Source of the DNA: an uncultured Gammaproteobacteria bacterium
GTDB lineage: Bacteria; Patescibacteriota; Microgenomatia; Levybacterales; GWA1-39-11
Assembly: GCA_964409875.1 (NCBI GenBank)
Contig: CAYPEN010000004.1
Coordinates: 11,596 to 75,595 of the forward strand
DNA: 64,000 nucleotides
Direction: 5' to 3'
Shown: positions 1 to 64,000 of the stretch, piece after piece
Layout: every line of letters begins with the position of its first letter
Numbering within the stretch: the stretch's first letter is position 1
Made by a program: the position numbers and the translations under genes
Notes under the pieces: model-generated
Databases searched by the model: none
Told to the model about the DNA's origin: nothing
Seen by the model: only the letters and a program-made list of their open reading frames with translations

Positions 1-872
1 AAACTCCAACGCAAGTAGAGCATGAGGTTGAAACCCAACCGGTAACGGAAGTTCTAGAGCAAGTAAAAACAGAGGGTATAACAAAACCATTAACGCAAGT
101 TGAAGTGGAAGTGGAAGTAGCAGTTGCGCAGGACGCTCTTGCTACTACACTTGCTCAACAAGAGAAGGTGTCGCTTGCAAAAGCGAGAGAGGCAATTACA
201 ACTGTTGTAGGGCAAGAACAAGCTTTAGAGCAACAGGGAGAGCCTAAATTCGAACAAAAACAGGAGCAGAAGAAAAAGAAAAAAACACTTGAGGAGAAGG
301 CAAGAGAAATGGTTCTTAAAAGAAAAAAGGAAAAGCAAGAATTCAGGAATGGTTCAGAAAAAGATGAAGAGGGCATCCTTTATTTTGATAAGGATAACGA
401 GGTGAATACCTATAGGGAAATGGTAGCAATAGCAGCTGCTGAGCGGTTGATTGTCATGGGGCATGAAGTGACAGGGGCAGCATTGGCAGAAGCCGTTGCA
501 AATCAAATAGAAGAGGGGAAAGGAAGTGAAATAGTTGACGGTATCCAAGATGATGAGTCTGGTATAGCAGTCGTTGAGTCTATTGCCAAAATGGGAAAAA
601 TGGAAAATAGCTGGACCCTGAGGAGAATACTTCGTCAAATAACAGATAGATATACCGCAGTAAAACTTGCATCCAAAAGCCATGATGGTGCCGGAAAGCA
701 GAATGCTGAAAATGTCTACGGCAGAGATCTTGATGGCGTCGGGGCCCGTTTTGAGGAACAAAATTCAACGGGTCAAATGAGGGAGCTTGAAAATGGACAA
801 ATTGTTTATATTACGCAAAAGCCTCCCGAACCTCTTCCTGTTGCGCCGGGTGAAATGTCACAGAGTTATTAA
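1..872 (+). CDS. hypothetical Glu/Lys-rich protein, 5' partial (reading frame open to window start)
   Basis: Frame is open from position 3 through the annotated GTG at 105; no stop occurs before the window edge. Low-complexity E/K-rich N-terminal part; no recognisable domain. Confidence 0.5.
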   Translation, partial: TPTQVEHEVETQPVTEVLEQVKTEGITKPLTQVEVEVEVAVAQDALATTLAQQEKVSLAKAREAITTVVGQEQALEQQGEPKFEQKQEQKKKKKTLEEKAREMVLKRKKEKQEFRNGSEKDEEGILYFDKDNEVNTYREMVAIAAAERLIVMGHEVTGAALAEAVANQIEEGKGSEIVDGIQDDESGIAVVESIAKMGKMENSWTLRRILRQITDRYTAVKLASKSHDGAGKQNAENVYGRDLDGVGARFEEQNSTGQMRELENGQIVYITQKPPEPLPVAPGEMSQSY

Positions 873-931
873 AATAATTGCCTCACACTTTTTTGTTTGA
901 AGCAGAATTTCGTGCTACAATATGAGGCATT

Positions 932-2791
932 ATGACAGCCCATCAAATACTTGAAAAATATATTGCCTTTTTTGAAAAAAGGGGACACGTACGAATTGAA
1001 AACTCATCGCTGGTTCCACTTAATGACCCAACCACTTTGTTTACCTCCTCGGGAATGCAACCTTTAGTGCCATTTCTTTTAGGAGAGACGCATCCTCAGG
1101 GGGTAAGGCTTGTAAACGCACAGAATTGTTTTCGTGCGCAGGATATTGATGAAATTGGGGATAACAGACACACTACATTTTTTAGGATGCTTGGTAATTG
1201 GTCACTTGGAGATTACTTCAAGAAGGAGCAAATCCCTTGGTTTTTTGAATTTTTGACGGATGAATTAGGTTTGAACCCGGAAAGATTGTATGTCACAGTT
1301 TTTTCCGGATATGGAAATATCGATAAAGACACGGAAAGCATTGCTATTTGGAAAGAACTGTTCGAAAAGAAAGGAATTAATCCTGAAGGAAGAATTCTTG
1401 AGTATGGAGTTGAAAAGAACTGGTGGTCGCGATCCGGCACACCGGATAAAATGCCCGAGGGCGAACCTGGAGGTCCAGATAGCGAAGTTTTTTACGATTT
1501 CGGCGCGGATATGAATCTTCATGAGAAAAGCTCATTCAAAGAGCTGGATTGTCATGTGAATTGTGATTGCGGAAGGTACCTTGAAATTGGAAATTCAGTG
1601 TTCATGCAATATATAAAGAGCGAAAATGGGTTTGAGAAATTGCCCAAGCAGAATGTTGACTTTGGTGGAGGGTTGGAGCGTTTGGTAGCAGTTACAGAGA
1701 GCAAGCAGGATGTTTTCGAGTCAAGCTTATTTCAACCGATAATTGAGACGGTCACTAACACTACGGCAAAATCGTACAAGGAAAATGCACAGCAGATGCG
1801 TATAATTTGTGATCACTTTACAGCTGCGGTATTTATTTGTTCAAGCGGTGTAAAGCCGTCAAACAAAGAACAAGGATATATCCTAAGGCGGCTCATCAGG
1901 CGGGGATTGGACAACTTTTATCTTCTCAATGGAGATACGATAGTGCCTATTATTGAAAAAATCGTTGACCAATATTCTGAAACAGACCCTGTTTTAAAAG
2001 AAAATTTTGAAGAAATAAAAGACACAGTACTTGAAGAGGAACAGACCTACCAAAAAGCACTTACCGGAGGAAAAAAGTTGATAGAGAAAGAAATTGCCCG
2101 TATGAAAGACGAAGTAAAGGTAGGAGACGAATTGATGGGTGTAACCCAAATTTCAGCTGATGTTGCTTTTAAAGCAATTACATCATTCGGACTTGGTCCA
2201 ACCCAGCTGAAAAGTCTTGGATACGCATTTGATGACAAAGAACTGGCTGAAAAAATCAAAGAACATCAGGAGTTGTCCCGAAAAGGAGCAGAACAAAAAT
2301 TTGCAGGTGGGCTTGCCGACCATAATGAGCTTACTGTAAAAGGGCATACAGCCACTCACTTGATGCACCAGGCTTTAAGAGATGTTTTGGGAAATTCGGT
2401 GCATCAGACCGGAAGTAATATCACATCTGAACGCGTAAGATTCGATTTTACGTTCGAAAGAAAATTGACAGATGAAGAGATGCAAAAAGTAAAGTCCATA
2501 GTGTTGGAAAAAATTAAGGAAGATTTGCCGGTCCATTTTGAAATAATGCCTCTTCAGAAGGCGCGAGATTTGGGAGCAATTGGGTTATTTAATGATAAAT
2601 ACGCAGAAGACGTGAAGATATATTTTGTTGGAGGTTCTTCGACAAGCTCAGGACGACGGAATAATGCATATTCCGTCGAGTTTTGTGGTGGTCCACACGT
2701 TGAACATACGGGTATTATCAAGAGTTTTGATATACTAAAAGAAGAAGGGGTTGCCCGTGGAGTCCGTCGAATTTACGCGAAGGTGACATAA
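932..2791 (+). CDS. alaS: alanyl-tRNA synthetase, short form (catalytic + editing domains, no C-Ala domain)
   Basis: N-terminal class II AlaRS motifs (TLFTSSGMQP, RHTTFFRMLGNWSLGDYFK); editing-domain HxxxH (HTATHLMH) and zinc site (CGGPHV). Only 619 aa. Confidence 0.9.
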   Translation: MTAHQILEKYIAFFEKRGHVRIENSSLVPLNDPTTLFTSSGMQPLVPFLLGETHPQGVRLVNAQNCFRAQDIDEIGDNRHTTFFRMLGNWSLGDYFKKEQIPWFFEFLTDELGLNPERLYVTVFSGYGNIDKDTESIAIWKELFEKKGINPEGRILEYGVEKNWWSRSGTPDKMPEGEPGGPDSEVFYDFGADMNLHEKSSFKELDCHVNCDCGRYLEIGNSVFMQYIKSENGFEKLPKQNVDFGGGLERLVAVTESKQDVFESSLFQPIIETVTNTTAKSYKENAQQMRIICDHFTAAVFICSSGVKPSNKEQGYILRRLIRRGLDNFYLLNGDTIVPIIEKIVDQYSETDPVLKENFEEIKDTVLEEEQTYQKALTGGKKLIEKEIARMKDEVKVGDELMGVTQISADVAFKAITSFGLGPTQLKSLGYAFDDKELAEKIKEHQELSRKGAEQKFAGGLADHNELTVKGHTATHLMHQALRDVLGNSVHQTGSNITSERVRFDFTFERKLTDEEMQKVKSIVLEKIKEDLPVHFEIMPLQKARDLGAIGLFNDKYAEDVKIYFVGGSSTSSGRRNNAYSVEFCGGPHVEHTGIIKSFDILKEEGVARGVRRIYAKVT

Positions 2792-2810
2792 ACGGGGAAC
2801 ACGTACAATT

Positions 2811-5063
2811 ATGCGTCTTCCTGCCATACCATTTCTTACAAAAACAGTAACAAGCGAATTCTTTCTTTCTTTAATTTTTGAAAGCGATAAGGTATCTTCT
2901 ATCCTTTTTAAGGAGCAGGAGAAAACACTTATTATTTTGGCATCCCACCAAGTTCCTATTGACCTTGAGGATGCAGCAGTTGAAGATTTGGTTGTTGCAA
3001 GCGACAAGGTGATATCAAAATTAGAGCTTAGTCTTCCTGAAAATGCAACACTTGAGAAGACGATATTTGCGGTTCCCTATTCATGGGTTGAAGAAGGAAA
3101 AATAAAAACAGAGAGACTTACGCAGCTTAAGAAAATCAGTATTGAGCTCGCGTTAACCCCCATGGGTTTCATCGTTTCAATTGAGGCAATTATTGCCTTT
3201 TTGCAGAAAAAAGAAGGCGCACCAATAAGTGGCATTTTTGTTGAAGTTTCTGAGAGGTACATTACCGTTTTTGTAGTGAGAGGCGGAAATATTATCGATA
3301 TCAAACATGGCGTTGTTGAGAACAGTGTGGAGACGACGGTCGAAAAGCTTTTAGGACATGTAACGAGTCTGGATGTTCTTCCCTCGAAGATTGTCCTTAT
3401 ACATACGAAAGAGTCGGAAAGCATTCAACAGAAATTCTTATCGCATCACTGGACAAAAGATCTCCCTTTCATGCATCTTCCACAGGTGGCAATTCTTGAA
3501 AAAGGCTTTGAGAATGAGGCAATTGTGAGCGGTGTTGCCTCACAACTTAATGTGACGTTGCGGGGGGATGTTGCCGTTTCAACGAATGAGGAGATTGGGG
3601 AAGACGAGGAGGAAGTGAGCACCAGTAGCGACCTTTTTGGTTTTGTGAAGGATGCAGATATTGCCGAAGCAAAGAATGAAGAGCCGATACATGTCACTCC
3701 CCCAAAGAAAGATGAATTTGATTTCAAAGAAGAAGTTGCTGATAACCAAATTATCGTAAAACATCATGGAGTAGAGCAGTCAAATGGGGAAGACGAAGAA
3801 CTGTATGAAGAAGATGAACCTCACGCTAAAAAGGAAGTAGCCAGAAAAAAAATAGGCGGAGGAATTCTACCTTTTTTATCTGAATTTTTTACTCCCAATA
3901 CTTTTGCAAAAATTCCTCATTTTTTGGGAAGCGGAAGAAGGCTCGTTATTCCAATCATTGCCCTCATAGCTGTTTTGGGAGTTTTAGCTTTATATTACCT
4001 GGTCTATCTTAAGACAGACGTTATTGTATTTACGGATCAGAAGGCGTTTACGCAAGACTCTTTAGACATCACCCTTACAACTAGTGGTAATTCCTCTTTT
4101 TCGGATAAAACGTTAAAAATATCAACGTTAAATGAGGAGGTTCAAGGTGAAGAGTCGCAAGAGACAACCGGTCAAAAAGATACTGGACAGAAAGCGACTG
4201 GAAGCATCACTCTCTTCAATAAAACCGAAAGTCCCAAGCAACTGGATAAAGGAACAATAGTTACCTCCTCTAATAACCTTAATTTCACGCTTAACGATGC
4301 GGTATCTATTGCTTCTACAAGTTCTTTTTCGACCTCTTTTTCAAACGCACAAGTAAAAGTGACCGCTTCGAATTTCGGTAAAGAATACAATATTCCTTCG
4401 GCAACAAATTTCACTATCAAAGGCACACCAACATCAGACCTTTTCGGAAGGAATGACAGCGCATTTTCAGGGGGAACAAAAGAAGAAGTTCAGGTAGTCT
4501 CAAAGAAAGATTTACAGGGCCTTGAGGATACAGTTACAAAACGACTTTTTGAGAAAGCATCTTCCCAAGCGTCATCAAAACTATCAGCAGATGAGGCAAT
4601 GATTCCTTCATATTTAACCGCTGATTTCAAAGAAAAGAAATTTGATAAAAAAGCAGATGATGAAGCAAAGAATGTAAAGCTTTCTGCAACAGTGGAGTAT
4701 ACTTTAGGGGTTTATAAAAAAGAGGAATTATCCAAATTCATCTCAACGTCGAATAATTTCAATGTTCCCGCAGATTTCAGATTATCTGAGCCTGACTCTT
4801 CGATAAAAATTTCAGAAATTCAACAAAACAAGAATGATGTCAGCGCAAAACTTTCATTCAATGCTGTTTTTAGACCACAAATCGATTCAAACAAAATCCC
4901 TCAACTTATTTCCGGAAAGAGTGAAAAGGATGCTATTGCAAAGCTAAAAGGGATATCCGGCATATCTGATGTGTCAATCGTATTTCCTAACAAACTTCCT
5001 TATTTGCCTTCTTTGGTCTCTCTTAATAAAGGCAATATAAAAGTCGAACTTAAAACCCAATAA
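2811..5063 (+). CDS. large membrane protein: N-terminal cytoplasmic domain, acidic linker, one TM helix, Ser/Thr-rich extracytoplasmic domain
   Basis: 750 aa ORF. TM segment LVIPIIALIAVLGVLALYYLVYL in the middle. The N-terminal ~250 aa have an FtsA/PilM-like pattern (inference only). Immediately upstream of a sortase gene. Confidence 0.6.
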   Translation: MRLPAIPFLTKTVTSEFFLSLIFESDKVSSILFKEQEKTLIILASHQVPIDLEDAAVEDLVVASDKVISKLELSLPENATLEKTIFAVPYSWVEEGKIKTERLTQLKKISIELALTPMGFIVSIEAIIAFLQKKEGAPISGIFVEVSERYITVFVVRGGNIIDIKHGVVENSVETTVEKLLGHVTSLDVLPSKIVLIHTKESESIQQKFLSHHWTKDLPFMHLPQVAILEKGFENEAIVSGVASQLNVTLRGDVAVSTNEEIGEDEEEVSTSSDLFGFVKDADIAEAKNEEPIHVTPPKKDEFDFKEEVADNQIIVKHHGVEQSNGEDEELYEEDEPHAKKEVARKKIGGGILPFLSEFFTPNTFAKIPHFLGSGRRLVIPIIALIAVLGVLALYYLVYLKTDVIVFTDQKAFTQDSLDITLTTSGNSSFSDKTLKISTLNEEVQGEESQETTGQKDTGQKATGSITLFNKTESPKQLDKGTIVTSSNNLNFTLNDAVSIASTSSFSTSFSNAQVKVTASNFGKEYNIPSATNFTIKGTPTSDLFGRNDSAFSGGTKEEVQVVSKKDLQGLEDTVTKRLFEKASSQASSKLSADEAMIPSYLTADFKEKKFDKKADDEAKNVKLSATVEYTLGVYKKEELSKFISTSNNFNVPADFRLSEPDSSIKISEIQQNKNDVSAKLSFNAVFRPQIDSNKIPQLISGKSEKDAIAKLKGISGISDVSIVFPNKLPYLPSLVSLNKGNIKVELKTQ

Positions 5064-5072
5064 CAATTTTCT

Positions 5073-5804
5073 ATGCATCGGTATTCATACGGAAAAAATG
5101 TCCGTTTTTTTAAGAAGCGGAAAAAAATAATCGGGATAATGAGCATTACGGTAGGTTTTATTACACTGTTGTACTTTTTTTTCCCGGTTCTTTCATATCA
5201 CCTTTATCTTTCATCGGCATTCGCAGGAAATGATATTCAAGCGCCGCTTCCTCAACGGTTTGTTTTGGGAGACAACTCATCGATGAAAGGGCTTTTCGCA
5301 TCGGGTCTTTCCAACATGACTGCAAATTTCGCAGATGCAAGGAATTGGTTTCCCAATGTAAGAAAGGACAAAAAAGCGCTTCAAAAAGTTTCAGAATATG
5401 ATCTGTCAATTCCGTCTCAGAACATCTCTCATATGAAAGTTTCAGCTGTTGATTTCGACCTTTCAAAACATATGGTCCAGTATTTTTCAACCTCAAAAAG
5501 TCCTATTGAGAACGGTACATCGGTAATATTCGGCCATTCAACATTGCCTCAATGGTTTGACCCGAAAAATTACATGGCGGTCTTTGCACACCTTCACTTG
5601 ATAAAAGATGGTGATGAGATTGTTTTGACTGTTGATGGTCAGGATTATCACTATAAAGTGTTCTCAAGGACCATTACCGACTCAAATGATCCCAATATTT
5701 TCTCTCAAGCATATGATAATAGCTACATTACTATCATAACCTGTACTCCTCCTGGTACTACATGGAAAAGACTAGTAGTGAGGGCAAGCTTGGTTGAGAG
5801 TTAG
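5073..5804 (+). CDS. sortase family transpeptidase
   Basis: N-terminal membrane anchor; conserved His (VIFGHSTL), Cys in a TLxTC-like motif (ITIITCTPPG) and Arg (RLVVRASL). Confidence 0.75.
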   Translation: MHRYSYGKNVRFFKKRKKIIGIMSITVGFITLLYFFFPVLSYHLYLSSAFAGNDIQAPLPQRFVLGDNSSMKGLFASGLSNMTANFADARNWFPNVRKDKKALQKVSEYDLSIPSQNISHMKVSAVDFDLSKHMVQYFSTSKSPIENGTSVIFGHSTLPQWFDPKNYMAVFAHLHLIKDGDEIVLTVDGQDYHYKVFSRTITDSNDPNIFSQAYDNSYITIITCTPPGTTWKRLVVRASLVES

Positions 5805-5840
5805 TTTTGAAACTATTACATTTGATATATAGTTATAAGA

Positions 5841-6053
5841 ATGGATCCAAATCAACAAGGTTATTCACAATATAACGAGCAACAATTGCAAAAAGAACAT
5901 GCACTACAGGTATGGAAAGAGCGCATATACCGTTTTTTTTACAACATTTGGCCGGCACTGCAGCAAATACTAATGTTCATTTTTTACCATACGATGCGCA
6001 TAGTCCGAGGATTTTTCAGGACCGCACTTGAATCATTCAGGGGTGGAGGATGA
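5841..6053 (+). CDS. small hypothetical protein
   Basis: 70 aa ORF; stop overlaps the start of the next gene (ATGA). No known domain. Confidence 0.3.
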   Translation: MDPNQQGYSQYNEQQLQKEHALQVWKERIYRFFYNIWPALQQILMFIFYHTMRIVRGFFRTALESFRGGG

Positions 6054-7327
6054 GTATGACAAATAACGAAGAAGCATTAAAAGCGATACAAAAGAAGTTG
6101 GTTGGGAAAACACTTTCCTATAAAGAGATTTATGCCATAATGGACGAAATTGCCCATGATAGGCTTGGTGACGTGCTTACTACCTATTTTGCCGCTTCAG
6201 GGTATTCAAAAGGATTTACTTATGATGAAATCTATTACCTCACAAAGGCTATGGTTGAGACGGGTGAACATTTGCATTTCAAAGGCATCGTTGCCGATAA
6301 ACATTCTATTGGTGGACTCCCTGGCACCCGTGCGACCATGATTGTAGTGCCGATAGTTGCCTCAGCTGGTTTTACTATACCCAAAAGTTCGTCGCGCGCC
6401 ATCACAACTCCGGCGGGGACAGCCGATTCGATGGAAACCATAGCAAAAGTGACATTTGATGAAAAAGAAATATACGAAATCGTTGAAAAAACAAACGCGT
6501 GTATTGTATGGGGGGGGAGTTTTAAGATAGCACCTGCAGATGATGAAATAATTCATGTTGAGGAGCCTTTAGCTCTTGAAAGCTATGACAAAATACTCGT
6601 GTCTGTTATGGCAAAAAAAGTAGCGTTTGGTTCAAATCATGTTGTTATTGACATACCCTATGGTACGACCATGAAAGTGCATCACAAGGAAGATGCGGAA
6701 AGTCTGGCCAGAAAATTCAAATATCTTGCAAAGAGGTTCAGTATCAAGCTCGAAGCAAACGTAAGTCATGCTTCGGAGCCAGCCGGGAACGGTATTGGGC
6801 CATTATTGGAAGCCCGGGATGCGTTGAAGGTTTTAGAGCAAAAGGAGGATAGGCCCATGCAGCTGGAGAAGAAATCGCTGGATTTGGCAGCACAACTTCT
6901 TGCTCTGTGCCTTGATGACGCAGAAGGTCAGATAAAGGAAGAAGCTTCAAAATATTCGGATACTTTCGCCTGGGCAAATGACATTTTAGTAACAGGCAGA
7001 GCACATAAAAAAATGATGGAAATAGTTGCAGCACAAAAGGGCGATCCGACCATATCATCTGACGAGCTCCATGCAGGACCTTTCACTAAAGCAGCCGAAT
7101 CAGACAAGAAAGGGATAGTGAAAGGCATTAAAAGTACCAATCTTACAATTATTGCAAAAGTTTTGGGAGCTCCCCAGGACCATAAAGCCGGACTATATTT
7201 ACACAAAAAAATAGGAGATGCGGTTGGGGTGCGTGATACATTGTTTGATATGTACAGTGAAACAGAACACAGACTTCACGAGGCTACTGATTCTCTTGAG
7301 ATGTTCCCGATTTATGAGATAGAGTAG
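6050..7327 (+). CDS. AMP phosphorylase / thymidine phosphorylase family protein (archaeal AMPpase-like)
   Basis: DKHSIGGLPG...SSRAITTPAGTAD resembles archaeal AMP phosphorylase rather than the E. coli DeoA glycine-rich loop. Pyrimidine-nucleoside phosphorylase fold. Confidence 0.85.
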   Translation: MSMTNNEEALKAIQKKLVGKTLSYKEIYAIMDEIAHDRLGDVLTTYFAASGYSKGFTYDEIYYLTKAMVETGEHLHFKGIVADKHSIGGLPGTRATMIVVPIVASAGFTIPKSSSRAITTPAGTADSMETIAKVTFDEKEIYEIVEKTNACIVWGGSFKIAPADDEIIHVEEPLALESYDKILVSVMAKKVAFGSNHVVIDIPYGTTMKVHHKEDAESLARKFKYLAKRFSIKLEANVSHASEPAGNGIGPLLEARDALKVLEQKEDRPMQLEKKSLDLAAQLLALCLDDAEGQIKEEASKYSDTFAWANDILVTGRAHKKMMEIVAAQKGDPTISSDELHAGPFTKAAESDKKGIVKGIKSTNLTIIAKVLGAPQDHKAGLYLHKKIGDAVGVRDTLFDMYSETEHRLHEATDSLEMFPIYEIE

Positions 7328-7348
7328 GGATGAAATTCCTATGGTAAA

Positions 7349-8317
7349 ATGTTTGAAGTTTTTATGAGAAAAGGCTTTATCCTGCTTGTTATCATCGTTA
7401 TTCTGTTTTTTGGGTTTCTTGCATGGTGGAAAAATGGTATTTCAGCAGTCAACCCGAAGGATAAAAGCGAAAAGATGTTTGTTATTCCAAGAGGGACTGC
7501 AATAAGAACAGTAGGAAACGAATTGAAGGCAGAAGGTCTTATAAAGGACCCTGTTGTTTTCTTCATTTATATAAAACAGAACAATTTAGATAAAAACATA
7601 CAAGCAGGCTCCTACCGGTTGTCTCCTTCGATGGATCTTCCAAAAATTATGGATACATTGGGTCATGGAACAATTGATATTTGGGTCACCATTCCCGAAG
7701 GATATAGAGCAGAAGAAATTGCGGCTATTTTGAAGCAGAGTATTCCCACCTTTCAAGAAACATGGATTGAGAAATTGAAAAGTGAAGAGGGCTACCTTTT
7801 CCCCGATACGTATCTTATTCCTAAAGACGCAGATATTGGTAGCATTATTTCTATTTTCACCAATAATTTCTATACAAAAATCGGAACAGTTGGTTTGTCT
7901 AAAGACACACCAGGTCTTCAAAAAATTGTAACGGTAGCCTCCCTCATCGAGCGTGAAGCAAAATTTGCCGATGATAGACCAAATGTTGCTTCTGTTATCA
8001 ATAATAGGCTCGATATAGGAATGGCCCTTCAAATCGATGCAACGGTACAATATATATATGGATATAATCCTTCCTCAAAAAAGTGGTGGAATGAGCCGAC
8101 GGCTGCCCAGCTTAAAATTCCTTCTCTATATAACACATATATCCATCCGGGATTGCCTCCTGCGCCTATATGTAATCCTGGGCTTTCTGCAATTGGGGCC
8201 GCTGCCAATCCATCAAAGACAAATTATATATATTATGTAAATGATTCCAAGGGTAAGCTGCATTTTGCAGAAACACTGTCAGAACACAATAAAAATATCG
8301 ACAAATTCTTGAGGTGA
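7349..8317 (+). CDS. mltG: endolytic murein transglycosylase MltG (YceG family)
   Basis: N-terminal TM anchor followed by a YceG-like domain (YRLSPSMDLPKIMDTL, IPEGYRAEEIAAIL). The start could instead be the second ATG at 7364. Confidence 0.8.
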   Translation: MFEVFMRKGFILLVIIVILFFGFLAWWKNGISAVNPKDKSEKMFVIPRGTAIRTVGNELKAEGLIKDPVVFFIYIKQNNLDKNIQAGSYRLSPSMDLPKIMDTLGHGTIDIWVTIPEGYRAEEIAAILKQSIPTFQETWIEKLKSEEGYLFPDTYLIPKDADIGSIISIFTNNFYTKIGTVGLSKDTPGLQKIVTVASLIEREAKFADDRPNVASVINNRLDIGMALQIDATVQYIYGYNPSSKKWWNEPTAAQLKIPSLYNTYIHPGLPPAPICNPGLSAIGAAANPSKTNYIYYVNDSKGKLHFAETLSEHNKNIDKFLR

Positions 8318-8393
8318 ATTTGAACTCAAGTTATAAAGAGGGTCTTGACAAAGTTCTTATAATACTGTATATGTAAACAACATGTAAAAAAAA

Positions 8394-8424
8394 GATGGGT
8401 GTTGATACACTCATCGTTTTTTTT
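8394..8424 (+). terminator. hairpin plus T-tract (intrinsic terminator/attenuator candidate) between mltG and rpoB
   Basis: GATGgGTG-loop-CACtCATC stem followed by a T-run, preceded by an A-run (possibly bidirectional). Confidence 0.4.
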
Positions 8425-8464
8425 CGTGTGATGAAGGTAAGCGTTTACTTCAAATCAATTCCAG

Positions 8465-11400
8465 ATGGCAAAACAAACAAAACTACGACAATATTGGGGC
8501 AAACAAGTTGAAAGGTTGCCCGAAATGGATCTTTTGGGGATTCAAAAAGAAAGTTATGATTGGTTCATCCGTGAGGGTATCCGTGAGGTGATTGATGAAA
8601 TTTCTCCTATCGAAGATTTTACTGGAAAAAATTGGGAATTATCGCTTGGCGAATATAGGTTGGGCGAGCCAAAAATCACCGAAGATCTCGCAATGCGAAA
8701 AGGTCTTACCTATTTTTCTCCTCTCACTGTAGAAGCAACACTCCTCAATAAAAAAACCGGAAAGAAAGTATCGCAGGAAGTATTTTTGGGTGAAGTACCA
8801 AAGATGACTGACAGGGCAACCTTCATTGTTAACGGAATTGAGCGTGTTATTGTCAATCAGATCGTACGTTCACCAGGTGTTTTCTTTACTGGCGCTGAAG
8901 ATCCCATAACTGGAAAGACTCTCTATACCGCAGAACTGAGACCTGTTCACGGATCATGGCTTGAGATTTCAACAACAAGAACAGACATGATTGTTGTTAG
9001 AATCGACAGAAGAAAGAAATTCTTGGGAACTGTTTTTCTTAAGGCCCTTGGTATTGAGGCAAATGAGGATATTTATGCAAAATTCAAAGACACTGAGGGT
9101 GCCGAGGAAGTTATCAAGAATACACTCGAGAAAGATGAAGCAAAGGGTTCGACAGACGCACTTATCGAAATCTTCAAGAAATTAAATCCGGGTGAGCCGG
9201 TTGTTATTGATACTATTCGACAGAACTTCAGAGATACATTTTTTGATAGGAGAAGATATGATCTTTCTCGGGTGGGAAGATACAAAATCAATAAAAAATT
9301 AAACGGACTTAATGAAAATGTTTCCCTCGATGTTGCGACCTTAGCGGTTGAGGATATCGTCGGAATCATTAAATATCTTATCGGGTTGTCACAAGGAAAA
9401 GGAAAGGTTGATGACATTGATCATTTGGCAAACAGGCGTGTCAGAAGCGTGGGAGAATTAGTCCAGACAACCGCATTCAGAGTCGGCGCACTTCGTTTGG
9501 AAAGAATCATTAAGGAAAAGATGTCTCTTACCTCAACAGAGGAGATATATTCTCCGTCTCACTTTATCAACGCGCATCCTATTATTGCAGCCATCAATGA
9601 ATTCTTCAGAACATCACAGCTTTCAGCAATCCTCGACCAAACTAATCCGCTCGCAGAAATTGACAATTTAAGAAGACTTACAGTTATGGGAACCGGTGGT
9701 ATTTCTCGGGAAAGAGCATCGTTCTCTATCCGCGATATTAATGCATCTCAATATTCAAAGATTTGTCCTGTCAGAAGCCCTGAAGGACCAAATATTGGTC
9801 TTGTTACTTACCTCGCACTTTATGCAAGAGTTAATGAATTCGGCTTTCTTGAGGCTCCCTATCGGAAAGTAACGCAGGAGAAGAAGGGTGGAAAGACTGT
9901 TTCAAGAGTAACTGACGAAATTGAGTATCTTGATGCTGATGTGGAGTCAGACAAATATATTACCCACGCAGATATTGCCGTTGATGATAAAGGATATATC
10001 GTAGACGAATTGGTTCCGGCGCGTTACAGAGGAGAATATCTTGAGGTAGAAAGAAGCAAAATTGAATACATTGATGTTATTCCGCGTCAAGTAGTTGGTA
10101 CAAGTGCTTCCCTTATTCCTTTTGTAGATCATGACGAAGCGAACAGAGCTCTCATGGGTACTCATATGCAGTGTCAGGCCGTACCATTGGTAAAGACCGA
10201 ATCGCCAGTAGTGGGAACAGGTATGGAAGCAACAGTTGCAGAGGCGATGGGACGGGTTGTTAAAGCACCATTTGATGGAGAGGTTACATTTGTCGATGCA
10301 AATAAGGTAGTTGTTGAAGGTAAAAATGGAAAGATGGAATATGATATTGAAAAATTCAAAAGAACCGCTCAAAACACTTACTTTTCAGAAAAACCCGTCG
10401 TTTTTGCGGGACAGAAAATCAAAAAAGGAGATGTTCTTATCGATGGACCTGCAACTGACAATGGAGAATTGGCGCTCGGAAAGAATTTGCTTATTGCCTA
10501 TGCATCATACGATGGTCTTGGATACGAGGATGCTATTGTTATTTCCGATAGGCTCGTAAAAGACGATGAGCTTACCTCTGTTCATATTGAAAAATACGAA
10601 GCGACTGTTGTTGATACAAAGCTTGGACCTGAGGAAACAACACGGGACATCCCAAATGTTGCAGAGGAAGATTTGGCGAATTTGGATGAAGAAGGTATAG
10701 TTGTTGTCGGTTCTGAAGTTAATCCGGGCGATATTCTTGTAGGAAAGATTGCGCCAAAAGGAGAAACTGAGCTGACAGCAGAAGAAAGACTTTTGAGAGC
10801 AATTTTTGGAGAAAAAGCACGGGAGGTAAGAGACACTTCACTCAGAATGCCTCACGGTGAGCATGGAATTGTAACTTCAGTTCAAGTGCTGGATAGAGAT
10901 AAAGGGGATGAGTTGGAGCCAGGAACTATTAGAAAACTTCTTATCGAGGTCGCGCAGCTTCGGCATGTTGTTGTCGGAGATAAGCTCGCAGGACGGCACG
11001 GCAATAAAGGTGTTATTTCAAAGATTGTTCCCGCTTCAGATATGCCTTATCTTGAAGACGGCACACCGGTTGATATCATCATTTCCCCAATTTCGGTACT
11101 CGGACGTATGAATTTGGGACAGCTTCTTGAAGCTCATGCCGGTTGGGCAGCAAAGCGCTTGGGAGACAAAATCGCAGTGCCCGTTTTTGAGAAAACATCT
11201 GAAGACAGATTGTTCGAACTTCTCAAAGCAGCTGGACTTCCTGCCGATGCTAAAGTAAAATTGTTCGATGCTAGAACCGGAGATGCGTACGAGAATAATG
11301 TAGTCGTTGGAATCGGGTATATCATGAAGCTTATCCACATGGTTGAGGATAAGACTCATGCACGTTCGACAGGACCATACTCTCTTGTCACTCAACAGCC

Positions 11401-11887
11401 TCTTGGTGGAAAAGCTCAAATGGGAGGACAGAGGCTTGGAGAAATGGAGGTATGGGCTCTTGAATCACACAGAGCAGCATATACATTACAGGAGATGTTG
11501 ACCATCAAGTCCGATGACGTTGCCGGAAGAGCTAAAGCATTTGAAGCTATAATTAAAGGAGTTGATATTCCAACTCCAAAGGTGCCAGAATCATTCAAGG
11601 TTCTTATCCGCGAACTTCAGTCTTTGGGTATGAATATCCAGCCGACTCAAGCAGTCATTGCCGATGAGGATGACGAAGATACCACTGATGCGGGGGAGGA
11701 AGTAAAGAAAGAGGCTGAAGAATTGAAAGAGGCACTTGATAGCGAAGATGTTGAGACAAATGAGACAGACGAGGTTTTGACACCGGAAGCAGAATTAACG
11801 GCGACAGCTGAGCTTATTTCTGATTCAGTAGAGCAAACAGAACCGACCGAAGCAGATATTGCCGCTGAAGAAGGAGGAGAAGCCTAA
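8465..11887 (+). CDS. rpoB: DNA-directed RNA polymerase subunit beta
   Basis: Full-length RpoB signatures throughout (rifampicin-region and catalytic motifs; GQRLGEMEVWALE near the C-terminus). Carries an unusual ~85 aa acidic C-terminal tail. Confidence 0.97.
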   Translation: MAKQTKLRQYWGKQVERLPEMDLLGIQKESYDWFIREGIREVIDEISPIEDFTGKNWELSLGEYRLGEPKITEDLAMRKGLTYFSPLTVEATLLNKKTGKKVSQEVFLGEVPKMTDRATFIVNGIERVIVNQIVRSPGVFFTGAEDPITGKTLYTAELRPVHGSWLEISTTRTDMIVVRIDRRKKFLGTVFLKALGIEANEDIYAKFKDTEGAEEVIKNTLEKDEAKGSTDALIEIFKKLNPGEPVVIDTIRQNFRDTFFDRRRYDLSRVGRYKINKKLNGLNENVSLDVATLAVEDIVGIIKYLIGLSQGKGKVDDIDHLANRRVRSVGELVQTTAFRVGALRLERIIKEKMSLTSTEEIYSPSHFINAHPIIAAINEFFRTSQLSAILDQTNPLAEIDNLRRLTVMGTGGISRERASFSIRDINASQYSKICPVRSPEGPNIGLVTYLALYARVNEFGFLEAPYRKVTQEKKGGKTVSRVTDEIEYLDADVESDKYITHADIAVDDKGYIVDELVPARYRGEYLEVERSKIEYIDVIPRQVVGTSASLIPFVDHDEANRALMGTHMQCQAVPLVKTESPVVGTGMEATVAEAMGRVVKAPFDGEVTFVDANKVVVEGKNGKMEYDIEKFKRTAQNTYFSEKPVVFAGQKIKKGDVLIDGPATDNGELALGKNLLIAYASYDGLGYEDAIVISDRLVKDDELTSVHIEKYEATVVDTKLGPEETTRDIPNVAEEDLANLDEEGIVVVGSEVNPGDILVGKIAPKGETELTAEERLLRAIFGEKAREVRDTSLRMPHGEHGIVTSVQVLDRDKGDELEPGTIRKLLIEVAQLRHVVVGDKLAGRHGNKGVISKIVPASDMPYLEDGTPVDIIISPISVLGRMNLGQLLEAHAGWAAKRLGDKIAVPVFEKTSEDRLFELLKAAGLPADAKVKLFDARTGDAYENNVVVGIGYIMKLIHMVEDKTHARSTGPYSLVTQQPLGGKAQMGGQRLGEMEVWALESHRAAYTLQEMLTIKSDDVAGRAKAFEAIIKGVDIPTPKVPESFKVLIRELQSLGMNIQPTQAVIADEDDEDTTDAGEEVKKEAEELKEALDSEDVETNETDEVLTPEAELTATAELISDSVEQTEPTEADIAAEEGGEA

Positions 11888-11900
11888 AGGCAAAGAACAT

Positions 11901-14900
11901 ATGGAACCACAAGATAATAATCAACAATACAGAGACGGAGCGTTTACATCAAAGACAGTTCAACGGAAGAACGATGTTATCAACATCGCTGACTTTGAAG
12001 GACTTCGAATAACCGTAGCATCACCCGATGACATTAAAAATTGGTCATACGGTGAAGTTACAAAGCCTGAAACCATCAACTACAGAACTTTCAGAGCAGA
12101 AAAAGACGGCCTTTTTGATGAGCGGATTTTTGGTCCTACGAGGGATTTTGAGTGTTACTGTGGAAAGTACAAGAGAATAAGATACAAAGGGATTGTTTGT
12201 GACCGATGTGGTGTTGAGGTTACATACTCCAGAGTCAGACGCGAGAGAATGGGGCATATTACTCTTGCCGCACCCGTAATACACGTATGGTTCTCAAAAG
12301 GTTCACCTTCAAAGCTTTCAACGCTTCTTGGTACCTCTCAAAAAGAGCTTGAGTCTATTATTTACTACGCTTCGTACCTCGTTACTACAATTGATGAGGA
12401 GAAAAGAAAAGAGGCTCAAAGCAGGCTTGAAGAAGTAAAACAAGCTCGTCTTTCCGAACTTAAGAAGACGATTGAGGATGAAAAGGCAAGACTTGCAAGT
12501 GAGGAGAAAGAAAAACTTAAGGAAACCGAATCAACACTTAAAAAAGAACGGAAGGAATTAGTTCTAGAGGAACAAAGAGTCAACTACAAACAAAAGAATG
12601 CAGCTCTTGATAAGAGACTTGAAAATGAAGGTGGAAGAATTGAAGAGATATTTGAACGTATCAACGACATTGTAAAAGGATTAAAACCTTGGGATGTCCT
12701 TTCAGAGGAAGAATATGTAAGACTTTTGGAGTATGATGTCATCATATTCTTTGAGGTAGAGACAGGAGCATCCGCTATTCTTCATGCTATTGAAGAGATG
12801 GATATTCCAAAAATCATTGGAGAGCTGCGAGAAGAGGAGCAAAAATCTTCAGGACAAAAACAATTGAAGCTTTTGAAACGCCTCCACCTTATTGAAGCTA
12901 TCAACGAAGCAGGATTTGACCTTTCATCAATGGTCTTAAGAGTTTTGCCTGTCCTTCCGCCGGACTTGCGGCCTATGGTTCAACTTAACGGAGGACGATT
13001 TGCAACTTCCGACTTGAATGACCTGTATCGCAGAGTCATCAATAGAAATAACAGGCTTAACCATCTTATTTCCCTAGGTGCTCCTGAAATCATTTTGAGA
13101 AATGAGAAGAGAATGCTTCAAGAATCTGTTGATTATCTTATCGATACTTCTATTCGTGCTTCATCGACCCAAAGACAATTTAAATCATTGTCAGACGTTT
13201 TGAGAGGAAAGCAGGGCCGGTTCAGAAAGAACCTTCTCGGAAAGCGCGTCGATTATTCCGGACGTTCGGTTATTATTGTGGGTCCAGAGTTATCCCTTAA
13301 CCAATGCGGACTTCCGAAAGAAATGGCTCTTGAACTCTTTAAGCCATTTGTTATCCGTGAAATTATTGCCCGCGGACTTACCACTCCGAATGCAAAAGCT
13401 GCAAAGCGTTATATTGAAAAAAGACCACCTGAGGTTTTTGATATTCTAGAAGAGATTACAAAGAACCATCCGGTGCTTCTCAACCGCGCTCCGACCCTTC
13501 ATAAGCTTGGTATCCAGGCATTCTATCCGGTGCTTGTTGAGGGAAGTGCTATCAAAATCCATCCTTGCGTTTGTGCAGGATACAATGCCGACTTTGACGG
13601 AGATCAGATGGCTATTCATGTACCGCTTTCATCGCGTGCGCAAGAAGAGGCAATAAAGCTTATGATGCCTGCATCCAACCTTTTGAAGCCGGCTGACGGA
13701 AATCCAATCACGCTTCCGAATAAAGAAATGGCATTGGGTATGTTCTACCTTACCTCAATTGATGAGTCGAAGAGACGGGAAAATCTTCCTATATTCTCTG
13801 ACTCAAAAGAAGCATATTTGGCGCTTTCTCTTAAGAAGATTTCACTTCGAGAACCTATCATGATACGTTTTGACGGTAAAGTGCTTGAGACTACTCTCGG
13901 ACGGGTCATGTTCAACGAGGCATTGCCCCAGAAAATGAGATTTGTAAATGAAGAAATTAAAGCTTCAACTATCCGTGAGATCATAACTAAGGCTATGGTT
14001 GATATTTCCGAGGATGAAGTAGCTCATCTTATAGATAAGATTAAAGAAATTGGATTTTATGCTGCAACCCTTTCCGGAATTTCAGTATCAACATTTGATT
14101 TGAAGATGCTTGATAACAAGAAGTCCCTTATCGACGAGGCTGAAAAGCAAATTCAAAATATTGAAAATGAATACCAACAGGGTCTTATCACTCTCTCCGA
14201 GCAGAAGAGGCTCATGAATCACGTTTGGCTTGAGGTTACCGAGAAAATGGCAAACCTCACATGGGATTTATTTGCTAAAAATGACATTGTTCGGATCATC
14301 GCAGATTCAGGAGGAGCTAGGGCTGGAAAAGACCAGATTAAGCAGCTTGCTGCTATGAGAGGTCTTATTTACGACCCACTAGGACGTATTGTCGAGCTTC
14401 CTATCAAATCGAATTTCCGTGAAGGTCTTTCAATTTTTGAGTACGTCAATTCAGCCCGTGGTTCGAGAAAAGGTCTTACTGACTCTGCTCTTAAGACCGC
14501 TGATGCAGGATATTTGACGAGACGTTTGGTGGACGTTACCCACGACGTTATTATCCGTGAAGCAGACTGTGGAACTACAATGGGGTATCATGTGTCTCTT
14601 GAGAGTAAAGAAAATATCACCCCTCTTGTGAATATGCTTCTGGGCCGTGTTGCTCTGAAGGACATTTCCTCAAAGAAAACAAAGAAGGTGTATGTAAAGA
14701 AGGGCGATGACATTGACCACGAAAAACTGAATGAAATCCTTAAAGATGATGGCGTAACTTCAGCAGAAGTAAGAACCCCTATTTACTGCCGTCTCAAATA
14801 CGGTATGTGTGCTGCCTGTTACGGATGGGACCTCTCGTCATACAAGAGAGCGGATCTGGGAACACCAGTTGGAGTTATCGCTGCCCAGTCAATTGGTGAG

Positions 14901-15851
14901 CCTGGAACACAGCTTACGATGCGGGTTAAGCATTTTGGAGGAGTCGTTATGTCAGACGTGACGCAAGGGTTGCCTCGTGTTGAAGAGCTTTTTGAAGTAA
15001 GAAGACCTAAGAATTTGGCACCGGTTGCAGAAATTACCGGAAAGGCAAGTGTTGAGAAAGTAGAAGACGGATATATCGTTAAGATTAAAAATACCAAAGT
15101 AAAACCTGTTGAGGAGAGAGAATACTTTGTTCCTCTTGCATCGAGCCTTCTTATCGAAGACGGTGAGCAGGTTGTAGCAGGAACTCAGCTTTGTGAAGGA
15201 CATCTAGATCCCAAAGATGTTTTGAAAGTTGGAGGACTCGAGCGCGCTCAACAATATCTTATCAACCAAATACAGTATGTGTATGAGTCGCAAGGTATTT
15301 CAATTCACTACAAGCACTTTGAAACAATAGTCCGCAAGATGTCTGATAAGGTTATGATTGAGACAGCAGGAGACACGTCCCTTCTACCTGGTGACCTTAT
15401 TTCAAAGCTTCGTTTTGAAGAAGAAAATGCTTCAGTCATTTCTGAAGGTGGAGAGCCGGCAACCGCACGGGAGACTATGCTTGGTGTCACCAAAGCGGCA
15501 CTTGTTACCGACTCGTGGCTTTCTGCAGCATCATTCCAAGAGACTACCCAGGTTTTGACCGATGCTTCTCTTGAAGGGAGAGTCGATGACCTCATCGGAC
15601 TTAAGGAAAATGTTATTGTCGGACGTCTTATTCCTGTCCGTGAGCATTTGATGGATAATTATGTTGATCCTGAAATCCAACCCATCAATGCTCCATCAAG
15701 CATTGAGCATATCTCAAAAGAAGATTTGGAAGCAGGAGAAAAAGCATTGGCAGCGCAAGCAACTGAAGAAGTAGATGCGGAAGTAGCAGAAGAAAAAGAG
15801 CCTGAAGAAGAAACCTCTGCCCCCGATGAGGCTGGAAATGAAGCTGAATAA
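11901..15851 (+). CDS. rpoC: DNA-directed RNA polymerase subunit beta-prime
   Basis: RpoC zinc finger CYCGKYKR...CDRCG and catalytic NADFDGD. I chose the ATG at 11901 with AGGAGG upstream; the ORF track starts at an in-frame TTG at 11859, which would overlap rpoB by 29 nt. Confidence 0.93.
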
Positions 15852-15871
15852 AGTGTATAATCTCTAGACCT

Positions 15872-16297
15872 ATGCCAACACTCAATCAACTCGTTAAAAA
15901 AGGACGAGCAAAAAAAGGAAAAAAGATCAAAGCAACCGGTCTTCGCACTATTTTTAATGCAAAAAATAGGGCGTACACTGAGAATCCTTCCCCTCAAAAA
16001 AGAGGAGTAGTAACGTTGGTGCGTACCATGACTCCTAAGAAACCTAATTCAGCTCTTCGAAAAGTTGCAAGGGTAAAGCTTTCAAACCGGGAAGAGGTCA
16101 CTGCATATATTCAGGGTATTGGGCACAATTTAGCTGAGCATGGTATTGTTTTGGTCCGTGGAGGGAGAGTCAAGGATTTACCGGGTGTGAAATACCACTT
16201 AATAAGAGGAAAGTTTGATTTGGCAGGAGTTCAAAATAGAAAAACATCACGCAGTAAATATGGAGCAAAGAAAGGAGGCGGCGCACAAGCGCAATAG
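15872..16297 (+). CDS. rpsL: 30S ribosomal protein S12
   Basis: [12 protein letters not shown]... typical S12 sequence. Confidence 0.95.
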
Positions 16298-16357
16298 TTA
16301 ATAGTCAATAGATAATAATAAATTAGCTATTAGTTATCAGCTATCAGCCATTAAATT

Positions 16358-16837
16358 ATGCCAAGAGGACATAGAGTCGTTGAAAAAAGAAAATTGAATC
16401 CTGACCCAATTTATGGGAGTGTTTTGCTTTCAAAATTCATCAACAACGTAATGGAAGACGGCAAAAAGACGGTCGCACAACAAAACGTTTACAAAGCACT
16501 TGATATCCTAAAAGAAAAAGGTCTTGAGCCGTTAGCGACCTTCGAAAAGGCGTTAGACACCATTGCTCCAAAGCAGGAAGTACGCCCGAAAAGAGTCGGA
16601 GGCGCTGCTTATCAGGTTCCACAGGAAGTACGGGGAACCCGCAAAGTTTCACTTGCCATCCGTTGGCTTTTGGAAGCAACGAGAAAAAAACCAAATACAG
16701 AGTTTAAAACCTTCTCAGAAAAACTTGCTGCAGAAATCCAGGCAGCACTCAACAACGAGGGTGAGGCTATCAGAAAGCGCGACACCGTCCACAAAATGGC
16801 AGATGCTAACAAAGCATTTGCCCACTTCAGATTCTAA
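16358..16837 (+). CDS. rpsG: 30S ribosomal protein S7
   Basis: MPRGHRVVEKRKLNPDPIY... typical S7 sequence. Confidence 0.95.
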   Translation: MPRGHRVVEKRKLNPDPIYGSVLLSKFINNVMEDGKKTVAQQNVYKALDILKEKGLEPLATFEKALDTIAPKQEVRPKRVGGAAYQVPQEVRGTRKVSLAIRWLLEATRKKPNTEFKTFSEKLAAEIQAALNNEGEAIRKRDTVHKMADANKAFAHFRF

Positions 16838-16880
16838 ATTCTCCCCGGTTTTATTTTTCATATATGATCAAAACCTTTTT

Positions 16881-17300
16881 TTGGTGGGTTTTTTGGTGTA
16901 CTCTTTGTTCGGATTTATTGTGGGGTTTAGAAATACTAAAATTAAACAAAATCCCTACGGTCATTCCCAATTTTTCTATCCCATAGGTGCATTCGTGTGG
17001 GCGGATGCGGTCGTTTTTGGCTTGTTTTTTTCTGTGGTAAGTTTGATATGTTTAACTTTGCAAAATTTTGTGTTCTTTATCCTCGTCTATTCTCTTTTTT
17101 GGACAATACGAAGTATCGGTGAACAATTTTATTGGTTTTTGGAGCAGTTTGCTTCAATTCATAGAAACCCTGAGCACACATTGTGGCTCTCAAAATTTTT
17201 CCCAAAAAATTCTTCCTGGATTGCGATGCAGGTCTTTTGGCAATGCATAAGTGTGGTGTCAATTATCTCTACCGTTTTGGCTTTTTCTAAATTTATATAA
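16881..17300 (+). CDS. possible small polytopic membrane protein (non-ATG start)
   Basis: The 3' part of ORF 16563..17300 lies beyond rpsG and is hydrophobic with several predicted TM helices. No ATG is available, only TTG/GTG at 16881/16884. T-rich DNA could produce this ORF spuriously. Confidence 0.25.
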   Translation: MVGFLVYSLFGFIVGFRNTKIKQNPYGHSQFFYPIGAFVWADAVVFGLFFSVVSLICLTLQNFVFFILVYSLFWTIRSIGEQFYWFLEQFASIHRNPEHTLWLSKFFPKNSSWIAMQVFWQCISVVSIISTVLAFSKFI

Positions 17301-17714
17301 TTATTTATTTACCTTAGAAAAAATTAGTCCAGCGGCTATAGCCTCAAAAAGTCCTCCAACTGACCAGGAAATAACTAAAGGCAGTGACACCTGAAAACTG
17401 CTGTAGGTAATGAACATTCCCGCAATTGAGGAAGCAACCCAATACCAGAACCCAAATTTCAATCCTCTCATGTAGTATTCTTTATCAGTAAGAAGTTTTT
17501 TTGTCTTATCCCACATAACAGAAAGAAGAACTCCCAATACAAAAGGATATACATAGAAAAGCGACATGAGGGGGTCAGTCCACGGCCGGAATACATTCTG
17601 ATTGGTATATTCGGAAGTTATTGTGGGCATAATAAGTTGTGAAAAAAAACTTACTGCAATTGAAATGACAAAAATTCCCACACCTGCTAAAAGCCCTTGA
17701 AGAAGAAACTTCAT
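17301..17714 (-). CDS. small integral membrane protein
   Basis: ATG at 17714 is preceded by AAGGAGGTGA at the right spacing. Four predicted TM helices. Convergent with, and abutting, the previous ORF. Confidence 0.55.
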   Translation of the reverse strand: MKFLLQGLLAGVGIFVISIAVSFFSQLIMPTITSEYTNQNVFRPWTDPLMSLFYVYPFVLGVLLSVMWDKTKKLLTDKEYYMRGLKFGFWYWVASSIAGMFITYSSFQVSLPLVISWSVGGLFEAIAAGLIFSKVNK

Positions 17715-17782
17715 AGAAATCACCTCCTTTCGAGTCCATTATCGCGCAAATGAGATTATGAGGCGGTGATATGAATCACAGG

Positions 17783-18376
17783 TTAGAAGTGAAGAGAGGA
17801 AGTGAAATTGCCTATCAGCTCTTTGAGCTTTTCGAGGAAGTCTTTGAGTCCTGCACCGAGTATTTGAGCCTCAGTTGGCGTAACTGTTGGTGTAAGTGTT
17901 TCACTTGGAGTGGCTGTAGGAGTCTCAGTTGGCGTCACCGATTCTGTAGGTGTAACTGAAGGCGTTTCGGTTGGACTAATGCTTGGCGAAAGAGAGGGGC
18001 TTACGCTTGGCGTGACAGTAAGAGTTATTGTAGGCCGACCTACATGAATATCATCATCGTCGTCTATATCATTATCATCATCGTCATGATGTTTTTTTCC
18101 AATATCTGACTTGGCAACAGCACTTACTGCTTTCCCACCCTCATGTTCGTGTGCTTCATCCGAAACGGCTTCTCCATGATTTTTTAAGGTAGGAGAAGTT
18201 GATACTGGTGGAGTGGTTGAAGTGGTAGTTGTCTTGTGTTCATTTTCTTTCTCTTCATGTGTTTGTATGTTGGAGGTATCCGTGGCATGTTCGTTCACAT
18301 GCTCATTTGATGCTGCAACTTGTTGGGCTGCGAAAAGAATTATGAGAGTAAGAGTTGCGAATGTTAATTTTTTCAT
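17783..18376 (-). CDS. secreted His/Asp-rich protein with Thr/Pro/Ser-rich repeat tail
   Basis: Classic signal peptide MKKLTFATLTLIILFAAQQVAAS. HEH/HHDDDD acidic His-rich segment, then TPS-rich repeats. Start assigned to the ATG at 18376 rather than the TTG at 18400. Confidence 0.65.
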   Translation of the reverse strand: MKKLTFATLTLIILFAAQQVAASNEHVNEHATDTSNIQTHEEKENEHKTTTTSTTPPVSTSPTLKNHGEAVSDEAHEHEGGKAVSAVAKSDIGKKHHDDDDNDIDDDDDIHVGRPTITLTVTPSVSPSLSPSISPTETPSVTPTESVTPTETPTATPSETLTPTVTPTEAQILGAGLKDFLEKLKELIGNFTSSLHF

Positions 18377-18383
18377 GACATTG

Positions 18384-18438
18384 ATTAGAACGAACTGCAA
18401 TTTGGTTTGTTACATTTTCCTCTTTTGAACGTTCTAAT
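18384..18438. promoter_or_regulatory. 9-bp perfect inverted repeat (ATTAGAACG / CGTTCTAAT) in a divergent intergenic region
   Basis: Arms at 18384-18392 and 18430-18438, between the His-rich gene and the ECF sigma gene. Overlaps a TTGAAC...TGaTACAAT promoter-like sequence. Confidence 0.3.
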
Positions 18439-18465
18439 AAGTAGGTGTGATACAATAGTGCCCCC

Positions 18466-19011
18466 ATGGAAGATGAAAAATTACTCATAAAGAAGGCACA
18501 AAAAGGAGACACCGAAGCATATGGAGTTATCTATAAGAAGTACTTTCAAAAGCTCTACAGATATTGTAAGTTCAATACGAAAAGCGATGAGCACGCAAAA
18601 GACATTTGCCAGGAATCTTTTGTGAAAGCATGGAAAAAATTGAAGGATTTTAAGACCGAAGGGCAGTGGTCAATACAAGCTTTTTTGTTCACCATAGCAA
18701 GAAACCTCATTATTGATGCTACCCGCAAAAAAAAAGAATTTGCTCTTGAAGAATTTGAGAGTCTGCCGGATGAAAAGGATCTTTATGAAGAGATAGATAG
18801 GAAACAAGACATAACAAGAGTAAGAAATGTGCTTTCAAAACTTGAGGATTTTGAGCGGCAAATAATACTTTTAAGATATTTTGAGGAAATGAGTTCTCAA
18901 GAGGTCGCTCACATACTGGGAGTAAAAGATGGGGCATTAAGGGTACGCACCTTTCGCGTTATGCAGAAAATGAAAGATATATTTGAAACATTGTATGGAA
19001 CACGAAATTGA
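18466..19011 (+). CDS. ECF-type RNA polymerase sigma-70 family factor
   Basis: Region 2 (YRYCKF...DICQESFVKAWKK) and region 4 HTH (ILLRYFEEMSSQEVAHILGVKDGALRVRTFRVMQK). Confidence 0.85.
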   Translation: MEDEKLLIKKAQKGDTEAYGVIYKKYFQKLYRYCKFNTKSDEHAKDICQESFVKAWKKLKDFKTEGQWSIQAFLFTIARNLIIDATRKKKEFALEEFESLPDEKDLYEEIDRKQDITRVRNVLSKLEDFERQIILLRYFEEMSSQEVAHILGVKDGALRVRTFRVMQKMKDIFETLYGTRN

Positions 19012-19633
19012 AAAATTAAAACAAGCATATCTTGCTACAAAGCCGCCTATGGAACTCGAGTTTTATGGGTATGAGGACGTGATCGATAGACTAAAAAATA
19101 GGAGAAATCCACTTCATTTATACCGGTTTGTGGGCATGGTTATAGTAATCCTTATTGCCTTGAGTGGTTTTGCAGGTATAACATTGGCATCGAAACCAAC
19201 TTCAACCCTGTATCCTTTAAGAGTTGCAGCTCAAAATGCAATTGCAAATATAACTCACACAAGTCCAAAAAATATTGAAGAGACAATTGATAATATAATT
19301 TCCCCCAAAAAAATTACCCCACCTGTTGCTCCGGTTATTATTCAGTCTGCACCAACTCCCACTTCCACCCCAAGCCCGGCAGTGAAAAAAAGCATCCGCA
19401 CCGAAAATGAAAGAGGGATAAATGACGAGTTACATGATGAAGAAAGAAAAGAACAAAAAGTAGAAGACGCACATACTCAAGAGGTAAAAGGTGTTACTAC
19501 TACAAAAGAGCCTGAAAAAAAGGAAGAAGTTAAAACCTCACAACAAAATCAAGAACATTCTGAAGAGAAAAAACAAAATGAAAACAACAGCTCATCCCAT
19601 AAAAACAATTCTAGCAACCACGACGAAGATTAA
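18995..19633 (+). CDS. putative membrane-anchored anti-sigma factor
   Basis: Overlaps the sigma gene end (translational coupling). Short cytoplasmic N-terminus, one TM helix (FVGMVIVILIALSGFAGITLA), then a Pro/Thr/Glu/Lys-rich exterior. Confidence 0.5.
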   Translation: MEHEIEKLKQAYLATKPPMELEFYGYEDVIDRLKNRRNPLHLYRFVGMVIVILIALSGFAGITLASKPTSTLYPLRVAAQNAIANITHTSPKNIEETIDNIISPKKITPPVAPVIIQSAPTPTSTPSPAVKKSIRTENERGINDELHDEERKEQKVEDAHTQEVKGVTTTKEPEKKEEVKTSQQNQEHSEEKKQNENNSSSHKNNSSNHDED

Positions 19634-19686
19634 TTTTATCCTATAATCTTGTAAAAAATTGAACCCTGAGCTATAATTGTCCCTCT

Positions 19687-20571
19687 ATGGAAACAGAAAG
19701 CAGCGGAGTGGACATCCGGAAAAATGGCTGGATTGGAAAGGACGTTTCACTTACTCGTAATACACTTATTAATCCTCATCAGGTGGTTATCGCAAGGCTT
19801 GCCGCCCACCCCGGTAGTTTTCCTCCTGAAATTCCCGAAGAAGATGAAAGTAGATTTTCACCTTCTCTTCGCAGCCGCTATGCTCAATCAGGACTGCATG
19901 GTGCAAATTTCGCATCAGCTATTGCTGTTGATTCATATCTGAATGCAATGGATCAGGATAATTTTGAATTTCAGTTCCCGCTTACCAATCTGATAGACGC
20001 ACCGATTTTTTTAGAAAAAAATACAAAACTATTGCGATTTTATATCCCCCCTACGGAATTTATAGGAAATGGCGAGCTGTTAGAATTGGTAGCTAATAAA
20101 GAGATACATATAGATGGTAAAAAAGGGGTAGATTGGGAGTATGTATATAAAAAAAATTTAACACAAAAAGCTGAGGATATCATAGGAATTGCATTAAAAA
20201 TAAAAGATGAGGAAAGAGGATATATCCCAGAATCACGTGAACCAATATCAATCAGCGGTACTGAAAAACATTACAGGGCTGAAATTGATCGGTTTCTCCG
20301 CCCTATTTCAAAACGAATTAATCCTCAAATACCTACTCTTTGGATTGGCGAAACCGTTCCGTTATTCTTAGGTAAAAAAATTGCAGGAGAAATTGAACGC
20401 AATGCATACCCCGGTTTTGTCGAAAATGCATTAAAAGAAACAACCGGAGAACATATCAATTCCAGACTTATTGACCCATCTACAGGATGGCCTATACGGG
20501 TTGAAATATTTAGTCCCACAGAGGGAAGTTATGTTGCTGATTGGGTTGTTTTCCGTTTTTTCAACCAATAA
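19687..20571 (+). CDS. hypothetical protein (possible dUTPase/dCTP-deaminase-like motif near C-terminus)
   Basis: 294 aa. The C-terminal RLIDPSTGWPIRVEI is reminiscent of dUTPase/Dcd motif 3; this is a weak match. Confidence 0.5.
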   Translation: METESSGVDIRKNGWIGKDVSLTRNTLINPHQVVIARLAAHPGSFPPEIPEEDESRFSPSLRSRYAQSGLHGANFASAIAVDSYLNAMDQDNFEFQFPLTNLIDAPIFLEKNTKLLRFYIPPTEFIGNGELLELVANKEIHIDGKKGVDWEYVYKKNLTQKAEDIIGIALKIKDEERGYIPESREPISISGTEKHYRAEIDRFLRPISKRINPQIPTLWIGETVPLFLGKKIAGEIERNAYPGFVENALKETTGEHINSRLIDPSTGWPIRVEIFSPTEGSYVADWVVFRFFNQ

Positions 20572-20953
20572 AACGCAATTTTTTAAGGAGGGAGATGTGA
20601 GGAAGATATACTCATATTTTAGAATGTTCTTAAATTATTCGCGTTCCAATGATTGATGTGTTTTGGAAGCCGAATTGCTTCCATTTGTACCATCTCTTTC
20701 CACATATCATATTCCAGACCATTCGTACTATGTCTTTGACTTGTTTTCTCTTTTGCTCCCAAATGCAATTTTTTTAAATGTAACATGTTTGTTCACCCCC
20801 TTTCTTGTTGCTATTATTTGCTTTTGGTGTGTCAACTTCAGTGAGTATTCTTACACTTTTTGTGTGAACTTCATTACACTTCTGAGGTTAAAATAGTGCT
20901 TGTCAGGATAATGTCACGGTCACGTGGCTCAGTGCATCTGATATAGTAAAACT

Positions 20954-21619
20954 ATGGAAAACATTACTTGGTTCGGACATGCGTCTTTTAGCTTCCTCGA
21001 TATACAAAGCGGTAAAAAGATTTATTATGTAGACCCTTTTCATCTCCCAACAGATACTTCAACGGGCCAAGTGGACAAGGCCGATATAATTTTTATAACT
21101 CATGCTCACCCTGACCATCTTTCCCCACCTGACATTACGATTTTGTTAAAGGAGGATACTGTAGTAGTTGCAACAGAGGATAGTCTAAAGACGCTTCAAA
21201 TTTCGCAAGAAAAATTTCCTGTCACTCCCAACAACGAATATTCTGTAAAAGATTTCTCCTTCAAAACCGTACCTGCATATAATACTAATTCTTCACGTCC
21301 ACACAAAAAAGAATACGGATGGGTTGGATATATATTTTCAATAAATGGGTTGAAAGTGTATCACGCAGGAGACACTGATTATATTCCCGAAATGGATAAT
21401 TTGAAGTCTGAAAATCTTGATATTGCCTTCCTTCCTATTGGAGGAACGTATGTTATGACACCTGACGAAGCAATTGAGGCTGCTAATGCAATTTCTGCTA
21501 AAAAAACAATTCCGATGCACTACAAAATGCTTTTGGGGGATAAGACAAAAGAGGGTGAAGAGCTATTCAAAAACGGTGTTACGAACTCGGAAGTGATATT
21601 TCTTGAGGAATTCAAATAG
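20954..21619 (+). CDS. MBL-fold metallo-hydrolase
   Basis: HAHPDH metal-binding motif (IIFITHAHPDHL) and later HAGD. Confidence 0.8.
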   Translation: MENITWFGHASFSFLDIQSGKKIYYVDPFHLPTDTSTGQVDKADIIFITHAHPDHLSPPDITILLKEDTVVVATEDSLKTLQISQEKFPVTPNNEYSVKDFSFKTVPAYNTNSSRPHKKEYGWVGYIFSINGLKVYHAGDTDYIPEMDNLKSENLDIAFLPIGGTYVMTPDEAIEAANAISAKKTIPMHYKMLLGDKTKEGEELFKNGVTNSEVIFLEEFK

Positions 21620-21628
21620 AAATTGTTT

Positions 21629-22252
21629 CTATTTAAAGCTTATGCGAGGATAAATCTCAGATTTAATTTTCTCAAAACTCTCTGCTGAGCCTCCATTATA
21701 ATATCCAATTACGTAAGAATATGTATCACCAAGAACCACCTGTCGATAAGCCCACATAAAATTACCTTTTGACGAATCCGGTTCCAAATTATATGAAGTT
21801 TTATTTCCTATCGTTTGTGTTTTCACAACAAGTTTATTCTTGTAGTCTGGAAGATTTTTCGTTAGCCATTCATCAATTGTGGACTCTTTTTGGTATACAT
21901 CTATTGGTATTCCATCCCAAAATTTACCAAACCTTTTAGAAAAATCTGGAGGGTATATATACACATTAATCCTTGTAATGATATTTTTGTCGTACAACCG
22001 AAGACTATCATCTCGCTTTAGTTGTCCGCTCCAACCGTTAGGAAGATCAATTCTTACTCCAAAGTTAAAAATGTCAGAACCAGAGATGTATTTTGAACCT
22101 TCAATAGGTGTTGTAGGGCTTGGGGTTATTCTATTTTGATTAATTGATATTTTTTGTTTGAAAGAGTATGTAAATACGCCGATTAGCAAACAGAGGAATA
22201 TGACGATAATAAATGGTGCTGAGCTTTGTGAGCGATGCTCTTTTAATGCCAT
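21629..22252 (-). CDS. membrane-anchored hypothetical protein
   Basis: N-terminal TM anchor, then a ~170 aa exterior domain. Separated by 3 nt from the upstream cyclophilin gene (operon). Confidence 0.55.
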   Translation of the reverse strand: MALKEHRSQSSAPFIIVIFLCLLIGVFTYSFKQKISINQNRITPSPTTPIEGSKYISGSDIFNFGVRIDLPNGWSGQLKRDDSLRLYDKNIITRINVYIYPPDFSKRFGKFWDGIPIDVYQKESTIDEWLTKNLPDYKNKLVVKTQTIGNKTSYNLEPDSSKGNFMWAYRQVVLGDTYSYVIGYYNGGSAESFEKIKSEIYPRISFK

Positions 22253-22255
22253 AAG

Positions 22256-22948
22256 TTATGGAGATACTTCAACGCTCGTCATTTTGTCGCCGACAGCGAT
22301 TTTGTGGACGACATCCATCCCTTTTGTGACTTTTCCGAAGATTGTGTAATTTTTGGGAAGCGTGTCATTATCAGCAAGCATGATGAAGAACTGTGAGCCG
22401 TTGGTATTGGGTCCCCGGTTGGCCATCGCGACAACTCCTTCTTTGTACCCTTCTTTATATGAAGCGGTTGAAGGAATAAGTTCATCATCAAAAGTAGGTC
22501 CGTAAATGGAATATCCGCCGGTTCCATTCCCATTTGGGTCTCCTCCTTGGATTACAAACCCTGGTTCTACCCTATGAAAAGTAAGGCCGTTATAATATCC
22601 TCTTTTTGAGAGGGTCGCAAAATTTTTAACGGTCTTTGGCGCATCGTCTGGGTAGAATTGTACCTCAATGTCTCCTTTTAGAGTGTGGATTATGCCAGTT
22701 GCTGCTGAGACTATATCACTTTGTGCAACAGTTGGCGCAGCCGTTGGAGACGCATTTGCATGCGGGGCAGCTGTTGGTTGTGCCGCAAGTGGACTTTGTG
22801 TTGTATGAAGGTTGATGTCAATTGGGGGAGTCGGGGTGAGGTCTCCGAGTGCTGATAATGGATTTTTGCCATCTGCCCTAGTGAATACGACTATAAAAAC
22901 TGCTGTTAAGAGGAGAATTCCGATGATAACAAAAGGTACCTTGCTCAC
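22256..22948 (-). CDS. peptidyl-prolyl cis-trans isomerase, cyclophilin type, membrane anchored
   Basis: YYNGLTFHRVEPGFVIQGGDP...NRGPNTNGSQFFIM. N-terminal TM anchor and Ala/Pro/Thr linker. Confidence 0.9.
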   Translation of the reverse strand: MSKVPFVIIGILLLTAVFIVVFTRADGKNPLSALGDLTPTPPIDINLHTTQSPLAAQPTAAPHANASPTAAPTVAQSDIVSAATGIIHTLKGDIEVQFYPDDAPKTVKNFATLSKRGYYNGLTFHRVEPGFVIQGGDPNGNGTGGYSIYGPTFDDELIPSTASYKEGYKEGVVAMANRGPNTNGSQFFIMLADNDTLPKNYTIFGKVTKGMDVVHKIAVGDKMTSVEVSP

Positions 22949-22980
22949 GGGTTAGATTTTAACAGCAAGGAAAACAGAAT

Positions 22981-23757
22981 TCAATGGTTCTTGAAAGAGC
23001 CAAGCGAACCTATCGTTTCCGGATTTCCGATTGTGATTGTGCCAGGCATACCCCTATGGAGCCTGCTGTCACAAACCCTCCTCCTCTTTAGAAGTTTGAC
23101 AGTTCTATTTTCCTCCTCTATATACCAGTCGTTAGGGTAATATTCCCATTTTAAATGTTTTCCGCAGTCACCACAGCTTTCTTCAAGTTCAATTCTATTT
23201 CGTAAACCGCCCTTGTTGTAAGTATCAATTAGTAGTCTTTTTATTTGGCCGGGAGTTTGTGGGATTTGGAATTTATGTTCATCCGGATTATCACATTTAT
23301 GAACAGTAGTTGTTTCTCCTCTTAAGCCTCTTGTGACGGTACATAAACCATCCGTTATTGTTACGCCATTTAAGTCCTCAAGATTGGCAAGGGTTCGGGG
23401 GGCAAATGGGGAGGCTTTTGTTTCGGCAGTTAATCTAGTACTATCAACCGAAAGTCCAGTATTGCCTGCCATCTGAATCCTTCTGTTTGCAGTTTGTGCC
23501 CTTGCGCTCCATGAAAGGTCGGTAGGGCCGTGTTTTTTTTCTATTCTTCCAAGAGTAATAATTTTGTCGTCGGTTACTATTACAATCTCCTCATCTCCCT
23601 CCTTGTCTTTAACAAGTCCATGTTGAGTAAGCTGTTCTTTTCTCCAAGTGACTAGCGTGTCTCCTTTCTCTATCCTGTCTTCTACGATAACCACAAAGCC
23701 TAAATTCTGCTCTTGGATTCGTCTAAGATGGTCTCTAAAAAGCTTACGGGTTAACAT
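22981..23757 (-). CDS. hypothetical Cys-cluster protein (downstream part of a TGA-split reading frame)
   Basis: 258 aa with CGDCGKH...C near the C-terminus. In the same frame as ORF 23863..24108, separated from it by a single TGA and 105 nt of open frame. Confidence 0.55.
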   Translation of the reverse strand: MLTRKLFRDHLRRIQEQNLGFVVIVEDRIEKGDTLVTWRKEQLTQHGLVKDKEGDEEIVIVTDDKIITLGRIEKKHGPTDLSWSARAQTANRRIQMAGNTGLSVDSTRLTAETKASPFAPRTLANLEDLNGVTITDGLCTVTRGLRGETTTVHKCDNPDEHKFQIPQTPGQIKRLLIDTYNKGGLRNRIELEESCGDCGKHLKWEYYPNDWYIEEENRTVKLLKRRRVCDSRLHRGMPGTITIGNPETIGSLGSFKNH

Positions 23758-23862
23758 GCGTGTCGCAACATCTATAACCTGGTCGTAATTGTCTTTTGGA
23801 CTTCTGGGACCGGTATGAATGATAACGGCGGGTACTTTTTGGGGTTCTGTTATTGGGCGCTC

Positions 23863-24108
23863 TCAATTATGCCCGTGTAATTGGACAGGATGACCCTGCT
23901 GGTCCAGCATAACAACTGTTCTGGGAAGATGATTGTCTGGTTTTTCAGGGTCTATTTTTGAAGCATCCATGTATACGACGTTGCCTGGGGGTAGTTGTTG
24001 CCATCGTCTATCACCCAGCAACAAATTTGGAAAGACAATTGGCTCCTGTGGTGAAAGGAGGAGATCGGGAGGATTTACTGGTTCCGATGCCTCAAAAGGC
24101 TCTGACAT
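23863..24108 (-). CDS. hypothetical protein, upstream part of the TGA-split reading frame (possible pseudogene fragment)
   Basis: 81 aa ending ...LHGHN then TGA (plus-strand 23863-23865). The frame continues without further stops into the ATG of the 258 aa ORF. Confidence 0.35.
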   Translation of the reverse strand: MSEPFEASEPVNPPDLLLSPQEPIVFPNLLLGDRRWQQLPPGNVVYMDASKIDPEKPDNHLPRTVVMLDQQGHPVQLHGHN

Positions 24109-24297
24109 AGTGACATTGTAGCACAGAGCAAAGATTTATCTATAATGGTGATATTTTTTATGTAAGTATTCATATAACTTTGATAAAAAGAATTTTGTTA
24201 AGTCTTCAAGCTGCTCCTTAAGATTTTCAATTTCCTCTAAGGCATAGGGTTAAGACTTGGTGATTATCAGATAGAAATTATAGTACTGGTTAGAATA

Positions 24298-25065
24298 TTA
24301 CTTTTGAGCGACGATGACGACGCGGTGGCGGGGCAAATCAATTCCTTTTGGTGTTGTAAATTTTTGGCAATATTCTTCTAGTTTTTTCATGTCCTTTACC
24401 GAATCAAAATCCGTAAAAATAGGAACTCCTTGTAGAAACAGATCTAGGTCATTTATTGTTTTGTAATATTCATTATATTTATAATCTTGTGCAAAAATTA
24501 TTTTAAATCCAGCTTCTTTTAAATCTTTTATATCTTTTTCTTTCTGAGAATTATTCCACTTTCCGTAATTTTGGCCTCTTCCAAAGACTTGTTTTAACTC
24601 CATCGTATCTTTCTCTCCAATATCAATCTCCAAATAATATCCGCCTTTTTTAAGAAGTCTAAAATATTCATCAAAATAGGTTGGCCCACGACGACAAAAA
24701 ATTATGTCAAAGGATTCGTCTTCAAAACTGGTTTGCTCTGCATTTTGCTCGTAAAAAAATACATTCGCAATGTTAAGTGATTTCTTTTTTTCATTTGCTA
24801 TTGATAATAGTTCGGAAGATGTATCAATGCCTGTTATTTCATCAAAATTCGGTGCTATTTCATAAGCAAATTTACAATCGCCACATCCAACATCTAAAGC
24901 TTTCTTATTACTTCCAGAAAGTTCCAAGAGTTTTTCTTTAAAGACTTGCTCGGGGTTAGCATTAGGATATTCGGATACCATATTGTAATTTTTATGAGCA
25001 TAACCATAGCCCCCAAATTTTTTAGCAACTTTGTTATAAAAATTTTCTTCGTTTTTTAATGTCAT
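24298..25065 (-). CDS. class I SAM-dependent methyltransferase
   Basis: Motif I LDVGCGDCKF and acidic motif II region. Confidence 0.8.
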   Translation of the reverse strand: MTLKNEENFYNKVAKKFGGYGYAHKNYNMVSEYPNANPEQVFKEKLLELSGSNKKALDVGCGDCKFAYEIAPNFDEITGIDTSSELLSIANEKKKSLNIANVFFYEQNAEQTSFEDESFDIIFCRRGPTYFDEYFRLLKKGGYYLEIDIGEKDTMELKQVFGRGQNYGKWNNSQKEKDIKDLKEAGFKIIFAQDYKYNEYYKTINDLDLFLQGVPIFTDFDSVKDMKKLEEYCQKFTTPKGIDLPRHRVVIVAQK

Positions 25066-25071
25066 ATTTGT

Positions 25072-26163
25072 TTAAAAATTAATTTTCGGTGATTTTGTGA
25101 GACTTTCAATCCCGTCCATAGTTATAAGTACTGTGTCTTCAATTCTAATTCCTCCCAAGTTAGGGATATACACTCCAGGTTCAACGGTTACTATCATTCC
25201 CGGTTTAAGCCCGTCTTCGCTTAATGGAGAAAGGTACGGACTTTCGTGAACCTGGAGTCCAACACCATGCCCCAGCCCATGGGGAATATCAGAAAAACCC
25301 AAAGCGGAAAGATGGCTATTTGCAAGTTGGGCCGGCTTTTTTGGGTCAAAGTCGTCTTTCATGTGGGTTTTAAGTGAATCGAGCGCAATTTCCTGTGCCT
25401 TTTTTGTTGCGGTATATATCCGTGTTAATTCTTCACTAGGTGTTCCTATAAAAAAGGTTCGTGTCATATCTGAGCAATATCCATTAACTTTTGCGCCAAA
25501 ATCTAGAAGCACAATGTCATTTTGAGAAAGTACCGTATCATTTGACATATGATGAGGTATCGCAGAATTCTTTCCAAACGCGATTATTGAATCGAAAGAC
25601 AATTTTCCCCCATTATTCCGCATAAAATTTTCGAGTTTTGTTTTTACTTCTAGTTCCGTTTCCCCGACTTTGATGTCATCCCGAATGTATCCAAAAGCTT
25701 TGTCGGAAAGCGCGCATGCTTTTTTAATGTTTTCCACTTCGTCATTATCTTTTACTTCCCGAAGGTCTTCGACAATATCGAAAGTTGGAGTAAGTTCTGT
25801 ATTCGTTGCCTTTTCTTCGATATCTGCAATTTCTTTATAGGAAATATTATCTTCCTCAAATCCCATTGTTTTTACGATATTTGTTTGAAGATATTCGGTT
25901 AACGTTTTGATAAATGGGTTTTGAGAGGAAATTTCAGCAAGTGTCATAAAGGGTGCCGTATCTTTTACCATTTGTGTGTAGCGAGCGTCGGTAAAAAGCA
26001 TCGCGTCTGACTTTGTTACTAAAATCCGAGCCTCGCGTTCTTCTATAGAAAACGCATGAATACCGGTAAGATACGCAATGTTATAGGGGGAGGTTATGAG
26101 AAGTGCCTCGATGTCAAAATTGGAAAGTTCCGTCTGTAGTTGTTTTATACGACTTTCAAACAT
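25072..26163 (-). CDS. Xaa-Pro aminopeptidase (M24 family)
   Basis: HGLGHGVGLQVHE and other M24 metal ligands. Start set at MFESRIKQ (26163), giving ~363 aa; the track ORF extends further upstream without support. Confidence 0.85.
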   Translation of the reverse strand: MFESRIKQLQTELSNFDIEALLITSPYNIAYLTGIHAFSIEEREARILVTKSDAMLFTDARYTQMVKDTAPFMTLAEISSQNPFIKTLTEYLQTNIVKTMGFEEDNISYKEIADIEEKATNTELTPTFDIVEDLREVKDNDEVENIKKACALSDKAFGYIRDDIKVGETELEVKTKLENFMRNNGGKLSFDSIIAFGKNSAIPHHMSNDTVLSQNDIVLLDFGAKVNGYCSDMTRTFFIGTPSEELTRIYTATKKAQEIALDSLKTHMKDDFDPKKPAQLANSHLSALGFSDIPHGLGHGVGLQVHESPYLSPLSEDGLKPGMIVTVEPGVYIPNLGGIRIEDTVLITMDGIESLTKSPKINF

Positions 26164-26262
26164 AGTTAATTTTAACAGAAGGCACCTAAAAATGAATGCT
26201 ATAATACCGTTGTGTCTGAGCGTAAAGTATACACTCCAACAAATTATATTGAGCAAGAGGTT

Positions 26263-26709
26263 ATGTCCCCTGTAATTTTTCTTGCGGGTCCTATCCAGGG
26301 CACAGGCGACTGGCAAAGTGATGCGATCGATATAATTCACACTCAAAGACCCGACATAATAATTGCCTCTCCTAGAAGAGATTATCTTCCCGGTGATTTT
26401 GTTTACGACAGGCAAGTTGATTGGGAAACTTTTCACTTAAGAAAAGCAGGAAAAGATGGTACTATTCTATTTTGGCTTGCTAAGGAGTTAGACCATGATT
26501 GCAATAGAGCATATGCGCAAACTACCCGCGCTGAATTATTTGAATGGAAAGTTCGACATGAAAGGGATGGTGCGAAATTGGTTATTGGAATTGAGGAAGG
26601 ATTTTCAGGCGCAAAATATATCCAAAGAAGGTTTTCGCAGGATTGTCCTCAAGTGCCTATTCTTGAGACACTTATACAAACATGCCAATCTGCAATTAGT
26701 TTAATTTAG
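26263..26709 (+). CDS. nucleoside 2-deoxyribosyltransferase-like protein
   Basis: PVIFLAGPIQGT...W pattern of the NDT-like Rossmann family. ATG at 26263 with AGAGG upstream; the track's GTG start is at 26212. Confidence 0.55.
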   Translation: MSPVIFLAGPIQGTGDWQSDAIDIIHTQRPDIIIASPRRDYLPGDFVYDRQVDWETFHLRKAGKDGTILFWLAKELDHDCNRAYAQTTRAELFEWKVRHERDGAKLVIGIEEGFSGAKYIQRRFSQDCPQVPILETLIQTCQSAISLI

Positions 26710-26755
26710 AAACTTTTGAGATTGACATAAAAAAGCAATTTCTTTATATTAAACT

Positions 26756-28285
26756 ATGATTGTTGTCGTAGACTTCGGTTCCCAGACCTCTCATTTAATA
26801 GCCCGCCGCATCAAAGATTTAGGTGTTCCTATAACAATAATTGAGCCAAAAAAATTCAGACCAAACATGTTGCCTGAGCCAGCGGGAATAATCTTGTCAG
26901 GCGGACCCGCATCGGTATATGAGGAAGGTGCTCCTACTATAGACCAATCAATTTTTTCTCTCGGTATTCCAATTCTTGGGATTTGTTATGGACTTCAGCT
27001 GATGTCACACCTTAATGGCGGGAAAGTAATTCAGGGAAGAAAGGAATACGGACCGGTTAGGGTTTCACTGACGTCTCGGGCGAAAGATGCCGCGTTCACC
27101 CATGGATTGTCACCCAAGTTTACTGCATGGATGAGTCATGGAGATGAAATCATAAAAGTACCAACCGGCATGAAAGTATTGGGACACACAAAGAACATGA
27201 AGTATGCAATTGTGGGGGATGTAAAGAGAAAAATTTACGGGCTGCAATTCCACCCAGAGGTAGAACATACGGATTTTGGTAATTTACTTCTTCGCAATTT
27301 TCTTTCAATCTGCGATGTCAAAACAACTTCCCAAACAATTGCAATACAAAGTCTTATCGATGAGATAAAAGAGACTGTCGGGGACAATTATGTAATAGGC
27401 GCAGTCAGTGGAGGGGTTGATAGTACTGTTGCTGCAGTTCTGACTGCAAAAGCGATTGGGAACAGATTTTATCCGATATATGTTGACAATGGACTTATGC
27501 GGTCTGATACGAAGGAACATGTTGAACGGATATTTGAGCATGTTGGAATAAAACCTATTATTGTTGAAAGTCGTGGAGAGATGCTTGTTTTGTTATCCGG
27601 AATTAAAGATAGCGAAGAAAAAAGAAAAGTTATCGGAAGGCATTATATCGAAGTTTTTGAAAGAGAACTTGATATGCTTGAGAAAAAAGGTATTAAGCCT
27701 GAATTTTTGATGCAGGGGACAATATACAGTGATGTTATTGAGAGCAAAGGGACAAAGCATGCCGCAAAAATAAAGTCACACCACAATGTAGGGGGTCTCC
27801 CAAAACATATGAAAATGAAACTTTTAGAGCCGCTTCGAGAATTTTATAAAGATGAAGTGCGCTCAATCGGATTAAAACTTGAATTGCCAAAGGAATTTGT
27901 CTACAAGCAGCCATTTCCAGGACCGGGGTATGCAGTGAGGATACGGGGAGTGGTCAATGAGAAAAGACTTGCTATGGAAGAAAAAGCAGACAGAATAGTC
28001 ATGGAAGAGTTGGGAAAAGCAAAACTTTTAGATAAGATATTTATCTCATTTCCTGTTTTGACGGGTGCGATGTCAACTGCTGTCAAAGGGGACGGGAGAA
28101 GTTTCTCAGAAGTTGTTGCGCTAAGAGTTGTAGAGTCGGCAGACGTTATGACGTCTACGTGGTCACGCCTTCCATATGATGTTTTGCAAAACATTTCATC
28201 AAGGATTGTTAATGAAGTGCCTGATGTTTCAAGGGTTGTATACGATATCTCCACAAAGCCCCCTGCGACAATGGAGTGGGAGTAA
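26756..28285 (+). CDS. guaA: GMP synthase (glutamine-hydrolysing)
   Basis: GATase (GICYGLQLM), ATP-PPase SGGVDSTV, and C-terminal dimerisation domain. Confidence 0.95.
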   Translation: MIVVVDFGSQTSHLIARRIKDLGVPITIIEPKKFRPNMLPEPAGIILSGGPASVYEEGAPTIDQSIFSLGIPILGICYGLQLMSHLNGGKVIQGRKEYGPVRVSLTSRAKDAAFTHGLSPKFTAWMSHGDEIIKVPTGMKVLGHTKNMKYAIVGDVKRKIYGLQFHPEVEHTDFGNLLLRNFLSICDVKTTSQTIAIQSLIDEIKETVGDNYVIGAVSGGVDSTVAAVLTAKAIGNRFYPIYVDNGLMRSDTKEHVERIFEHVGIKPIIVESRGEMLVLLSGIKDSEEKRKVIGRHYIEVFERELDMLEKKGIKPEFLMQGTIYSDVIESKGTKHAAKIKSHHNVGGLPKHMKMKLLEPLREFYKDEVRSIGLKLELPKEFVYKQPFPGPGYAVRIRGVVNEKRLAMEEKADRIVMEELGKAKLLDKIFISFPVLTGAMSTAVKGDGRSFSEVVALRVVESADVMTSTWSRLPYDVLQNISSRIVNEVPDVSRVVYDISTKPPATMEWE

Positions 28286-28290
28286 GGGGT

Positions 28291-30486
28291 TTATTCGAGC
28301 TTTCCAAGTTCTTCCGCTTTTCCATCAGTCTTGAAGTATTTTACGATATACGGTTTTTCAGGAAGTTTGGTGTAAGCTGCTTTATATGTTTTATTCTCTT
28401 TAGCTGGAATAATATCTGGAATATCACTTGTTTCTATTCCTGTTCCATGTTTATCCGAATGTAATTGAAAACTAAGACTCCTAATTGGCATGCTTTTTTC
28501 CGACGAATTTTTGATTAAAATTTCCACCATAACCGTACTACTTGTTTCAGTCATTTTTGTTACCTGAGCGGTAACATTTTCTACAATTTCCTTAGCTCCA
28601 TAAGAAGTAAAACCCGGAGTCTGGTTTATATTTGAAGCAGTTGCCGTTGGCGTGATAGTAGTTAACGGCACATCAGTTGGGACAATTGCGTCCTTATCTA
28701 TAATTTCTTCACCGGTTTGTGTATCAAGAACAATTACCCAATATTCCTTGCCTCTTTTAGCATTGAACTTAACATACTTACTATCCTTGGAGAAGGTGAA
28801 AGAATTGAGTATCTCTGTTTCAAAAGTGCTTGGTTGAAGATAGTAATATGTGGTAGCTCTTGAGGGAGAAAATATGTAAGTTGCTTCCTTTAAGCCGCCA
28901 TAGGGAAAATTTATTTCCGCTCTGTTAGTGTAATCAAGAACTGCATTGACTGTCGTACTATCTGTATCAATACTGCCTCCATTGATTAATTCCCAGTAAA
29001 TAACATGTTTGCTATCAGGACTAAAGGCTGGTGCGCGATAAGGTGAAGCTCCTGAATATTCTTTGTCGTCGATTACGGTAATTGTTTTATTGCCATACTC
29101 TTTATTCAGGAATGAGGTATATCCTAATCTTTTGGAATCAGGGCTAAAAGAAACACCGTATATATGTCCATTTTTTGTGCCGTAGCTTTTAAGGTGTGGG
29201 CCCCATTCACCTTCGAATAATATGCCGCTTGTTGCATAGACAAACCGTTTGCTATCAGGGCTAAAGTAAATTCCATCCATTTCTGACAGTAATGAGTAAA
29301 GCTTTATGAGACTTTTACCGTCAAGATAAACCTCCATTTGATTAGTTCCCTCCGATGCAAAAGCAAATCGCTTGCTATCAGGGCTAAATAGGAGATAACT
29401 AATATGCCGAAATCCATTAGCTATCTCTTTTCCATCAACGACAAGTACAATTTCCCCACTGTCATATACATTGTTTACAAAACCGCCATTGGACTTTCTT
29501 CCAACATAAGCGAGTCTGTTTCCGTCTGGGCTCCAAGTATACGCACCTGCTCTTGAGATAGAATAGACAGAATCGCCGATTTCCAGATATTCAGATTGTT
29601 TTACTCCGTTAAGCACTATAAATTTTTTATTAACACCTGCAGAACCGACGTATGCATAATTGCTCCCGCTTGGTGCGAAAGACAAAGAGCCACCTTGGTA
29701 TGGTTGTTCTTTTCCTTCAATAAAAACCTTACTTGTCTTATTGACCGAGTCACTGAGAATGTATCCGTTTTTTGAAGCATCAATGCTGAAAGAAATGTCA
29801 GAAATTCTTAGGCTTCCTGTGGGGTCGGGGTACTTTGCGATTATGGAGTTGTTCACGTAGTATATGAGGTATCCATTTTGATGATTCCAGGTTGCAAGCT
29901 TTTGGCCATTTTTACTTATTGTTAACCCACCCAGTTGCGGGAGAATTTGAATTTCTTTTCCATCATTAAAGATATGAGCGAGTCTGTCATTAGACATACC
30001 AATCATCAAGAGTTTCCCGGTTACATAGTTGTATGCTGCTAATGCAATTTTTAAGTTGTTACAAACTGTACAGTCCGGTATTACATATCCATCATGGCCT
30101 TCCGGAGTTTCAAAAATGACATGCTCCTTGTCAGGGCTAAATATGGGTATAAGTGAGTTATCATCAGGGACATCGGTAATTTTATGTGAAAATGGAGTAG
30201 GTGTTGGGAGTGGAATATTTGTGGTGTTAGTAGTTGTAGCGGCAGTATTTTTAAAAGTCTCATGTGGTAAAAATGCGAGGGCACTGACATTTTTTGAGAT
30301 GGGTAGGATATTAAAATAGTTCAAGAAAAGAAGAGTTGATACTATAAGCAATATAGTAATTCCTTCAATAGAAAACGCTTTAAAAAGTGATCCGGAGTTG
30401 GAGGGACCTTGATCAGGAAGTTTGAAAGATGTTACGGGGGGCAAGGGATTGTTATTTTCCACACTTTCAGTGTAGTAAAACAGCAA
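28291..30486 (-). CDS. membrane-anchored PD40/WD40-like beta-propeller repeat protein
   Basis: At least 6 repeats of the FSPDSKR(F/L) motif (TolB-like PD40). N-terminal TM. C-terminal domain followed by a Thr/Pro linker. Confidence 0.75.
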   Translation of the reverse strand: MLFYYTESVENNNPLPPVTSFKLPDQGPSNSGSLFKAFSIEGITILLIVSTLLFLNYFNILPISKNVSALAFLPHETFKNTAATTTNTTNIPLPTPTPFSHKITDVPDDNSLIPIFSPDKEHVIFETPEGHDGYVIPDCTVCNNLKIALAAYNYVTGKLLMIGMSNDRLAHIFNDGKEIQILPQLGGLTISKNGQKLATWNHQNGYLIYYVNNSIIAKYPDPTGSLRISDISFSIDASKNGYILSDSVNKTSKVFIEGKEQPYQGGSLSFAPSGSNYAYVGSAGVNKKFIVLNGVKQSEYLEIGDSVYSISRAGAYTWSPDGNRLAYVGRKSNGGFVNNVYDSGEIVLVVDGKEIANGFRHISYLLFSPDSKRFAFASEGTNQMEVYLDGKSLIKLYSLLSEMDGIYFSPDSKRFVYATSGILFEGEWGPHLKSYGTKNGHIYGVSFSPDSKRLGYTSFLNKEYGNKTITVIDDKEYSGASPYRAPAFSPDSKHVIYWELINGGSIDTDSTTVNAVLDYTNRAEINFPYGGLKEATYIFSPSRATTYYYLQPSTFETEILNSFTFSKDSKYVKFNAKRGKEYWVIVLDTQTGEEIIDKDAIVPTDVPLTTITPTATASNINQTPGFTSYGAKEIVENVTAQVTKMTETSSTVMVEILIKNSSEKSMPIRSLSFQLHSDKHGTGIETSDIPDIIPAKENKTYKAAYTKLPEKPYIVKYFKTDGKAEELGKLE

Positions 30487-30687
30487 TTATGATGCAAATA
30501 ATCCTCCGCAATACACAGAGAGGTTATAGTGTGAGTTTATGGAACGTTCCATGCTCCCATATGTATATACTGCGGGGGAGCCGCATCTTATCCATTAATA
30601 CCTTTTCCTTCCAAATTTCATGACTGAGAATTTGTTTTGTTTTTTTATAAATTGTGGCTCTTGTTTTTGTTAGCAACTCAAAATTTA

Positions 30688-31143
30688 TCACATCGCATTC
30701 ACCCTCTTTCGAGCATCAGTTAGTTCTAATGTTTCAATTTCCCTAATGGCTTTTTTTGAGATGGTATTGAGTGGAACTTTTAATTCCGTTACAAAATTTC
30801 CTAAAACTTTTTTTGAAAGAGGATACGGGATGTATTTCTTTATGATTGCAAACAAATTTTTATGGCCCCCGATAAGTATTCCGTCGACTGGATTTTCCTT
30901 AACGTATTTTTTTACAATAGCTGAAAGAGAATTGAGATGTTGGTGAAGATGTTCTTGTATATGCCGGTTGATTTTATCTTGTGCATCCCAGGCGTTACTC
31001 CCATGTTTTACTCTTTGAGGAACATCATTTTTCGAGAAGTCTAAAAGAGAGGAGACAGTCCCTTTAAAAAGAGTGAACAATTTTGCTTGTTTTCTATCTG
31101 CAATAAGCACTAAATATGTTTTGCTTGAATTGTAATTTTTCAT
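30688..31143 (-). CDS. Host_attach / bacterial eRF1-like (baeRF) family protein, tentative
   Basis: 151 aa beginning YLVLIADRKQAKLF, typical of Host_attach/eRF1-domain-3-like proteins. Recalled from memory; low certainty. Confidence 0.4.
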   Translation of the reverse strand: MKNYNSSKTYLVLIADRKQAKLFTLFKGTVSSLLDFSKNDVPQRVKHGSNAWDAQDKINRHIQEHLHQHLNSLSAIVKKYVKENPVDGILIGGHKNLFAIIKKYIPYPLSKKVLGNFVTELKVPLNTISKKAIREIETLELTDARKRVNAM

Positions 31144-31191
31144 AAATTCACATGCCGGTTAATCTCCCTATCTCCGGCATGTTAGCAATTC

Positions 31192-31509
31192 TCAGCTTTT
31201 CCCATAGTAGAGTTCGCTTCCGGCAACAACGGTTAGAAGTATGCCAATAGTTATACTTGTCCAAAGTGCTGCGGTTATAATCCCAAAACTAAAGATGAAT
31301 GGAGAAAGGATTATTGCAACCCCTACTAAGGATGCTACCCAGTATTCCCATCGTCCGCGTCCACGTGCATATCCTTCCAGAAAAGAAACTGCTACAACCC
31401 CTGCACCAAAGAGCAAGCTTGCCCAGAGCGCAGTCGGATTATCTGAGTATCTGAAAAAAAACGGTGCACCCATGAGTGCGGCTCCTAACAGTCCAGTGAC
31501 CCAGTACAT
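31192..31509 (-). CDS. SPW-repeat membrane protein
   Basis: Two TM hairpins with repeated ...SPF/...SPW-like motifs (GAPFFFRYS, LSPFIFSFG). Confidence 0.5.
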   Translation of the reverse strand: MYWVTGLLGAALMGAPFFFRYSDNPTALWASLLFGAGVVAVSFLEGYARGRGRWEYWVASLVGVAIILSPFIFSFGIITAALWTSITIGILLTVVAGSELYYGKS

Positions 31510-31511
31510 AA

Positions 31512-31895
31512 TTATCCACCTCCTTTCTCTTTTGCTTCTGCCTTTTCTGCGTCTTCTTTAGTTGGTTGGAGAGTCTCTGGGGGATGGTTAGGTGGGGAAT
31601 AAACAGTATAAAGCTTTAGATTAATTGTTCCTGTGTTGACAAAATTATGTGGGGTGCCAGCTGGTACAAAAGAAACATCTCCTGCCTCAAAGTCATGCGT
31701 TTGCCCGTTTAGTATTGCCTGGCCTTTCCCTTCTACAAAAAAAAGGATCTGGTCGACTGCTTCGTGAGTTTCCAGACCAATATCCTCGTTGATTGGTATA
31801 CTCATGAGGACCAATTGACTATGTTTCCCTGTATAAATCACCTCACGAAAATGATTGTTTCCTTTTGTTAGTTTATGTATATCCTTTAAAAACAT
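31512..31895 (-). CDS. cupin domain protein
   Basis: G(X)5HxH...E...G...P.G..H.N pattern: HEAVDQILFFVEG...VPAGTPHNF. Confidence 0.7.
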   Translation of the reverse strand: MFLKDIHKLTKGNNHFREVIYTGKHSQLVLMSIPINEDIGLETHEAVDQILFFVEGKGQAILNGQTHDFEAGDVSFVPAGTPHNFVNTGTINLKLYTVYSPPNHPPETLQPTKEDAEKAEAKEKGGG

Positions 31896-32093
31896 ACGAC
31901 TCCTTTATATTGGTGCAAAAAAATAGAAAGTAAAAAAATTTGTAATAAGCTTTTCGATGAGGTTAGTAATTCTTTTCATAAATCTAGTGTTATTATTGCG
32001 TTTTATACACTAAATGTCAGTGATAATTCTCACATTTTTGTTGTGACTTTTATCACATCTGATTACAAGTAAATTAGATAATATAAGTTCAGT

Positions 32094-32468
32094 ATGATAC
32101 GTTTGTTAGAAAGTGGTAAATATTCAGTTTTTGAAACCGGTGGCCATACAAGAATTTTAGAGATTGTTGATAAATATAACTTTGCGTGGATACATACCAA
32201 TGTAGGTGAAATACTTGTTGCTTCTCAACAGGAATTTAAGCCCAAAGAATTGGTTGCTGAGGGTAATTACCGTTTGTATGATGTCAAAAATGAGCCGGAA
32301 TTGACTGATCTAATTCACCTTGAGTTGTTTGTGGGTGAAGGGAAGTGGCAAGGATATTTATTACCTACAGGATTTCCTGAAGCTAAGAAAAAAAGAAGCA
32401 GAATTATTCCCACCAATGAGATTATTACAACCTACAATCCGAATATCAGCTCGTCTTCAAGCTTGTGA
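32094..32468 (+). CDS. hypothetical protein
   Basis: 124 aa ORF. No recognised domain. Ser-rich C-terminus. Confidence 0.4.
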   Translation: MIRLLESGKYSVFETGGHTRILEIVDKYNFAWIHTNVGEILVASQQEFKPKELVAEGNYRLYDVKNEPELTDLIHLELFVGEGKWQGYLLPTGFPEAKKKRSRIIPTNEIITTYNPNISSSSSL

Positions 32469-33112
32469 ATATCAGGGACAATGATTTCGTTTCGGGCAAA
32501 AGAGATAATGCCTTTCTCTTTCAGAAGTTTGAATTCTCTACTTACGGTTTCGCGGCTCATTCCCGCTTGGGATGCAATATCCTTTTCCGTAGAATTAAGA
32601 ATCACTTTGTCTCCTTCTTTTTTACCGAAGCGTTTGGCATCTATGAGTAATTCAGTAACAAGTCTGGTATAAGCGCTTCCCGACATAAAATATGTCATGC
32701 GTTGTAAAATCCCATCCATTCCTCTAAAAACACGGCTTAACAAATCAAAAAGTACGTCTGGTTGGCTTTTTATAAATTGGAGAACCTTCTCGCGGGTCGC
32801 TTTGACTGCTTCTATGTCTTCCATTGCCTCAAAAAAATACTCATTCTTTGTTCCATTAATTGCCCATGACATGGGAAAAAAAGAGATGGGTTTGAAAATA
32901 TTTACAACAAATTCATCACCGTTCTGAGAAATAGAGTATTCTTTAACTTTCCCCTTTGTTAAATAGAATATTCCTGAAGGGTCATCGCCTGCTCTTATCA
33001 ATATTTCACCTTTTTTGTACTTATAAGATTTAAATTGGGAAAAAAAAGTGGCAAGTTTTGAAGAAACAGCATCATTCATGAGGCAATTATACCTTTTTAA
33101 AATTAGTGACAC
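32432..33112 (-). CDS. Crp/Fnr family transcriptional regulator
   Basis: cNMP-binding beta-roll region and C-terminal HTH (RETVSREFKLLKEKGII). Confidence 0.8.
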   Translation of the reverse strand: MSLILKRYNCLMNDAVSSKLATFFSQFKSYKYKKGEILIRAGDDPSGIFYLTKGKVKEYSISQNGDEFVVNIFKPISFFPMSWAINGTKNEYFFEAMEDIEAVKATREKVLQFIKSQPDVLFDLLSRVFRGMDGILQRMTYFMSGSAYTRLVTELLIDAKRFGKKEGDKVILNSTEKDIASQAGMSRETVSREFKLLKEKGIISFARNEIIVPDIHKLEDELIFGL

Positions 33113-33153
33113 AAATCATATGTATTCAATGTCTTCTATCGTTAAAATGAAGT

Positions 33154-33492
33154 ATGAATTATATGGTACTCACAAAAAAAGTCGGGTTTTCATTACTTTT
33201 AATACCGGTTGCTTTTCTCCTTTTTTTTGGTATAGGTGAGATGATCGAGGGAACACCAGGTGCAGTAATTCACTTTGTGCAACTTGTGCCTCTTCTCATT
33301 TTGATATTAGTCGCTTATTTTAATTCTGAGTGGGCTGGATACCTTCTAATAGTTATTGGCTCAATATTGGGGATATTATATGCCATAACGACACGTTTCC
33401 CGTTGCCAACAATTTTGCTTGTCGAGTTGATGCTCTTTGTGATGCCAGTTGTGTCAGGAGTATTGCTTGTTACCTCTTCGAAAAAACGATAA
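33154..33492 (+). CDS. small membrane protein
   Basis: Four hydrophobic helices; no known domain. Confidence 0.45.
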   Translation: MNYMVLTKKVGFSLLLIPVAFLLFFGIGEMIEGTPGAVIHFVQLVPLLILILVAYFNSEWAGYLLIVIGSILGILYAITTRFPLPTILLVELMLFVMPVVSGVLLVTSSKKR

Positions 33493-33526
33493 TACCTCTA
33501 CTATTTTGTGGTAGTATTAAGTCAGG

Positions 33527-34054
33527 ATGGAAGATGCAACCGTTATAGAGCAAGCATCGGTTAAAGAATCGATGCAGATGACTGAAACAAAAGACGTTTT
33601 GATGAAGGCGTTGCAAGAACCGGACCCAGTTTATGAAATTATCGAAAACAAACCTCTAAAAGAAAACTGGATTACTGCTGCGGTTACCAGATTAGGTCAA
33701 GCAGTTGAAGGTAATTCAACTACCGTTATTTCCTTTACCGATGCCAATCTTGCTCTCCAAAACGAGCGGGGTTTTGCCAGTGCATATTTGAAGCATTTGG
33801 GTTCAAACATCGATGTCATGACTCTAAAGGACATAGTGGGAGGTCAAAGAAAGCTTGCTGTAGTAAAAAGAGCAGAGTTGGATTTTCCAACAGAACCACG
33901 ACTTGCTTGGGTTGAGGATGAATTGGGAAGGCGGAATCTCATTTCAACAACTAAAATTGATGGAGTACAGGTGGAGCTTGATATGCATGCAATAGGCAAG
34001 GGGCCCGAAACCACAGGGGTTTTACATCCAATTCTCCGCTTGTCTACAAAATAG
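33527..34054 (+). CDS. hypothetical protein
   Basis: 175 aa; no recognised motifs. Confidence 0.45.
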   Translation: MEDATVIEQASVKESMQMTETKDVLMKALQEPDPVYEIIENKPLKENWITAAVTRLGQAVEGNSTTVISFTDANLALQNERGFASAYLKHLGSNIDVMTLKDIVGGQRKLAVVKRAELDFPTEPRLAWVEDELGRRNLISTTKIDGVQVELDMHAIGKGPETTGVLHPILRLSTK

Positions 34055-34277
34055 AGTCCACTACACACATTTTTTAGAAGTACCCGATTTGATAGACGGC
34101 CTATAATTTTGATATTTACCCTCAAAGATAGTATAATTTACCGTTTGTGTAAATGAGCTTGGTCCAAAAGCGGGCCTCTGCCCGTTTGTATCACGCACAT
34201 TCACAATTGAAAGGACATGAAATGTAAAGAGTAACCCACCAGGTACAAAGAAAAACTACAGGAAAGAGGAAAACAGC

Positions 34278-35297
34278 TTGGTCACAAGAATCGGCATCAA
34301 CGGCGCCGGCCGCATCGGCCGGATGGTCACAAAGACGGTCACTGACCGTTACCAGGGTCAACTTCAGGTCGTTGCTCTCAACGATCCGTTCTCCGAGCCT
34401 CGTGTCACGGCCAACATGCTCAGGTACGACAGTACCTACGGCCGTTGGAGTCACGAGGTCGAGGAGGGCAACGATCACATCAAGGTTGACGGCCGTTACA
34501 TCCCTCACTTCAGTGAGCGCGAGCCCGGTTCGATTCCTTGGGAGGCGGCACAGGTCGACATCGTCGTCGAATCGACGGGCGTCTTCACTGACGCCGCCCG
34601 TGCCCGCGCACACATGCGAGGGCCGGTCAAAAAGGTCATCATCAGTGCACCCGCCAAGAGCGAGGACTACACAGTGGTTCTCGGCGTCAACGACGATGGG
34701 TATGATTCCGCTCGTCACGATGTGGTGAGTAACGCATCCTGCACGACCAATGGGCTCGCCCCGGTCGTGAAGGTGCTCGTCGACAACCTCGGGCTCGTAA
34801 AGGGCCAGATGACGACAATCCATTCCTACACCAATTCCCAGCAGATCCTCGACAAGGCTGTAGGGAATGACCTTCGCGAGATGCGCGCCGGTCCCCTCAA
34901 CATCGTGCCGACATCAACCGGCGCAGCCAGGGCCCTCCGGCTCGTCATCCCCGAAGTCGATGGAAAGCTTGACGGGCTTTCGTACCGCGTCCCGACGCCG
35001 ACGGTCTCAATCGTCGAGATCGTTGCGCTGACCGAAAGGGACACAACGAAAGACGAGCTCAACGGACTGTTTCGGGAGGCTTCCATAGGGAAGATGAAGG
35101 GTGTCTTGGGTATCACCATGGACCCCGTCGTCTCGATGGACATGAAGGGCGATGAGCGCTCAAGTGTCGTCGACGGGATGTCGACCAACGTTGTCGGGGG
35201 TAACCTCGTCAAGGTCGCAGCCTGGTACGACAACGAGTGGGCATACGCATGTCGCATCAGCGACCTCTGCAAATTCATCGCCGACAAGGGGCTCTAG
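34278..35297 (+). CDS. gap: glyceraldehyde-3-phosphate dehydrogenase, type I (GC-rich, likely horizontally acquired)
   Basis: RIGINGAGRIGR NAD-binding motif; catalytic SNASCTTN. TTG start with AAAGAGGA upstream. GC content and codon usage (GCC, GTC, GAC, CGC) differ sharply from the flanks. Confidence 0.92.
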   Translation: MVTRIGINGAGRIGRMVTKTVTDRYQGQLQVVALNDPFSEPRVTANMLRYDSTYGRWSHEVEEGNDHIKVDGRYIPHFSEREPGSIPWEAAQVDIVVESTGVFTDAARARAHMRGPVKKVIISAPAKSEDYTVVLGVNDDGYDSARHDVVSNASCTTNGLAPVVKVLVDNLGLVKGQMTTIHSYTNSQQILDKAVGNDLREMRAGPLNIVPTSTGAARALRLVIPEVDGKLDGLSYRVPTPTVSIVEIVALTERDTTKDELNGLFREASIGKMKGVLGITMDPVVSMDMKGDERSSVVDGMSTNVVGGNLVKVAAWYDNEWAYACRISDLCKFIADKGL

Positions 35298-35319
35298 CTG
35301 TCCAAGTCCTTTCAAGCCC

Positions 35320-35352
35320 GGAGCGGCGGGGGTTTTATTCCTCCGTCGCTCC
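35320..35352 (+). terminator. GC-rich hairpin downstream of gap (terminator candidate)
   Basis: GGAGCGGCGG ... CCGTCGCTCC (10 bp, one mismatch), followed by T-rich sequence. Confidence 0.3.
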
Positions 35353-35441
35353 TTATACTACTTTCTTTTTTTACCTCAATTTGGTATACTTTCAAAGACC
35401 CTTAAATCGGGTCGTTTTTTTGACTAAAAAAAGTACATATT

Positions 35442-37571
35442 ATGGCTGGAGCAGCCCCAACAACTACAGTTACAAAAGATAGAAACGTAGCGCTTGATAA
35501 AATCCGAAATTTCGGAATTATCGCGCATATCGATGCAGGCAAAACCACAACTTCCGAGCGTATTCTTTATTACACGGGAAGGACCTACAAAATTGGTGAA
35601 GTACACGAAGGTGCCGCAACGATGGACTGGATGGATCAGGAAAGAGAGCGGGGTATTACTATTGTTTCTGCTGCAACCACAACATTTTGGAATGGATACC
35701 GTTTTAACCTTATTGATACCCCCGGTCATGTTGATTTTACTGCAGAAGTAGAGCGTTCTCTCCGTGTTTTAGACGGCGCCGTTACCGTTTTAGACGCAGA
35801 GGAGGGAGTTCAAAGCCAATCCGAAACCGTTTGGCGTCAAGCCGACAAATACAATGTTCCCAGAATCTGCTTTATTAACAAAATGGATAAATTGGGGGCA
35901 GACTATGAAAAGACAATACAATCAGTTATTGATAGGTTGGGTGCGAATCCTGTAACAATCGGTCTTCCTATTGGAGCAGAAAATGATTTTAAGGGTATTT
36001 ATCATGTGCTTGACCAAAAGTCCTATATTTGGTCTGGAGAAGAGTTGGGCGCAAAATTTGAGGTAACGGAAGAGATTCCGGATGGCATGAATGAAATGGT
36101 CAAAAAATACCGCGAGCAACTCATCGAAAAGATTGCAGAGACTGATGATGCACTTTTGGAAAAATACCTGAATGGTGATGAGATTTCTTATGATGAATTA
36201 AAAGCTGCATTGAGAGCTGCAACTATTGCCTACAAGGTTGTTCCGGTATTCGCTGGGACGAGCCTGAGAAATAAAGGTGTCCAACCGTTATTGGATGCAG
36301 TGGTTGATTTCCTTCCATCTCCTGCCGACCTTAAAACGGTTACAGGAACCAATCCCAAGACCGGACAAGAGGAGACGAGAAATTTGACACCTGATGAATC
36401 CTTTACCGGTTTTGCTTTCAAGGTTCAAGTTGATCCTCATGTTGGAAAAATTACGTATGTACGCATCTACTCAGGAAAATTAACTTCAGGCTCATATGCT
36501 TATAACTCAACAAAGGATCTTAAGGAGCGTGTGGGAAGGCTTCTTCTTATGCATGCCAATCAAAGAGAGGAAATAAAAGAGGCATATGCAGGTGAAATCG
36601 TTGCAATTGTCGGATTCAAAGACACAATTACTGGTGATACTCTTTGTGAGGAGGGAAAGCCAATTGTTTTGCAACAGATTACTTTCAGAGACCCTGTTAT
36701 TTCACTTGCCATTGAGCCGAAAACCAAGTCTGACCAAGAGAAATTAGGCGCAGCGATGAAGCGTCTTATGGAAGAGGACCCGACATTTACGGTCAAGATG
36801 AACCACGAAACGGGTCAAACCATCATGTCAGGGGTGGGAGAATTGCAGCTTGAGATTATGGTAGAGCGTATGAAGCGGGAAATGGGAGTTGAGGCAAATG
36901 TTGGTGCACCACAGGTTGCATATAAAGAAACAATTGTTGGAAAAGCTAACGCCGAATTTAAGTACATCAAGCAGACTGGAGGCCGCGGACAATACGGTCA
37001 CGTTTTGATAACCGTTGAGCCGAAAGGAAGAGGTGAGGGATTTGAATTTGTGAATGCTATTAAGGGAGGAGCAATTCCACAAGAATTTATCCCAGCAGTT
37101 GAAAAAGGAATTGTTGAGGCTATGGAGCGAGGAGTTGCCTTTGGATACCCTGTTGTTGATGTAAAAGTGACATTGTACGACGGAACCTATCATGACGTCG
37201 ACTCTTCAGAAATTGCCTTTAAAATTGCCGGTTCACAAGCCTTCCAAAAGGGAGCTCGGGAAGCAAAAGTTACCCTTCTCGAGCCTATTATGAAGGTTGA
37301 GGTAACCACTCCTGAAGAATTTATGGGAGATGTTATCGGTGATCTTTCAGCAAAAAGGGCACAGATTTCAGGAAGCGAGGAAAGAGGCAATTCAAGAATT
37401 ATTTTGGCTCTTGTTCCCCTTGCTGAGCTTTCCGGATACGCTACAACACTTCGTTCTCTGACTCAGGGAAGAGCAAACCCATACATGGAGCCATCCCACT
37501 ACGAGGAAGTGCCTACCCAGATTCAAGAACAAATCAAAGCGAAATCCAACTTCGTTCCCAAAGAAGAGTAG
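35442..37571 (+). CDS. fusA: elongation factor G
   Basis: G domain [21 protein letters not shown], and all five EF-G domains. Confidence 0.95.
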
Positions 37572-37614
37572 TTTGGCCCCAAGCCTAAAGCCTCTTTTCT
37601 GCTAAAATAAATTT

Positions 37615-38802
37615 ATGGCACGAAAAAAGATATCTGAATTTGCGGCCAAGAAACTCCTGTACGAATTTTTAGAAGTCCCCTACAATGGTGTTTCTATAGA
37701 CACAAATGATGAATATTATGAAGATCTCCTTTCACAAATGGATGATGGAAAAAAATATGTCCTTAAAGTAGACCAGGGAATAAAGCAGCGGAAGAAGAGA
37801 GGACTGGTTACGTTCAATATTTCAAAAGAGAATATTAAAGAAGAAATCGTGAGGCTTGCCGAGAAAGGCTTCTCAAGTTTTATATTGGAAGAATTTGTTG
37901 AGCATGAAGGATTTGGCGAAAATTATCTGGCAATTGAACGGGTGCGAGAAGGGAAGAGGGTGTACTATTCGACCGTAGGAGGAATAGACATTGAAGAGCA
38001 TAAGGACAAGATAGAGACGGCAATCATTAGCGATTACAGTCAGTTTGAAGATATTTCAAAGACTCTGGGGATAACTGTTGAAACTTTTGAAAGCTTATTG
38101 CAAGCATTTGATAATTACTATTTTTCATTTCTTGAAATAAATCCTTTAGTTTCCATGAACGGGAAATTCTACTTTCTTGATACTGCAGTTGAGGTAGATA
38201 GCACCGCAGAATTTTTTGTAAATGGAGCGTGGAGCAAAAGTGATTTTCGAGAAGGGGGAAGGGCGCAAAAAACACCAGAAGAGGTGGCAATAGAAGAGTT
38301 AAAAGAAACTACTCCTGCGGCATTAAGTTTTCAACTACTCAATCCTGATGGTTCTTTGTTTGTATTATTATCAGGCGGCGGGGCATCACTGGTGACTGCT
38401 GATGAGATTTATCAAAAAGGAAAAGGAAATGAATTAGCAAATTATGGTGAGTATAGCGGAAGTCCGTCCGAGGAAGAAACCTATTTATATGTGCAGCAAA
38501 TTTTACGTACGTTGCTCCGTTCGAAAGCTCCAAAAAAGGCAATAATTGTTTCGGGTGGCGTTGCTAATTTTACCGATGTCAGAATTACCTTTAAAGGAAT
38601 AATAAGAGCGATGGAAGAAGTAAGCGATGATTTAAAACAACAAAACACTAAAGTATTTGTTCGGCGTGGAGGTCCCCATCAGGATGAAGGACTTTCAATG
38701 ATGAGAGAATTTCTTGAAAAGCATGATCTACTGGGAGAAATTCACGGTCCGGAATTAGTGTTAACGGATATTGTACAACCGGCGATTGAATGGATTAGTT
38801 GA
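37615..38802 (+). CDS. aclB: ATP-citrate lyase small subunit (ATP-grasp, succinyl-CoA synthetase beta-like)
   Basis: Strong ACLY/AclB-specific motifs: KKISEFAAKKLLYEF, FLEINPLV, NELANYGEYSGSPSEEETY, TFKGIIRAM, VFVRRGGPHQDEGL. Confidence 0.85.
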   Translation: MARKKISEFAAKKLLYEFLEVPYNGVSIDTNDEYYEDLLSQMDDGKKYVLKVDQGIKQRKKRGLVTFNISKENIKEEIVRLAEKGFSSFILEEFVEHEGFGENYLAIERVREGKRVYYSTVGGIDIEEHKDKIETAIISDYSQFEDISKTLGITVETFESLLQAFDNYYFSFLEINPLVSMNGKFYFLDTAVEVDSTAEFFVNGAWSKSDFREGGRAQKTPEEVAIEELKETTPAALSFQLLNPDGSLFVLLSGGGASLVTADEIYQKGKGNELANYGEYSGSPSEEETYLYVQQILRTLLRSKAPKKAIIVSGGVANFTDVRITFKGIIRAMEEVSDDLKQQNTKVFVRRGGPHQDEGLSMMREFLEKHDLLGEIHGPELVLTDIVQPAIEWIS

Positions 38803-38840
38803 AGTGTGAAGTATGATTTAGGATTTAGGATTTAGGATAT

Positions 38841-40625
38841 ATGAATATAAAAGAATTACGAGAATTAACATCAAAAATTATTATCATCGGATCGCATCCG
38901 GGAATTATTCAGTCAATTTTGGATTACGATTTTTTAGTAGGGCACACTACTCCATCTATTATTGGGATTGTTGCGAATGGAAGAAGATATGAACGTTTCT
39001 TTTTTGGAAAACATGAAACACTAATTCGTGTATATCCTACTCTCTCCTCTATCCCCAAAGAAATGAGAGAAAAAGTGAACATGCTTCTGAATGTCTCGTC
39101 AGGGAGGAGAACTTTCACCTCCACTGTTGAGGCAATAGATGCATTTCCAAATTTAAAACTCGGAACTCTTTTTGCAGAAGGTGTTCCTGAAAAACATGCA
39201 ATTGACCTTTTCGAATATGCAAAAGACAAAAACGTAACCCTTATCGGTCCGGCAAGTGTAGGGATAGTAGTTCCTGGAGCTTTTAAGCTGGGAGCAGTTG
39301 GAGGAATTTCGCAAAAACAAATAACTTCATCAGGCATTTGGTCAAATGGCGGTGTGTGTGTGCTCTCTGCTTCGGGGGGAATGGTGAACGAAATCATAAA
39401 TGTTGTGAATGGTACCCACAACAAAACCTCTTTTGCTCTTTCTTTTGGTGGAGATAGATTTCCTCTTCTAGAACCGGTTGATGCATTGATGGCAGCTCAA
39501 GTAGATGAGGCAACACAAGCAATTGTTTATTATGGTGAATTAGGGGGAGAAGATGAGTATAAATTGGCAAAACTCATAGAAATAGGACACATCACAAAGC
39601 CGGTTATTTGCTATGTTGCAGGAACAATTTCCGATCTTTTTGAAACTCCTCCGCAATTTGGGCATGCAAAAGCGATGGCAAAAAATATGGAAGAGTCAGC
39701 AAGTGCGAAGCGGGAGACTCTCAAAAAGGCGGGTGCAAAAGTTCCAGAAAGTTTTTCTGAATTTGTTGATATGATACGAAACCTTCCTGACTTTGGAACA
39801 GAAGAGGCAAGTGGTACAATTGAGTATATGGAAGATAGACGACACGCGCTCATTTCATCAAGCATTTCAAAAGATGTAGATGGGGACGTAAAAATATTGG
39901 GTGAGGATTTGACTACCTTTGCAAAAGATAATTCATTTGCAAAAATTGCTGCATCATTGTTTCTTGGGAAAAAATTACAAAATTCTGAAACCGAAGAGCT
40001 TGTCGATTTTATATTAAAAGTTAGCGTTGATCACGGACCCTATGTCTCGGGTGCACTTAACACTATTGTCTCTGCACGAGCAGGAAAGGACTTGGTCTCA
40101 TCATTGTCAGCCGGACTTTTGACGATAGGTCCTCGTTTTGGTGGTGCTCTGAACGAGGCAGCAAGGAATTGGTTTTCAGGGGTTGTTGATAACAAGACAG
40201 CCTTTCAATTCGTCGAAGAATTTGCAGCTCGGAAAGAATACATACAAGGTATTGGTCATAAAAAATACCGTATTGATATGCCTGACCCTAGGGTTTCTGA
40301 ACTTAAGAAGTTCATGGATAAATTGGAAAAGAAGAGGTTTATACATTTTGCTCTTAATGTCGAAAAAATAACAACGGATAAAAAAGGAAATCTGATACTC
40401 AACGTTGACGGTACAATAGCCGCCCTACTCCTCGACTTTCTTTCCGAAAAGGAGGGGTATACTGACGAACAATTATTTGAGTTAATCCAGCAAGAATTTT
40501 TCAATGCACTTTTTGTTCTCTCAAGAAGTGTTGGTTTTATCGCTCATTTCCTTGACCAAAAAAGACTCGACGAGGGATTATTGCGGTTAACTGAAGACGA
40601 TGTAGCAGATGCAAGTTTACAATAG
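38841..40625 (+). CDS. aclA: ATP-citrate lyase large subunit (CoA-binding + phosphohistidine loop + citrate-synthase-like domain)
   Basis: CoA-binding N-terminus; PPQFGHAKAMA matches the ACLY catalytic His loop (QFGHAGA); C-terminal GHKKYRIDMPDPR is citrate-synthase-like. Follows aclB after a 38 nt spacer. Confidence 0.85.
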   Translation: MNIKELRELTSKIIIIGSHPGIIQSILDYDFLVGHTTPSIIGIVANGRRYERFFFGKHETLIRVYPTLSSIPKEMREKVNMLLNVSSGRRTFTSTVEAIDAFPNLKLGTLFAEGVPEKHAIDLFEYAKDKNVTLIGPASVGIVVPGAFKLGAVGGISQKQITSSGIWSNGGVCVLSASGGMVNEIINVVNGTHNKTSFALSFGGDRFPLLEPVDALMAAQVDEATQAIVYYGELGGEDEYKLAKLIEIGHITKPVICYVAGTISDLFETPPQFGHAKAMAKNMEESASAKRETLKKAGAKVPESFSEFVDMIRNLPDFGTEEASGTIEYMEDRRHALISSSISKDVDGDVKILGEDLTTFAKDNSFAKIAASLFLGKKLQNSETEELVDFILKVSVDHGPYVSGALNTIVSARAGKDLVSSLSAGLLTIGPRFGGALNEAARNWFSGVVDNKTAFQFVEEFAARKEYIQGIGHKKYRIDMPDPRVSELKKFMDKLEKKRFIHFALNVEKITTDKKGNLILNVDGTIAALLLDFLSEKEGYTDEQLFELIQQEFFNALFVLSRSVGFIAHFLDQKRLDEGLLRLTEDDVADASLQ

Positions 40626-41574
40626 CGTTCTCCTCTCAACTATTCTCTGGTATCAAATTGGCGGTATCGCCAAAACCGTTATTGATGTTTCCTCAAAAGA
40701 AGATGTTTATGAGGCCCTGAATTACATAAAATCCCACAATGAGACGAAGGTTTTTATTCTTGGGATGGGTTCTAATTTGCTTTTCTCTGATGAGGGATAT
40801 GATGGGGTAATAATCCGCTTTTTGTCTCAAGAAGACGGAATGGGCGTGAAATTACTTGAAAATGGTGTAGTTGAAAGTTTTGCCGGGGAATTTTTAGATA
40901 GTGTTATTCAAACCGGATTTGAACATGATCTTACGGGACTTGAATGGGCAGGGGGACTTCCAGGGACGGTTGGAGCAGCCGTCAGGGGAAATGTTGGTGC
41001 GTTTGGAGGAGAGATAAAAGACAGTTTTGTGAAAGCACATTGTATCCGCTTGCAAGAAAACGGGGATTATGAAGAAGTCACAATAAGTCATGCGGAGATG
41101 GATTTTGCATATCGTTCAAGCAAGGTAAAAACGGAGAAATTAATTGTTGTATCCGCTCAGTTTCAATTAAAACAGGCAACTCCGGAGGAACTACTCGCAG
41201 CCCGCGAAACGTACTACGCAAACATCCGCTACAGGCAGGACAATCATCCACTCGATTATCCAAATTGCGGAAGCGTATTCAAAAATATCTCCAAAGGGGA
41301 AGAAGTTGAAAGGATTCTCGAGTCATGGGGAGATATTAAAGATTTGGTATATGGAAAATGGCATGGAAAAGTGAGTATGGGGTACGTTATTGATAGACTT
41401 GGATTTAAAGGTCAAAGAAACGGAGCAGCACAAGTGAGTGAAAAACATCAGAATTTTATAGTGAATCTTGGGGGAGCAAAAGCCAATGACGTGAAGGGTC
41501 TTATCTCCGAAATTGAGGAAGAAATGCAGGAATCATTTGGTTTCACCCCGGAGGTCGAAATTGAAATAGTATAA
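40609..41574 (+). CDS. murB: UDP-N-acetylenolpyruvoylglucosamine reductase
   Basis: FAD-binding ILGMGSNLL region and NCGSVFKN motif. Overlaps the aclA end by 17 nt. Confidence 0.85.
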   Translation: MQVYNSVLLSTILWYQIGGIAKTVIDVSSKEDVYEALNYIKSHNETKVFILGMGSNLLFSDEGYDGVIIRFLSQEDGMGVKLLENGVVESFAGEFLDSVIQTGFEHDLTGLEWAGGLPGTVGAAVRGNVGAFGGEIKDSFVKAHCIRLQENGDYEEVTISHAEMDFAYRSSKVKTEKLIVVSAQFQLKQATPEELLAARETYYANIRYRQDNHPLDYPNCGSVFKNISKGEEVERILESWGDIKDLVYGKWHGKVSMGYVIDRLGFKGQRNGAAQVSEKHQNFIVNLGGAKANDVKGLISEIEEEMQESFGFTPEVEIEIV

Positions 41575-41580
41575 ATTTTC

Positions 41581-42375
41581 TTAAAGAACCCTTTTGCCTC
41601 GTTCTGCCCTTCTAATTAGCCTGTTTATTCTGTCATCAACAACACTTCCAAACATCTTTCTGGATTTTTCAATCATTGATACAATTTCGTCCCTTTCTAA
41701 CTTGTAAACCCCAGTTTCTTTTTTTAGCACTGCTTCTCTCAAATCTCCGGAATATCCTGTTAGTCCAGTACCTACACCATAAAAATGGCCGTCAGTTCCT
41801 CCAACCGGAGCTACTGTTCCTTGCCCATTACTTATAAACCATTCATAAGCTTTACTATTAGCTGTGCTCGTGCCCAAAGAATCGAGCCCAGCATTAAATA
41901 TTTCTACCCCATCCACATGTGCGTCCTCGTCGTCAATACCAAGTATCTCTTCAATTTGGTTGCCGTCCACCGATCTCATTCCAAGATTTTTATAAAAAGG
42001 ATGAGCAGCGACTACAATTCCATTCTGTCTATGAACTTCACGAATTGAATTCGCGGGCGAGAGCCCTGTAGAAATTTCTTCCGAAAGAAATAATCCTAAT
42101 AAGTGCCCTCTTGTGGAAGTAGTTATCTCTTGTCCCGGTACAATTTCAATTGGATAACGCATTATTTCCGCGTATCTTCTTGCTTCAAGCGCAGGACTTA
42201 ATTTATCATGATCGGTAATAGCCAATGCATTCATGTGTCCTAGCTCAACAGCGAGATCAACGACTTTCCTTACCTCCATTTGACCATCGGATTTATTAGT
42301 ATGCATATGTAGGTCCGCAAACTTTGTTGCCTCAGGCGATACACCGTAAATTTCAAGCATGGCAAATTTTACCAT
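41581..42375 (-). CDS. PHP-domain phosphoesterase
   Basis: DLHMHTNKSDG ... ITDHD. Start placed at the ATG (MVKFAML) that avoids overlap with the upstream gene; the track ORF extends to 42447. Confidence 0.7.
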   Translation of the reverse strand: MVKFAMLEIYGVSPEATKFADLHMHTNKSDGQMEVRKVVDLAVELGHMNALAITDHDKLSPALEARRYAEIMRYPIEIVPGQEITTSTRGHLLGLFLSEEISTGLSPANSIREVHRQNGIVVAAHPFYKNLGMRSVDGNQIEEILGIDDEDAHVDGVEIFNAGLDSLGTSTANSKAYEWFISNGQGTVAPVGGTDGHFYGVGTGLTGYSGDLREAVLKKETGVYKLERDEIVSMIEKSRKMFGSVVDDRINRLIRRAERGKRVL

Positions 42376-42400
42376 ATGGAGAAAAAGTTCTTTTATTTGC

Positions 42401-43000
42401 CTATTTAGGGGAATTATCCAAGCTTTGCCACAAGATGCGACATGCATAGGTTCTATAAGGAATCCATTTTTGCGAGATTTTAAGCAATTCTTTCTCTGTA
42501 GGATTTTCGAGTGCGTATAGCCGTACCATCGCGTTTCGAAGACCTAAATCTCCAACCGAAAAAACATCAGGACGGGCAAGTGCAAACATCAAAAACATCT
42601 CAGCTGACCATGTTCCGATTCCCTTAACTTTTGTGAGATTCTGGATTACTGTTTCTTCATCTGCTTCTTCCAGTTCTTCAAGAAGCAATTCTTTCGTGTG
42701 AACTTTTTCGGCCAAATCCTTTATGTATTTTATTTTTGGATAAGAAATTCCACACGCTCTGATATCTTCATCTTTTTGAGCAAGGATTGACTGCGCTGTT
42801 ACACCCTTTTTGAATAACTTCTCAAATCTTCCCCAAATGGTTGAGGCAGCTTTTACGGATAATTGTTGCCCTACAATCGCTCTGACAAGGCGCACAAAAT
42901 GATTGGAACTTTTTTCAAGAACAATGGGGTCAATGCTCTCTGCAAGTTCGTAAAGAAGCGGGTCAACTTTTTTAAAATGTTGAAGAGCTTTTTGATACAC
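42401..43000 (-). CDS. HhH-GPD family DNA glycosylase (AlkA/3-methyladenine glycosylase II-like)
   Basis: Helix-hairpin-helix GIGTWSAEMF and catalytic Asp (VFSVGDLGL). Confidence 0.75.
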   Translation of the reverse strand: MYQKALQHFKKVDPLLYELAESIDPIVLEKSSNHFVRLVRAIVGQQLSVKAASTIWGRFEKLFKKGVTAQSILAQKDEDIRACGISYPKIKYIKDLAEKVHTKELLLEELEEADEETVIQNLTKVKGIGTWSAEMFLMFALARPDVFSVGDLGLRNAMVRLYALENPTEKELLKISQKWIPYRTYACRILWQSLDNSPK

Positions 43001-43057
43001 TTATAAGTATTATATAGCAAAAAGAGTCAATGTTTATTAGACAGCTGTTTGCTATAA

Positions 43058-43867
43058 TTGAACGTTATTATGGAGGAAAAAAAGGGCCCAAAGCTTACGT
43101 TTTCAGTTGCAGATATTCCGCTTGGTATTGCACTTGAAGAATATTTTTTGCTTGCAAATAATCTCAACGTTGACGGGTTAGAGGTGGTTGTCGGATGGAA
43201 AACCAGGTTTCAAATGAGAAAATTGGCCCGTCTTTCCAAAAGATATAATGTACCTATTCTTTCTATTCATCAACCAGCCTGGTCAGTGGCCGGATTTTGG
43301 CAAGATGAGAAGGCATTCTACTTTGCGAAAAAATTCAATGCCGTGTATGTTGCACATCCGCTCGTTAATACCCACATAAATTCACCAAAATCAAAAGCGT
43401 ATTACAAATGGCTTGTTGAGATGCAAAAAAAATATGAAATTGAAATTCTGATTGAGAATATGACCAATATTTATCAACTTATGCCTCTACTTCATTATGT
43501 AAGCAAAAAGCATCATGATAGTGCGACAGATGTAGAATATTTTGACAGTATATGCAAAAAATATGGTTTTGGATTTACTCTTGATATCTCACATCTTATG
43601 GAAAGCGAACCTCAAAAAGCCGATGGATTTATGGAATTATGGCCATTTCTTAAGAATATCCACCTTTCGGATTTTACCGAGAAGAAAGAACACATGGGCC
43701 TTGGGGACGGGGTCCTTAATTATGAAAGTTTCCTTACATATTTAAAGGAAAAAAATTATACCGGACTTATCAATTTGGAGCTTTGTCCCAGAATCCTTAA
43801 TGCAAGAGAGAAGTATTACAAAGACATAGCAAAGTCAGTAAAAATAGTACGAGAGTACTTCCCATAA
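43058..43867 (+). CDS. xylose-isomerase-like TIM-barrel (AP endonuclease 2 family) protein
   Basis: Sugar phosphate isomerase/epimerase-like pattern (HQPAW, ILIEN, LDISHL). Confidence 0.6.
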   Translation: MNVIMEEKKGPKLTFSVADIPLGIALEEYFLLANNLNVDGLEVVVGWKTRFQMRKLARLSKRYNVPILSIHQPAWSVAGFWQDEKAFYFAKKFNAVYVAHPLVNTHINSPKSKAYYKWLVEMQKKYEIEILIENMTNIYQLMPLLHYVSKKHHDSATDVEYFDSICKKYGFGFTLDISHLMESEPQKADGFMELWPFLKNIHLSDFTEKKEHMGLGDGVLNYESFLTYLKEKNYTGLINLELCPRILNAREKYYKDIAKSVKIVREYFP

Positions 43868-43876
43868 ATTTTTGAT

Positions 43877-43900
43877 ATGTCTTTGAGCTTCTAAAGACAT
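43877..43900. terminator. perfect 8-bp stem hairpin ATGTCTTT-n8-AAAGACAT
   Basis: Lies immediately downstream of the 43058..43867 gene, inside a partial duplication of its 3' end. Confidence 0.4.
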
Positions 43901-43929
43901 AGCAAAATCAGTAAAAATAGTTCGCGAAT
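43894..43929 (+). repeat. direct repeat: near-copy of the last ~36 nt of the upstream CDS (first copy at 43821-43856)
   Basis: AAGACATAGCAAA(G/A)TCAGTAAAAATAGT(A/T)CG occurs twice, ~73 nt apart. Confidence 0.6.
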
Positions 43930-44015
43930 TTTTTTCATAACCTCTTTATTCTTGACAGGTAACTTCTCAATACTTCATACTGGTAGTGTATTTTTAAAAA
44001 AGGAGGTGATTTTAT

Positions 44016-44408
44016 ATGGCTACTAAAAAAAGTGCACAAAAAGATAACGACATGACGATGAAAATTTTTATCGCGGTAGCACTTGTTATCGCATTTGTTG
44101 GAGGATACCTTATTGCCAGGGCAAAATATAAACCGCAACTTCAGGAGCTTTCAAAAATGGTTCTTGATAAAGATGAAGCATTGCAACAGATGAAGTCATA
44201 CAACAACAAAATCATGATGAAGGATGACAAGATGTGGGTTGTAGAGAATGGGAAAGTAAAAGAAATGGATTCAGATGTTATGATGCCAAGCGGTGACAAA
44301 GTTATGATGAACGGAAAGGTGATGAGAGCGGATGGAACTGATGTAATGATGAAAAATGGTGAAGCAATAGATATGGATGGGAAGATGATGTCCGATGGGA
44401 CTAATTAA
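44016..44408 (+). CDS. membrane-anchored Met-rich repeat protein (MXKDX-like pentapeptide repeats)
   Basis: Strong AAGGAGGTGA RBS. TM anchor, then repeats of MMKDD/VMMNGKVM/VMMKNGEAIDMDGKMM. Confidence 0.6.
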   Translation: MATKKSAQKDNDMTMKIFIAVALVIAFVGGYLIARAKYKPQLQELSKMVLDKDEALQQMKSYNNKIMMKDDKMWVVENGKVKEMDSDVMMPSGDKVMMNGKVMRADGTDVMMKNGEAIDMDGKMMSDGTN

Positions 44409-44416
44409 ACTCTTTC

Positions 44417-45844
44417 CTAAATCTTTGCAACCTCACTTTTTCTTCTTCCAATATCCATGGGGTAGTTTCCTGTAAATGCTGAAGTTGAGAAGGCATCCTC
44501 GGGAAGGCCCGTTGCTTCTATCATTTTTTCGTAGGGAAGGAAATGTAGTGTATCCGCGCTAATGTAATTTCTCATTTCTTCAACTGACATTCTGGCTGCG
44601 AGAAGTTTGCTTTGTTGTGGCGTATCTATTCCATAAAAATCAGGATATTTTACGGGAGATGATGTGATGAGCATATGCACCTCAGCAGCTCCAGCATTTC
44701 GTATCATTCTTACCACTTCCCGAGGGGTTGTCCCTCTTACAATGCTGTCATCAACGACAATTACCCTTTGACCTGCCAAAACTTCGGGGAGAGGAGTTAG
44801 TTTTTCCCTTACCTTCTGGGCCCGTATGTCTTCTCCGGGATCAATGAAAGTCCTTCCGCTATAGGTGTTTTTTATGAGCCCAACCTCTTTTGGAATACCT
44901 GAAGCCCGTGCAAACCCATGTGCAGCGGGAAGACCTGAGTTGGGCACATCAATAACAATATCACCTTTAACATCTGGAAATTCTTCAGCAAGCATTTCTC
45001 CGAACCGCTCACGTACTTTATATACACTCTTACCTAATAACTGGCTGTCCGGTCTTGAGAAGTATACGAATTCAAAAATATCCAATTTTTGTTCGCCATC
45101 GGCAAACTGATGAGAAGTAACACCATTCTTGTCTATAACAACTTCCTCGCCTGGACGAAGGTCTCTTATGTGTCTCATATCTTGCGTAAATGCACATGTT
45201 TCAGATGCGAGGAGGTAGCCGTTCTTGTAAGAAGCAAGCGATAGTGGACGTATGCCTTTAGGGTCACGAAGAGCGACAACTCTATTTTTATCCATAAGAA
45301 CGAGAGAATATGCGCCGGTGAAAAGGGGAGCAGCTTCACGAGCGGCTTCTTCAAGCGGTGCGCCGCATTTCATATACTGTCCAATAGCTGCATGCATCAT
45401 CTCTGAATCATTCATTTGATTGGTTGGAATGCCCCTTGAGCTGAGAAATTCTTCAAGCTTTGAGGTATCGGGAATATTGCCATTATGGGCGAGTGCAAAA
45501 GATGCAGGTTCTCCCACAATAGGCTGAAAATGCAGATTATTCCCCCCATTTCCATTGCTCGTACTATATCTATTGTGTCCAATAGCAATACTGCCCGGGA
45601 GATTGGTAATATCAAAATCCTCGGGGTCAAATACTTGGGTTACAAGCCCTCTTCCCCTCCTATGAAATAAAGATTCTCCTTCCGAACTTACAACACCTGA
45701 ACCCTCCTGTCCTCTATGCTGGAGTCTGAAAAGGCCGGTTGTTACAAGCCGTGCGGCATTGTCTATTTCCGGAATATTTGCGGCAAACACAGCGCACTTC
45801 TCGTTTAATTCAGCAGCATGAACGGTTGCTTCGGGAGATGGCAT
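44417..45844 (-). CDS. purF: amidophosphoribosyltransferase
   Basis: Propeptide then N-terminal nucleophile Cys (ELNEKCAVFAA); PRTase motif VVDDSIVRGTT. Confidence 0.92.
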   Translation of the reverse strand: MPSPEATVHAAELNEKCAVFAANIPEIDNAARLVTTGLFRLQHRGQEGSGVVSSEGESLFHRRGRGLVTQVFDPEDFDITNLPGSIAIGHNRYSTSNGNGGNNLHFQPIVGEPASFALAHNGNIPDTSKLEEFLSSRGIPTNQMNDSEMMHAAIGQYMKCGAPLEEAAREAAPLFTGAYSLVLMDKNRVVALRDPKGIRPLSLASYKNGYLLASETCAFTQDMRHIRDLRPGEEVVIDKNGVTSHQFADGEQKLDIFEFVYFSRPDSQLLGKSVYKVRERFGEMLAEEFPDVKGDIVIDVPNSGLPAAHGFARASGIPKEVGLIKNTYSGRTFIDPGEDIRAQKVREKLTPLPEVLAGQRVIVVDDSIVRGTTPREVVRMIRNAGAAEVHMLITSSPVKYPDFYGIDTPQQSKLLAARMSVEEMRNYISADTLHFLPYEKMIEATGLPEDAFSTSAFTGNYPMDIGRRKSEVAKI

Positions 45845-45891
45845 TTACACTTTTACTATACTTACTAAAAATTAGGAATTCAATAAGAAAT

Positions 45892-46938
45892 TTAGGAGTA
45901 CTTTTTCAATAAATTCACTAAGGCATCTTCGCTCCATGAAAGTCCCTTTATTTGAGGTTTTTTGTTTTTGTGCGCTTCGAAGTGGGGAACAAGCACTTTT
46001 TTTGAATATGTTTTGATAACCGTTGGATGGATATAGTAGTTCCTACAGACTGCAACGGTATTATTAAGATGTACTGCAACCTTTTTTACCGTATCAACGA
46101 CATTTTTCTTTATTTCGCTCGCATTCTCGGCTTGCCCCTTTTTATAAAATATCTCAGAAGAAAGAGTGGTTGCTCCCCACGTCCTAAAATCCTTGGCGGT
46201 AAAATCATTTTGCGTTACATCTTGTAAAAAATCATTGACATCCTGAGAATCAATTACGTGCCTTTCCCCCTCGTCATCGATATACTGAAATAATTCATAG
46301 CCAGGCAACTCAATGCACTTTTTTATGGTTTTAACAACTGTTGGGTTTGTCACTTCAATAACATTTTCAACTCCGTGTTTTCCTCTAAAACGGAAAACAA
46401 TCTCTCCCGTTTTTACCAATGCATGCTTGTTGCGAAGCGTTGTGAGACCATATGAATCGTTTTCTTTTTGATACTCTTCATTTCCAATCCGGACAAACGT
46501 ATGTTCTAAAAGCCAGACAATTGTTGCAAGAATTTTTTGCTTTGACATATCCTTTGAGTGCATGTCATATGCTATTTTTGAACGTATTTTCGGTAGACTT
46601 AGTCCAAAATCGACCATTTTTGAGAACTTATTTTCCTGACTTATTTTCTTCCAGTCTTCGTGATATATATATTGTTTTCTTCCTTTCTCATCGATACCGG
46701 TTGCCTGTAAATGGCCATTTTGAAAGGGCGCAATCCAAACATTCTTCCAAGCCGGTGGAATAACAAGCTTCTTAATTCGTTCAAGAGTTTTTTCATCTTT
46801 TATTTTATTTCCTTCCGTGTCGTAATAAGAAAAAGAACCCCTGTTCTTTTGTCTAAAGTACCCCGGAGCTGCATCTGAGATATAACGGAGCGATTCCTTT
46901 TTAAGCCCTTCAATTAAATTGGGGGTGAGATTATCCAT
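45892..46938 (-). CDS. DNA topoisomerase IB (bacterial/poxvirus type)
   Basis: Characteristic N-terminal fragment GSFSYYDTEGNKIKDEKTLERIKKLVIPPAW and the catalytic Tyr region near the C-terminus (CRNYYIHP). Confidence 0.85.
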   Translation of the reverse strand: MDNLTPNLIEGLKKESLRYISDAAPGYFRQKNRGSFSYYDTEGNKIKDEKTLERIKKLVIPPAWKNVWIAPFQNGHLQATGIDEKGRKQYIYHEDWKKISQENKFSKMVDFGLSLPKIRSKIAYDMHSKDMSKQKILATIVWLLEHTFVRIGNEEYQKENDSYGLTTLRNKHALVKTGEIVFRFRGKHGVENVIEVTNPTVVKTIKKCIELPGYELFQYIDDEGERHVIDSQDVNDFLQDVTQNDFTAKDFRTWGATTLSSEIFYKKGQAENASEIKKNVVDTVKKVAVHLNNTVAVCRNYYIHPTVIKTYSKKVLVPHFEAHKNKKPQIKGLSWSEDALVNLLKKYS

Positions 46939-46984
46939 AGGTGTATTTAAAAGGTTACAGTATGAGAAGGGAGTTTTACAACAA

Positions 46985-48031
46985 TTAGAGAACTATGAGA
47001 TTACACGTTATCATTGGAATATGAAAATGGATTGAAAATATCGTAAAGCTGGTTGTTTTGGTTGCACACACTGTTCGGAATTTCGGGATAGTAATGAATG
47101 GAAAGGTGCCGGTTGGAGTGGGTGTAGTTGAGAGTGTCGGTGTAGGTGATTGAGAAATTGTAGGGGTTAGGGTGGGCGTGTCAGTTGGCGTTGTAGACGG
47201 GGTGGTTGTTGGGGTAGAAGTTGGAGTAATGCTTTCCGTAGGCGGTATTGATTCAGTCGGAGTTGCTGTAGGTGTTGGAGTGGTCGTATCGGTTGGTGTT
47301 GTCGTGGGTGTTTGGGATGGTGTTGAAGTAATTGTAACTGAAGGCGTTTCTGTGACAGTGGGAGTAATTGTTGTGGTGCTCGTTGGAGTCTGTGTGGGTA
47401 CCGGTTCTAAAGAAGAGGAACTATTTTGGGGCTGTGGAATACTTCTAAGCACAAAGTCATTGGTATTATTATCTGTATCTTCTCCATTCCCCTGAAATTC
47501 ATCTATTCCTCCTATTGCCATAGTTTGCGTGGTGGATGCGGAAGTAGCTTTTCTTTCAATACTTTCTGAAATAGTAGGATTTGGAGCATCAGAAAGTTCT
47601 TTTACGGTTGCACTTCCGATCCCAACTCTATCAATAACTGTGATTTTATTATCACTATAAAGAGTGATAGTTGAGTCGGTAGAAAAACCGGTAGAATAGG
47701 TAATATCTGCGATAGGTGCGGCAGAACTGGCGCTATTCGCAATTAAATAAAAACCGTGAGCAGGAATTGTACCGATTAATCCTGCAGCAATAAAATTAGT
47801 TTCTGAGGTCCCGTCTGTTGTTGTCTTTGTAATGTGCCATTGTGAAAGGTTAATGTTTGAATTTGTTGGATTGTAAAGTTCTATAAATTCGTCAGACCCA
47901 TTGTTTTTGATTTCAGAAATAACTATGTGATTTGCAGTTGATGCATGAGCTATAGGGATAGAGATTGCAAAAATAACTATTAGAAATAGAAAAAATGAAG
48001 ATATTAGAACCGTGGGCAGTTTGGAGAACAT
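46985..48031 (-). CDS. secreted lamin-tail-domain (LTD) protein with long Thr/Pro repeat region
   Basis: Signal/TM. LTD signature HIVISEI...DEFIELYNP. About 100 aa of TPT/TPS repeats. Confidence 0.7.
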   Translation of the reverse strand: MFSKLPTVLISSFFLFLIVIFAISIPIAHASTANHIVISEIKNNGSDEFIELYNPTNSNINLSQWHITKTTTDGTSETNFIAAGLIGTIPAHGFYLIANSASSAAPIADITYSTGFSTDSTITLYSDNKITVIDRVGIGSATVKELSDAPNPTISESIERKATSASTTQTMAIGGIDEFQGNGEDTDNNTNDFVLRSIPQPQNSSSSLEPVPTQTPTSTTTITPTVTETPSVTITSTPSQTPTTTPTDTTTPTPTATPTESIPPTESITPTSTPTTTPSTTPTDTPTLTPTISQSPTPTLSTTPTPTGTFPFITIPKFRTVCATKTTSFTIFSIHFHIPMITCNLIVL

Positions 48032-48173
48032 ATCTCAATTTACATACATGTAAGAAACGATGTCAATAGCCCTTTTTTGAGGTGGAATTTGCAATAAGTA
48101 GGGCATTGAGAATATAATAAACACTATATTTGCTGTTGTTTACGGCTAGAATTTATACTCTTGCCCATTCCTT

Positions 48174-48716
48174 ATGGAAAGTGTTAAGAACAATTTCCAG
48201 AAACTTTTCTTCAAACTGAATACTCGGCTTGGGCTTATCGCCGTTATTCTCATTTCCCTCATACTTGCCCTTAGCAATACCGCAATAAAAGCATATTCAG
48301 AATCCGAAGAGAAATCGTACCGGCAAGAAAGTCTTGTAGCCAGTGCCTCAAATGTTAAGGTTTTGCCTGAAATCAACCCATCTCCGGTTGCCGAAACTGC
48401 ATTTATGACACCTATTTCGATGAGTTATGAAGTAGACAAAATTACCCCAACACCGACCCCTGTTTTTGACCCCTCCGATGACAAAGTATGGCTTCAACTT
48501 GCTGAGTGTGAGTCTCATCAAAATTGGCAAGATGATACGGGGAATGGGTACTATGGAGGACTTCAATTCTCACTCGGAGCATGGGCATCTGTAGGAGGAA
48601 GCGGAAAGCCATCTGAGGCCTCAAAAGACGAGCAGATCATTCGCGGCAAAGCATTACAGAGTAGACGTGGATGGGGAGCGTGGGGCGGATGCTCCAAAAA
48701 AATAGGACTTCTGTAA
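48174..48716 (+). CDS. Rpf-type transglycosylase-like domain protein (resuscitation-promoting-factor fold)
   Basis: The C-terminal WLQLAECESHQNWQDDTGNGYYGGLQFSLGAW...GAWGGC matches the Rpf consensus. N-terminal TM anchor. Confidence 0.75.
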   Translation: MESVKNNFQKLFFKLNTRLGLIAVILISLILALSNTAIKAYSESEEKSYRQESLVASASNVKVLPEINPSPVAETAFMTPISMSYEVDKITPTPTPVFDPSDDKVWLQLAECESHQNWQDDTGNGYYGGLQFSLGAWASVGGSGKPSEASKDEQIIRGKALQSRRGWGAWGGCSKKIGLL

Positions 48717-48747
48717 TACTTAGCTTCAAATATGGTACAATTGCTAC

Positions 48748-49461
48748 ATGTACCGTCTTGTTTTTCTCGATACCGAAACTACCGGTATCGACCCTTTAGT
48801 CGATAGACTCTTTCAGCTCGCATATAAATTTGAAGGCGAGTTGTTTTCTCAATACTTTAAACCACCAGTTCCAATTTCTGTAAAGTCTATGAGTATTTCG
48901 CATGTTACGAATAGAGATGTTGAAAATGAAGAAGAATTTTCAACATCTGAGGCAAAAATAAAACTCCAAGAAATTCTTGATAGTGCAATTTTGGTTGCTC
49001 ACAACGCATGGTTTGATATCGATATGCTTTCAAAAGAAGGAGTAAAGGCGGAAAAATATATTGATACTTTGAAAGTAATCAAATTTTTGGACAGCGAGAA
49101 CTTCATTCCCGAATATGGGCTCCAATATCTCCGGTATTTTCTAGAATTTGAAATTGATGCGAAGGCTCACGAGGCTGCAGGGGATGTTATGGTGCTTGAA
49201 AAATTGTTTGAGTATCTGTACCAGAGGATGTTGCTTGAATACAAAAGTGGAGATACTGTTATCGAAAAAATGATGGAAATTTCTAAAAAACCTTTGCTTT
49301 TACGGATATTTAACTATGGTAAGCACAAAGGGAAAAAAGTTGCAGAGGTTGTTTCTTATGACCGTAGCTATCTTGAATGGATGTTGGAGCAAAAACTGAA
49401 TAACGAATATTATGATGAGGATTGGATTTATACCCTCAAATATCACCTTAAAATTCAATAA
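48748..49461 (+). CDS. DEDDh 3'-5' exonuclease (DnaQ-like)
   Basis: Exo I FLDTETTG. Later acidic and His motifs (HNAWFD, H...D). Confidence 0.8.
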   Translation: MYRLVFLDTETTGIDPLVDRLFQLAYKFEGELFSQYFKPPVPISVKSMSISHVTNRDVENEEEFSTSEAKIKLQEILDSAILVAHNAWFDIDMLSKEGVKAEKYIDTLKVIKFLDSENFIPEYGLQYLRYFLEFEIDAKAHEAAGDVMVLEKLFEYLYQRMLLEYKSGDTVIEKMMEISKKPLLLRIFNYGKHKGKKVAEVVSYDRSYLEWMLEQKLNNEYYDEDWIYTLKYHLKIQ

Positions 49462-49485
49462 ATACTTACATCAATTTTATAATTG

Positions 49486-49854
49486 ATGCGTACAATAATT
49501 ACTATGGAAAAGAAAATAAAAGCTGCAAAACTACTCGCAAGGCTTCTTGATAATCAATTTGAGATAGGAGGTATCAGGTTTGGAATAGACCCTATTTTAG
49601 ATGTTGTTCCATATGTAGGAGATATTGCCGGCGCACTTTTGAGTTTGTATATTCTAAAAACAGCAAAAGAAGTAGGTGTTACAAAAATGGATATGGCTAA
49701 GATGATTGGAAATATCATAATTGACTTTATTGTCGGATTTATACCGCTTTTAGGAATAATTTTTGACGTTATTTATAAGGCAAATATCAAAAATATAGCG
49801 ATCTTGGAGAAATATTCGCATGGAAAATTCGTCGAAGGCACTATAGTATCTTAA
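49486..49854 (+). CDS. DUF4112 family membrane protein
   Basis: RLLDNQFEIGGIRFGIDPILDVVPYVGD pattern. Two TM helices. Confidence 0.6.
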   Translation: MRTIITMEKKIKAAKLLARLLDNQFEIGGIRFGIDPILDVVPYVGDIAGALLSLYILKTAKEVGVTKMDMAKMIGNIIIDFIVGFIPLLGIIFDVIYKANIKNIAILEKYSHGKFVEGTIVS

Positions 49855-51405
49855 TTACGTTGGAGACTGAGGGTGGAAAACCGGATTTACCCTCATTACT
49901 TTCTTACATCCTGAAATAAATTTATATATTCCTACTGACTCACTTCCGAGAGGTTTTTTGAATTCTGCCACTTTTTGCACGAACTTTTCAAACCCGGCAA
50001 GCTGATTGTTGCGGCTTACAAAAAATATTTGACTTCCATTTCCCATCTCAATGCATTCCGTTTCAGGTGGTAAACCGACCAGATATTTTAGTTCAAAATA
50101 TCCGTTCATAATATTCTTTTTGGCAGAATAAACCGACATCGCACTCTCCGGATTTCCGGTATTTTCCGCGTACGTAACTACAATCGGTTTTTTATTGTTC
50201 TCAATCTCTAAAAATTTAACTGCTTCGGCAATTCCATATCCAGAAACTTGTCCGTCCACAAATCCGTATTCGCTATAGGAGGTCATTTTGTTAAAGAACG
50301 AAAAGTATGGGACGGGACGATAAATTAGAAAATAACTAAATGTTAATGCGAGCGAAAAGGTGGTTAAAGCTATTGCTGATCCTGCAGTTTTTAATTTTTC
50401 TATCAGCTTAAAAAGCATATAAGTTGCCAAGAGGATAAATGGTGGCAGCAGTCCTACGATATAGCGTTGGGAAGGGGTTCTTAATGTCAGTATTGCAACA
50501 ACGAGCGGAATGCCAAGCCAAACAAGAAGAAGAATATTTTTTCTATTTTTTATGAATTCAAAAAGAGCGCAAAGAGATAGGATAAATACAAAAGGGGTAA
50601 GGAAAAGAAAAGAAATTTGGGTAAAAGCCCATATGTTTTGCAGCCAAAGTCCTACCGGGAAATGAAATAAATCCCCTATTCCCAAAACGTATCTTGAGTT
50701 TGATGAGAGTGTTTTCCAAAAAACAGGATTTATTATGAGAAGTAGGATTACTAAAAGAAATACGCCCCCGATTGTCCACAGACGCTCAAGATATGTTTGC
50801 CTTTTCGTCCTGTAGACCATATAAGAGATGACAAGAATTGTTGTTATTAAAAAAAGAAAAGCTGTTGATTTACTGAAGAAGCCAAGTCCGAGAACAACGC
50901 CTGTTAAAAGTTCGCTCTTAATACTTCTCTCCTTTTGAAGAGTGCGGTTGAGATAAAAGAAACTCCAGATACCACATGTCGTTATGGCGCTTTCAAGAAG
51001 TGCTTGTCTGTCGAAGAGGACAAAAATCGGAACGGTAGTGTATAGCAAAGCAGCTGCAATGCCGACTTTTTTCTCGAAATATTCCTTGCCGACTAAATAA
51101 ATACCGATTACTGAAAGAAGCCCAAGGCAAAAAGAGACGAATCTTCCTGCGAAAAGTGGGTCGGAAAAGAAATTTGAGAAAAATCCGAATAGCCACATCA
51201 CAAGAGGCTGCTTCGCGTCATAAAGGGAATAATACAAAAAGCCGGGAACGTGAGTTTCACGCCAAGCCCAATCCAAATAAATTGATTCGTCATTAAAAAT
51301 CGGTATGAGGGTAAGTCTTGGGAGTCTTACAAAAAGGTAGATAAGACACAAAAGAAGCACCGGGTTTTTTTTAAAAAAAAGATATAATTTTTTTAATAAA
51401 TCCAT
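49855..51405 (-). CDS. GT39/ArnT-like membrane glycosyltransferase (PMT_2 family)
   Basis: ~11 TM helices. Conserved DE motif in the first periplasmic loop (PIFNDESIYLDWAW). Confidence 0.75.
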   Translation of the reverse strand: MDLLKKLYLFFKKNPVLLLCLIYLFVRLPRLTLIPIFNDESIYLDWAWRETHVPGFLYYSLYDAKQPLVMWLFGFFSNFFSDPLFAGRFVSFCLGLLSVIGIYLVGKEYFEKKVGIAAALLYTTVPIFVLFDRQALLESAITTCGIWSFFYLNRTLQKERSIKSELLTGVVLGLGFFSKSTAFLFLITTILVISYMVYRTKRQTYLERLWTIGGVFLLVILLLIINPVFWKTLSSNSRYVLGIGDLFHFPVGLWLQNIWAFTQISFLFLTPFVFILSLCALFEFIKNRKNILLLVWLGIPLVVAILTLRTPSQRYIVGLLPPFILLATYMLFKLIEKLKTAGSAIALTTFSLALTFSYFLIYRPVPYFSFFNKMTSYSEYGFVDGQVSGYGIAEAVKFLEIENNKKPIVVTYAENTGNPESAMSVYSAKKNIMNGYFELKYLVGLPPETECIEMGNGSQIFFVSRNNQLAGFEKFVQKVAEFKKPLGSESVGIYKFISGCKKVMRVNPVFHPQSPT

Positions 51406-51473
51406 AACTTATTGTAATACAAAAGACAGGGGACATTGACTGACAACTTTTCCGGTAGTACACTGTTTGTCCC

Positions 51474-52604
51474 ATGAACACGATTATTTGTAAACACTGC
51501 GGAAAAGAAATTGAAATTACAGAAGCCCTTCTCCATCAGGTAGAGGATAAAGTGAAAAAAGAGGTTTCAAAAGACCTTGAAAAAGAGATTGAAAAGGCGC
51601 GCAGTGAAGCCGAAGAGAAGGCGAAATCCGAGTTTGCGAAAAAAAATTCCGAAGAAATTGAAAATCTAAAGAAGCAGAATGAGCAGTTCCGCCAACAAGA
51701 ATTAAAACTTCTTGAGGAAAAAAAGAAGCTTGAGGAAAAGGAGAAAGCAATGGAATTAGAAAACGCGCGAAAGCTTGATGAGGAGAGAAAAAGGATAGAG
51801 GAAAAAGCGGTGAAAGATTACGAGGAGTCTCAACGGATGAAGGACAAAGAGAAAGATATGCAAATTGAAAATCTCAAAAGGATGCTTGAGGAGGCCAACC
51901 GCAAAGCCTCTGGTGTTAGCCAACAAGTGCAGGGAGAAGTTTTGGAATTGGATCTTGAGGAACAGCTAAAAAATGCTTTCCCGACCGATTCGATAGAACC
52001 TGTGGCAAAGGGAGTAAGGGGAGGAGACATTGTTCAGGTCGTCAAAAATTCAATGGGCAAAATTGCAGGCACAATTCTTTGGGAGACAAAGAGAGCTAAA
52101 TGGACACCATCATGGCTTCCAAAATTGCGTGAGGATGCACGGAAGGTAAGCGCTTCATCTTCAATTTTGGTGAGTGAAGACTTGCCGAAAGAAATAACGA
52201 GTTTTGGCTTTGTGGACCAAGTTTTGGTGGCTTCATACCAATACGCCGTTTCATTAGCTGTTATTGTCAGACGTGGCATTATGCAAACTGCTGCAGCAAA
52301 ATCAGCGGCTGAGAGCAAAGATGAGACACTTGAGATGGTCTATCAATACCTCCAAAGTGACGCGTTCCGCCATCGTATCGAAGGGTATGTTGAGAGTATC
52401 TCTTTGATGCGGACCGATTTGGATTCGGAGCGGCGCTCAATGGAACGCATATGGAAGCGGCGTGAAATGCAAATAATGAAAGCCGAACTTTCTATTTCAA
52501 AATTGTCAGGAGAACTTGAGGGAATTATGGGTTCATCGTTTCCAACGGTAAAACCTCTGTCTCTTGGTGCAACAATTGATGATGACGATGAAAGACCCTT
52601 CTAA
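51474..52604 (+). CDS. DUF2130-like protein: Zn-ribbon + long coiled coil + C-terminal PD-(D/E)xK-like domain
   Basis: N-terminal CKHCGKEI. ~150 aa E/K-rich heptads. C-terminal GGDIVQVV...ILWETKRAKW is a nuclease-like D...ExK arrangement (inference). Confidence 0.6.
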   Translation: MNTIICKHCGKEIEITEALLHQVEDKVKKEVSKDLEKEIEKARSEAEEKAKSEFAKKNSEEIENLKKQNEQFRQQELKLLEEKKKLEEKEKAMELENARKLDEERKRIEEKAVKDYEESQRMKDKEKDMQIENLKRMLEEANRKASGVSQQVQGEVLELDLEEQLKNAFPTDSIEPVAKGVRGGDIVQVVKNSMGKIAGTILWETKRAKWTPSWLPKLREDARKVSASSSILVSEDLPKEITSFGFVDQVLVASYQYAVSLAVIVRRGIMQTAAAKSAAESKDETLEMVYQYLQSDAFRHRIEGYVESISLMRTDLDSERRSMERIWKRREMQIMKAELSISKLSGELEGIMGSSFPTVKPLSLGATIDDDDERPF

Positions 52605-52812
52605 AACCTCCGACTATTGCAACTATTCTTTCGACGACCTCTATATGGCTGCATTTAAAAAAGATTTAGATGAGATTGAAAAGAAGAAACTTCAAGGTAT
52701 GTCACAAGAGAATATAAACCGCATAGTACAACAATGGGCAGATAAGGCGGGTTGGAATACTGCTATAAAAAAGGGTGGTGATAAAAAAATTTACCTAGCT
52801 TTTTACCCTTGA
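52582..52812 (+). CDS. small hypothetical protein overlapping the end of the DUF2130 gene
   Basis: ~76 aa from the ATG at 52582 (MTMKD...). No known domain. Confidence 0.25.
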   Translation: MTMKDPSKTSDYCNYSFDDLYMAAFKKDLDEIEKKKLQGMSQENINRIVQQWADKAGWNTAIKKGGDKKIYLAFYP

Positions 52813-53057
52813 TAGACGTAACTCCTTAGATAATGTGCTTTTCCAGGACCTAAAACGAGCATTGTTTGGTCGATTCCCTCGTTATTTTGGCTAAATTCTG
52901 CGCCAAAGGCAGCACGCAAGCCTTGTCGATGTCCGGGAATGTAAACCTCGACACTACCATCCTCTCCATCTGCCTTCCTCTCCCAAATACCTAAAGCGCT
53001 ACATTCACGGGGTTTACCATTGAATGGAAAAGGAAGCTCCAATTCAACGATATGCAT
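52803..53057 (-). CDS. small hypothetical protein (GC slightly elevated)
   Basis: 84 aa ORF, convergent with the previous ORF. No recognised domain. Confidence 0.3.
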   Translation of the reverse strand: MHIVELELPFPFNGKPRECSALGIWERKADGEDGSVEVYIPGHRQGLRAAFGAEFSQNNEGIDQTMLVLGPGKAHYLRSYVYQG

Positions 53058-53211
53058 TTCGTGTCCTTGTAATTGTTCGCTTATATTTGGCGTATAAATT
53101 CACCTTCTTTCAATAAAATCGTACATATTTTGTTGTATGCCATAATCGTGAAAAATGCAATAGTTTTCACGAATTCTTACAATAAGAGTCTTTTTTCTAG
53201 TTTTCGATGAT

Positions 53212-53511
53212 TTAAGTCACATTGACAGAAGTACCTTCCGTAAGCGAATACCGTTTGTATGTCCCATGATCTTCTTGGTGATAGCTTGCTATTTCACCGG
53301 TAAATGGGTTACGGGAACCGACGATTTTTACCATAAGATGTTGGGGTTCCGTAGGAAGAGCTAAATCACTCCCGCCTGTCTGGTCATCTCCCTCAGAAAC
53401 CGGACAGACGGGAAGATCAGCACCTACCGTATTATTTAGTGGTGTTTCGTTTGGTAGGGCTCTTCGGAAGAACCTTCCAATTCCCCTTTGTGATAATTCT
53501 GCAAGTGCCAT
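53212..53511 (-). CDS. small hypothetical protein
   Basis: 99 aa ORF, divergent from the regulator gene at 53623. No recognised domain. Confidence 0.3.
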   Translation of the reverse strand: MALAELSQRGIGRFFRRALPNETPLNNTVGADLPVCPVSEGDDQTGGSDLALPTEPQHLMVKIVGSRNPFTGEIASYHQEDHGTYKRYSLTEGTSVNVT

Positions 53512-53622
53512 GGTGTTAGTTTATATAAGGCTTTACGATTCCGCTTGACGTCATTCTGACAGTTATAGCAGTCATAATCCTGACAGAAGACATTCTTGTA
53601 AAAAAAAGGATTTAGGGCTAGA

Positions 53623-54909
53623 ATGAGCCTTATGGAGACCAAAATAGAGGAAGCATTATACCCATTATCCTTTCGGAAAAAGGATTCAGAAACTCTTGGA
53701 AATCACATCAAAAATAGGCATAGCGTTGTTTTGGTTGGAATGAAAAGGGTTGGAATTAGCAATTTTTTGCGCTTTTTTCTCTATCGGGATGGAATTAAAG
53801 AGTCATATATCCGTGACAAAAAAAATCATTTATTTATTCCTATCGACCTTAACGACCTGGTGGAGCGGGAGTTGTATCCCTTTTGGGTACTGACGCTTAA
53901 AAGAATAGAAGATGCAGTTGAGAAATCGGAGTTGTCAGCAAAAACAAAAAAACATATTGAAACTCTTTTTTTGGATAGTATCCAATCACAAGATTTATTT
54001 TTAACAATTGATAGCATTAGAAAATCATTAGAGCATCTCGTTGGGGAGGGAGTGACCCCAACAATTTTCTTCTTGAGATTTGACCGTATACAGGAAGTGG
54101 TGACTCCTGAGTTTTTTGCCAATCTTCAGGGACTCATTGATGCGTGCCACAAAAATTTGAGCTATGTTATCACAAGTGTCAGGAGTCTAGAATTTCTTTC
54201 TCCCACCGTCTTTACAAAGGCTTCCGTATCGGTTTTTGCACGCACCATGTATATTGCACCTGCCACACATGAGGATGCCGGCATCATATTTGATGAATTG
54301 GCGAAGAAATATCAACTCAACTTTTCCGATAATGTAAAAACACAAATATTGTCCATAGTTGACGGATACACACAATATCTTCAATTTGCACTCTCGTACT
54401 TGCATGAAAAGAAAAGTGATGTAGTGAGTTCAAAATTAGTGGATGAATTGTTCTCTGATGAGCGTATCGCATTACAATCCGAGGAATTGTGGGAATCCTT
54501 AACCGATGAGGAGAAAGACATATTGGCAAAATTCTTGACAGCCAAAAATGTTTCAGCAGACGATAAAGAACGTGCCTCATATCTTTGGAATACAGGAATT
54601 ATTGGAGAAGCGGATATTTTCAGTCCATTATTTCAGAAATACTTAGAGCAGAAAGAAAACGTCCGCGAGAATAGTAAGAAAGAGTTGTCGAAAAAAGAGA
54701 ATCTATTGTTGAAAATATTGGAGGAGAGGCGCGGGGCGCTTTGCGAGCGGGAGGATATTATTGAATACGTATGGCCGGAGGCCGAGTCATACGGCGTTTC
54801 AGATTGGGCGGTTGACCGGCTGGTTGCCAGGCTTAGGAATAAATTAAAGGGACTTAAGGCAGAATACGAAATTGTGACCGTGAAGACACGGGGATATAAA
54901 TTAGTCTAA
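53623..54909 (+). CDS. regulator with N-terminal ATPase-like domain (degenerate P-loop) and C-terminal OmpR/PhoB-type winged helix
   Basis: VVLVGMKRVGISNFLRFF P-loop-like region, LRFD Walker-B-like. C-terminal ...CEREDIIEYVWPE...VDRLVARLRNKL...VTVKTRGYKL matches the trans_reg_C consensus. Confidence 0.6.
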   Translation: MSLMETKIEEALYPLSFRKKDSETLGNHIKNRHSVVLVGMKRVGISNFLRFFLYRDGIKESYIRDKKNHLFIPIDLNDLVERELYPFWVLTLKRIEDAVEKSELSAKTKKHIETLFLDSIQSQDLFLTIDSIRKSLEHLVGEGVTPTIFFLRFDRIQEVVTPEFFANLQGLIDACHKNLSYVITSVRSLEFLSPTVFTKASVSVFARTMYIAPATHEDAGIIFDELAKKYQLNFSDNVKTQILSIVDGYTQYLQFALSYLHEKKSDVVSSKLVDELFSDERIALQSEELWESLTDEEKDILAKFLTAKNVSADDKERASYLWNTGIIGEADIFSPLFQKYLEQKENVRENSKKELSKKENLLLKILEERRGALCEREDIIEYVWPEAESYGVSDWAVDRLVARLRNKLKGLKAEYEIVTVKTRGYKLV

Positions 54910-54914
54910 CGGAT

Positions 54915-55640
54915 ATGAACGAACATTTTAGAAATTACACTCCTCCTATTTCAGAGAATCTGAGAATGCAATACGAAGAAGCACTTGCTTTGGAGCAGCG
55001 TTGGTTAAACGGTTTACAAATTACTCTTCGTCCTGAAAACGACTTAGAGCATGTGGCGGAAGGATTTGCAATTTTTGGCCAAATGCAGCACACTCATCCT
55101 CGGCTTGCATCATCTGTTAATGTGCAGGAATTTTCTGATATGTTTTATCTTCATGATGGCGGAGAAATAATTGCACACGACTTGACTCACTCCCACCCAG
55201 AATATGATTTGCTTCGCCCTAAAATAAAAAGAAGGGAACGTGCCGCAATAAGGTTTTTGACCGGAGAGTATATTGAAGACCCGGTTTTGAGAGATTATAT
55301 TCGGGGTTTGTATACGCGCTATGAGAATCCGGAACCTTCGGATAGAGAAGCTCACATGGCGCATCTGATAGATAAAGTGCAGGCACAACGATTTGGCTTG
55401 GAGTATGTGTTTAACGGGAGGCGAATGTCAAAGGCACAAAGATTGCAACAATTAAACCATAATTTTGGGCTTATCATACCTCCCGCCCGTTCTTTACTAG
55501 CTGCAGTTGAGCCACCGGCACAAGAAGAACTGAGAGATTTTGTAAGCAATGAATTAAAACAATTTATGCGGTATGGGTATTGGAAAAGTGAGACTGAGTA
55601 TTACGTAAGGCAGGCAGAAGAACTTTTGATTCACGAATAG
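54915..55640 (+). CDS. HD-domain phosphohydrolase (YfbR-like 5'-deoxynucleotidase family)
   Basis: H...H (LEHVAEG...HTH) and the HD motif (YLHDGGEIIAHD). Confidence 0.7.
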   Translation: MNEHFRNYTPPISENLRMQYEEALALEQRWLNGLQITLRPENDLEHVAEGFAIFGQMQHTHPRLASSVNVQEFSDMFYLHDGGEIIAHDLTHSHPEYDLLRPKIKRRERAAIRFLTGEYIEDPVLRDYIRGLYTRYENPEPSDREAHMAHLIDKVQAQRFGLEYVFNGRRMSKAQRLQQLNHNFGLIIPPARSLLAAVEPPAQEELRDFVSNELKQFMRYGYWKSETEYYVRQAEELLIHE

Positions 55641-55714
55641 AATTCTTTTAATGACCTTCTCGTCACTCAAATGTTAGGATAAAGGTATGGTTTATATACC
55701 TTATGCAGACAGTT

Positions 55715-56281
55715 TTATGATATTTCAAAATGTTCCTCACATCTTGCTTCATAGATATCGTTTCCCCCAATAACAATTCGCTCAGAGGACGTACTAATTC
55801 TTTTTGAATACAACCCTTTTTTTTGTTTGCATACCGAACAAATAGCTTGAAATCGGAAAATTTCATCGGCGATATGTGTGATTTTTTCTGTAGTTTCCCA
55901 ATTTTCTCGCTTAAAATCTAAATCCAGGCCTGAAGCATACACTGCAACACCTCTTTTTTTTAAATCTGAGAGAAGATTAACAATTCCCAAATCGAAAAAT
56001 TGCACTTCATCAATTCCAAAAGCTGAAAACGTATTATCTCTCACAAGTCTTTTAATATCTTCTACATTTGCTGCAGTTCTTGCCGGGATTTTGAGTCCAT
56101 CATGTGAAATAATTGAATTTCCTGAATAGCGAATGTCTTTTGCGAACCGTATGGCCATTGGATTATTTTTTGTCTGTTGTAGATTTTTGATAAGCCATTG
56201 TGTTTTACCGGAAAACATCGGGCCTGTCGCGAGCTGTATTGTGCCACTTGCCATTTTATGTATGAAGTCCAAAGCTTTCAA
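55715..56281 (-). CDS. tdk: thymidine kinase
   Basis: P-loop ATGPMFSGKT; C-terminal zinc ribbon CSVCKQK...RCEEHF. Confidence 0.9.
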   Translation of the reverse strand: MKALDFIHKMASGTIQLATGPMFSGKTQWLIKNLQQTKNNPMAIRFAKDIRYSGNSIISHDGLKIPARTAANVEDIKRLVRDNTFSAFGIDEVQFFDLGIVNLLSDLKKRGVAVYASGLDLDFKRENWETTEKITHIADEIFRFQAICSVCKQKKGLYSKRISTSSERIVIGGNDIYEARCEEHFEIS

Positions 56282-58028
56282 GGAGTTTTTGGTTACCTTC
56301 TATTTGGTAATTAAGAAGCTCTGCATAGAGTCCCTTTTGCTGGGAAAGTTCTTTTGGAGTGCCATAATTTGTTATCCGTCCTTCTTCAACAACTATAACT
56401 TTATCTACATTTTGAATAGTTGAAAATCTATGGGCGATAATAATTGTAAGCTTATCGCGCATCAAAACTCCGAGCGCTTCTTGTACCTCTTTTTCACTTT
56501 TGGCATCAAGTGATGAGGTAGCTTCGTCCAGAATAAGAATAGGTGCTGCTTTAAGAATAGCCCTGGCAATCTGAATTCTCTGCTTCTGTCCTCCGGAGAG
56601 TTTGACCCCACGCTCTCCTATCTCGCTATCAAGCCCTTTGGGGAGTTTTGAGACAAATTCATATGCGTTTGCTTGCTTGAGGGCTGTTATTATTTCTTTT
56701 TCTGTTGCTTTCTCTTTTCCATAGGCTACATTTTCTCTTACTGTTGAGGAGAACAATTCGTTTTCCTGAAATACGAGTGCGATATTATTTCTGATAAATT
56801 GAGGTGAAAGCTTTGTATACGGCATACCCTTCAGATATATTTCACCACCAGTCGGCTGATAGAGTTTCATGATGAGGTTTACGATGGTAGACTTACCTGC
56901 TCCGCTATGCCCGACAAGTGCAATTTTTTCTTTGGATGAAATTTTGAATGAAACATTTTTCAAAACCTGCTCCGACCCTTCGTATTGGAATTCAACTTTT
57001 TTGAATTCAATTTCAGGATTTTTGACCATTTCTGTTTTTACTTTTTCTTTGTAGTCTTCGGCCGAAGGGAGGTCGAGGATTTCAAAATACTCTTTGCTTC
57101 CTTGTTCTGCCTGTTGGACTTGCGTGAGTATGAAAGACATCGCAAAAAGAGGGATACGTGCTTGATTGAATAACTGTAAGACCAAGACCATTTCTCCAAG
57201 TGTTAGCGCTCCTGTGAACGTGTTGTAGAACACGATGACGTTTATAGCAAAAAGGATTAGGATAAGTGAGAAATTACGGGCAAAATCAAATTTATGGAAT
57301 GTTGAACTCTGACCTGCATAAATTTTATTGATTTGAGTAAGGCCTTCCGAGACAGAACTGAATTCGGCTTTCTCCCTCGTAAATCCTTTGACGAGGCGGA
57401 TATTTCCAATTACCTCATTAATTCGTCCCCGCGTTATGTCTTCAATTTTATTCTTCTTGACCTCTTCTTTTCCCCATTTGACGGTCGAATAGTAAGAGAG
57501 CATAAGATAAATTGGGAAAAGTATGAAGGTAAAAAAGGCGATAGGAAGATTGTAGTAGGCAAGAATCACAATAGTAAAAAGGCTTTGAAGAAGTGTGGGA
57601 AGGATGAAATTCGAAGCTCCGTTCAGGAATTGATATATGGTAAAAATTCCTCTGTTGAGCTGGTTGACAATTTTTCCTGACACCTGCCCGTCAAAGTAAC
57701 TTTGAGGAAGTGTGAGAACTTTATCATAGAATTTTTCGGTCAGATATTGCCGTAATTTTCCAGCAAAATGATCGCCAAGCCTGTCTGAAATCGTGTTCAC
57801 CAGAACTCCCAAGAAACTTGCCCCAAATGCGAGAAGAATAAGCGTGATAAGGTGTTGAACGTTGCCTCCATGTCCCGATAATTTTTTTGTAATTTCATCG
57901 ACAATAAATTTTGATAAAAGAGGAGCGATAAGTTGTAGAGCAGAGGATAGAAGAATAAGAAATCCGATAAGGCCAACAAGAGAGTGGAGAGGTTTTGATA
58001 ATTTTATAATTTTCCAAATGTTTTTCAT
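56256..58028 (-). CDS. ABC transporter, fused permease/ATP-binding exporter (MsbA-like)
   Basis: Six TM helices. Walker A GHSGAGKST, signature LSGGQKQRIQIARAIL, Walker B ILILDEATS. Confidence 0.9.
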   Translation of the reverse strand: MKNIWKIIKLSKPLHSLVGLIGFLILLSSALQLIAPLLSKFIVDEITKKLSGHGGNVQHLITLILLAFGASFLGVLVNTISDRLGDHFAGKLRQYLTEKFYDKVLTLPQSYFDGQVSGKIVNQLNRGIFTIYQFLNGASNFILPTLLQSLFTIVILAYYNLPIAFFTFILFPIYLMLSYYSTVKWGKEEVKKNKIEDITRGRINEVIGNIRLVKGFTREKAEFSSVSEGLTQINKIYAGQSSTFHKFDFARNFSLILILFAINVIVFYNTFTGALTLGEMVLVLQLFNQARIPLFAMSFILTQVQQAEQGSKEYFEILDLPSAEDYKEKVKTEMVKNPEIEFKKVEFQYEGSEQVLKNVSFKISSKEKIALVGHSGAGKSTIVNLIMKLYQPTGGEIYLKGMPYTKLSPQFIRNNIALVFQENELFSSTVRENVAYGKEKATEKEIITALKQANAYEFVSKLPKGLDSEIGERGVKLSGGQKQRIQIARAILKAAPILILDEATSSLDAKSEKEVQEALGVLMRDKLTIIIAHRFSTIQNVDKVIVVEEGRITNYGTPKELSQQKGLYAELLNYQIEGNQKLLESFGLHT

Positions 58029-58296
58029 ACAAGTATTTTACCATAATTTGAGCTTGTTTTTACGGAGATTTGCTTTATTTAGGGAGCTCTATTAAAATAT
58101 AGGATAATTAGTGATGCTAGGATGGGCTTTTAAGAGTGTATAATGTTTAGTTTTTGAAAAACCAAACAGGATTTACAATTTAAACGCCGTAGCGCGGTAC
58201 TTCCACCGTTATCAACAAGCATCCACAACCCAGAAGGTTTTCGTCATACGAATTCCTCAAAAAAACTAACGCCGGGTGTTGGGAAGGAATTTACAA

Positions 58297-58323
58297 ATCC
58301 TCAAACCCTTGAGGATTTTTTTT
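58297..58323 (+). terminator. intrinsic terminator within the leader of the downstream + strand gene (attenuator candidate)
   Basis: ATCCTCAA-ACCC-TTGAGGAT perfect 8-bp stem followed by 7-8 T. No + strand gene upstream for it to terminate. Confidence 0.6.
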
Positions 58324-58361
58324 GTTCCCTTTTTTTGGTACCCAGGCTCAAAACAATAATT

Positions 58362-59024
58362 ATGAGACCTGAAATAAGTAGTATCGTAGGTAAAAAAGTA
58401 TCAAAAAAAGAGTTTGCAGCCCGCTCAATTGCAACTCTTGTTATCGCGGGTTCAGCTATTATTGGTGGCTCAGCTAAAAAAGCGGAAGCCTCACAGTATT
58501 TGACTTCATACGATGCTTCAGATATTGCAAACCCCGCTGATATTTTTTTGCGGCCTGTATATGGTCCGCAAGCTCCTACCGTGGAACAATTAACGATGCA
58601 AGCGGGCCAGGAATTTAGGATAGGAATTGAAAATGCACAAAAGCAGCTAGAACAAGATGCACTGATTGCAGGGAAAAAACAAGATGTCCAAGATAAATCA
58701 GCAGAAGAACCGTCTTCAGTAATAGCTCAAAGCATTTCTGTTACCTCACAAACTGAAGGAAATCTGTCATTACAACCATGCGGGGGAGAGTACCCTCCTT
58801 GTTGGGTTGCCGAAAGAGAAAGTCACGGGAATTATGCAGCTGTCAATTCAACCGGCTGCGGCGGACGTACGTGTGGTGGAAAATGGCAATTTGATCCCTT
58901 AACGTGGGATGGTTATGGGGGATATGAATTTGCCCAGGATGCGCCCCCTGCGCTTCAGGACTCAAAAGCAAAGGAGTTATGGAATGGAGGACAAGGATGT
59001 GGACATTGGGCCGCCTGTGAATAA
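58362..59024 (+). CDS. secreted lysozyme-like transglycosylase-domain protein
   Basis: Signal peptide after the ATG at 58362 (the track's TTG is at 58335). C-terminal WVAERESHGNYAAVNSTGCGGRTCGGKWQFDPLTW matches the IsaA/SceD-type transglycosylase-like domain. Confidence 0.7.
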   Translation: MRPEISSIVGKKVSKKEFAARSIATLVIAGSAIIGGSAKKAEASQYLTSYDASDIANPADIFLRPVYGPQAPTVEQLTMQAGQEFRIGIENAQKQLEQDALIAGKKQDVQDKSAEEPSSVIAQSISVTSQTEGNLSLQPCGGEYPPCWVAERESHGNYAAVNSTGCGGRTCGGKWQFDPLTWDGYGGYEFAQDAPPALQDSKAKELWNGGQGCGHWAACE

Positions 59025-59080
59025 TTGATATGTTTTGATATCTTTACATCAGCCTTCTTACAATGGTATAAAATCATAAT

Positions 59081-59653
59081 TTGACTACCGAGGTATTATC
59101 ATTACAAGTAGAAAACACCCTTCCAACCATCAATAGCATTCCTTCTTTTTTTCCTACAATTCCGCCACTTGAAATTGAAACAGCAAGTGTAATTGATGCG
59201 GTCGAAAGGGTAATTGTCCAATACCAAAATGAAGGAGACAGTATGTTTATCTCTCCTGAGGCAAAAGTAGGCTGTTATGTGGGATTACGGGATATGTCCC
59301 GCAGTGTTCCCAGATATACTAACATTACTGACGTAAGGGACAAAAATGCAGTACCCAACAGGCTCAGTGGAAGGCTGGATAATTCATTTGCCACTCTTCA
59401 CGAGCTTTGGAGGCACGATCCTCTTATACAAAAGCGTCTTGAGGAGGAAAGAATACAGTTTGATAAGAAATACCGTGAATGGTATGGAACTATCGATGAA
59501 CCGGGAGTAAGAGATAGGATGTTTGATTGTTTTACGGCTAACTCTGACCAAGAATCAAGGGTCTCTGAAAGGGAATTTGAAGCACTTGAAATGAAAGCAA
59601 GAAGGGCTTATTTTTTGCCCACTATGACAACTGCGTCCGAATTTCCCGTGTAA
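59081..59653 (+). CDS. hypothetical protein
   Basis: 190 aa ORF; no recognised domain. Confidence 0.4.
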   Translation: MTTEVLSLQVENTLPTINSIPSFFPTIPPLEIETASVIDAVERVIVQYQNEGDSMFISPEAKVGCYVGLRDMSRSVPRYTNITDVRDKNAVPNRLSGRLDNSFATLHELWRHDPLIQKRLEEERIQFDKKYREWYGTIDEPGVRDRMFDCFTANSDQESRVSEREFEALEMKARRAYFLPTMTTASEFPV

Positions 59654-60285
59654 TCGGCAGTTGCAGCTCCAACCGTGTACGTGTCGGATAGATCCGACTT
59701 TAGAAGGTCCAGATAATTCTTCTTTGTACTTTTCACCTGTATAGTTGTTGTTTCATAATCAAAATTATCGGCGTTACCCGAAGAAACGACATCGTACCCC
59801 AATTTTTTCAATGCATCGGATGCTTTTGTTGCAGCTCCTGCTTCACCGCTCCCATTAAGAACAGCTACGGTTAGATTAGCCCTGTCAAGGGTTGAAGCTT
59901 TGGTAGAACCTGTAGGAGTTGGAACGCCCTTTGAGGGAGTAGGTGTTATTTTTGAAGTTGGAGTAGGTATGGTTTTTCCACTTGTAGGTGTGGGTGTTTC
60001 GGTAGGCGAGGGGGATGGAGTTGCCGTAGGTTGGGCTGGAGTTGGGGTAAGGTTTTTTTCGTTTTCACCCTTCCCTCCGGTTGCTATGACTGCAAATGCA
60101 ACAAGTGCTACAAGGATAATGATTCCAATGATGATAAATATCACTCTTTTATTTCCACGTGAGCCACGTGATGATTCATACACATAGGACCTGCGGGAGG
60201 GATTTAAGAATTGTTGTTCTTGGCTATTTTCGTCTGCCATGGCATTTTTCAGGGGACAGTGGGATGAATACAGATATGATACCAC
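59608..60285 (-). CDS. LytR_C (LytR/CpsA/Psr C-terminal) domain membrane protein
   Basis: TM anchor, Pro/Thr linker, and C-terminal LTVAVLNGSGEAGAATKASDALKKLGYDV...TTIQV consensus. Confidence 0.65.
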   Translation of the reverse strand: MVSYLYSSHCPLKNAMADENSQEQQFLNPSRRSYVYESSRGSRGNKRVIFIIIGIIILVALVAFAVIATGGKGENEKNLTPTPAQPTATPSPSPTETPTPTSGKTIPTPTSKITPTPSKGVPTPTGSTKASTLDRANLTVAVLNGSGEAGAATKASDALKKLGYDVVSSGNADNFDYETTTIQVKSTKKNYLDLLKSDLSDTYTVGAATADYTGNSDAVVIVGKK

Positions 60286-60365
60286 GATTTATCCCAAAAA
60301 CAAGGTGAGCATAGGTCTTACCTTAATCATATGCAATTATTATCCTATGAACGGATAATCTGTAT

Positions 60366-61028
60366 ATGCTTGGGAGCATAGTACTGCCGAAAAATAAAGA
60401 GGTTAGAATTTCTGAGAAGGAGAAGGGTGAAAATAAACCGAATAAGGATGAGGGAATTTTCAACGATATTGAACCGAAGGATTATTCAAAAAAAGTAAAA
60501 AACAAGAAGGATTTTGCAAAGGAAGAGACTTCAGAATTTGGTAAAAAGGCGCAAAAAGAAGGAAAGGAGGAAGCGCATAAGGAAATTGTAAAAGAGACGG
60601 AAAAACAACAGGAGATTTTGGAAGATGTAATTCAAAAGTCAAAAAAAGTTCTTTTTAAGTCAAAATCCGTATTTCCCTTTGATTGGTTTCCCGATGAACT
60701 TATTATTGATCCGACAAAAGTAATTATCGTTCACAAAGAATTTTTGAGCTCCGGAACAATGGATACTGTATATATAAAGGATATTGCCGATGTTGTGATA
60801 GAAACCGGGCCGTATTTGGCGACAGTCAATATTGTTGATATAAGTTATGGTGCCAGCAAACACTATATCAAAAAGCTCAAAAAAGCAGATGCATTAAGAG
60901 CAAGAGAAATCATTGAAGGATTAGTTACGGCACTTAAGGCAGGAATCGATATTTTAAAATTACCCGGCGAAAATATTTTGTCCTCAATAAGTCAGCTTTC
61001 CGGAATGCAGAAGATAGCAAATCCGTAA
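60366..61028 (+). CDS. hypothetical protein with bacterial PH-like (bPH_2/YdbT-like) C-terminal domain
   Basis: K/E-rich N-terminus. The C-terminal ...VYIKDIADVVIETGPYLATVNIVDISYGAS...ADALRAREII is the typical bPH_2 pattern (inference). Confidence 0.45.
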   Translation: MLGSIVLPKNKEVRISEKEKGENKPNKDEGIFNDIEPKDYSKKVKNKKDFAKEETSEFGKKAQKEGKEEAHKEIVKETEKQQEILEDVIQKSKKVLFKSKSVFPFDWFPDELIIDPTKVIIVHKEFLSSGTMDTVYIKDIADVVIETGPYLATVNIVDISYGASKHYIKKLKKADALRAREIIEGLVTALKAGIDILKLPGENILSSISQLSGMQKIANP

Positions 61029-61046
61029 CTTTGGTACAATTGCGGC

Positions 61047-61637
61047 ATGAGGACAATTATCCTGGCATCGCAAAGCAAAGCACGCAAAACACTTTTTGCC
61101 TCTCTTGGTATTCCATTTAAGACTATTCCACCTCATATCAACGAAAAAGCGATACGGGACACAAATCTGTTAAAACGGGCCCAGAATATCGCAAATGCCA
61201 AAGCAGAAAAGATATTCTCCCTTAATCCTGACGCAATAATTATTGCTTGCGATACCTTCAGTGAATGTAAGGGAAAAGCGTTTGAAAAACCGAAAACAAA
61301 GAATGAGGCAAAAGAAATGCTTCAATTCCTTGCAGGAAAAGACGCTGTCAACTACACAGCATTTCGATATATCGATAAAACGAACGAGATTGATTTTGCC
61401 AAAACAGTCAAGGTTTTTTATACATTCCGGATACTCACTGAAAATGAGATAGAAGAATACGTTGAAAAGTTCCCGGTTACAGAATGGGCAGCCGCGTTTG
61501 CCTTAGTTCTCCCTTACGTTACCACGCTTATTGCAAGCGTAAACGGTTCATATACCGGACTGTCATACGGTCTGCCTACAGAGCTATTGATACCGCTTCT
61601 GGTAAAGTCAGGGTTTAAAATACACCCTCAAATGTAG
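61047..61637 (+). CDS. maf: Maf-like nucleoside triphosphate pyrophosphatase
   Basis: IILASQSKARKTLFASLGIPF N-terminal Maf signature. Confidence 0.85.
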   Translation: MRTIILASQSKARKTLFASLGIPFKTIPPHINEKAIRDTNLLKRAQNIANAKAEKIFSLNPDAIIIACDTFSECKGKAFEKPKTKNEAKEMLQFLAGKDAVNYTAFRYIDKTNEIDFAKTVKVFYTFRILTENEIEEYVEKFPVTEWAAAFALVLPYVTTLIASVNGSYTGLSYGLPTELLIPLLVKSGFKIHPQM

Positions 61638-61648
61638 CTTCTCGTTGT

Positions 61649-62743
61649 GTGGTAAAATACGACAAAGTGAAGACAGTTCTTCTTGTTTTGGCAGTAATTA
61701 TCGGTAGTGTATTGCTTTGGAATTATGCAAAAAGTGACAATCCTGCGGTACAAAAAATAACAAAAACCGTTCGAAAAGAACAGCAAACGCCTCACATTGT
61801 CCCCCAAAAGTCAGAAAAAAGATATCTCTTTGTCCCGTATTGGTCTTTTGGAAAAACTATTACAACTGACAGTGAGTACTCCCTTATTTATTTTGGAGCC
61901 GGGGTCAATATGAATGGAATAGAGGCAAATGATAAAGGATATTCCAACATAGCTCCTTTTATTAAGCTAACACCGAATGCATCAGAACGAATTCTGGCAA
62001 TTAGGATGGTTGATAAAACCATAAATTCTGCGATTATCAAAAACTCACTACTCGAAGAAAAAATTGCCTCTCAAGCGGTGGAGTTGGCCATTAAGAACAA
62101 ATTTGACGGTGTACTTTTGGATTACGAAACGTCGGCATTCGGTTTTGAAAGTACAACCAATAACATTTCTTCCTTTTACAAATTATTTGCCAAAAAAGCG
62201 CATGATTCTAATTTGAAATTTTACGTTTCATTGTATGGTGATACATATTTCCAGTCCAGGCCCTTTGACGTTAAAGCCATTGGAGTGGTGGCAGATAAGG
62301 TGCTAATCATGGCCTACGACTTTTCAAAATCGGGAGGCAATCCGGGACCCAATTTTCCATTTTCAGGAAGGGAAAAGTATGGATATGATTTTGCAAAAAT
62401 GATTGATGATTTTCAGAAAGACGTCGATAATCAAAAACTCATCGTCATTCTTGGTTATTTCGGGTATGACTGGCGGGTCGATAAGAATGGGAATGCTCTG
62501 TCTTCAGGCGTACCCCTTTCTACTATTGAAATAACAAAAGAATTCATAGATAAGTGTGGTTATAAGACATGTAATCTGAACAGAGAACCGGTGAGTTATG
62601 AACCTTCTATCCGTTATCAAGATGAAGGAGGAGCGGGTCATATCGTGTGGTTTGAGGATGACAAGTCTATAGCTAAGAAAAAAGATTTCTTGAAAGGAAA
62701 AGGGATTTTAGAGACAGCCGCCTGGGCGTATTCTTACTTCTAG
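61649..62743 (+). CDS. glycoside hydrolase family 18-like protein, membrane anchored
   Basis: N-terminal TM. GH18 catalytic-type motif FDGVLLDYE (DxxDxDxE-like). Confidence 0.6.
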   Translation: MVKYDKVKTVLLVLAVIIGSVLLWNYAKSDNPAVQKITKTVRKEQQTPHIVPQKSEKRYLFVPYWSFGKTITTDSEYSLIYFGAGVNMNGIEANDKGYSNIAPFIKLTPNASERILAIRMVDKTINSAIIKNSLLEEKIASQAVELAIKNKFDGVLLDYETSAFGFESTTNNISSFYKLFAKKAHDSNLKFYVSLYGDTYFQSRPFDVKAIGVVADKVLIMAYDFSKSGGNPGPNFPFSGREKYGYDFAKMIDDFQKDVDNQKLIVILGYFGYDWRVDKNGNALSSGVPLSTIEITKEFIDKCGYKTCNLNREPVSYEPSIRYQDEGGAGHIVWFEDDKSIAKKKDFLKGKGILETAAWAYSYF

Positions 62744-62761
62744 TGTTGATATAATTGAAAT

Positions 62762-63391
62762 ATGAAAAGACTATATTTAACTTCAACTGTTAATTTTGTT
62801 GCAAAACGCATCGCACAGGATTTAAACCCTAAAGCTCCAATGAACAAGCTTGCATTTGTTTTAACAGCTACAGAAGACAAAGAGCGCGATACTACTTGGA
62901 TTACTAACGATAAGAATAGCTTGAAAGAAGTGGGATTTGATGTTTTTGACTACACAATCACTAATAAAAATGAAAATGAAATCAGAAATGATCTTAAAGA
63001 CACGAATTTTATATATGTAGAGGGTGGAAATACTTTTTATCTTCTCGAAAAAGCACAGCAAAGCGGTTTTATAAAAGTAATTAGGGATTTCATTTTAAAA
63101 GAAGAAAAAATTTATATTGGAACTAGCGCCGGTTCTATTATTGCTGGTCGAGATACGTATCCTACACTAATATTGGATGATGTTTCACTTGCCCCAAATC
63201 TTAAGGGGTATAAAGGTTTTGGATTGGTTGATTTTACGATATTGCCTCATTGGGGAAGCGACAAGTTCAAAGATTTGTATCTAAATCTCCGACTCGCACA
63301 TTCTTATAATGGAACGAGCCAGCTTATTTTACTTCGCGATAATCAATACGTTGAGGTTAAAGATGATTGGTATAGGATTATTGAAGTCTAA
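62762..63391 (+). CDS. peptidase E / S51 family dipeptidase
   Basis: YVEGGNTFYLL and catalytic Ser region IGTSAGSII. Confidence 0.8.
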   Translation: MKRLYLTSTVNFVAKRIAQDLNPKAPMNKLAFVLTATEDKERDTTWITNDKNSLKEVGFDVFDYTITNKNENEIRNDLKDTNFIYVEGGNTFYLLEKAQQSGFIKVIRDFILKEEKIYIGTSAGSIIAGRDTYPTLILDDVSLAPNLKGYKGFGLVDFTILPHWGSDKFKDLYLNLRLAHSYNGTSQLILLRDNQYVEVKDDWYRIIEV

Positions 63392-63398
63392 ACATTTT

Positions 63399-64000
63399 TT
63401 ATTCCAGTGTTGATAGCAATGGTATGGAAAGTTTGATTTCTTTTTTCTTTCTTATCAAACGGTCGGAGTCAAAAAGACTTGTTCCGAAATCCACCTTTTT
63501 AGCTTCATAAACGGGATATACTTTTTTTGCCTTTTTTTCAAATTCGGAATTCCCAAAAAAAAGCGATGCCTGTTTTTGTGTATTTTCACAAAAATCGTAA
63601 ATGGTTGCTCCCGATGCGCGATAGAGGACGCCTTTCCTATAGATTTTTTCAAAGCCATCTTTCAATTCTTTACGGATAGCAAGAGGAAAAGAGGTAGGTT
63701 CAGCAAGCTTTATCTCAATAGCATGATGATGAAAGTCCTGAGACTTAAGGTAAATTGTAAGCCTTTTGACCGCATACGTATAATTCCTTGCCTTCAAAAA
63801 AACATCTTCAATATGCGCCAAAAGCCGGGCCCAGAGGATATCCTTATTGTTTGTCGCAGGAGTTACGGTTGAGGAACGGGTCATCGATTTGTATTCACGC
63901 TTGGCATTCGGGTTGACCCCATACACCATCTCTCCATTTAATTCCCGCCATATTTCCTGATACGGTTTTGAAAAGTAGCGCTTGATAAAAGTGTCAGGTT
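63399..64000 (-). CDS. Y-family DNA polymerase (DinB-like) C-terminal part, 5' partial at window edge
   Basis: The minus-strand frame stays open to the window end. LTIYLKSQDFHHHAIEIKLAEPT resembles the little-finger domain of Pol IV. Confidence 0.45.
   Translation of the reverse strand, partial: PDTFIKRYFSKPYQEIWRELNGEMVYGVNPNAKREYKSMTRSSTVTPATNNKDILWARLLAHIEDVFLKARNYTYAVKRLTIYLKSQDFHHHAIEIKLAEPTSFPLAIRKELKDGFEKIYRKGVLYRASGATIYDFCENTQKQASLFFGNSEFEKKAKKVYPVYEAKKVDFGTSLFDSDRLIRKKKEIKLSIPLLSTLE

Follow-up and report, generated by a model that had tools for sequence, protein, structure and literature searches.

How did a single GC-rich gene, encoding glyceraldehyde-3-phosphate dehydrogenase (GAPDH), come to stand between guaA and fusA in the AT-rich genome of a CPR bacterium, and for how long has it been there? 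We consider it highly probable (about 0.85) that the locus records an old interphylum transfer, in which a Chloroflexota GAPDH of the Dehalococcoidia/Tepidiformia kind entered a Levyibacteriota ancestor in the variable guaA-fusA stretch and was retained as a working gene. The whole stretch of DNA analyzed, 64 kb in length, is referred to as the window, and related loci are cited by their L numbers.

The GAPDH gene and its surroundings

To judge from its marker proteins, the host is a Candidatus Levyibacteriota (Patescibacteria/CPR) bacterium; the markers are those of Levyibacteriota/Patescibacteria, and EF-G is 96% and 81% identical to Candidatus Levyibacteriota records. The gene order pepM24-guaA-(slot)-fusA-aclB-aclA-murB forms a conserved backbone, and the GAPDH gene lies in the slot upstream of fusA, where the earlier note had placed it. 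The features of this region are as follows.

33527..34054, + strand: 175-aa ORF of host-like composition directly 5' of the cassette, function not assigned
34109..34137, + strand: putative sigma-70-type promoter of the GAPDH cassette, AT-rich and host-like (TTGATA, 17-nt spacer, TATAAT; 11 of 12 consensus matches)
34140..34220, + strand: conserved part of the 5' leader, holding a small hairpin and the 5' arm of a predicted bracket helix
34207..34216, + strand: 5' arm TTGAAAGGAC, SD-like, about 70 nt 5' of the start codon (inverted repeat I12)
34222..34227, + strand: ATG-TAA start-stop mini-ORF, 5 nt 3' of the SD-like 5' arm
34228..34277, + strand: AT-rich spacer of variable sequence, containing the ribosome-binding site (AGAGG at 34265..34269)
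34278..35297, + strand: GC-rich type I GAPDH gene (339 aa, TTG start, TAG stop)
35306..35315, + strand: 3' arm GTCCTTTCAA, beginning 9 nt past the stop codon, a perfect complement of the 5' arm
35320..35352, + strand: GC-rich terminator-like hairpin (13-bp stem, 7-nt loop; dG -27.2 kcal/mol, z -5.0), then a U-rich tract
35370..35441, + strand: promoter and leader native to fusA, with which the slot ends on its right side (extended -10 TGGTATACT at 35382..35390; small hairpin and T-run at 35397..35420)
35442..37571, + strand: fusA (elongation factor G), a host gene (TIGR00484, 1043 bits; GC3 0.37, host composition)

The 175-aa ORF matched no Pfam or NCBIfam family. A 48%-identical homolog is found at the same position in L087/L088, and the ORF is missing in L003/L004/L005 and L009.

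The assignment of the gene product to type I GAPDH, made in the earlier note from the letters alone, is borne out by the TIGR01534 model, which scores 389.3 bits (cutoff 367.2) over protein residues 4-328 and model positions 1-329/330. Both Pfam domains, Gp_dh_N (PF00044; NAD-binding) and Gp_dh_C (PF02800; catalytic), are matched, and residues 4-338 align end to end with residues 2-330 of the solved GAPDH structure PDB 1vc2. The catalytic Cys motif SNASCTTN and the His motif TTIHSYTN are the same as in 1vc2 and are kept in all eight aligned sequences. The N-terminal domain is unusually diverged, with GINGAGRIGR vs GINGFGRIGR and a one-residue insertion in NDPFSEP. The gene is intact and is predicted to encode a functional type I enzyme.

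The GC content of 200-nt windows is 0.57-0.63 over approximately 34250-35350, compared with 0.40-0.44 before this region and about 0.41 after it, and every other 1-kb window of the 64 kb has a GC content of 0.47 or less. The coding sequence itself has a GC content of 0.596 (0.61, 0.42 and 0.76 at the first, second and third codon positions). In the 59 other ORFs of at least 100 aa in the window the corresponding values are 0.342±0.042 for GC3 (z=10) and 0.396±0.033 for overall GC (z=6.1). The 1-kb window at 34251 has the greatest tetranucleotide distance of the whole stretch, 7.9 sd over the mean. The RSCU values of the gene correlate negatively with those of host genes (r=-0.33) and positively with those of Chloroflexota flanking genes (r=+0.63) and Chloroflexota GAPDHs (r=+0.72). 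The earlier note had described a jump in GC confined to one gene of foreign composition, and these measurements agree with it on both counts. The two antisense ORFs that it listed (34191..34823 and 34826..35287) exist, both entirely antisense to GAPDH. The start that it gave for the island, 34150, has to be moved, as the GC-rich stretch begins at the start codon (34278) and stops about 55 nt past the stop codon, and 34150-34277 is an AT-rich leader. The GC-rich hairpin that it saw 3' of the gene is the one at 35320..35352. A strict terminator scan is silent on this hairpin because the T-run begins 12 nt past the stem; hairpins, homologous or analogous, are found in the same place in L004/5, L087, L009 and L013.

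Chloroflexota relatives and the guaA-fusA slot

Among the best 120 GAPDH matches, every named one outside the host lineage is from Chloroflexota, with 72-78% identity, and the close relatives with names belong to Dehalococcoidia, Tepidiforma or other Chloroflexota. Of the two donors guessed at in the earlier note, Actinobacteria and Chloroflexi, it is the latter that is supported. The three Chloroflexota loci compared have a genome GC of 0.67 and a GAPDH GC3 of 0.87-0.91; no sequence of the donor itself is among those compared (best identity 78%), and the GC3 of the donor was therefore estimated from these relatives. The gene is therefore a horizontally acquired one (xenolog), being atypical for the host, typical for Chloroflexota, closest to foreign relatives and patchy in its presence. 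It stands in the slot in the window, L003-5, L009, L013 and L087/88, and the slot is without it in L006, L008, L010-12, L014, L015, L017 and L091. In the literature we found no paper on GAPDH transfer from Chloroflexota to CPR bacteria.

On whether there was one transfer or several, neighbor-joining (NJ) bootstraps, parsimony quartets and shared derived residues are in conflict. The trees were made by NJ only, from sequences that did not include native CPR GAPDHs, and the GAPDH tree is not simply congruent with that of the hosts. With Dehalococcoidia proteins the L009 GAPDH has 87% identity; it joins the window clade in 0 of 100 NJ bootstraps and lacks all 14-15 derived residues that the GAPDHs of the window clade have in common with that of L087. 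On the other hand, guaA and pepM24 place L009 with L087, and at GAPDH synonymous sites L009 is likewise nearest to L087, matching the host tree. Because of this conflict at least one extra event is needed, which may have been cargo replacement, recombination among Levyibacteriota or a parallel acceleration of the N-terminal domain. A mosaic L009 gene was considered and rejected, as sliding-window identity has no clean breakpoint. The GC3 of this gene is uniform along its length and has decayed as far as that of the other copies, which gives no support to the idea that Chloroflexota DNA recently overwrote part of the gene.

A possible, though on balance unlikely, explanation is that the slot has captured or exchanged cargo repeatedly, in which case L009 and L013 would have obtained their GAPDHs by separate captures from Chloroflexota or by replacement of the window-type gene. 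The bootstraps and derived residues of L009 speak for it, as does the fact that each Levyibacteriota GAPDH type is nearer to Chloroflexota proteins than to the other Levyibacteriota types. Other cargo points in the same direction: L013 and L014 share a leader (87.6%) and the sequence from the stop codon on (82.6%), but the GC-rich ORFs between these flanks, 211 and 273 aa long, are unrelated, while a second family of GC-rich ORFs, with 10 homologs found, occupies the slot in L008, L013 and L091 and another locus in L094. It is opposed by the uniformly decayed GC3 and host-like synonymous sites of L009, by the lack of a closer donor for the L013 GAPDH (best candidate only 72% identical), by parsimony quartets, which weakly favor the Levyibacteriota GAPDHs as one group, by the absence of any recombinase, transposase or tRNA near the slot, and by the fact that one clear cargo swap was seen and no more. 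Repeated capture would leave the window gene a xenolog from Chloroflexota all the same, and this alternative therefore extends rather than contradicts the reading as an old interphylum transfer.

The 10 homologs of the second cargo family include none in viral contigs and have no Chloroflexota link, and the family has no Pfam match. No tRNA was found in the 64 kb, no recombinase or transposase domain in the scanned ORFs, and no convincing direct repeats flank the island. The locus thus lacks the integrase or transposase, tRNA target and direct repeats by which a genomic island or mobile element is recognized.

Distribution and age of the GAPDH cassette

The GAPDH junctions are real. Two separate assemblies, L001 and L002 (runs SRR11845619 and SRR11845634), match the window at 100% identity for 21 and 15.6 kb, both junctions included, and the same layout is found in L003, L004, L005, L009, L087 and L088, all from other projects. 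At least four further species-level Levyibacteriota lineages have the same promoter/leader and 3' junction, and one leader, one post-stop junction and a homologous hairpin are common to the window, L004/5, L009 and L087. Cassette-bearing lineages have EF-G proteins that are 94-96% identical and GAPDHs that are 73-88% identical, with a dS of 0.2-1.3 for the latter; the GAPDH dN/dS is about 0.1 (window vs L004/5). These comparisons point to inheritance of the gene in several species-level lineages, with purifying selection acting on it.

In the amelioration model of Lawrence and Ochman, a foreign gene with donor-like GC3 is said to decay directionally to the mutational equilibrium of the recipient. 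The GAPDH gene agrees with this in the direction of its changes, as 43 polarized synonymous changes are GC->AT and 5 are AT->GC (8.6:1), in keeping with the host bias. Compositional equilibrium is thus rejected (p=1.4e-8), and the counts agree with the 6.1:1 expected under a neutral mutation bias of the host (p=0.68). GAPDH dS is 1.46 times as high for window-L009 as for window-L004; the corresponding ratio of fusA dN is 1.5, a near match in keeping with clock-like descent. The gene departs from the model in its pace, since it decays more slowly than host synonymous turnover predicts. Its synonymous divergence is 2-3 times under that of flanking host genes (0.67 vs at least 1.8 for window-L004, 0.22 vs 0.30-0.99 for L004-L005), which plain neutral amelioration does not predict, and every Levyibacteriota copy still has a GC3 of 0.68-0.77, although the hosts have diverged deeply and their own genes are saturated at synonymous sites.

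The similar GC3 of all copies and their low synonymous divergence, together with the other GC-rich ORFs that persist in the slot of relatives, could be taken to mean that the gene is native or long resident and that its GC-richness is actively maintained, by codon or mRNA-structure selection or by biased repair. We find this very unlikely, as the excess of GC->AT changes refutes equilibrium maintenance, the highly expressed host genes fusA, rpoB and rpsL are AT-rich at third positions, and the protein falls among Chloroflexota sequences. A partial slowing of the decay is still compatible with these data. The recent acquisition proposed in the earlier note, a strain-level event too young to have changed, would suit the sharp boundaries and a composition still far from that of the host (GC3 0.76 vs 0.34), but has very little left in its favor given the same cassette and junctions in at least four other species-level lineages, the divergence of their GAPDHs and the directional GC->AT changes already present in each lineage. 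Chloroflexota and CPR bacteria co-occur in many metagenomes, and a one-gene jump in composition can look like a chimeric join. Nevertheless, the mis-joining of Chloroflexota reads into a CPR contig during assembly or binning (the earlier note had named an assembly chimera as its alternative) is almost certainly not the explanation, as two separately assembled runs are identical across both junctions, this gene with these AT-rich flanks recurs in five or more further assemblies, made in different projects, the GC-rich part is exactly one CDS with a host-type promoter and ribosome-binding site, and the GAPDH is at most 78% identical to any Chloroflexota protein.

Under the reading as an old interphylum transfer, the gene would have come from a GC-rich Chloroflexota donor into the ancestor of this Levyibacteriota group and landed in the variable stretch between guaA and fusA, probably by uptake of foreign DNA and then illegitimate recombination, there being no mobile-element genes nearby. 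It would be transcribed as its own unit from the AT-rich host-type sigma-70 promoter, with predicted transcript ends near 34144 and 35355, translated from the TTG start behind a purine-rich ribosome-binding site, and its transcript would end at the GC-rich hairpin just 5' of the native fusA promoter; we infer these promoter and terminator functions of the cassette. Its third positions would be drifting slowly from a donor-like GC of about 0.9 to a host-like one of about 0.34, and stand at present at 0.76. Since nearly all CPR bacteria keep a lower-glycolysis core to which GAPDH belongs, the foreign copy most likely replaces or supplements the native enzyme; the analysis covered 64 kb of the genome.

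Jaffe et al. 2020 (BMC Biol 18:69, PMC7304191) reported TIM and enolase sequences in Microgenomates with closest relatives outside CPR, verified such foreign enzymes on scaffolds whose other genes are CPR-like, and described TIM, GAPDH and PGK as a near-universal, largely vertical core of CPR bacteria. The present case resembles theirs in that a CPR genome carries a central-carbon enzyme of non-CPR affinity. It differs in that GAPDH itself is the xenolog and its donor phylum, Chloroflexota, can be named, and in that the donor composition is still visible and the insertion site and age can be bracketed. Even the small metabolic core of CPR bacteria may thus come from a gene of another phylum, and this GAPDH lets donor, insertion site and relative age be stated. 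It also offers a natural time series of amelioration, with several lineages sharing one foreign gene in a strongly AT-biased genome.

Leader and complementary arms of the cassette

The -10 hexamer of the promoter is invariant and the -35 nearly so in the window, L004, L005, L009 and L087, and the promoter is missing in relatives without GAPDH in the slot. Between four host lineages with saturated synonymous sites, the leader at 34140..34220 has kept about 90% identity; within it, at 34170..34184, lies a small hairpin, GCGGGC-CUCU-GCCCG. A search of the leader and flanks against Rfam gave no match at E<=1, and a scan of metagenome contigs for the leader motif gave two matches only, both by chance and inside one unrelated long ORF. 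The leader was also considered as the native fusA promoter, and this was ruled out, as it is absent from empty sites and the native promoter lies 3' of the hairpin. The latter promoter and its leader are conserved 5' of fusA in L006, L007 and L008, which are without GAPDH, and in the GAPDH-bearing relatives.

Perfectly complementary arms of 10-14 nt lie at the same positions in all six GAPDH cassettes. The 3' arm is conserved in the window, L004, L005 and L009, and that of L087, GTCCTTTCAG, matches its altered 5' arm, CTGAAAGGAC; compensatory changes are found in the arms of both L087 and L013. The covariation score of the arms is 0.275 over five distinct sequences, compared with 0.094±0.04 for shuffled arms (reached in 0 of 500) and at most 0.13 on a sliding register, and the arms pair in the predicted MFE and centroid folds of the full transcript. 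Positional conservation and compensatory substitution are the marks of a long-range helix between the 5'UTR and 3'UTR of an mRNA, and on this evidence such a bracket helix is predicted here, although the conservation of the arms would fit a role in RNA or in DNA alike. The arms are clear in the six GAPDH cassettes and in L094, where the ORF of the second family has a 12-nt bracket with the same TTGAAAG core. They are within background in L008, L091, L013b, L014 and L092, and the arms were therefore rejected as a general trait of GC-rich cassettes.

In the icaR mRNA of Staphylococcus aureus, an anti-SD-like motif in the 3'UTR pairs with the 5'UTR. Here too the 3'UTR has a pyrimidine-rich motif, GUCCUUUCAA, that can pair with a purine-rich, SD-like motif of the 5'UTR, UUGAAAGGAC, and the pairing is conserved with compensatory changes and predicted in the full transcript. 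Unlike in icaR, the 5' arm is not the gene's own ribosome-binding site and lies about 50 nt 5' of it, beside a conserved ATG-stop mini-ORF; the arms coincide with the boundaries of exchangeable cargo, and the pairing is a prediction from sequence.

The cassettes also resemble those of integrons, since each is a unit of one ORF near a promoter with an imperfect inverted-repeat hairpin behind it, and since cargo differs between conserved flanks at one chromosomal site. The marks of an integron cassette are a nearby IntI and, 3' of the ORF, an attC that carries R''/R' core sites; the window has no IntI-type integrase, and inspection of 35298..35360 found no GTTRRRY/RYYYAAC core sites. A further difference is that a promoter comes with every cassette here, and that the inverted repeat has an arm on either side of the ORF and is not confined to the 3' side. 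It is conceivable, though we hold it to be doubtful, that Levyibacteriota have a modular slot for the expression of foreign genes, in which GC-rich cargo, this GAPDH included, is captured, exchanged between genomes and loci and kept stable or translatable by the bracket helix. Its parts may be a host promoter and a leader ending in the SD-like 5' arm with the mini-ORF, the cargo ORF, the anti-SD-like 3' arm and the GC hairpin. Genes passing from Chloroflexota hosts into CPR episymbionts could lie behind such a slot. If the bracket helix and swapped cargo were general, they would show by what means very small symbiont genomes take in GC-rich genes from outside and express them, and might hint at the hosts of these symbionts.

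ATG-TAA or ATG-TAG is kept at the aligned position of the mini-ORF in the window, L004, L005, L009 and L087 (invariant columns A.ATGTA) and is missing in L013. The spacer at 34228..34277 is unconserved between the window, L004/5, L009 and L087 except for the purine-rich ribosome-binding site, and the GAPDH start codons of the relatives, TTG, GTG or ATG, all lie at one aligned position.

The GC-rich GAPDH gene and its donor

The GAPDH island is well supported as an interphylum transfer of a core gene that is undergoing amelioration. In sliding 200-nt windows the GC content rises from about 0.40–0.44 to 0.57–0.63 at roughly 34250–35350 and then falls to about 0.41, and GC exceeds 0.47 in no other 1-kb window of the 64 kb. 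The GC-rich stretch is a single ORF with GC 0.596 and GC3 0.759, versus a GC3 of 0.342±0.042 in the 59 other ORFs of at least 100 aa (z = 10), and within the 64 kb tetranucleotide composition deviates most in the 1-kb window at 34251 (z = 7.9). These values bear out the GC jump over one gene that the earlier note had described by eye. It had also placed the gene upstream of fusA, followed by a GC-rich hairpin and accompanied by two antisense ORFs; all are present, the antisense ORFs lying wholly opposite the CDS. The left edge it gave to the island, 34150, does not hold, as GC-rich sequence begins only at the start codon. The elements of the locus are:

34109..34137, predicted near-consensus promoter TTGATA-17-TATAAT, in the shared AT-rich leader
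34150–34277, AT-rich leader 5' of the GAPDH start codon
34207..34216 (+), 5' arm TTGAAAGGAC, the most conserved leader segment
34222–34227, ATG-stop (ATG-TAA or ATG-TAG), 5–8 nt 3' of the 5' arm
34278..35297 (+), GAPDH CDS, 339 aa, TTG start
35306..35315 (+), 3' arm GTCCTTTCAA, the most conserved segment after the stop codon
35320..35352, GC-rich hairpin, 13-bp stem, dG -27.2, z -5
35442, start of fusA, downstream of the hairpin

The protein scores 389 bits against TIGR01534 (type I GAPDH; curated cutoff 367 bits), contains both GAPDH domains, and can be aligned over its whole length with solved GAPDHs, with the catalytic SNASCTTN and TIHSYT motifs unchanged, which confirms the original type I assignment. 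Between the window and its relatives L004/L005, dN is 0.067 and dS 0.68, and the resulting dN/dS of about 0.1 points to purifying selection on the gene.

Apart from the exact match and one relative at 88%, the best 120 database matches form a dense block at 72–78% identity in which all named entries are Chloroflexota (Dehalococcoidia, Tepidiforma, Thermoflexaceae and 'Chloroflexi bacterium'). Three fetched Chloroflexota loci have a genome GC of 0.67 and a GAPDH GC3 of 0.87–0.91. Codon usage of the window GAPDH correlates with that of the Chloroflexota flanking genes (r = +0.63) and GAPDHs (+0.72) and negatively with host genes (-0.33), compared with +0.88 for fusA. Of the donors first suggested, Chloroflexi was the right one. 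No sequence is shared between the window flanks and the GAPDH flanks of the three fetched loci. Lateral gain of glycolytic enzymes by CPR bacteria has been documented for TIM and enolase, and GAPDH has been described as belonging to the near-universal CPR core (PMC7304191); the present case is of the same kind, with GAPDH as the acquired enzyme. Our literature search turned up no account of GAPDH passing from Chloroflexota to Levyibacteriota.

The host and its guaA–fusA interval

The host belongs to Candidatus Levyibacteriota, in the Microgenomates group of the Patescibacteria: its EF-G is 96% and 81% identical to those of genomes titled Levyibacteriota, and remoter matches are other Patescibacteria. 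Many TPA_asm MAG records (L004, L006–L009, L012–L015 and L017) are titled 'uncultured Gammaproteobacteria'. Because they carry Levyibacteriota-type gene order, with EF-G 74–96% identical to that of the window, these titles look like placeholder misassignments.

An assembly chimera, the second explanation offered in the earlier note, is refuted. Contigs from SRR11845619 and SRR11845634, two runs assembled separately, match the window at 100% identity for 21.0 and 15.6 kb, across both island junctions, and independent assemblies from other projects place a GC-rich GAPDH directly 5' of fusA with AT-rich, Levyibacteriota-type flanks.

Table. Loci with a GC-rich GAPDH 5' of fusA (locus; source; EF-G identity to window; GAPDH identity to window; GAPDH GC3)
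L003; JGI 3300015608; 92% over 26 aa on the contig; 88%; 0.77
L004; SRP135725; 96%; 88%; 0.77
L005; XM1_ASGE3bin.27; 96%; 88%; 0.75
L009; SRP286056; 94%; 73%; 0.75
L087 / L088; DRR783867 / SRR20718479; 94% (L087); 75%; 0.68
L013; CAZBEA010000068.1; 76%; 63%; 0.72

The conserved gene order is pepM24(-), guaA, a variable stretch, fusA, an ATP-citrate-lyase-like pair and murB. The variable interval measures about 7 kb in the window versus 1.1–2.3 kb in L006, L008 and L009. Between guaA and a 175-aa ORF the window carries six genes (28291–33492) missing from L087 and L009, namely those for a 730-aa beta-propeller protein, a baeRF family 10 protein, a cupin, a 124-aa ORF, a Crp-family regulator and a 112-aa membrane protein, which indicates that the interval grows by insertion. 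The ATP-citrate-lyase-like pair directly 3' of fusA (37615–40625; Citrate_bind, then Ligase_CoA plus Citrate_synt) is kept in all Levyibacteriota loci examined and is not what a CPR bacterium usually carries. The usual rpsL-rpsG-fusA order is broken, with rpsL (15872–16297) and fusA 19 kb apart; in the more distant relatives L011, L012, L015 and L017 the distance is about 3–4 kb, with pepM24 intervening. Next to alaS is the gene for a 750-aa protein (2811–5063) whose Baseplate_J-like domain is weak, and 10 kb 3' of the interval there is a bacterial topoisomerase of type IB (45892–46938); neither could be linked to the GAPDH cassette.

Age and descent of the insertion

The window, L004/L005, L009 and L087 have in common, at the same positions, the AT-rich leader of about 120 nt, the same sequence immediately 3' of the stop codon, and an identical layout leading from there through a homologous GGAGCG...CGCTCC hairpin to the native fusA promoter. 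Only loci with GAPDH have the leader; the sequence 3' of the hairpin occurs also in L006, L007 and L008, relatives that lack the gene here. That four host lineages have identical junctions speaks for a single insertion in their common ancestor. The GAPDH dS ratio (window–L009)/(window–L004) is 1.46 and the fusA dN ratio is 1.5, as vertical descent predicts. With shared junctions and clock-like divergence, the acquisition is not recent, contrary to the earlier note.

When L009 and three Chloroflexota genes serve as outgroups to polarise them, the synonymous changes at third positions along the window, L004 and L005 branches number 43 from GC to AT and 5 from AT to GC. Compositional equilibrium is thereby rejected (p = 1.4e-8), and the counts fit the 6.1:1 predicted for neutral host mutation bias acting on a gene of GC3 = 0.76 (p = 0.68); the composition is thus decaying, and the gene is a relic that has covered about one quarter of the distance between donor-like and host-like composition. 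Synonymous divergence is 2–3 times lower in GAPDH (34278–35297) than in flanking host genes (31512–37571), at 0.67 versus at least 1.8 for a distant pair and 0.22 versus 0.30–0.99 for the close pair L004–L005. Neutral amelioration under host AT bias predicts the opposite. The low dS may be an artefact that skewed composition introduces into the estimate, or it may reflect a true slowdown or gene flow among Levyibacteriota.

The GAPDHs of the window, L004/L005 and L087 have 14–15 derived residues and a one-residue insertion in common and are therefore of one origin. The L009 protein, 87% identical to Dehalococcoidia proteins, has none of these residues and groups with the window/L087 clade in 0 of 100 NJ bootstraps; for the host genes guaA and pepM24, L009 pairs with L087 at 100% bootstrap, and at synonymous sites the nearest GAPDH to that of L009 is again that of L087. 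The discordance lies in the N-terminal 150 residues, where identity to Chloroflexota is 61–66% for the window and L087 versus 85% for L009; in the C-terminal part it is 82–89% in all. Uniform GC3 along the L009 gene speaks against a recent partial overwrite. Parsimony quartets lean to grouping the Levyibacteriota GAPDHs, by a method prone to long-branch attraction. For the L013 GAPDH no closer donor was found (best match 72%). We read these data as a single old insertion, after which the NAD-binding domain evolved faster in particular lineages; a live alternative is that the cargo was replaced or that Levyibacteriota recombined with one another. In the window clade and L087 the NAD-binding domain (residues 1–150, 34278–34730) has diverged strongly: canonical GINGFGRIGR has become GINGAGRIGR and the inserted residue lies in NDPFSEP; the F-to-A change is found in L013 too.

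Paired arms and possible cargo exchange

What could prove more than ordinary here is the bracketing helix together with the exchangeable cargo. The arms TTGAAAGGAC and GTCCTTTCAA are perfect reverse complements, and the same 10-nt pairing recurs at matching positions in L004, L005 and L009. In L087 the arms (CTGAAAGGAC/GTCCTTTCAG) show a compensatory change from U-A to C-G, and L013 has a 14-nt version (AACGTACCGAAAGG/CCTTTCGGTACGTT) with further compensatory changes. By the same test, 10-nt arms flank only 2 of 57 host ORFs, in both cases as AT-rich matches of low complexity. The covariation score is 0.275 versus 0.094±0.04 in shuffled controls (0/500), with at most 0.13 in shifted register, and in both MFE and centroid folds of the predicted 1.2-kb transcript the arm helix would enclose the whole CDS. 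The 5' arm is Shine-Dalgarno-like in sequence, and the 3' arm is similar to the anti-SD tail of 16S rRNA. The ATG-stop, conserved in five cassettes (window, L004/L005, L009 and L087), could be a start-stop regulatory element. Judged from sequence, the arms may act in RNA, on stability or translation, or in DNA, in recombination.

The interval looks modular, on the basis of few loci. Between L013 (1217–2165) and L014 (2032–3165) the leader is 87.6% identical and the region from the stop codon on, comprising 3' arm and hairpin, 82.6%; DNA similarity ends after the leader and restarts exactly at the stop codon, and the enclosed GC-rich ORFs (211 versus 273 aa) are unrelated at both the DNA and the protein level. 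No recombinase, transposase or tRNA was found near the interval. A second GC-rich ORF family, without assigned function or Pfam match and with only 10 homologs in a 5.8-billion-protein set, occupies the interval in L008 (5269–5805), L013 (1396–2031, beside GAPDH) and L091 (8001–8624), at 178–211 aa and GC 0.54–0.58 in genomes of 0.38–0.44, and lies elsewhere in L092 (3715–4638) and L094 (5486–6115). All five copies (178–307 aa) are single-gene GC islands in AT-rich Levyibacteriota-like genomes. The L094 ORF is unrelated to GAPDH and carries a GC hairpin and a 12-nt bracket with the TTGAAAG/CTTTCAA core of the GAPDH cassettes.

Follow-up and report, generated by a model that had tools for sequence, protein, structure and literature searches.

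A predicted two-subunit ATP-citrate lyase with a GHAKA phosphohistidine loop, encoded between fusA and murB in Levybacteria

Introduction

The reductive TCA (rTCA) cycle is classically recognized by one of its enzymes, ATP-citrate lyase (ACL). CPR/Patescibacteria represent a large part of bacterial diversity, and the source of their central metabolites is poorly understood. Human ACLY and Methanosaeta concilii ACLY-A/B (PDB 6hxh, 6uuz, and 6hxi; Verschueren et al. 2019) are composed of four modules: an ATP-grasp domain, a citrate-binding domain, a CoA-ligase module with the catalytic His, and a citrate-synthase-homology lyase. These are encoded by two genes in M. concilii and joined by a fusion linker in eukaryotes. 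The AclBA enzyme of Chlorobium limicola and other Chlorobiaceae (PDB 6hxj; 398 and about 610 aa) also has two subunits and serves autotrophic CO2 fixation. Hydrogenobacter CcsAB and Ccl (PDB 6hxq and 6hxp) use homologous domains for the same overall chemistry, divided over two enzymes, with the lyase as a separate protein.

Within CPR, Sieber et al. (2019) described an ACL in the Gracilibacterium 'Detritibacteria gulfii', proposed that it turns external citrate into acetyl-CoA and oxaloacetate, and noted that the enzyme is "rarely detected in CPR" (PMC6851277). That ACL is encoded by two genes and has an archaeal-like affinity, and its genome contains putative citrate transporters. The same role for citrate was put forward for Patescibacteria MAGs (PMC13014828), and surveys of Saccharimonadia (2025) and Patescibacteria (2026) mention CPR ACLs with a citrate-scavenging reading. 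ACL in CPR is therefore already known, and the Levybacteria pair presented here adds another member. An initial annotation of this locus considered ACL unexpected in small-genome bacteria; given these published CPR examples, that surprise was overrated.

Genomic locus

The analysis covered a 64,000-nt stretch of contig CAYPEN010000004.1 (GCA_964409875.1), referred to here as the window. Every named RpoB relative of the host belongs to Levybacteria or Patescibacteria. By this marker the host is Candidatus Levybacteria, within CPR/Patescibacteria, with the genome size of a Levybacterium, roughly 1 Mb; the small-genome bacterial host proposed initially is thus borne out. Both ACL open reading frames were confirmed, and the features of the locus are as follows.

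35442..37571, + strand: fusA (EF-G, 709 aa; open reading frame, Pfam EF-G domains)
37615..38802, + strand: aclB, ACL small (beta) subunit, 395 aa (Pfam PF24948 and PF16114, phmmer)
37618-38232, + strand: predicted ATP-grasp domain of aclB, aa 2-206 (PF24948, Citrate_synth_N)
38269-38790, + strand: predicted citrate-binding domain of aclB, aa 219-392 (PF16114, Citrate_bind)
38803..38840, + strand: aclB-aclA spacer, 38 nt (read from the sequence)
38841..40625, + strand: aclA, ACL large (alpha) subunit, 594 aa (Pfam Ligase_CoA and Citrate_synt, phmmer)
aa 1-315 of aclA, + strand: predicted CoA-binding/CoA-ligase half (Pfam Ligase_CoA)
39660..39674, + strand: predicted phosphohistidine loop of aclA, G274-H275-A276-K277-A278 (GHAKA; alignment to ACLs)
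39843-40607, + strand: predicted citrate-synthase-homology (citryl-CoA lyase) module of aclA, about aa 335-589 (Citrate_synt)
40609..41574, + strand: murB (UDP-N-acetylenolpyruvoylglucosamine reductase, 321 aa; Pfam FAD_binding_4 and MurB_C)

The genes are closely packed. As initially described, aclB directly follows fusA, which ends at 37571, with a gap of 43 nt; the first 17 nt of murB are shared with the end of aclA. The aclB-aclA spacer contains three AGGAT(T/A)T repeats, the last of which places a Shine-Dalgarno-like AGGA 7 nt upstream of the ATG. A terminator-like hairpin precedes fusA (35397-35413), and the fusA-aclB gap contains none. The transcription unit probably begins with fusA and includes aclBA and murB. 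Promoter and terminator counts did not exceed those in shuffled sequence, so the operon remains a suggestion. In the 64-kb window, scans detected neither Rfam families nor tRNAs.

Seven close relatives were retrieved by a scan of genome contigs with a single-protein query. Among related loci, fusA lies upstream of aclB in L005, L006, L008, L012, L013, L014, and L015, and aclA is followed directly by murB in L002-L006, L012, L013, and L015. The order fusA…aclBA-murB is kept among relatives down to 59% AclA identity. The conserved aclBA-murB linkage appears to be a new observation.

The composition of the genes is that of their surroundings: GC3 is 0.32 for aclB and 0.30 for aclA, compared with 0.37 for fusA and 0.34 for rpoB, in agreement with the native AT-rich composition noted initially. 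A neighboring, horizontally acquired GAPDH gene has a GC3 of 0.76; as a positive control, it indicates that recent transfer would show in composition here. Where both genes lie on one contig, AclA and RpoB identity also run in parallel. This codivergence, the native GC3, and the shared gene order on independent contigs together rule out a contaminant or recent insert, as the initial annotation had held from composition and position, and aclBA is vertically inherited across Levybacteria. The dN/dS values of aclB (0.036) and aclA (0.061) are comparable to that of murB (0.020), with dS saturated except for the closest relative.

Enzyme identity

The assignment of aclB and aclA as a complete two-subunit ATP-citrate lyase (EC 2.3.3.8) is confirmed at the sequence level. 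Pfam domains, ranking against solved structures, and conserved residues agree with the original proposal of ACL rather than a generic succinyl-CoA synthetase (SCS). AclB matches Citrate_synth_N (PF24948) at 115.5 bits (cutoff, 83) and Citrate_bind (PF16114) at 183.6 bits (cutoff, 26.8), and AclA matches Citrate_synt (PF00285) over aa 363-582. All four ACLY modules are shared, and human and M. concilii ACLY align end to end with the query subunits. In phmmer comparisons with solved structures, AclB matches human ACLY residues 2-418 (E, 1e-64 to 3e-64) and M. concilii ACLY-A (E, 6e-59), and AclA matches human ACLY residues 497-1092 (E, 1e-110 to 7e-110) and M. concilii ACLY-B (E, 3e-102).

Other families score well behind. 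Chlorobium AclAB matches the query AclB and AclA with E values of 2.5e-35 and 1e-66 to 5e-66, respectively, and citryl-CoA synthetase (CCS) matches the two subunits with 5e-15 and 1e-17. The bit scores are 220 and 371 for ACLY versus 58.9 and 67.1 for CCS. Citryl-CoA lyase (CCL) reaches 1.6e-14 (56.7 bits), and the best values for SCS-alpha and citrate synthase are 3e-24 and 3e-14. The NCBIfam models for SCS, citrate synthase, and CCL all score far under their cutoffs (59 bits against 376 for the SCS model TIGR01016; 116 bits against 336 for NF004230). SCS (SucCD) was rejected on these subthreshold scores and the presence of citrate-binding and lyase modules, and citrate synthase was rejected on the score ranking and curated cutoffs. 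CCS/CCL was rejected on weak scores and the fusion of the lyase module to the alpha subunit, unlike the separate Ccl protein of Hydrogenobacter. The citryl-CoA synthetase/lyase variant entertained at first is rejected on the same two grounds. The profile comparison with ACLY/AclAB and CCS/CCL that was initially suggested places the ACLY matches far ahead; neither SCS nor citrate synthase, either of which would have overturned the assignment, is the best match, and the citrate-binding and catalytic His residues are present.

The residue-level evidence is consistent with all four partial functions. All motifs in the initial annotation were found in the 395- and 594-aa proteins: LLYEF, FLEINPLV, NELANYGEYSGSPSE, and VFVRRGGP begin at aa 14, 172, 272, and 347 of AclB, and QFGHAKA begins at aa 272 of AclA. 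For nucleotide binding, the equivalents of human K58 and R66 and the motifs LEINPLV and LD.A.EVD are kept in AclB and the CPR orthologues. So are NYGEYSG, GGVANFT, and VFVRRGGP for citrate binding. The equivalents of human K58, R66, G309, N346/F347/T348, and R379 are kept in AclB and in 7-8 CPR orthologues. In AclA, E113, H275, H398, and H473 correspond to human E599, H760, H900, and H975, and D523, R562, and R582 correspond to D1026, R1065, and R1085. The CoA-ligase pair His275 and Glu113 thus aligns with H760 and E599, with the loop GHAKA, and the C-terminal module carries the His/His/Asp triad H398, H473, and D523 of a fused lyase. H275 is the predicted catalytic phosphohistidine. All mapped catalytic and citrate-binding residues (among them human E599, H760, H900, H975, D1026, N346, T348, and R379) are kept in the query and CPR orthologues.

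The pair also differs from the described enzymes. The two-gene layout is that of M. concilii, and the eukaryotic fusion linker is absent. Relative to human ACLY, the ATP-grasp domain is shortened by about 25-30 residues, and the nearest representatives outside the clade share only about 37-41% identity with the query. The subunit sizes of 395 and 594 aa match those of rTCA autotrophs, as initially pointed out; the implied likeness does not extend to the sequences, which are nearer to the eukaryote/archaeal ACL type. Chlorobiaceae AclBA is much farther away (about 33% identity) and forms an outgroup in the tree. Deep nodes linking the CPR clade to other ACL lineages have weak support (42-56%; neighbor joining, bootstrap), so no sister group is claimed for it.

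A lysine in the phosphohistidine loop

K277 of AclA occupies a position that is usually Gly in ACLs. FGHAKA is present in 120/120 of the closest AclA homologues, whereas 33 of 35 outgroup ACL sequences have GHAGA, as do ACLY and the 'Detritibacteria gulfii' enzyme. The initial annotation quoted QFGHAKA correctly and left its departure from the canonical GHAGA unremarked. Lys in the phosphohistidine loop occurs only in a clade with 100% bootstrap support. Only two columns strictly distinguish this clade from 35 other ACLs: G762K (K277) and N645Q (Q160, Asn in ACLY). In one clade member, P0154, the loop Lys has reverted to Gly, so it is not indispensable. No characterized ACL or SCS is known to have Lys in place of Gly beside the catalytic His, and the change could affect the kinetics or the direction of the reaction. 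The clade-wide replacement of GHAGA by GHAKA appears to be a new observation.

The clade, its taxonomic breadth assembled from the source names of sequences, is widespread in Levybacteria and also occurs in Dojkabacteria and other Patescibacteria. Like the 'Detritibacteria gulfii' ACL, the query is a two-gene enzyme of archaeal-like affinity in a CPR host; the GHAKA loop, the fusA…aclBA-murB setting, and Levybacteria-wide vertical inheritance set its clade apart.

Proposed role and alternatives

We propose that Levybacteria probably possess a functional heteromeric ACL of the eukaryote/archaeal type that converts external citrate to acetyl-CoA and oxaloacetate, this being the most likely role of the enzyme. 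The mechanism is transferred from solved ACLY/AclAB structures to the residues conserved in the query. ATP bound by the AclB ATP-grasp domain would phosphorylate AclA His275, and the phosphoryl group would pass to citrate in the AclB citrate-binding domain (NYGEYSG, ANFT, and VRRGGP motifs). [quoted passage not shown] Acetyl-CoA could feed acetylations or ATP formation linked to acetate; among the acetylations, the neighboring murB points to the UDP-GlcNAc/peptidoglycan branch. Oxaloacetate could go to aspartate, malate, or PEP. The link to murB is an argument from gene proximity, and the arrangement may be no more than a historical relic.

Partner genes were sought around the locus. Searches of the 64-kb window, the roughly 9 kb preceding it, and the ±10-kb flanks of eight related loci turned up no citrate transporter and no gene that would consume acetyl-CoA or oxaloacetate. 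The same holds for PFOR, Pta/AckA/Acd, MDH, malic enzyme, PEPCK, GlmU, aconitase, and IDH in the window, the upstream 9 kb, and the relatives' ±10-kb flanks. Neither 2-oxoglutarate:ferredoxin oxidoreductase (OGOR) nor fumarate reductase was found in about 75 kb of the genome or the flanks of 8 related loci.

It is rather unlikely that ATP-forming citrate synthesis (acetyl-CoA + oxaloacetate + ADP + Pi to citrate + CoA + ATP) is the main direction of the enzyme. ACL works near equilibrium, and ATP-gaining reverse operation is reported by Moller et al. (1987), as cited in PMC8085960. By analogy with Desulfobacter postgatei, a reversed ACL might, at the same low likelihood, give a CPR cell an additional step of substrate-level phosphorylation, on which CPR bacteria rely (PMC6851277); the clade-specific Lys beside the phosphohistidine could in principle, as speculation, shift the phosphoryl-transfer equilibrium. 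Against this, citrate cleavage is the thermodynamically favored direction, and the ATP-forming one (dGm' +9 kJ/mol) requires high acetyl-CoA and oxaloacetate and low citrate (PMC8085960). The Microgenomates core reportedly lacks routes to both substrates (PMC6064768), and aconitase, IDH, and a citrate exporter are absent from every inspected locus.

An unlikely extension of this idea is that the Levybacteria/Dojkabacteria GHAKA clade is a functionally distinct ACL in which G762K and N645Q retune phosphoryl transfer, making the enzyme efficient in the direction that yields ATP or altering its substrate or nucleotide specificity. If true, this would represent an unrecognized energy-conserving or scavenging step in ultrasmall CPR cells, tied genetically to cell wall precursor synthesis through aclBA-murB. 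That the clade is an ACL-derived enzyme acting on another tricarboxylate, a dicarboxylate, or another nucleotide, and not cleaving citrate, seems quite unlikely. The two strict signature columns, in a loop otherwise almost invariant as GHAGA (33/35), speak for altered specificity, but the citrate-binding residues G309, N346, F347, T348, and R379 of human ACLY and the citryl-CoA lyase triad H900, H975, and D1026 are all kept.

It is highly improbable that aclBA marks an rTCA cycle and autotrophic CO2 fixation in this host. The marker status of ACL and the Chlorobium-like subunit sizes point that way, but AclA is a distant relative of the Chlorobiaceae protein (~33% identity, an outgroup in the tree), and the host is a Levybacterium with a genome of roughly 1 Mb. 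OGOR, PFOR, fumarate reductase, aconitase, and IDH are absent from about 75 kb of its genome and the related loci, and surveys count Patescibacteria as ACL carriers without the remaining cycle; the autotrophic role of Chlorobium AclBA is without support in the query.

Finally, despite the labels "citrate/2-methylcitrate synthase" (NCBI) and "succinyl-CoA synthetase alpha subunit" (JGI, some orthologues) and a preprint placing certain CPR sequences with CCS/CCL, it is hardly credible that the pair is a misread SCS, CCS plus lyase, or citrate synthase, or contaminant DNA misassembled into a CPR contig: SCS, CCS, CCL, and citrate synthase score 40-90 orders of magnitude below ACLY and far under NCBIfam cutoffs, the lyase and the alpha subunit form one protein, as in ACL, composition is native, and the arrangement is found again, on independent contigs from multiple samples, alongside Levybacteria rpoC, rpsL, rpsG, fusA, tuf, and rpsJ.

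Significance

The NCBI name "citrate/2-methylcitrate synthase" hides the ACLs of this clade from surveys, and finding aclAB in a metagenome is no reliable sign of rTCA autotrophy. For work on ACL and SCS mechanisms, the invariant Lys in place of Gly next to the catalytic His offers a natural variant that could be instructive. For the organisms, a conserved, vertically inherited ACL in Levybacteria suggests that citrate from hosts or neighbors is a standard carbon currency of the lineage, in which one imported citrate would yield both acetyl-CoA and oxaloacetate. This provides a testable cross-feeding hypothesis and makes citrate a candidate cultivation supplement.

Both open reading frames that the initial annotation had called an ATP-citrate lyase (ACL) operon were confirmed with exact coordinates, and each motif quoted from them was located at a defined position in the proteins.

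37615-38802, + strand: aclB, small subunit, 395 aa
38841-40625, + strand: aclA, large subunit, 594 aa

aclB starts 43 nt after the end of fusA, a 38-nt spacer precedes aclA, and the murB start codon overlaps the final 17 nt of aclA. Three tandem AGGAT(T/A)T heptamers (GATTTAGGATTTAGGATTTAGGATAT; 38812-38835) lie in the aclB-aclA spacer immediately 5′ of the aclA ATG and may be repeated Shine-Dalgarno-like sites. A terminator-like hairpin was found 5′ of fusA and none between fusA, aclB, aclA, and murB in a promoter/terminator scan, the counts of which were no higher than in shuffled sequence. The short or overlapping spacers and the hairpin placement suggest co-transcription of fusA-aclB-aclA-murB.

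AclB contains two ACL-specific Pfam domains, Citrate_synth_N (PF24948; 115.5 bits, curated cutoff 83) and Citrate_bind (PF16114; 183.6 bits, curated cutoff 26.8), and AclA contains Ligase_CoA and a C-terminal Citrate_synt domain. Both subunits were compared with all PDB chains, including those of ACLY, the eukaryote/archaeal-type ACL.

PDB matches of AclB and AclA (E values)
AclB, human ACLY residues 2-418: 3e-64
AclB, Methanosaeta concilii ACLY-A: 6e-59
AclB, Chlorobium limicola AclB: 2.5e-35
AclB, Hydrogenobacter citryl-CoA synthetase large subunit: 5e-15
AclA, human ACLY residues 497-1092, end to end: 7e-110
AclA, M. concilii ACLY-B: 3e-102
AclA, C. limicola AclA: 5e-66
AclA, succinyl-CoA synthetase alpha: best 3e-24
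AclA, citryl-CoA synthetase small subunit: 1e-17
AclA, citryl-CoA lyase: 1.6e-14
AclA, citrate synthase: best 3e-14

NCBI names AclA orthologues "citrate/2-methylcitrate synthase" because the NCBIfam models of SucC/SucD, citryl-CoA lyase, and citrate synthases score far under their cutoffs for both proteins. Succinyl-CoA synthetase was rejected on PDB scores far weaker than those of ACLY and on the NCBIfam results, and a split citryl-CoA synthetase/citryl-CoA lyase system was rejected on its weak PDB E values and the presence of the lyase-type Citrate_synt domain within AclA. HMMER alignments were transferred to native human ACLY numbering, which falls on the expected residue types in AclA: E113, H275, H398, H473, D523, R562, and R582 correspond to human E599, H760, H900, H975, D1026, R1065, and R1085, which we take to be catalytic, with H760 as the phosphohistidine. 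The AclB counterparts of K58, R66, G309, N346/F347/T348, and R379 are kept in the window's protein and seven CPR orthologues. From the Pfam domains, PDB ranking, and conserved residues, the pair is predicted to be a complete heteromeric ACL, in agreement with the original identification.

With the conserved residues read in the light of solved ACLY/AclAB structures, ATP bound by the ATP-grasp domain of AclB would phosphorylate AclA His275, the phosphoryl group would pass to citrate held in the AclB citrate-binding domain, and CoA would then yield citryl-CoA, which the AclA citrate-synthase-homology module (H398, H473, D523) would split into acetyl-CoA and oxaloacetate. We infer that citrate cleavage is the physiological direction. 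Reverse, ATP-yielding operation, as in Desulfobacter, is unlikely, given that cleavage is favoured and ATP-forming synthesis has a dGm' of +9 kJ/mol (PMC8085960).

Homologues were sought among 1.84 billion representatives at 50% identity, and a bootstrapped neighbor-joining tree was built from 50 full-length AclA-type sequences. AclA groups with representatives P0152 and P0154-P0159 (bootstrap, 100%). Fused forms of ~1000-1160 aa and the DPANN archaeal sequence P0164 cluster broadly with the CPR clade; the deep nodes have weak support (42-56%), and therefore no specific sister group is claimed for that clade. Published trees group eukaryotic ACLA/B with DPANN archaea (PMC11976288). The phosphohistidine loop reads GHAKA in the query clade, versus GHAGA, and FGHAKA is found in 120/120 closest homologues. 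Among the representatives, Lys in the loop is restricted to this GHAKA clade, the named members of which include a Dojkabacterium; P0154 is back to Gly. Only two columns strictly separate the clade from the rest, K277 (human G762) and Q160 (human N645). GHAGA is present in other CPR ACLs, namely, a Saccharibacteria sequence (P0179/P0317) and the published Gracilibacterium ACL (PMC6851277), and no literature on the Gly-to-Lys change in the loop was found. An altered specificity tied to G762K/N645Q is unlikely; all citrate- and citryl-CoA-binding residues are kept. The proposed analogy with the AclAB of the reductive TCA cycle (rTCA) held for subunit size and for nothing else; Chlorobiaceae AclA (P0225) shares ~33% identity with the query and is a distant outgroup in the tree. 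Autotrophy by rTCA in this organism is very unlikely.

The origin of the window was assessed with RpoB.

8465-11887: rpoB

Named relatives of RpoB (77-91% identity) are only Levybacteria, Levyibacteriota, or Patescibacteria, which assigns the window to a Levybacterium (CPR); named AclA homologues (57-85% identity) are Candidatus Levybacteria, "Saccharimonadales," and Patescibacteria. The composition of aclB and aclA is native (GC3 of 0.32 and 0.30, against 0.37 for fusA, 0.36 for murB, and 0.34 for rpoB). The order fusA…aclB-aclA-murB is repeated in related loci on other contigs (L002-L006, L008, L012, L013, and L015); in L013 and L015 (AclA identity, 59-61%), it is flanked by rpsL-rpsG on one side and, in L013, also by tuf-rpsJ on the other. 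On contigs with both genes, AclA identity drops in step with RpoB identity (RpoB/AclA, 88/72, 87/76, 82/71, and 77/59%), which indicates vertical inheritance. In comparison with the closest relative, the dN/dS values of aclB (0.036) and aclA (0.061) are similar to that of murB (0.020), with dS saturated. By these sequence measures, aclB and aclA are ancient and native and under strong purifying selection; misidentification or contamination is refuted.

A gene just upstream of fusA has a foreign composition and shows that the composition test can discriminate here.

34278-35297, plus ~45 nt downstream, + strand: type I GAPDH gene, GC island

The island has 59.6% GC (window, 40%) and a GC3 of 0.76, with a TTG start and its own terminator-like hairpin downstream (35397-35413). 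Among named sequences, those of Chloroflexota (Dehalococcoidia, Tepidiforma) match it best, at 73-78% identity, and a single unnamed match reaches 88%; the gene is absent from the equivalent slot in all related Levybacteria loci. It was apparently gained by horizontal transfer very recently, perhaps from a host or neighbour.

In this lineage, the classical str/S10 order rpoBC-rpsL-rpsG-fusA-tuf-rpsJ is interrupted (8465-16837, 35442-37571, and immediately beyond 64000), with ~18 kb of unrelated genes between rpsG and fusA and with aclBA-murB and ~23 kb more between fusA and tuf-rpsJ; the overall order is retained in distant Levybacteria (L013, L015). Six TPA MAG records at NCBI that bear the title "uncultured Gammaproteobacteria bacterium" (L002, L004-L008) carry a Levybacteria-type aclB/aclA locus, five with murB or a fragment of it, and in the four that reach fusA (L005-L008), EF-G is ~93% identical to that of the window; the titles are therefore apparently wrong. 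A "Luteimonas sp." contig of 2.7 kb (P0064; AclA 79% identical) is probably mis-binned. In L007 (10001-12055), the aclA frame reads through into a murB fragment of 76 residues and so reaches 684 aa, with fusA inverted downstream, and in L005 (8441-8563) 41 residues from the 3′ end of fusA are duplicated just upstream of aclB; both look like rearrangement scars. Other features, by Pfam, are as follows.

932-2791, + strand: alanyl-tRNA synthetase (tRNA-synt_2c + tRNA_SAD), 619 aa, short for a bacterial AlaRS
2811-5063, + strand: 750-aa ORF, next after AlaRS, no Pfam match
30688-31143, - strand: baeRF_family10 protein, release-factor-related
45892-46938, - strand: bacterial type IB topoisomerase (Top1B_N_bact + Topoisom_I)
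46985-48031, - strand: adjoining lamin-tail-domain (LTD) protein

The topoisomerase-LTD pair is kept in relatives. Rfam and tRNA scans of positions 1-64000 found no RNA genes, whether tRNA, rRNA, or any other type recognised by Rfam.

The initial annotation overrated the surprise of this locus, as ACL in CPR is already published: a two-subunit Gracilibacterium ACL was termed "rarely detected in CPR" in 2019 (PMC6851277), Saccharimonadia MAGs were described as "enriched in aclAB" in 2025 (PMC12577380), and Patescibacteria were placed among ACL carriers potentially able to import citrate in 2026 (PMC13014828). A literature search for "ATP citrate lyase" and "Levybacteria" together yielded no paper. 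The new elements are modest: a widespread and vertically inherited ACL in Levybacteria, its placement within a disrupted str region, with fusA before it and murB after it, and the Gly-to-Lys replacement next to the catalytic His, invariant across the clade.

An analysis that focused on Pacebacteria-related MAGs reported a Microgenomates pangenome core without a TCA cycle and without an acetyl-CoA or oxaloacetate route (PMC6064768). Supply of acetyl-CoA from scavenged citrate, the role first suggested for this pair, would best account for its presence, and the same role has been proposed for the Gracilibacterium ACL (PMC6851277) and for deep-groundwater Patescibacteria MAGs (PMC13014828). Across ~75 kb of the window's genome and the regions flanking the locus in eight relatives, no citrate transporter or downstream enzymes were found. 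Because acetyl-CoA is needed for UDP-GlcNAc synthesis, the kept linkage to murB, as an association only, hints at a tie to cell-wall precursor synthesis.
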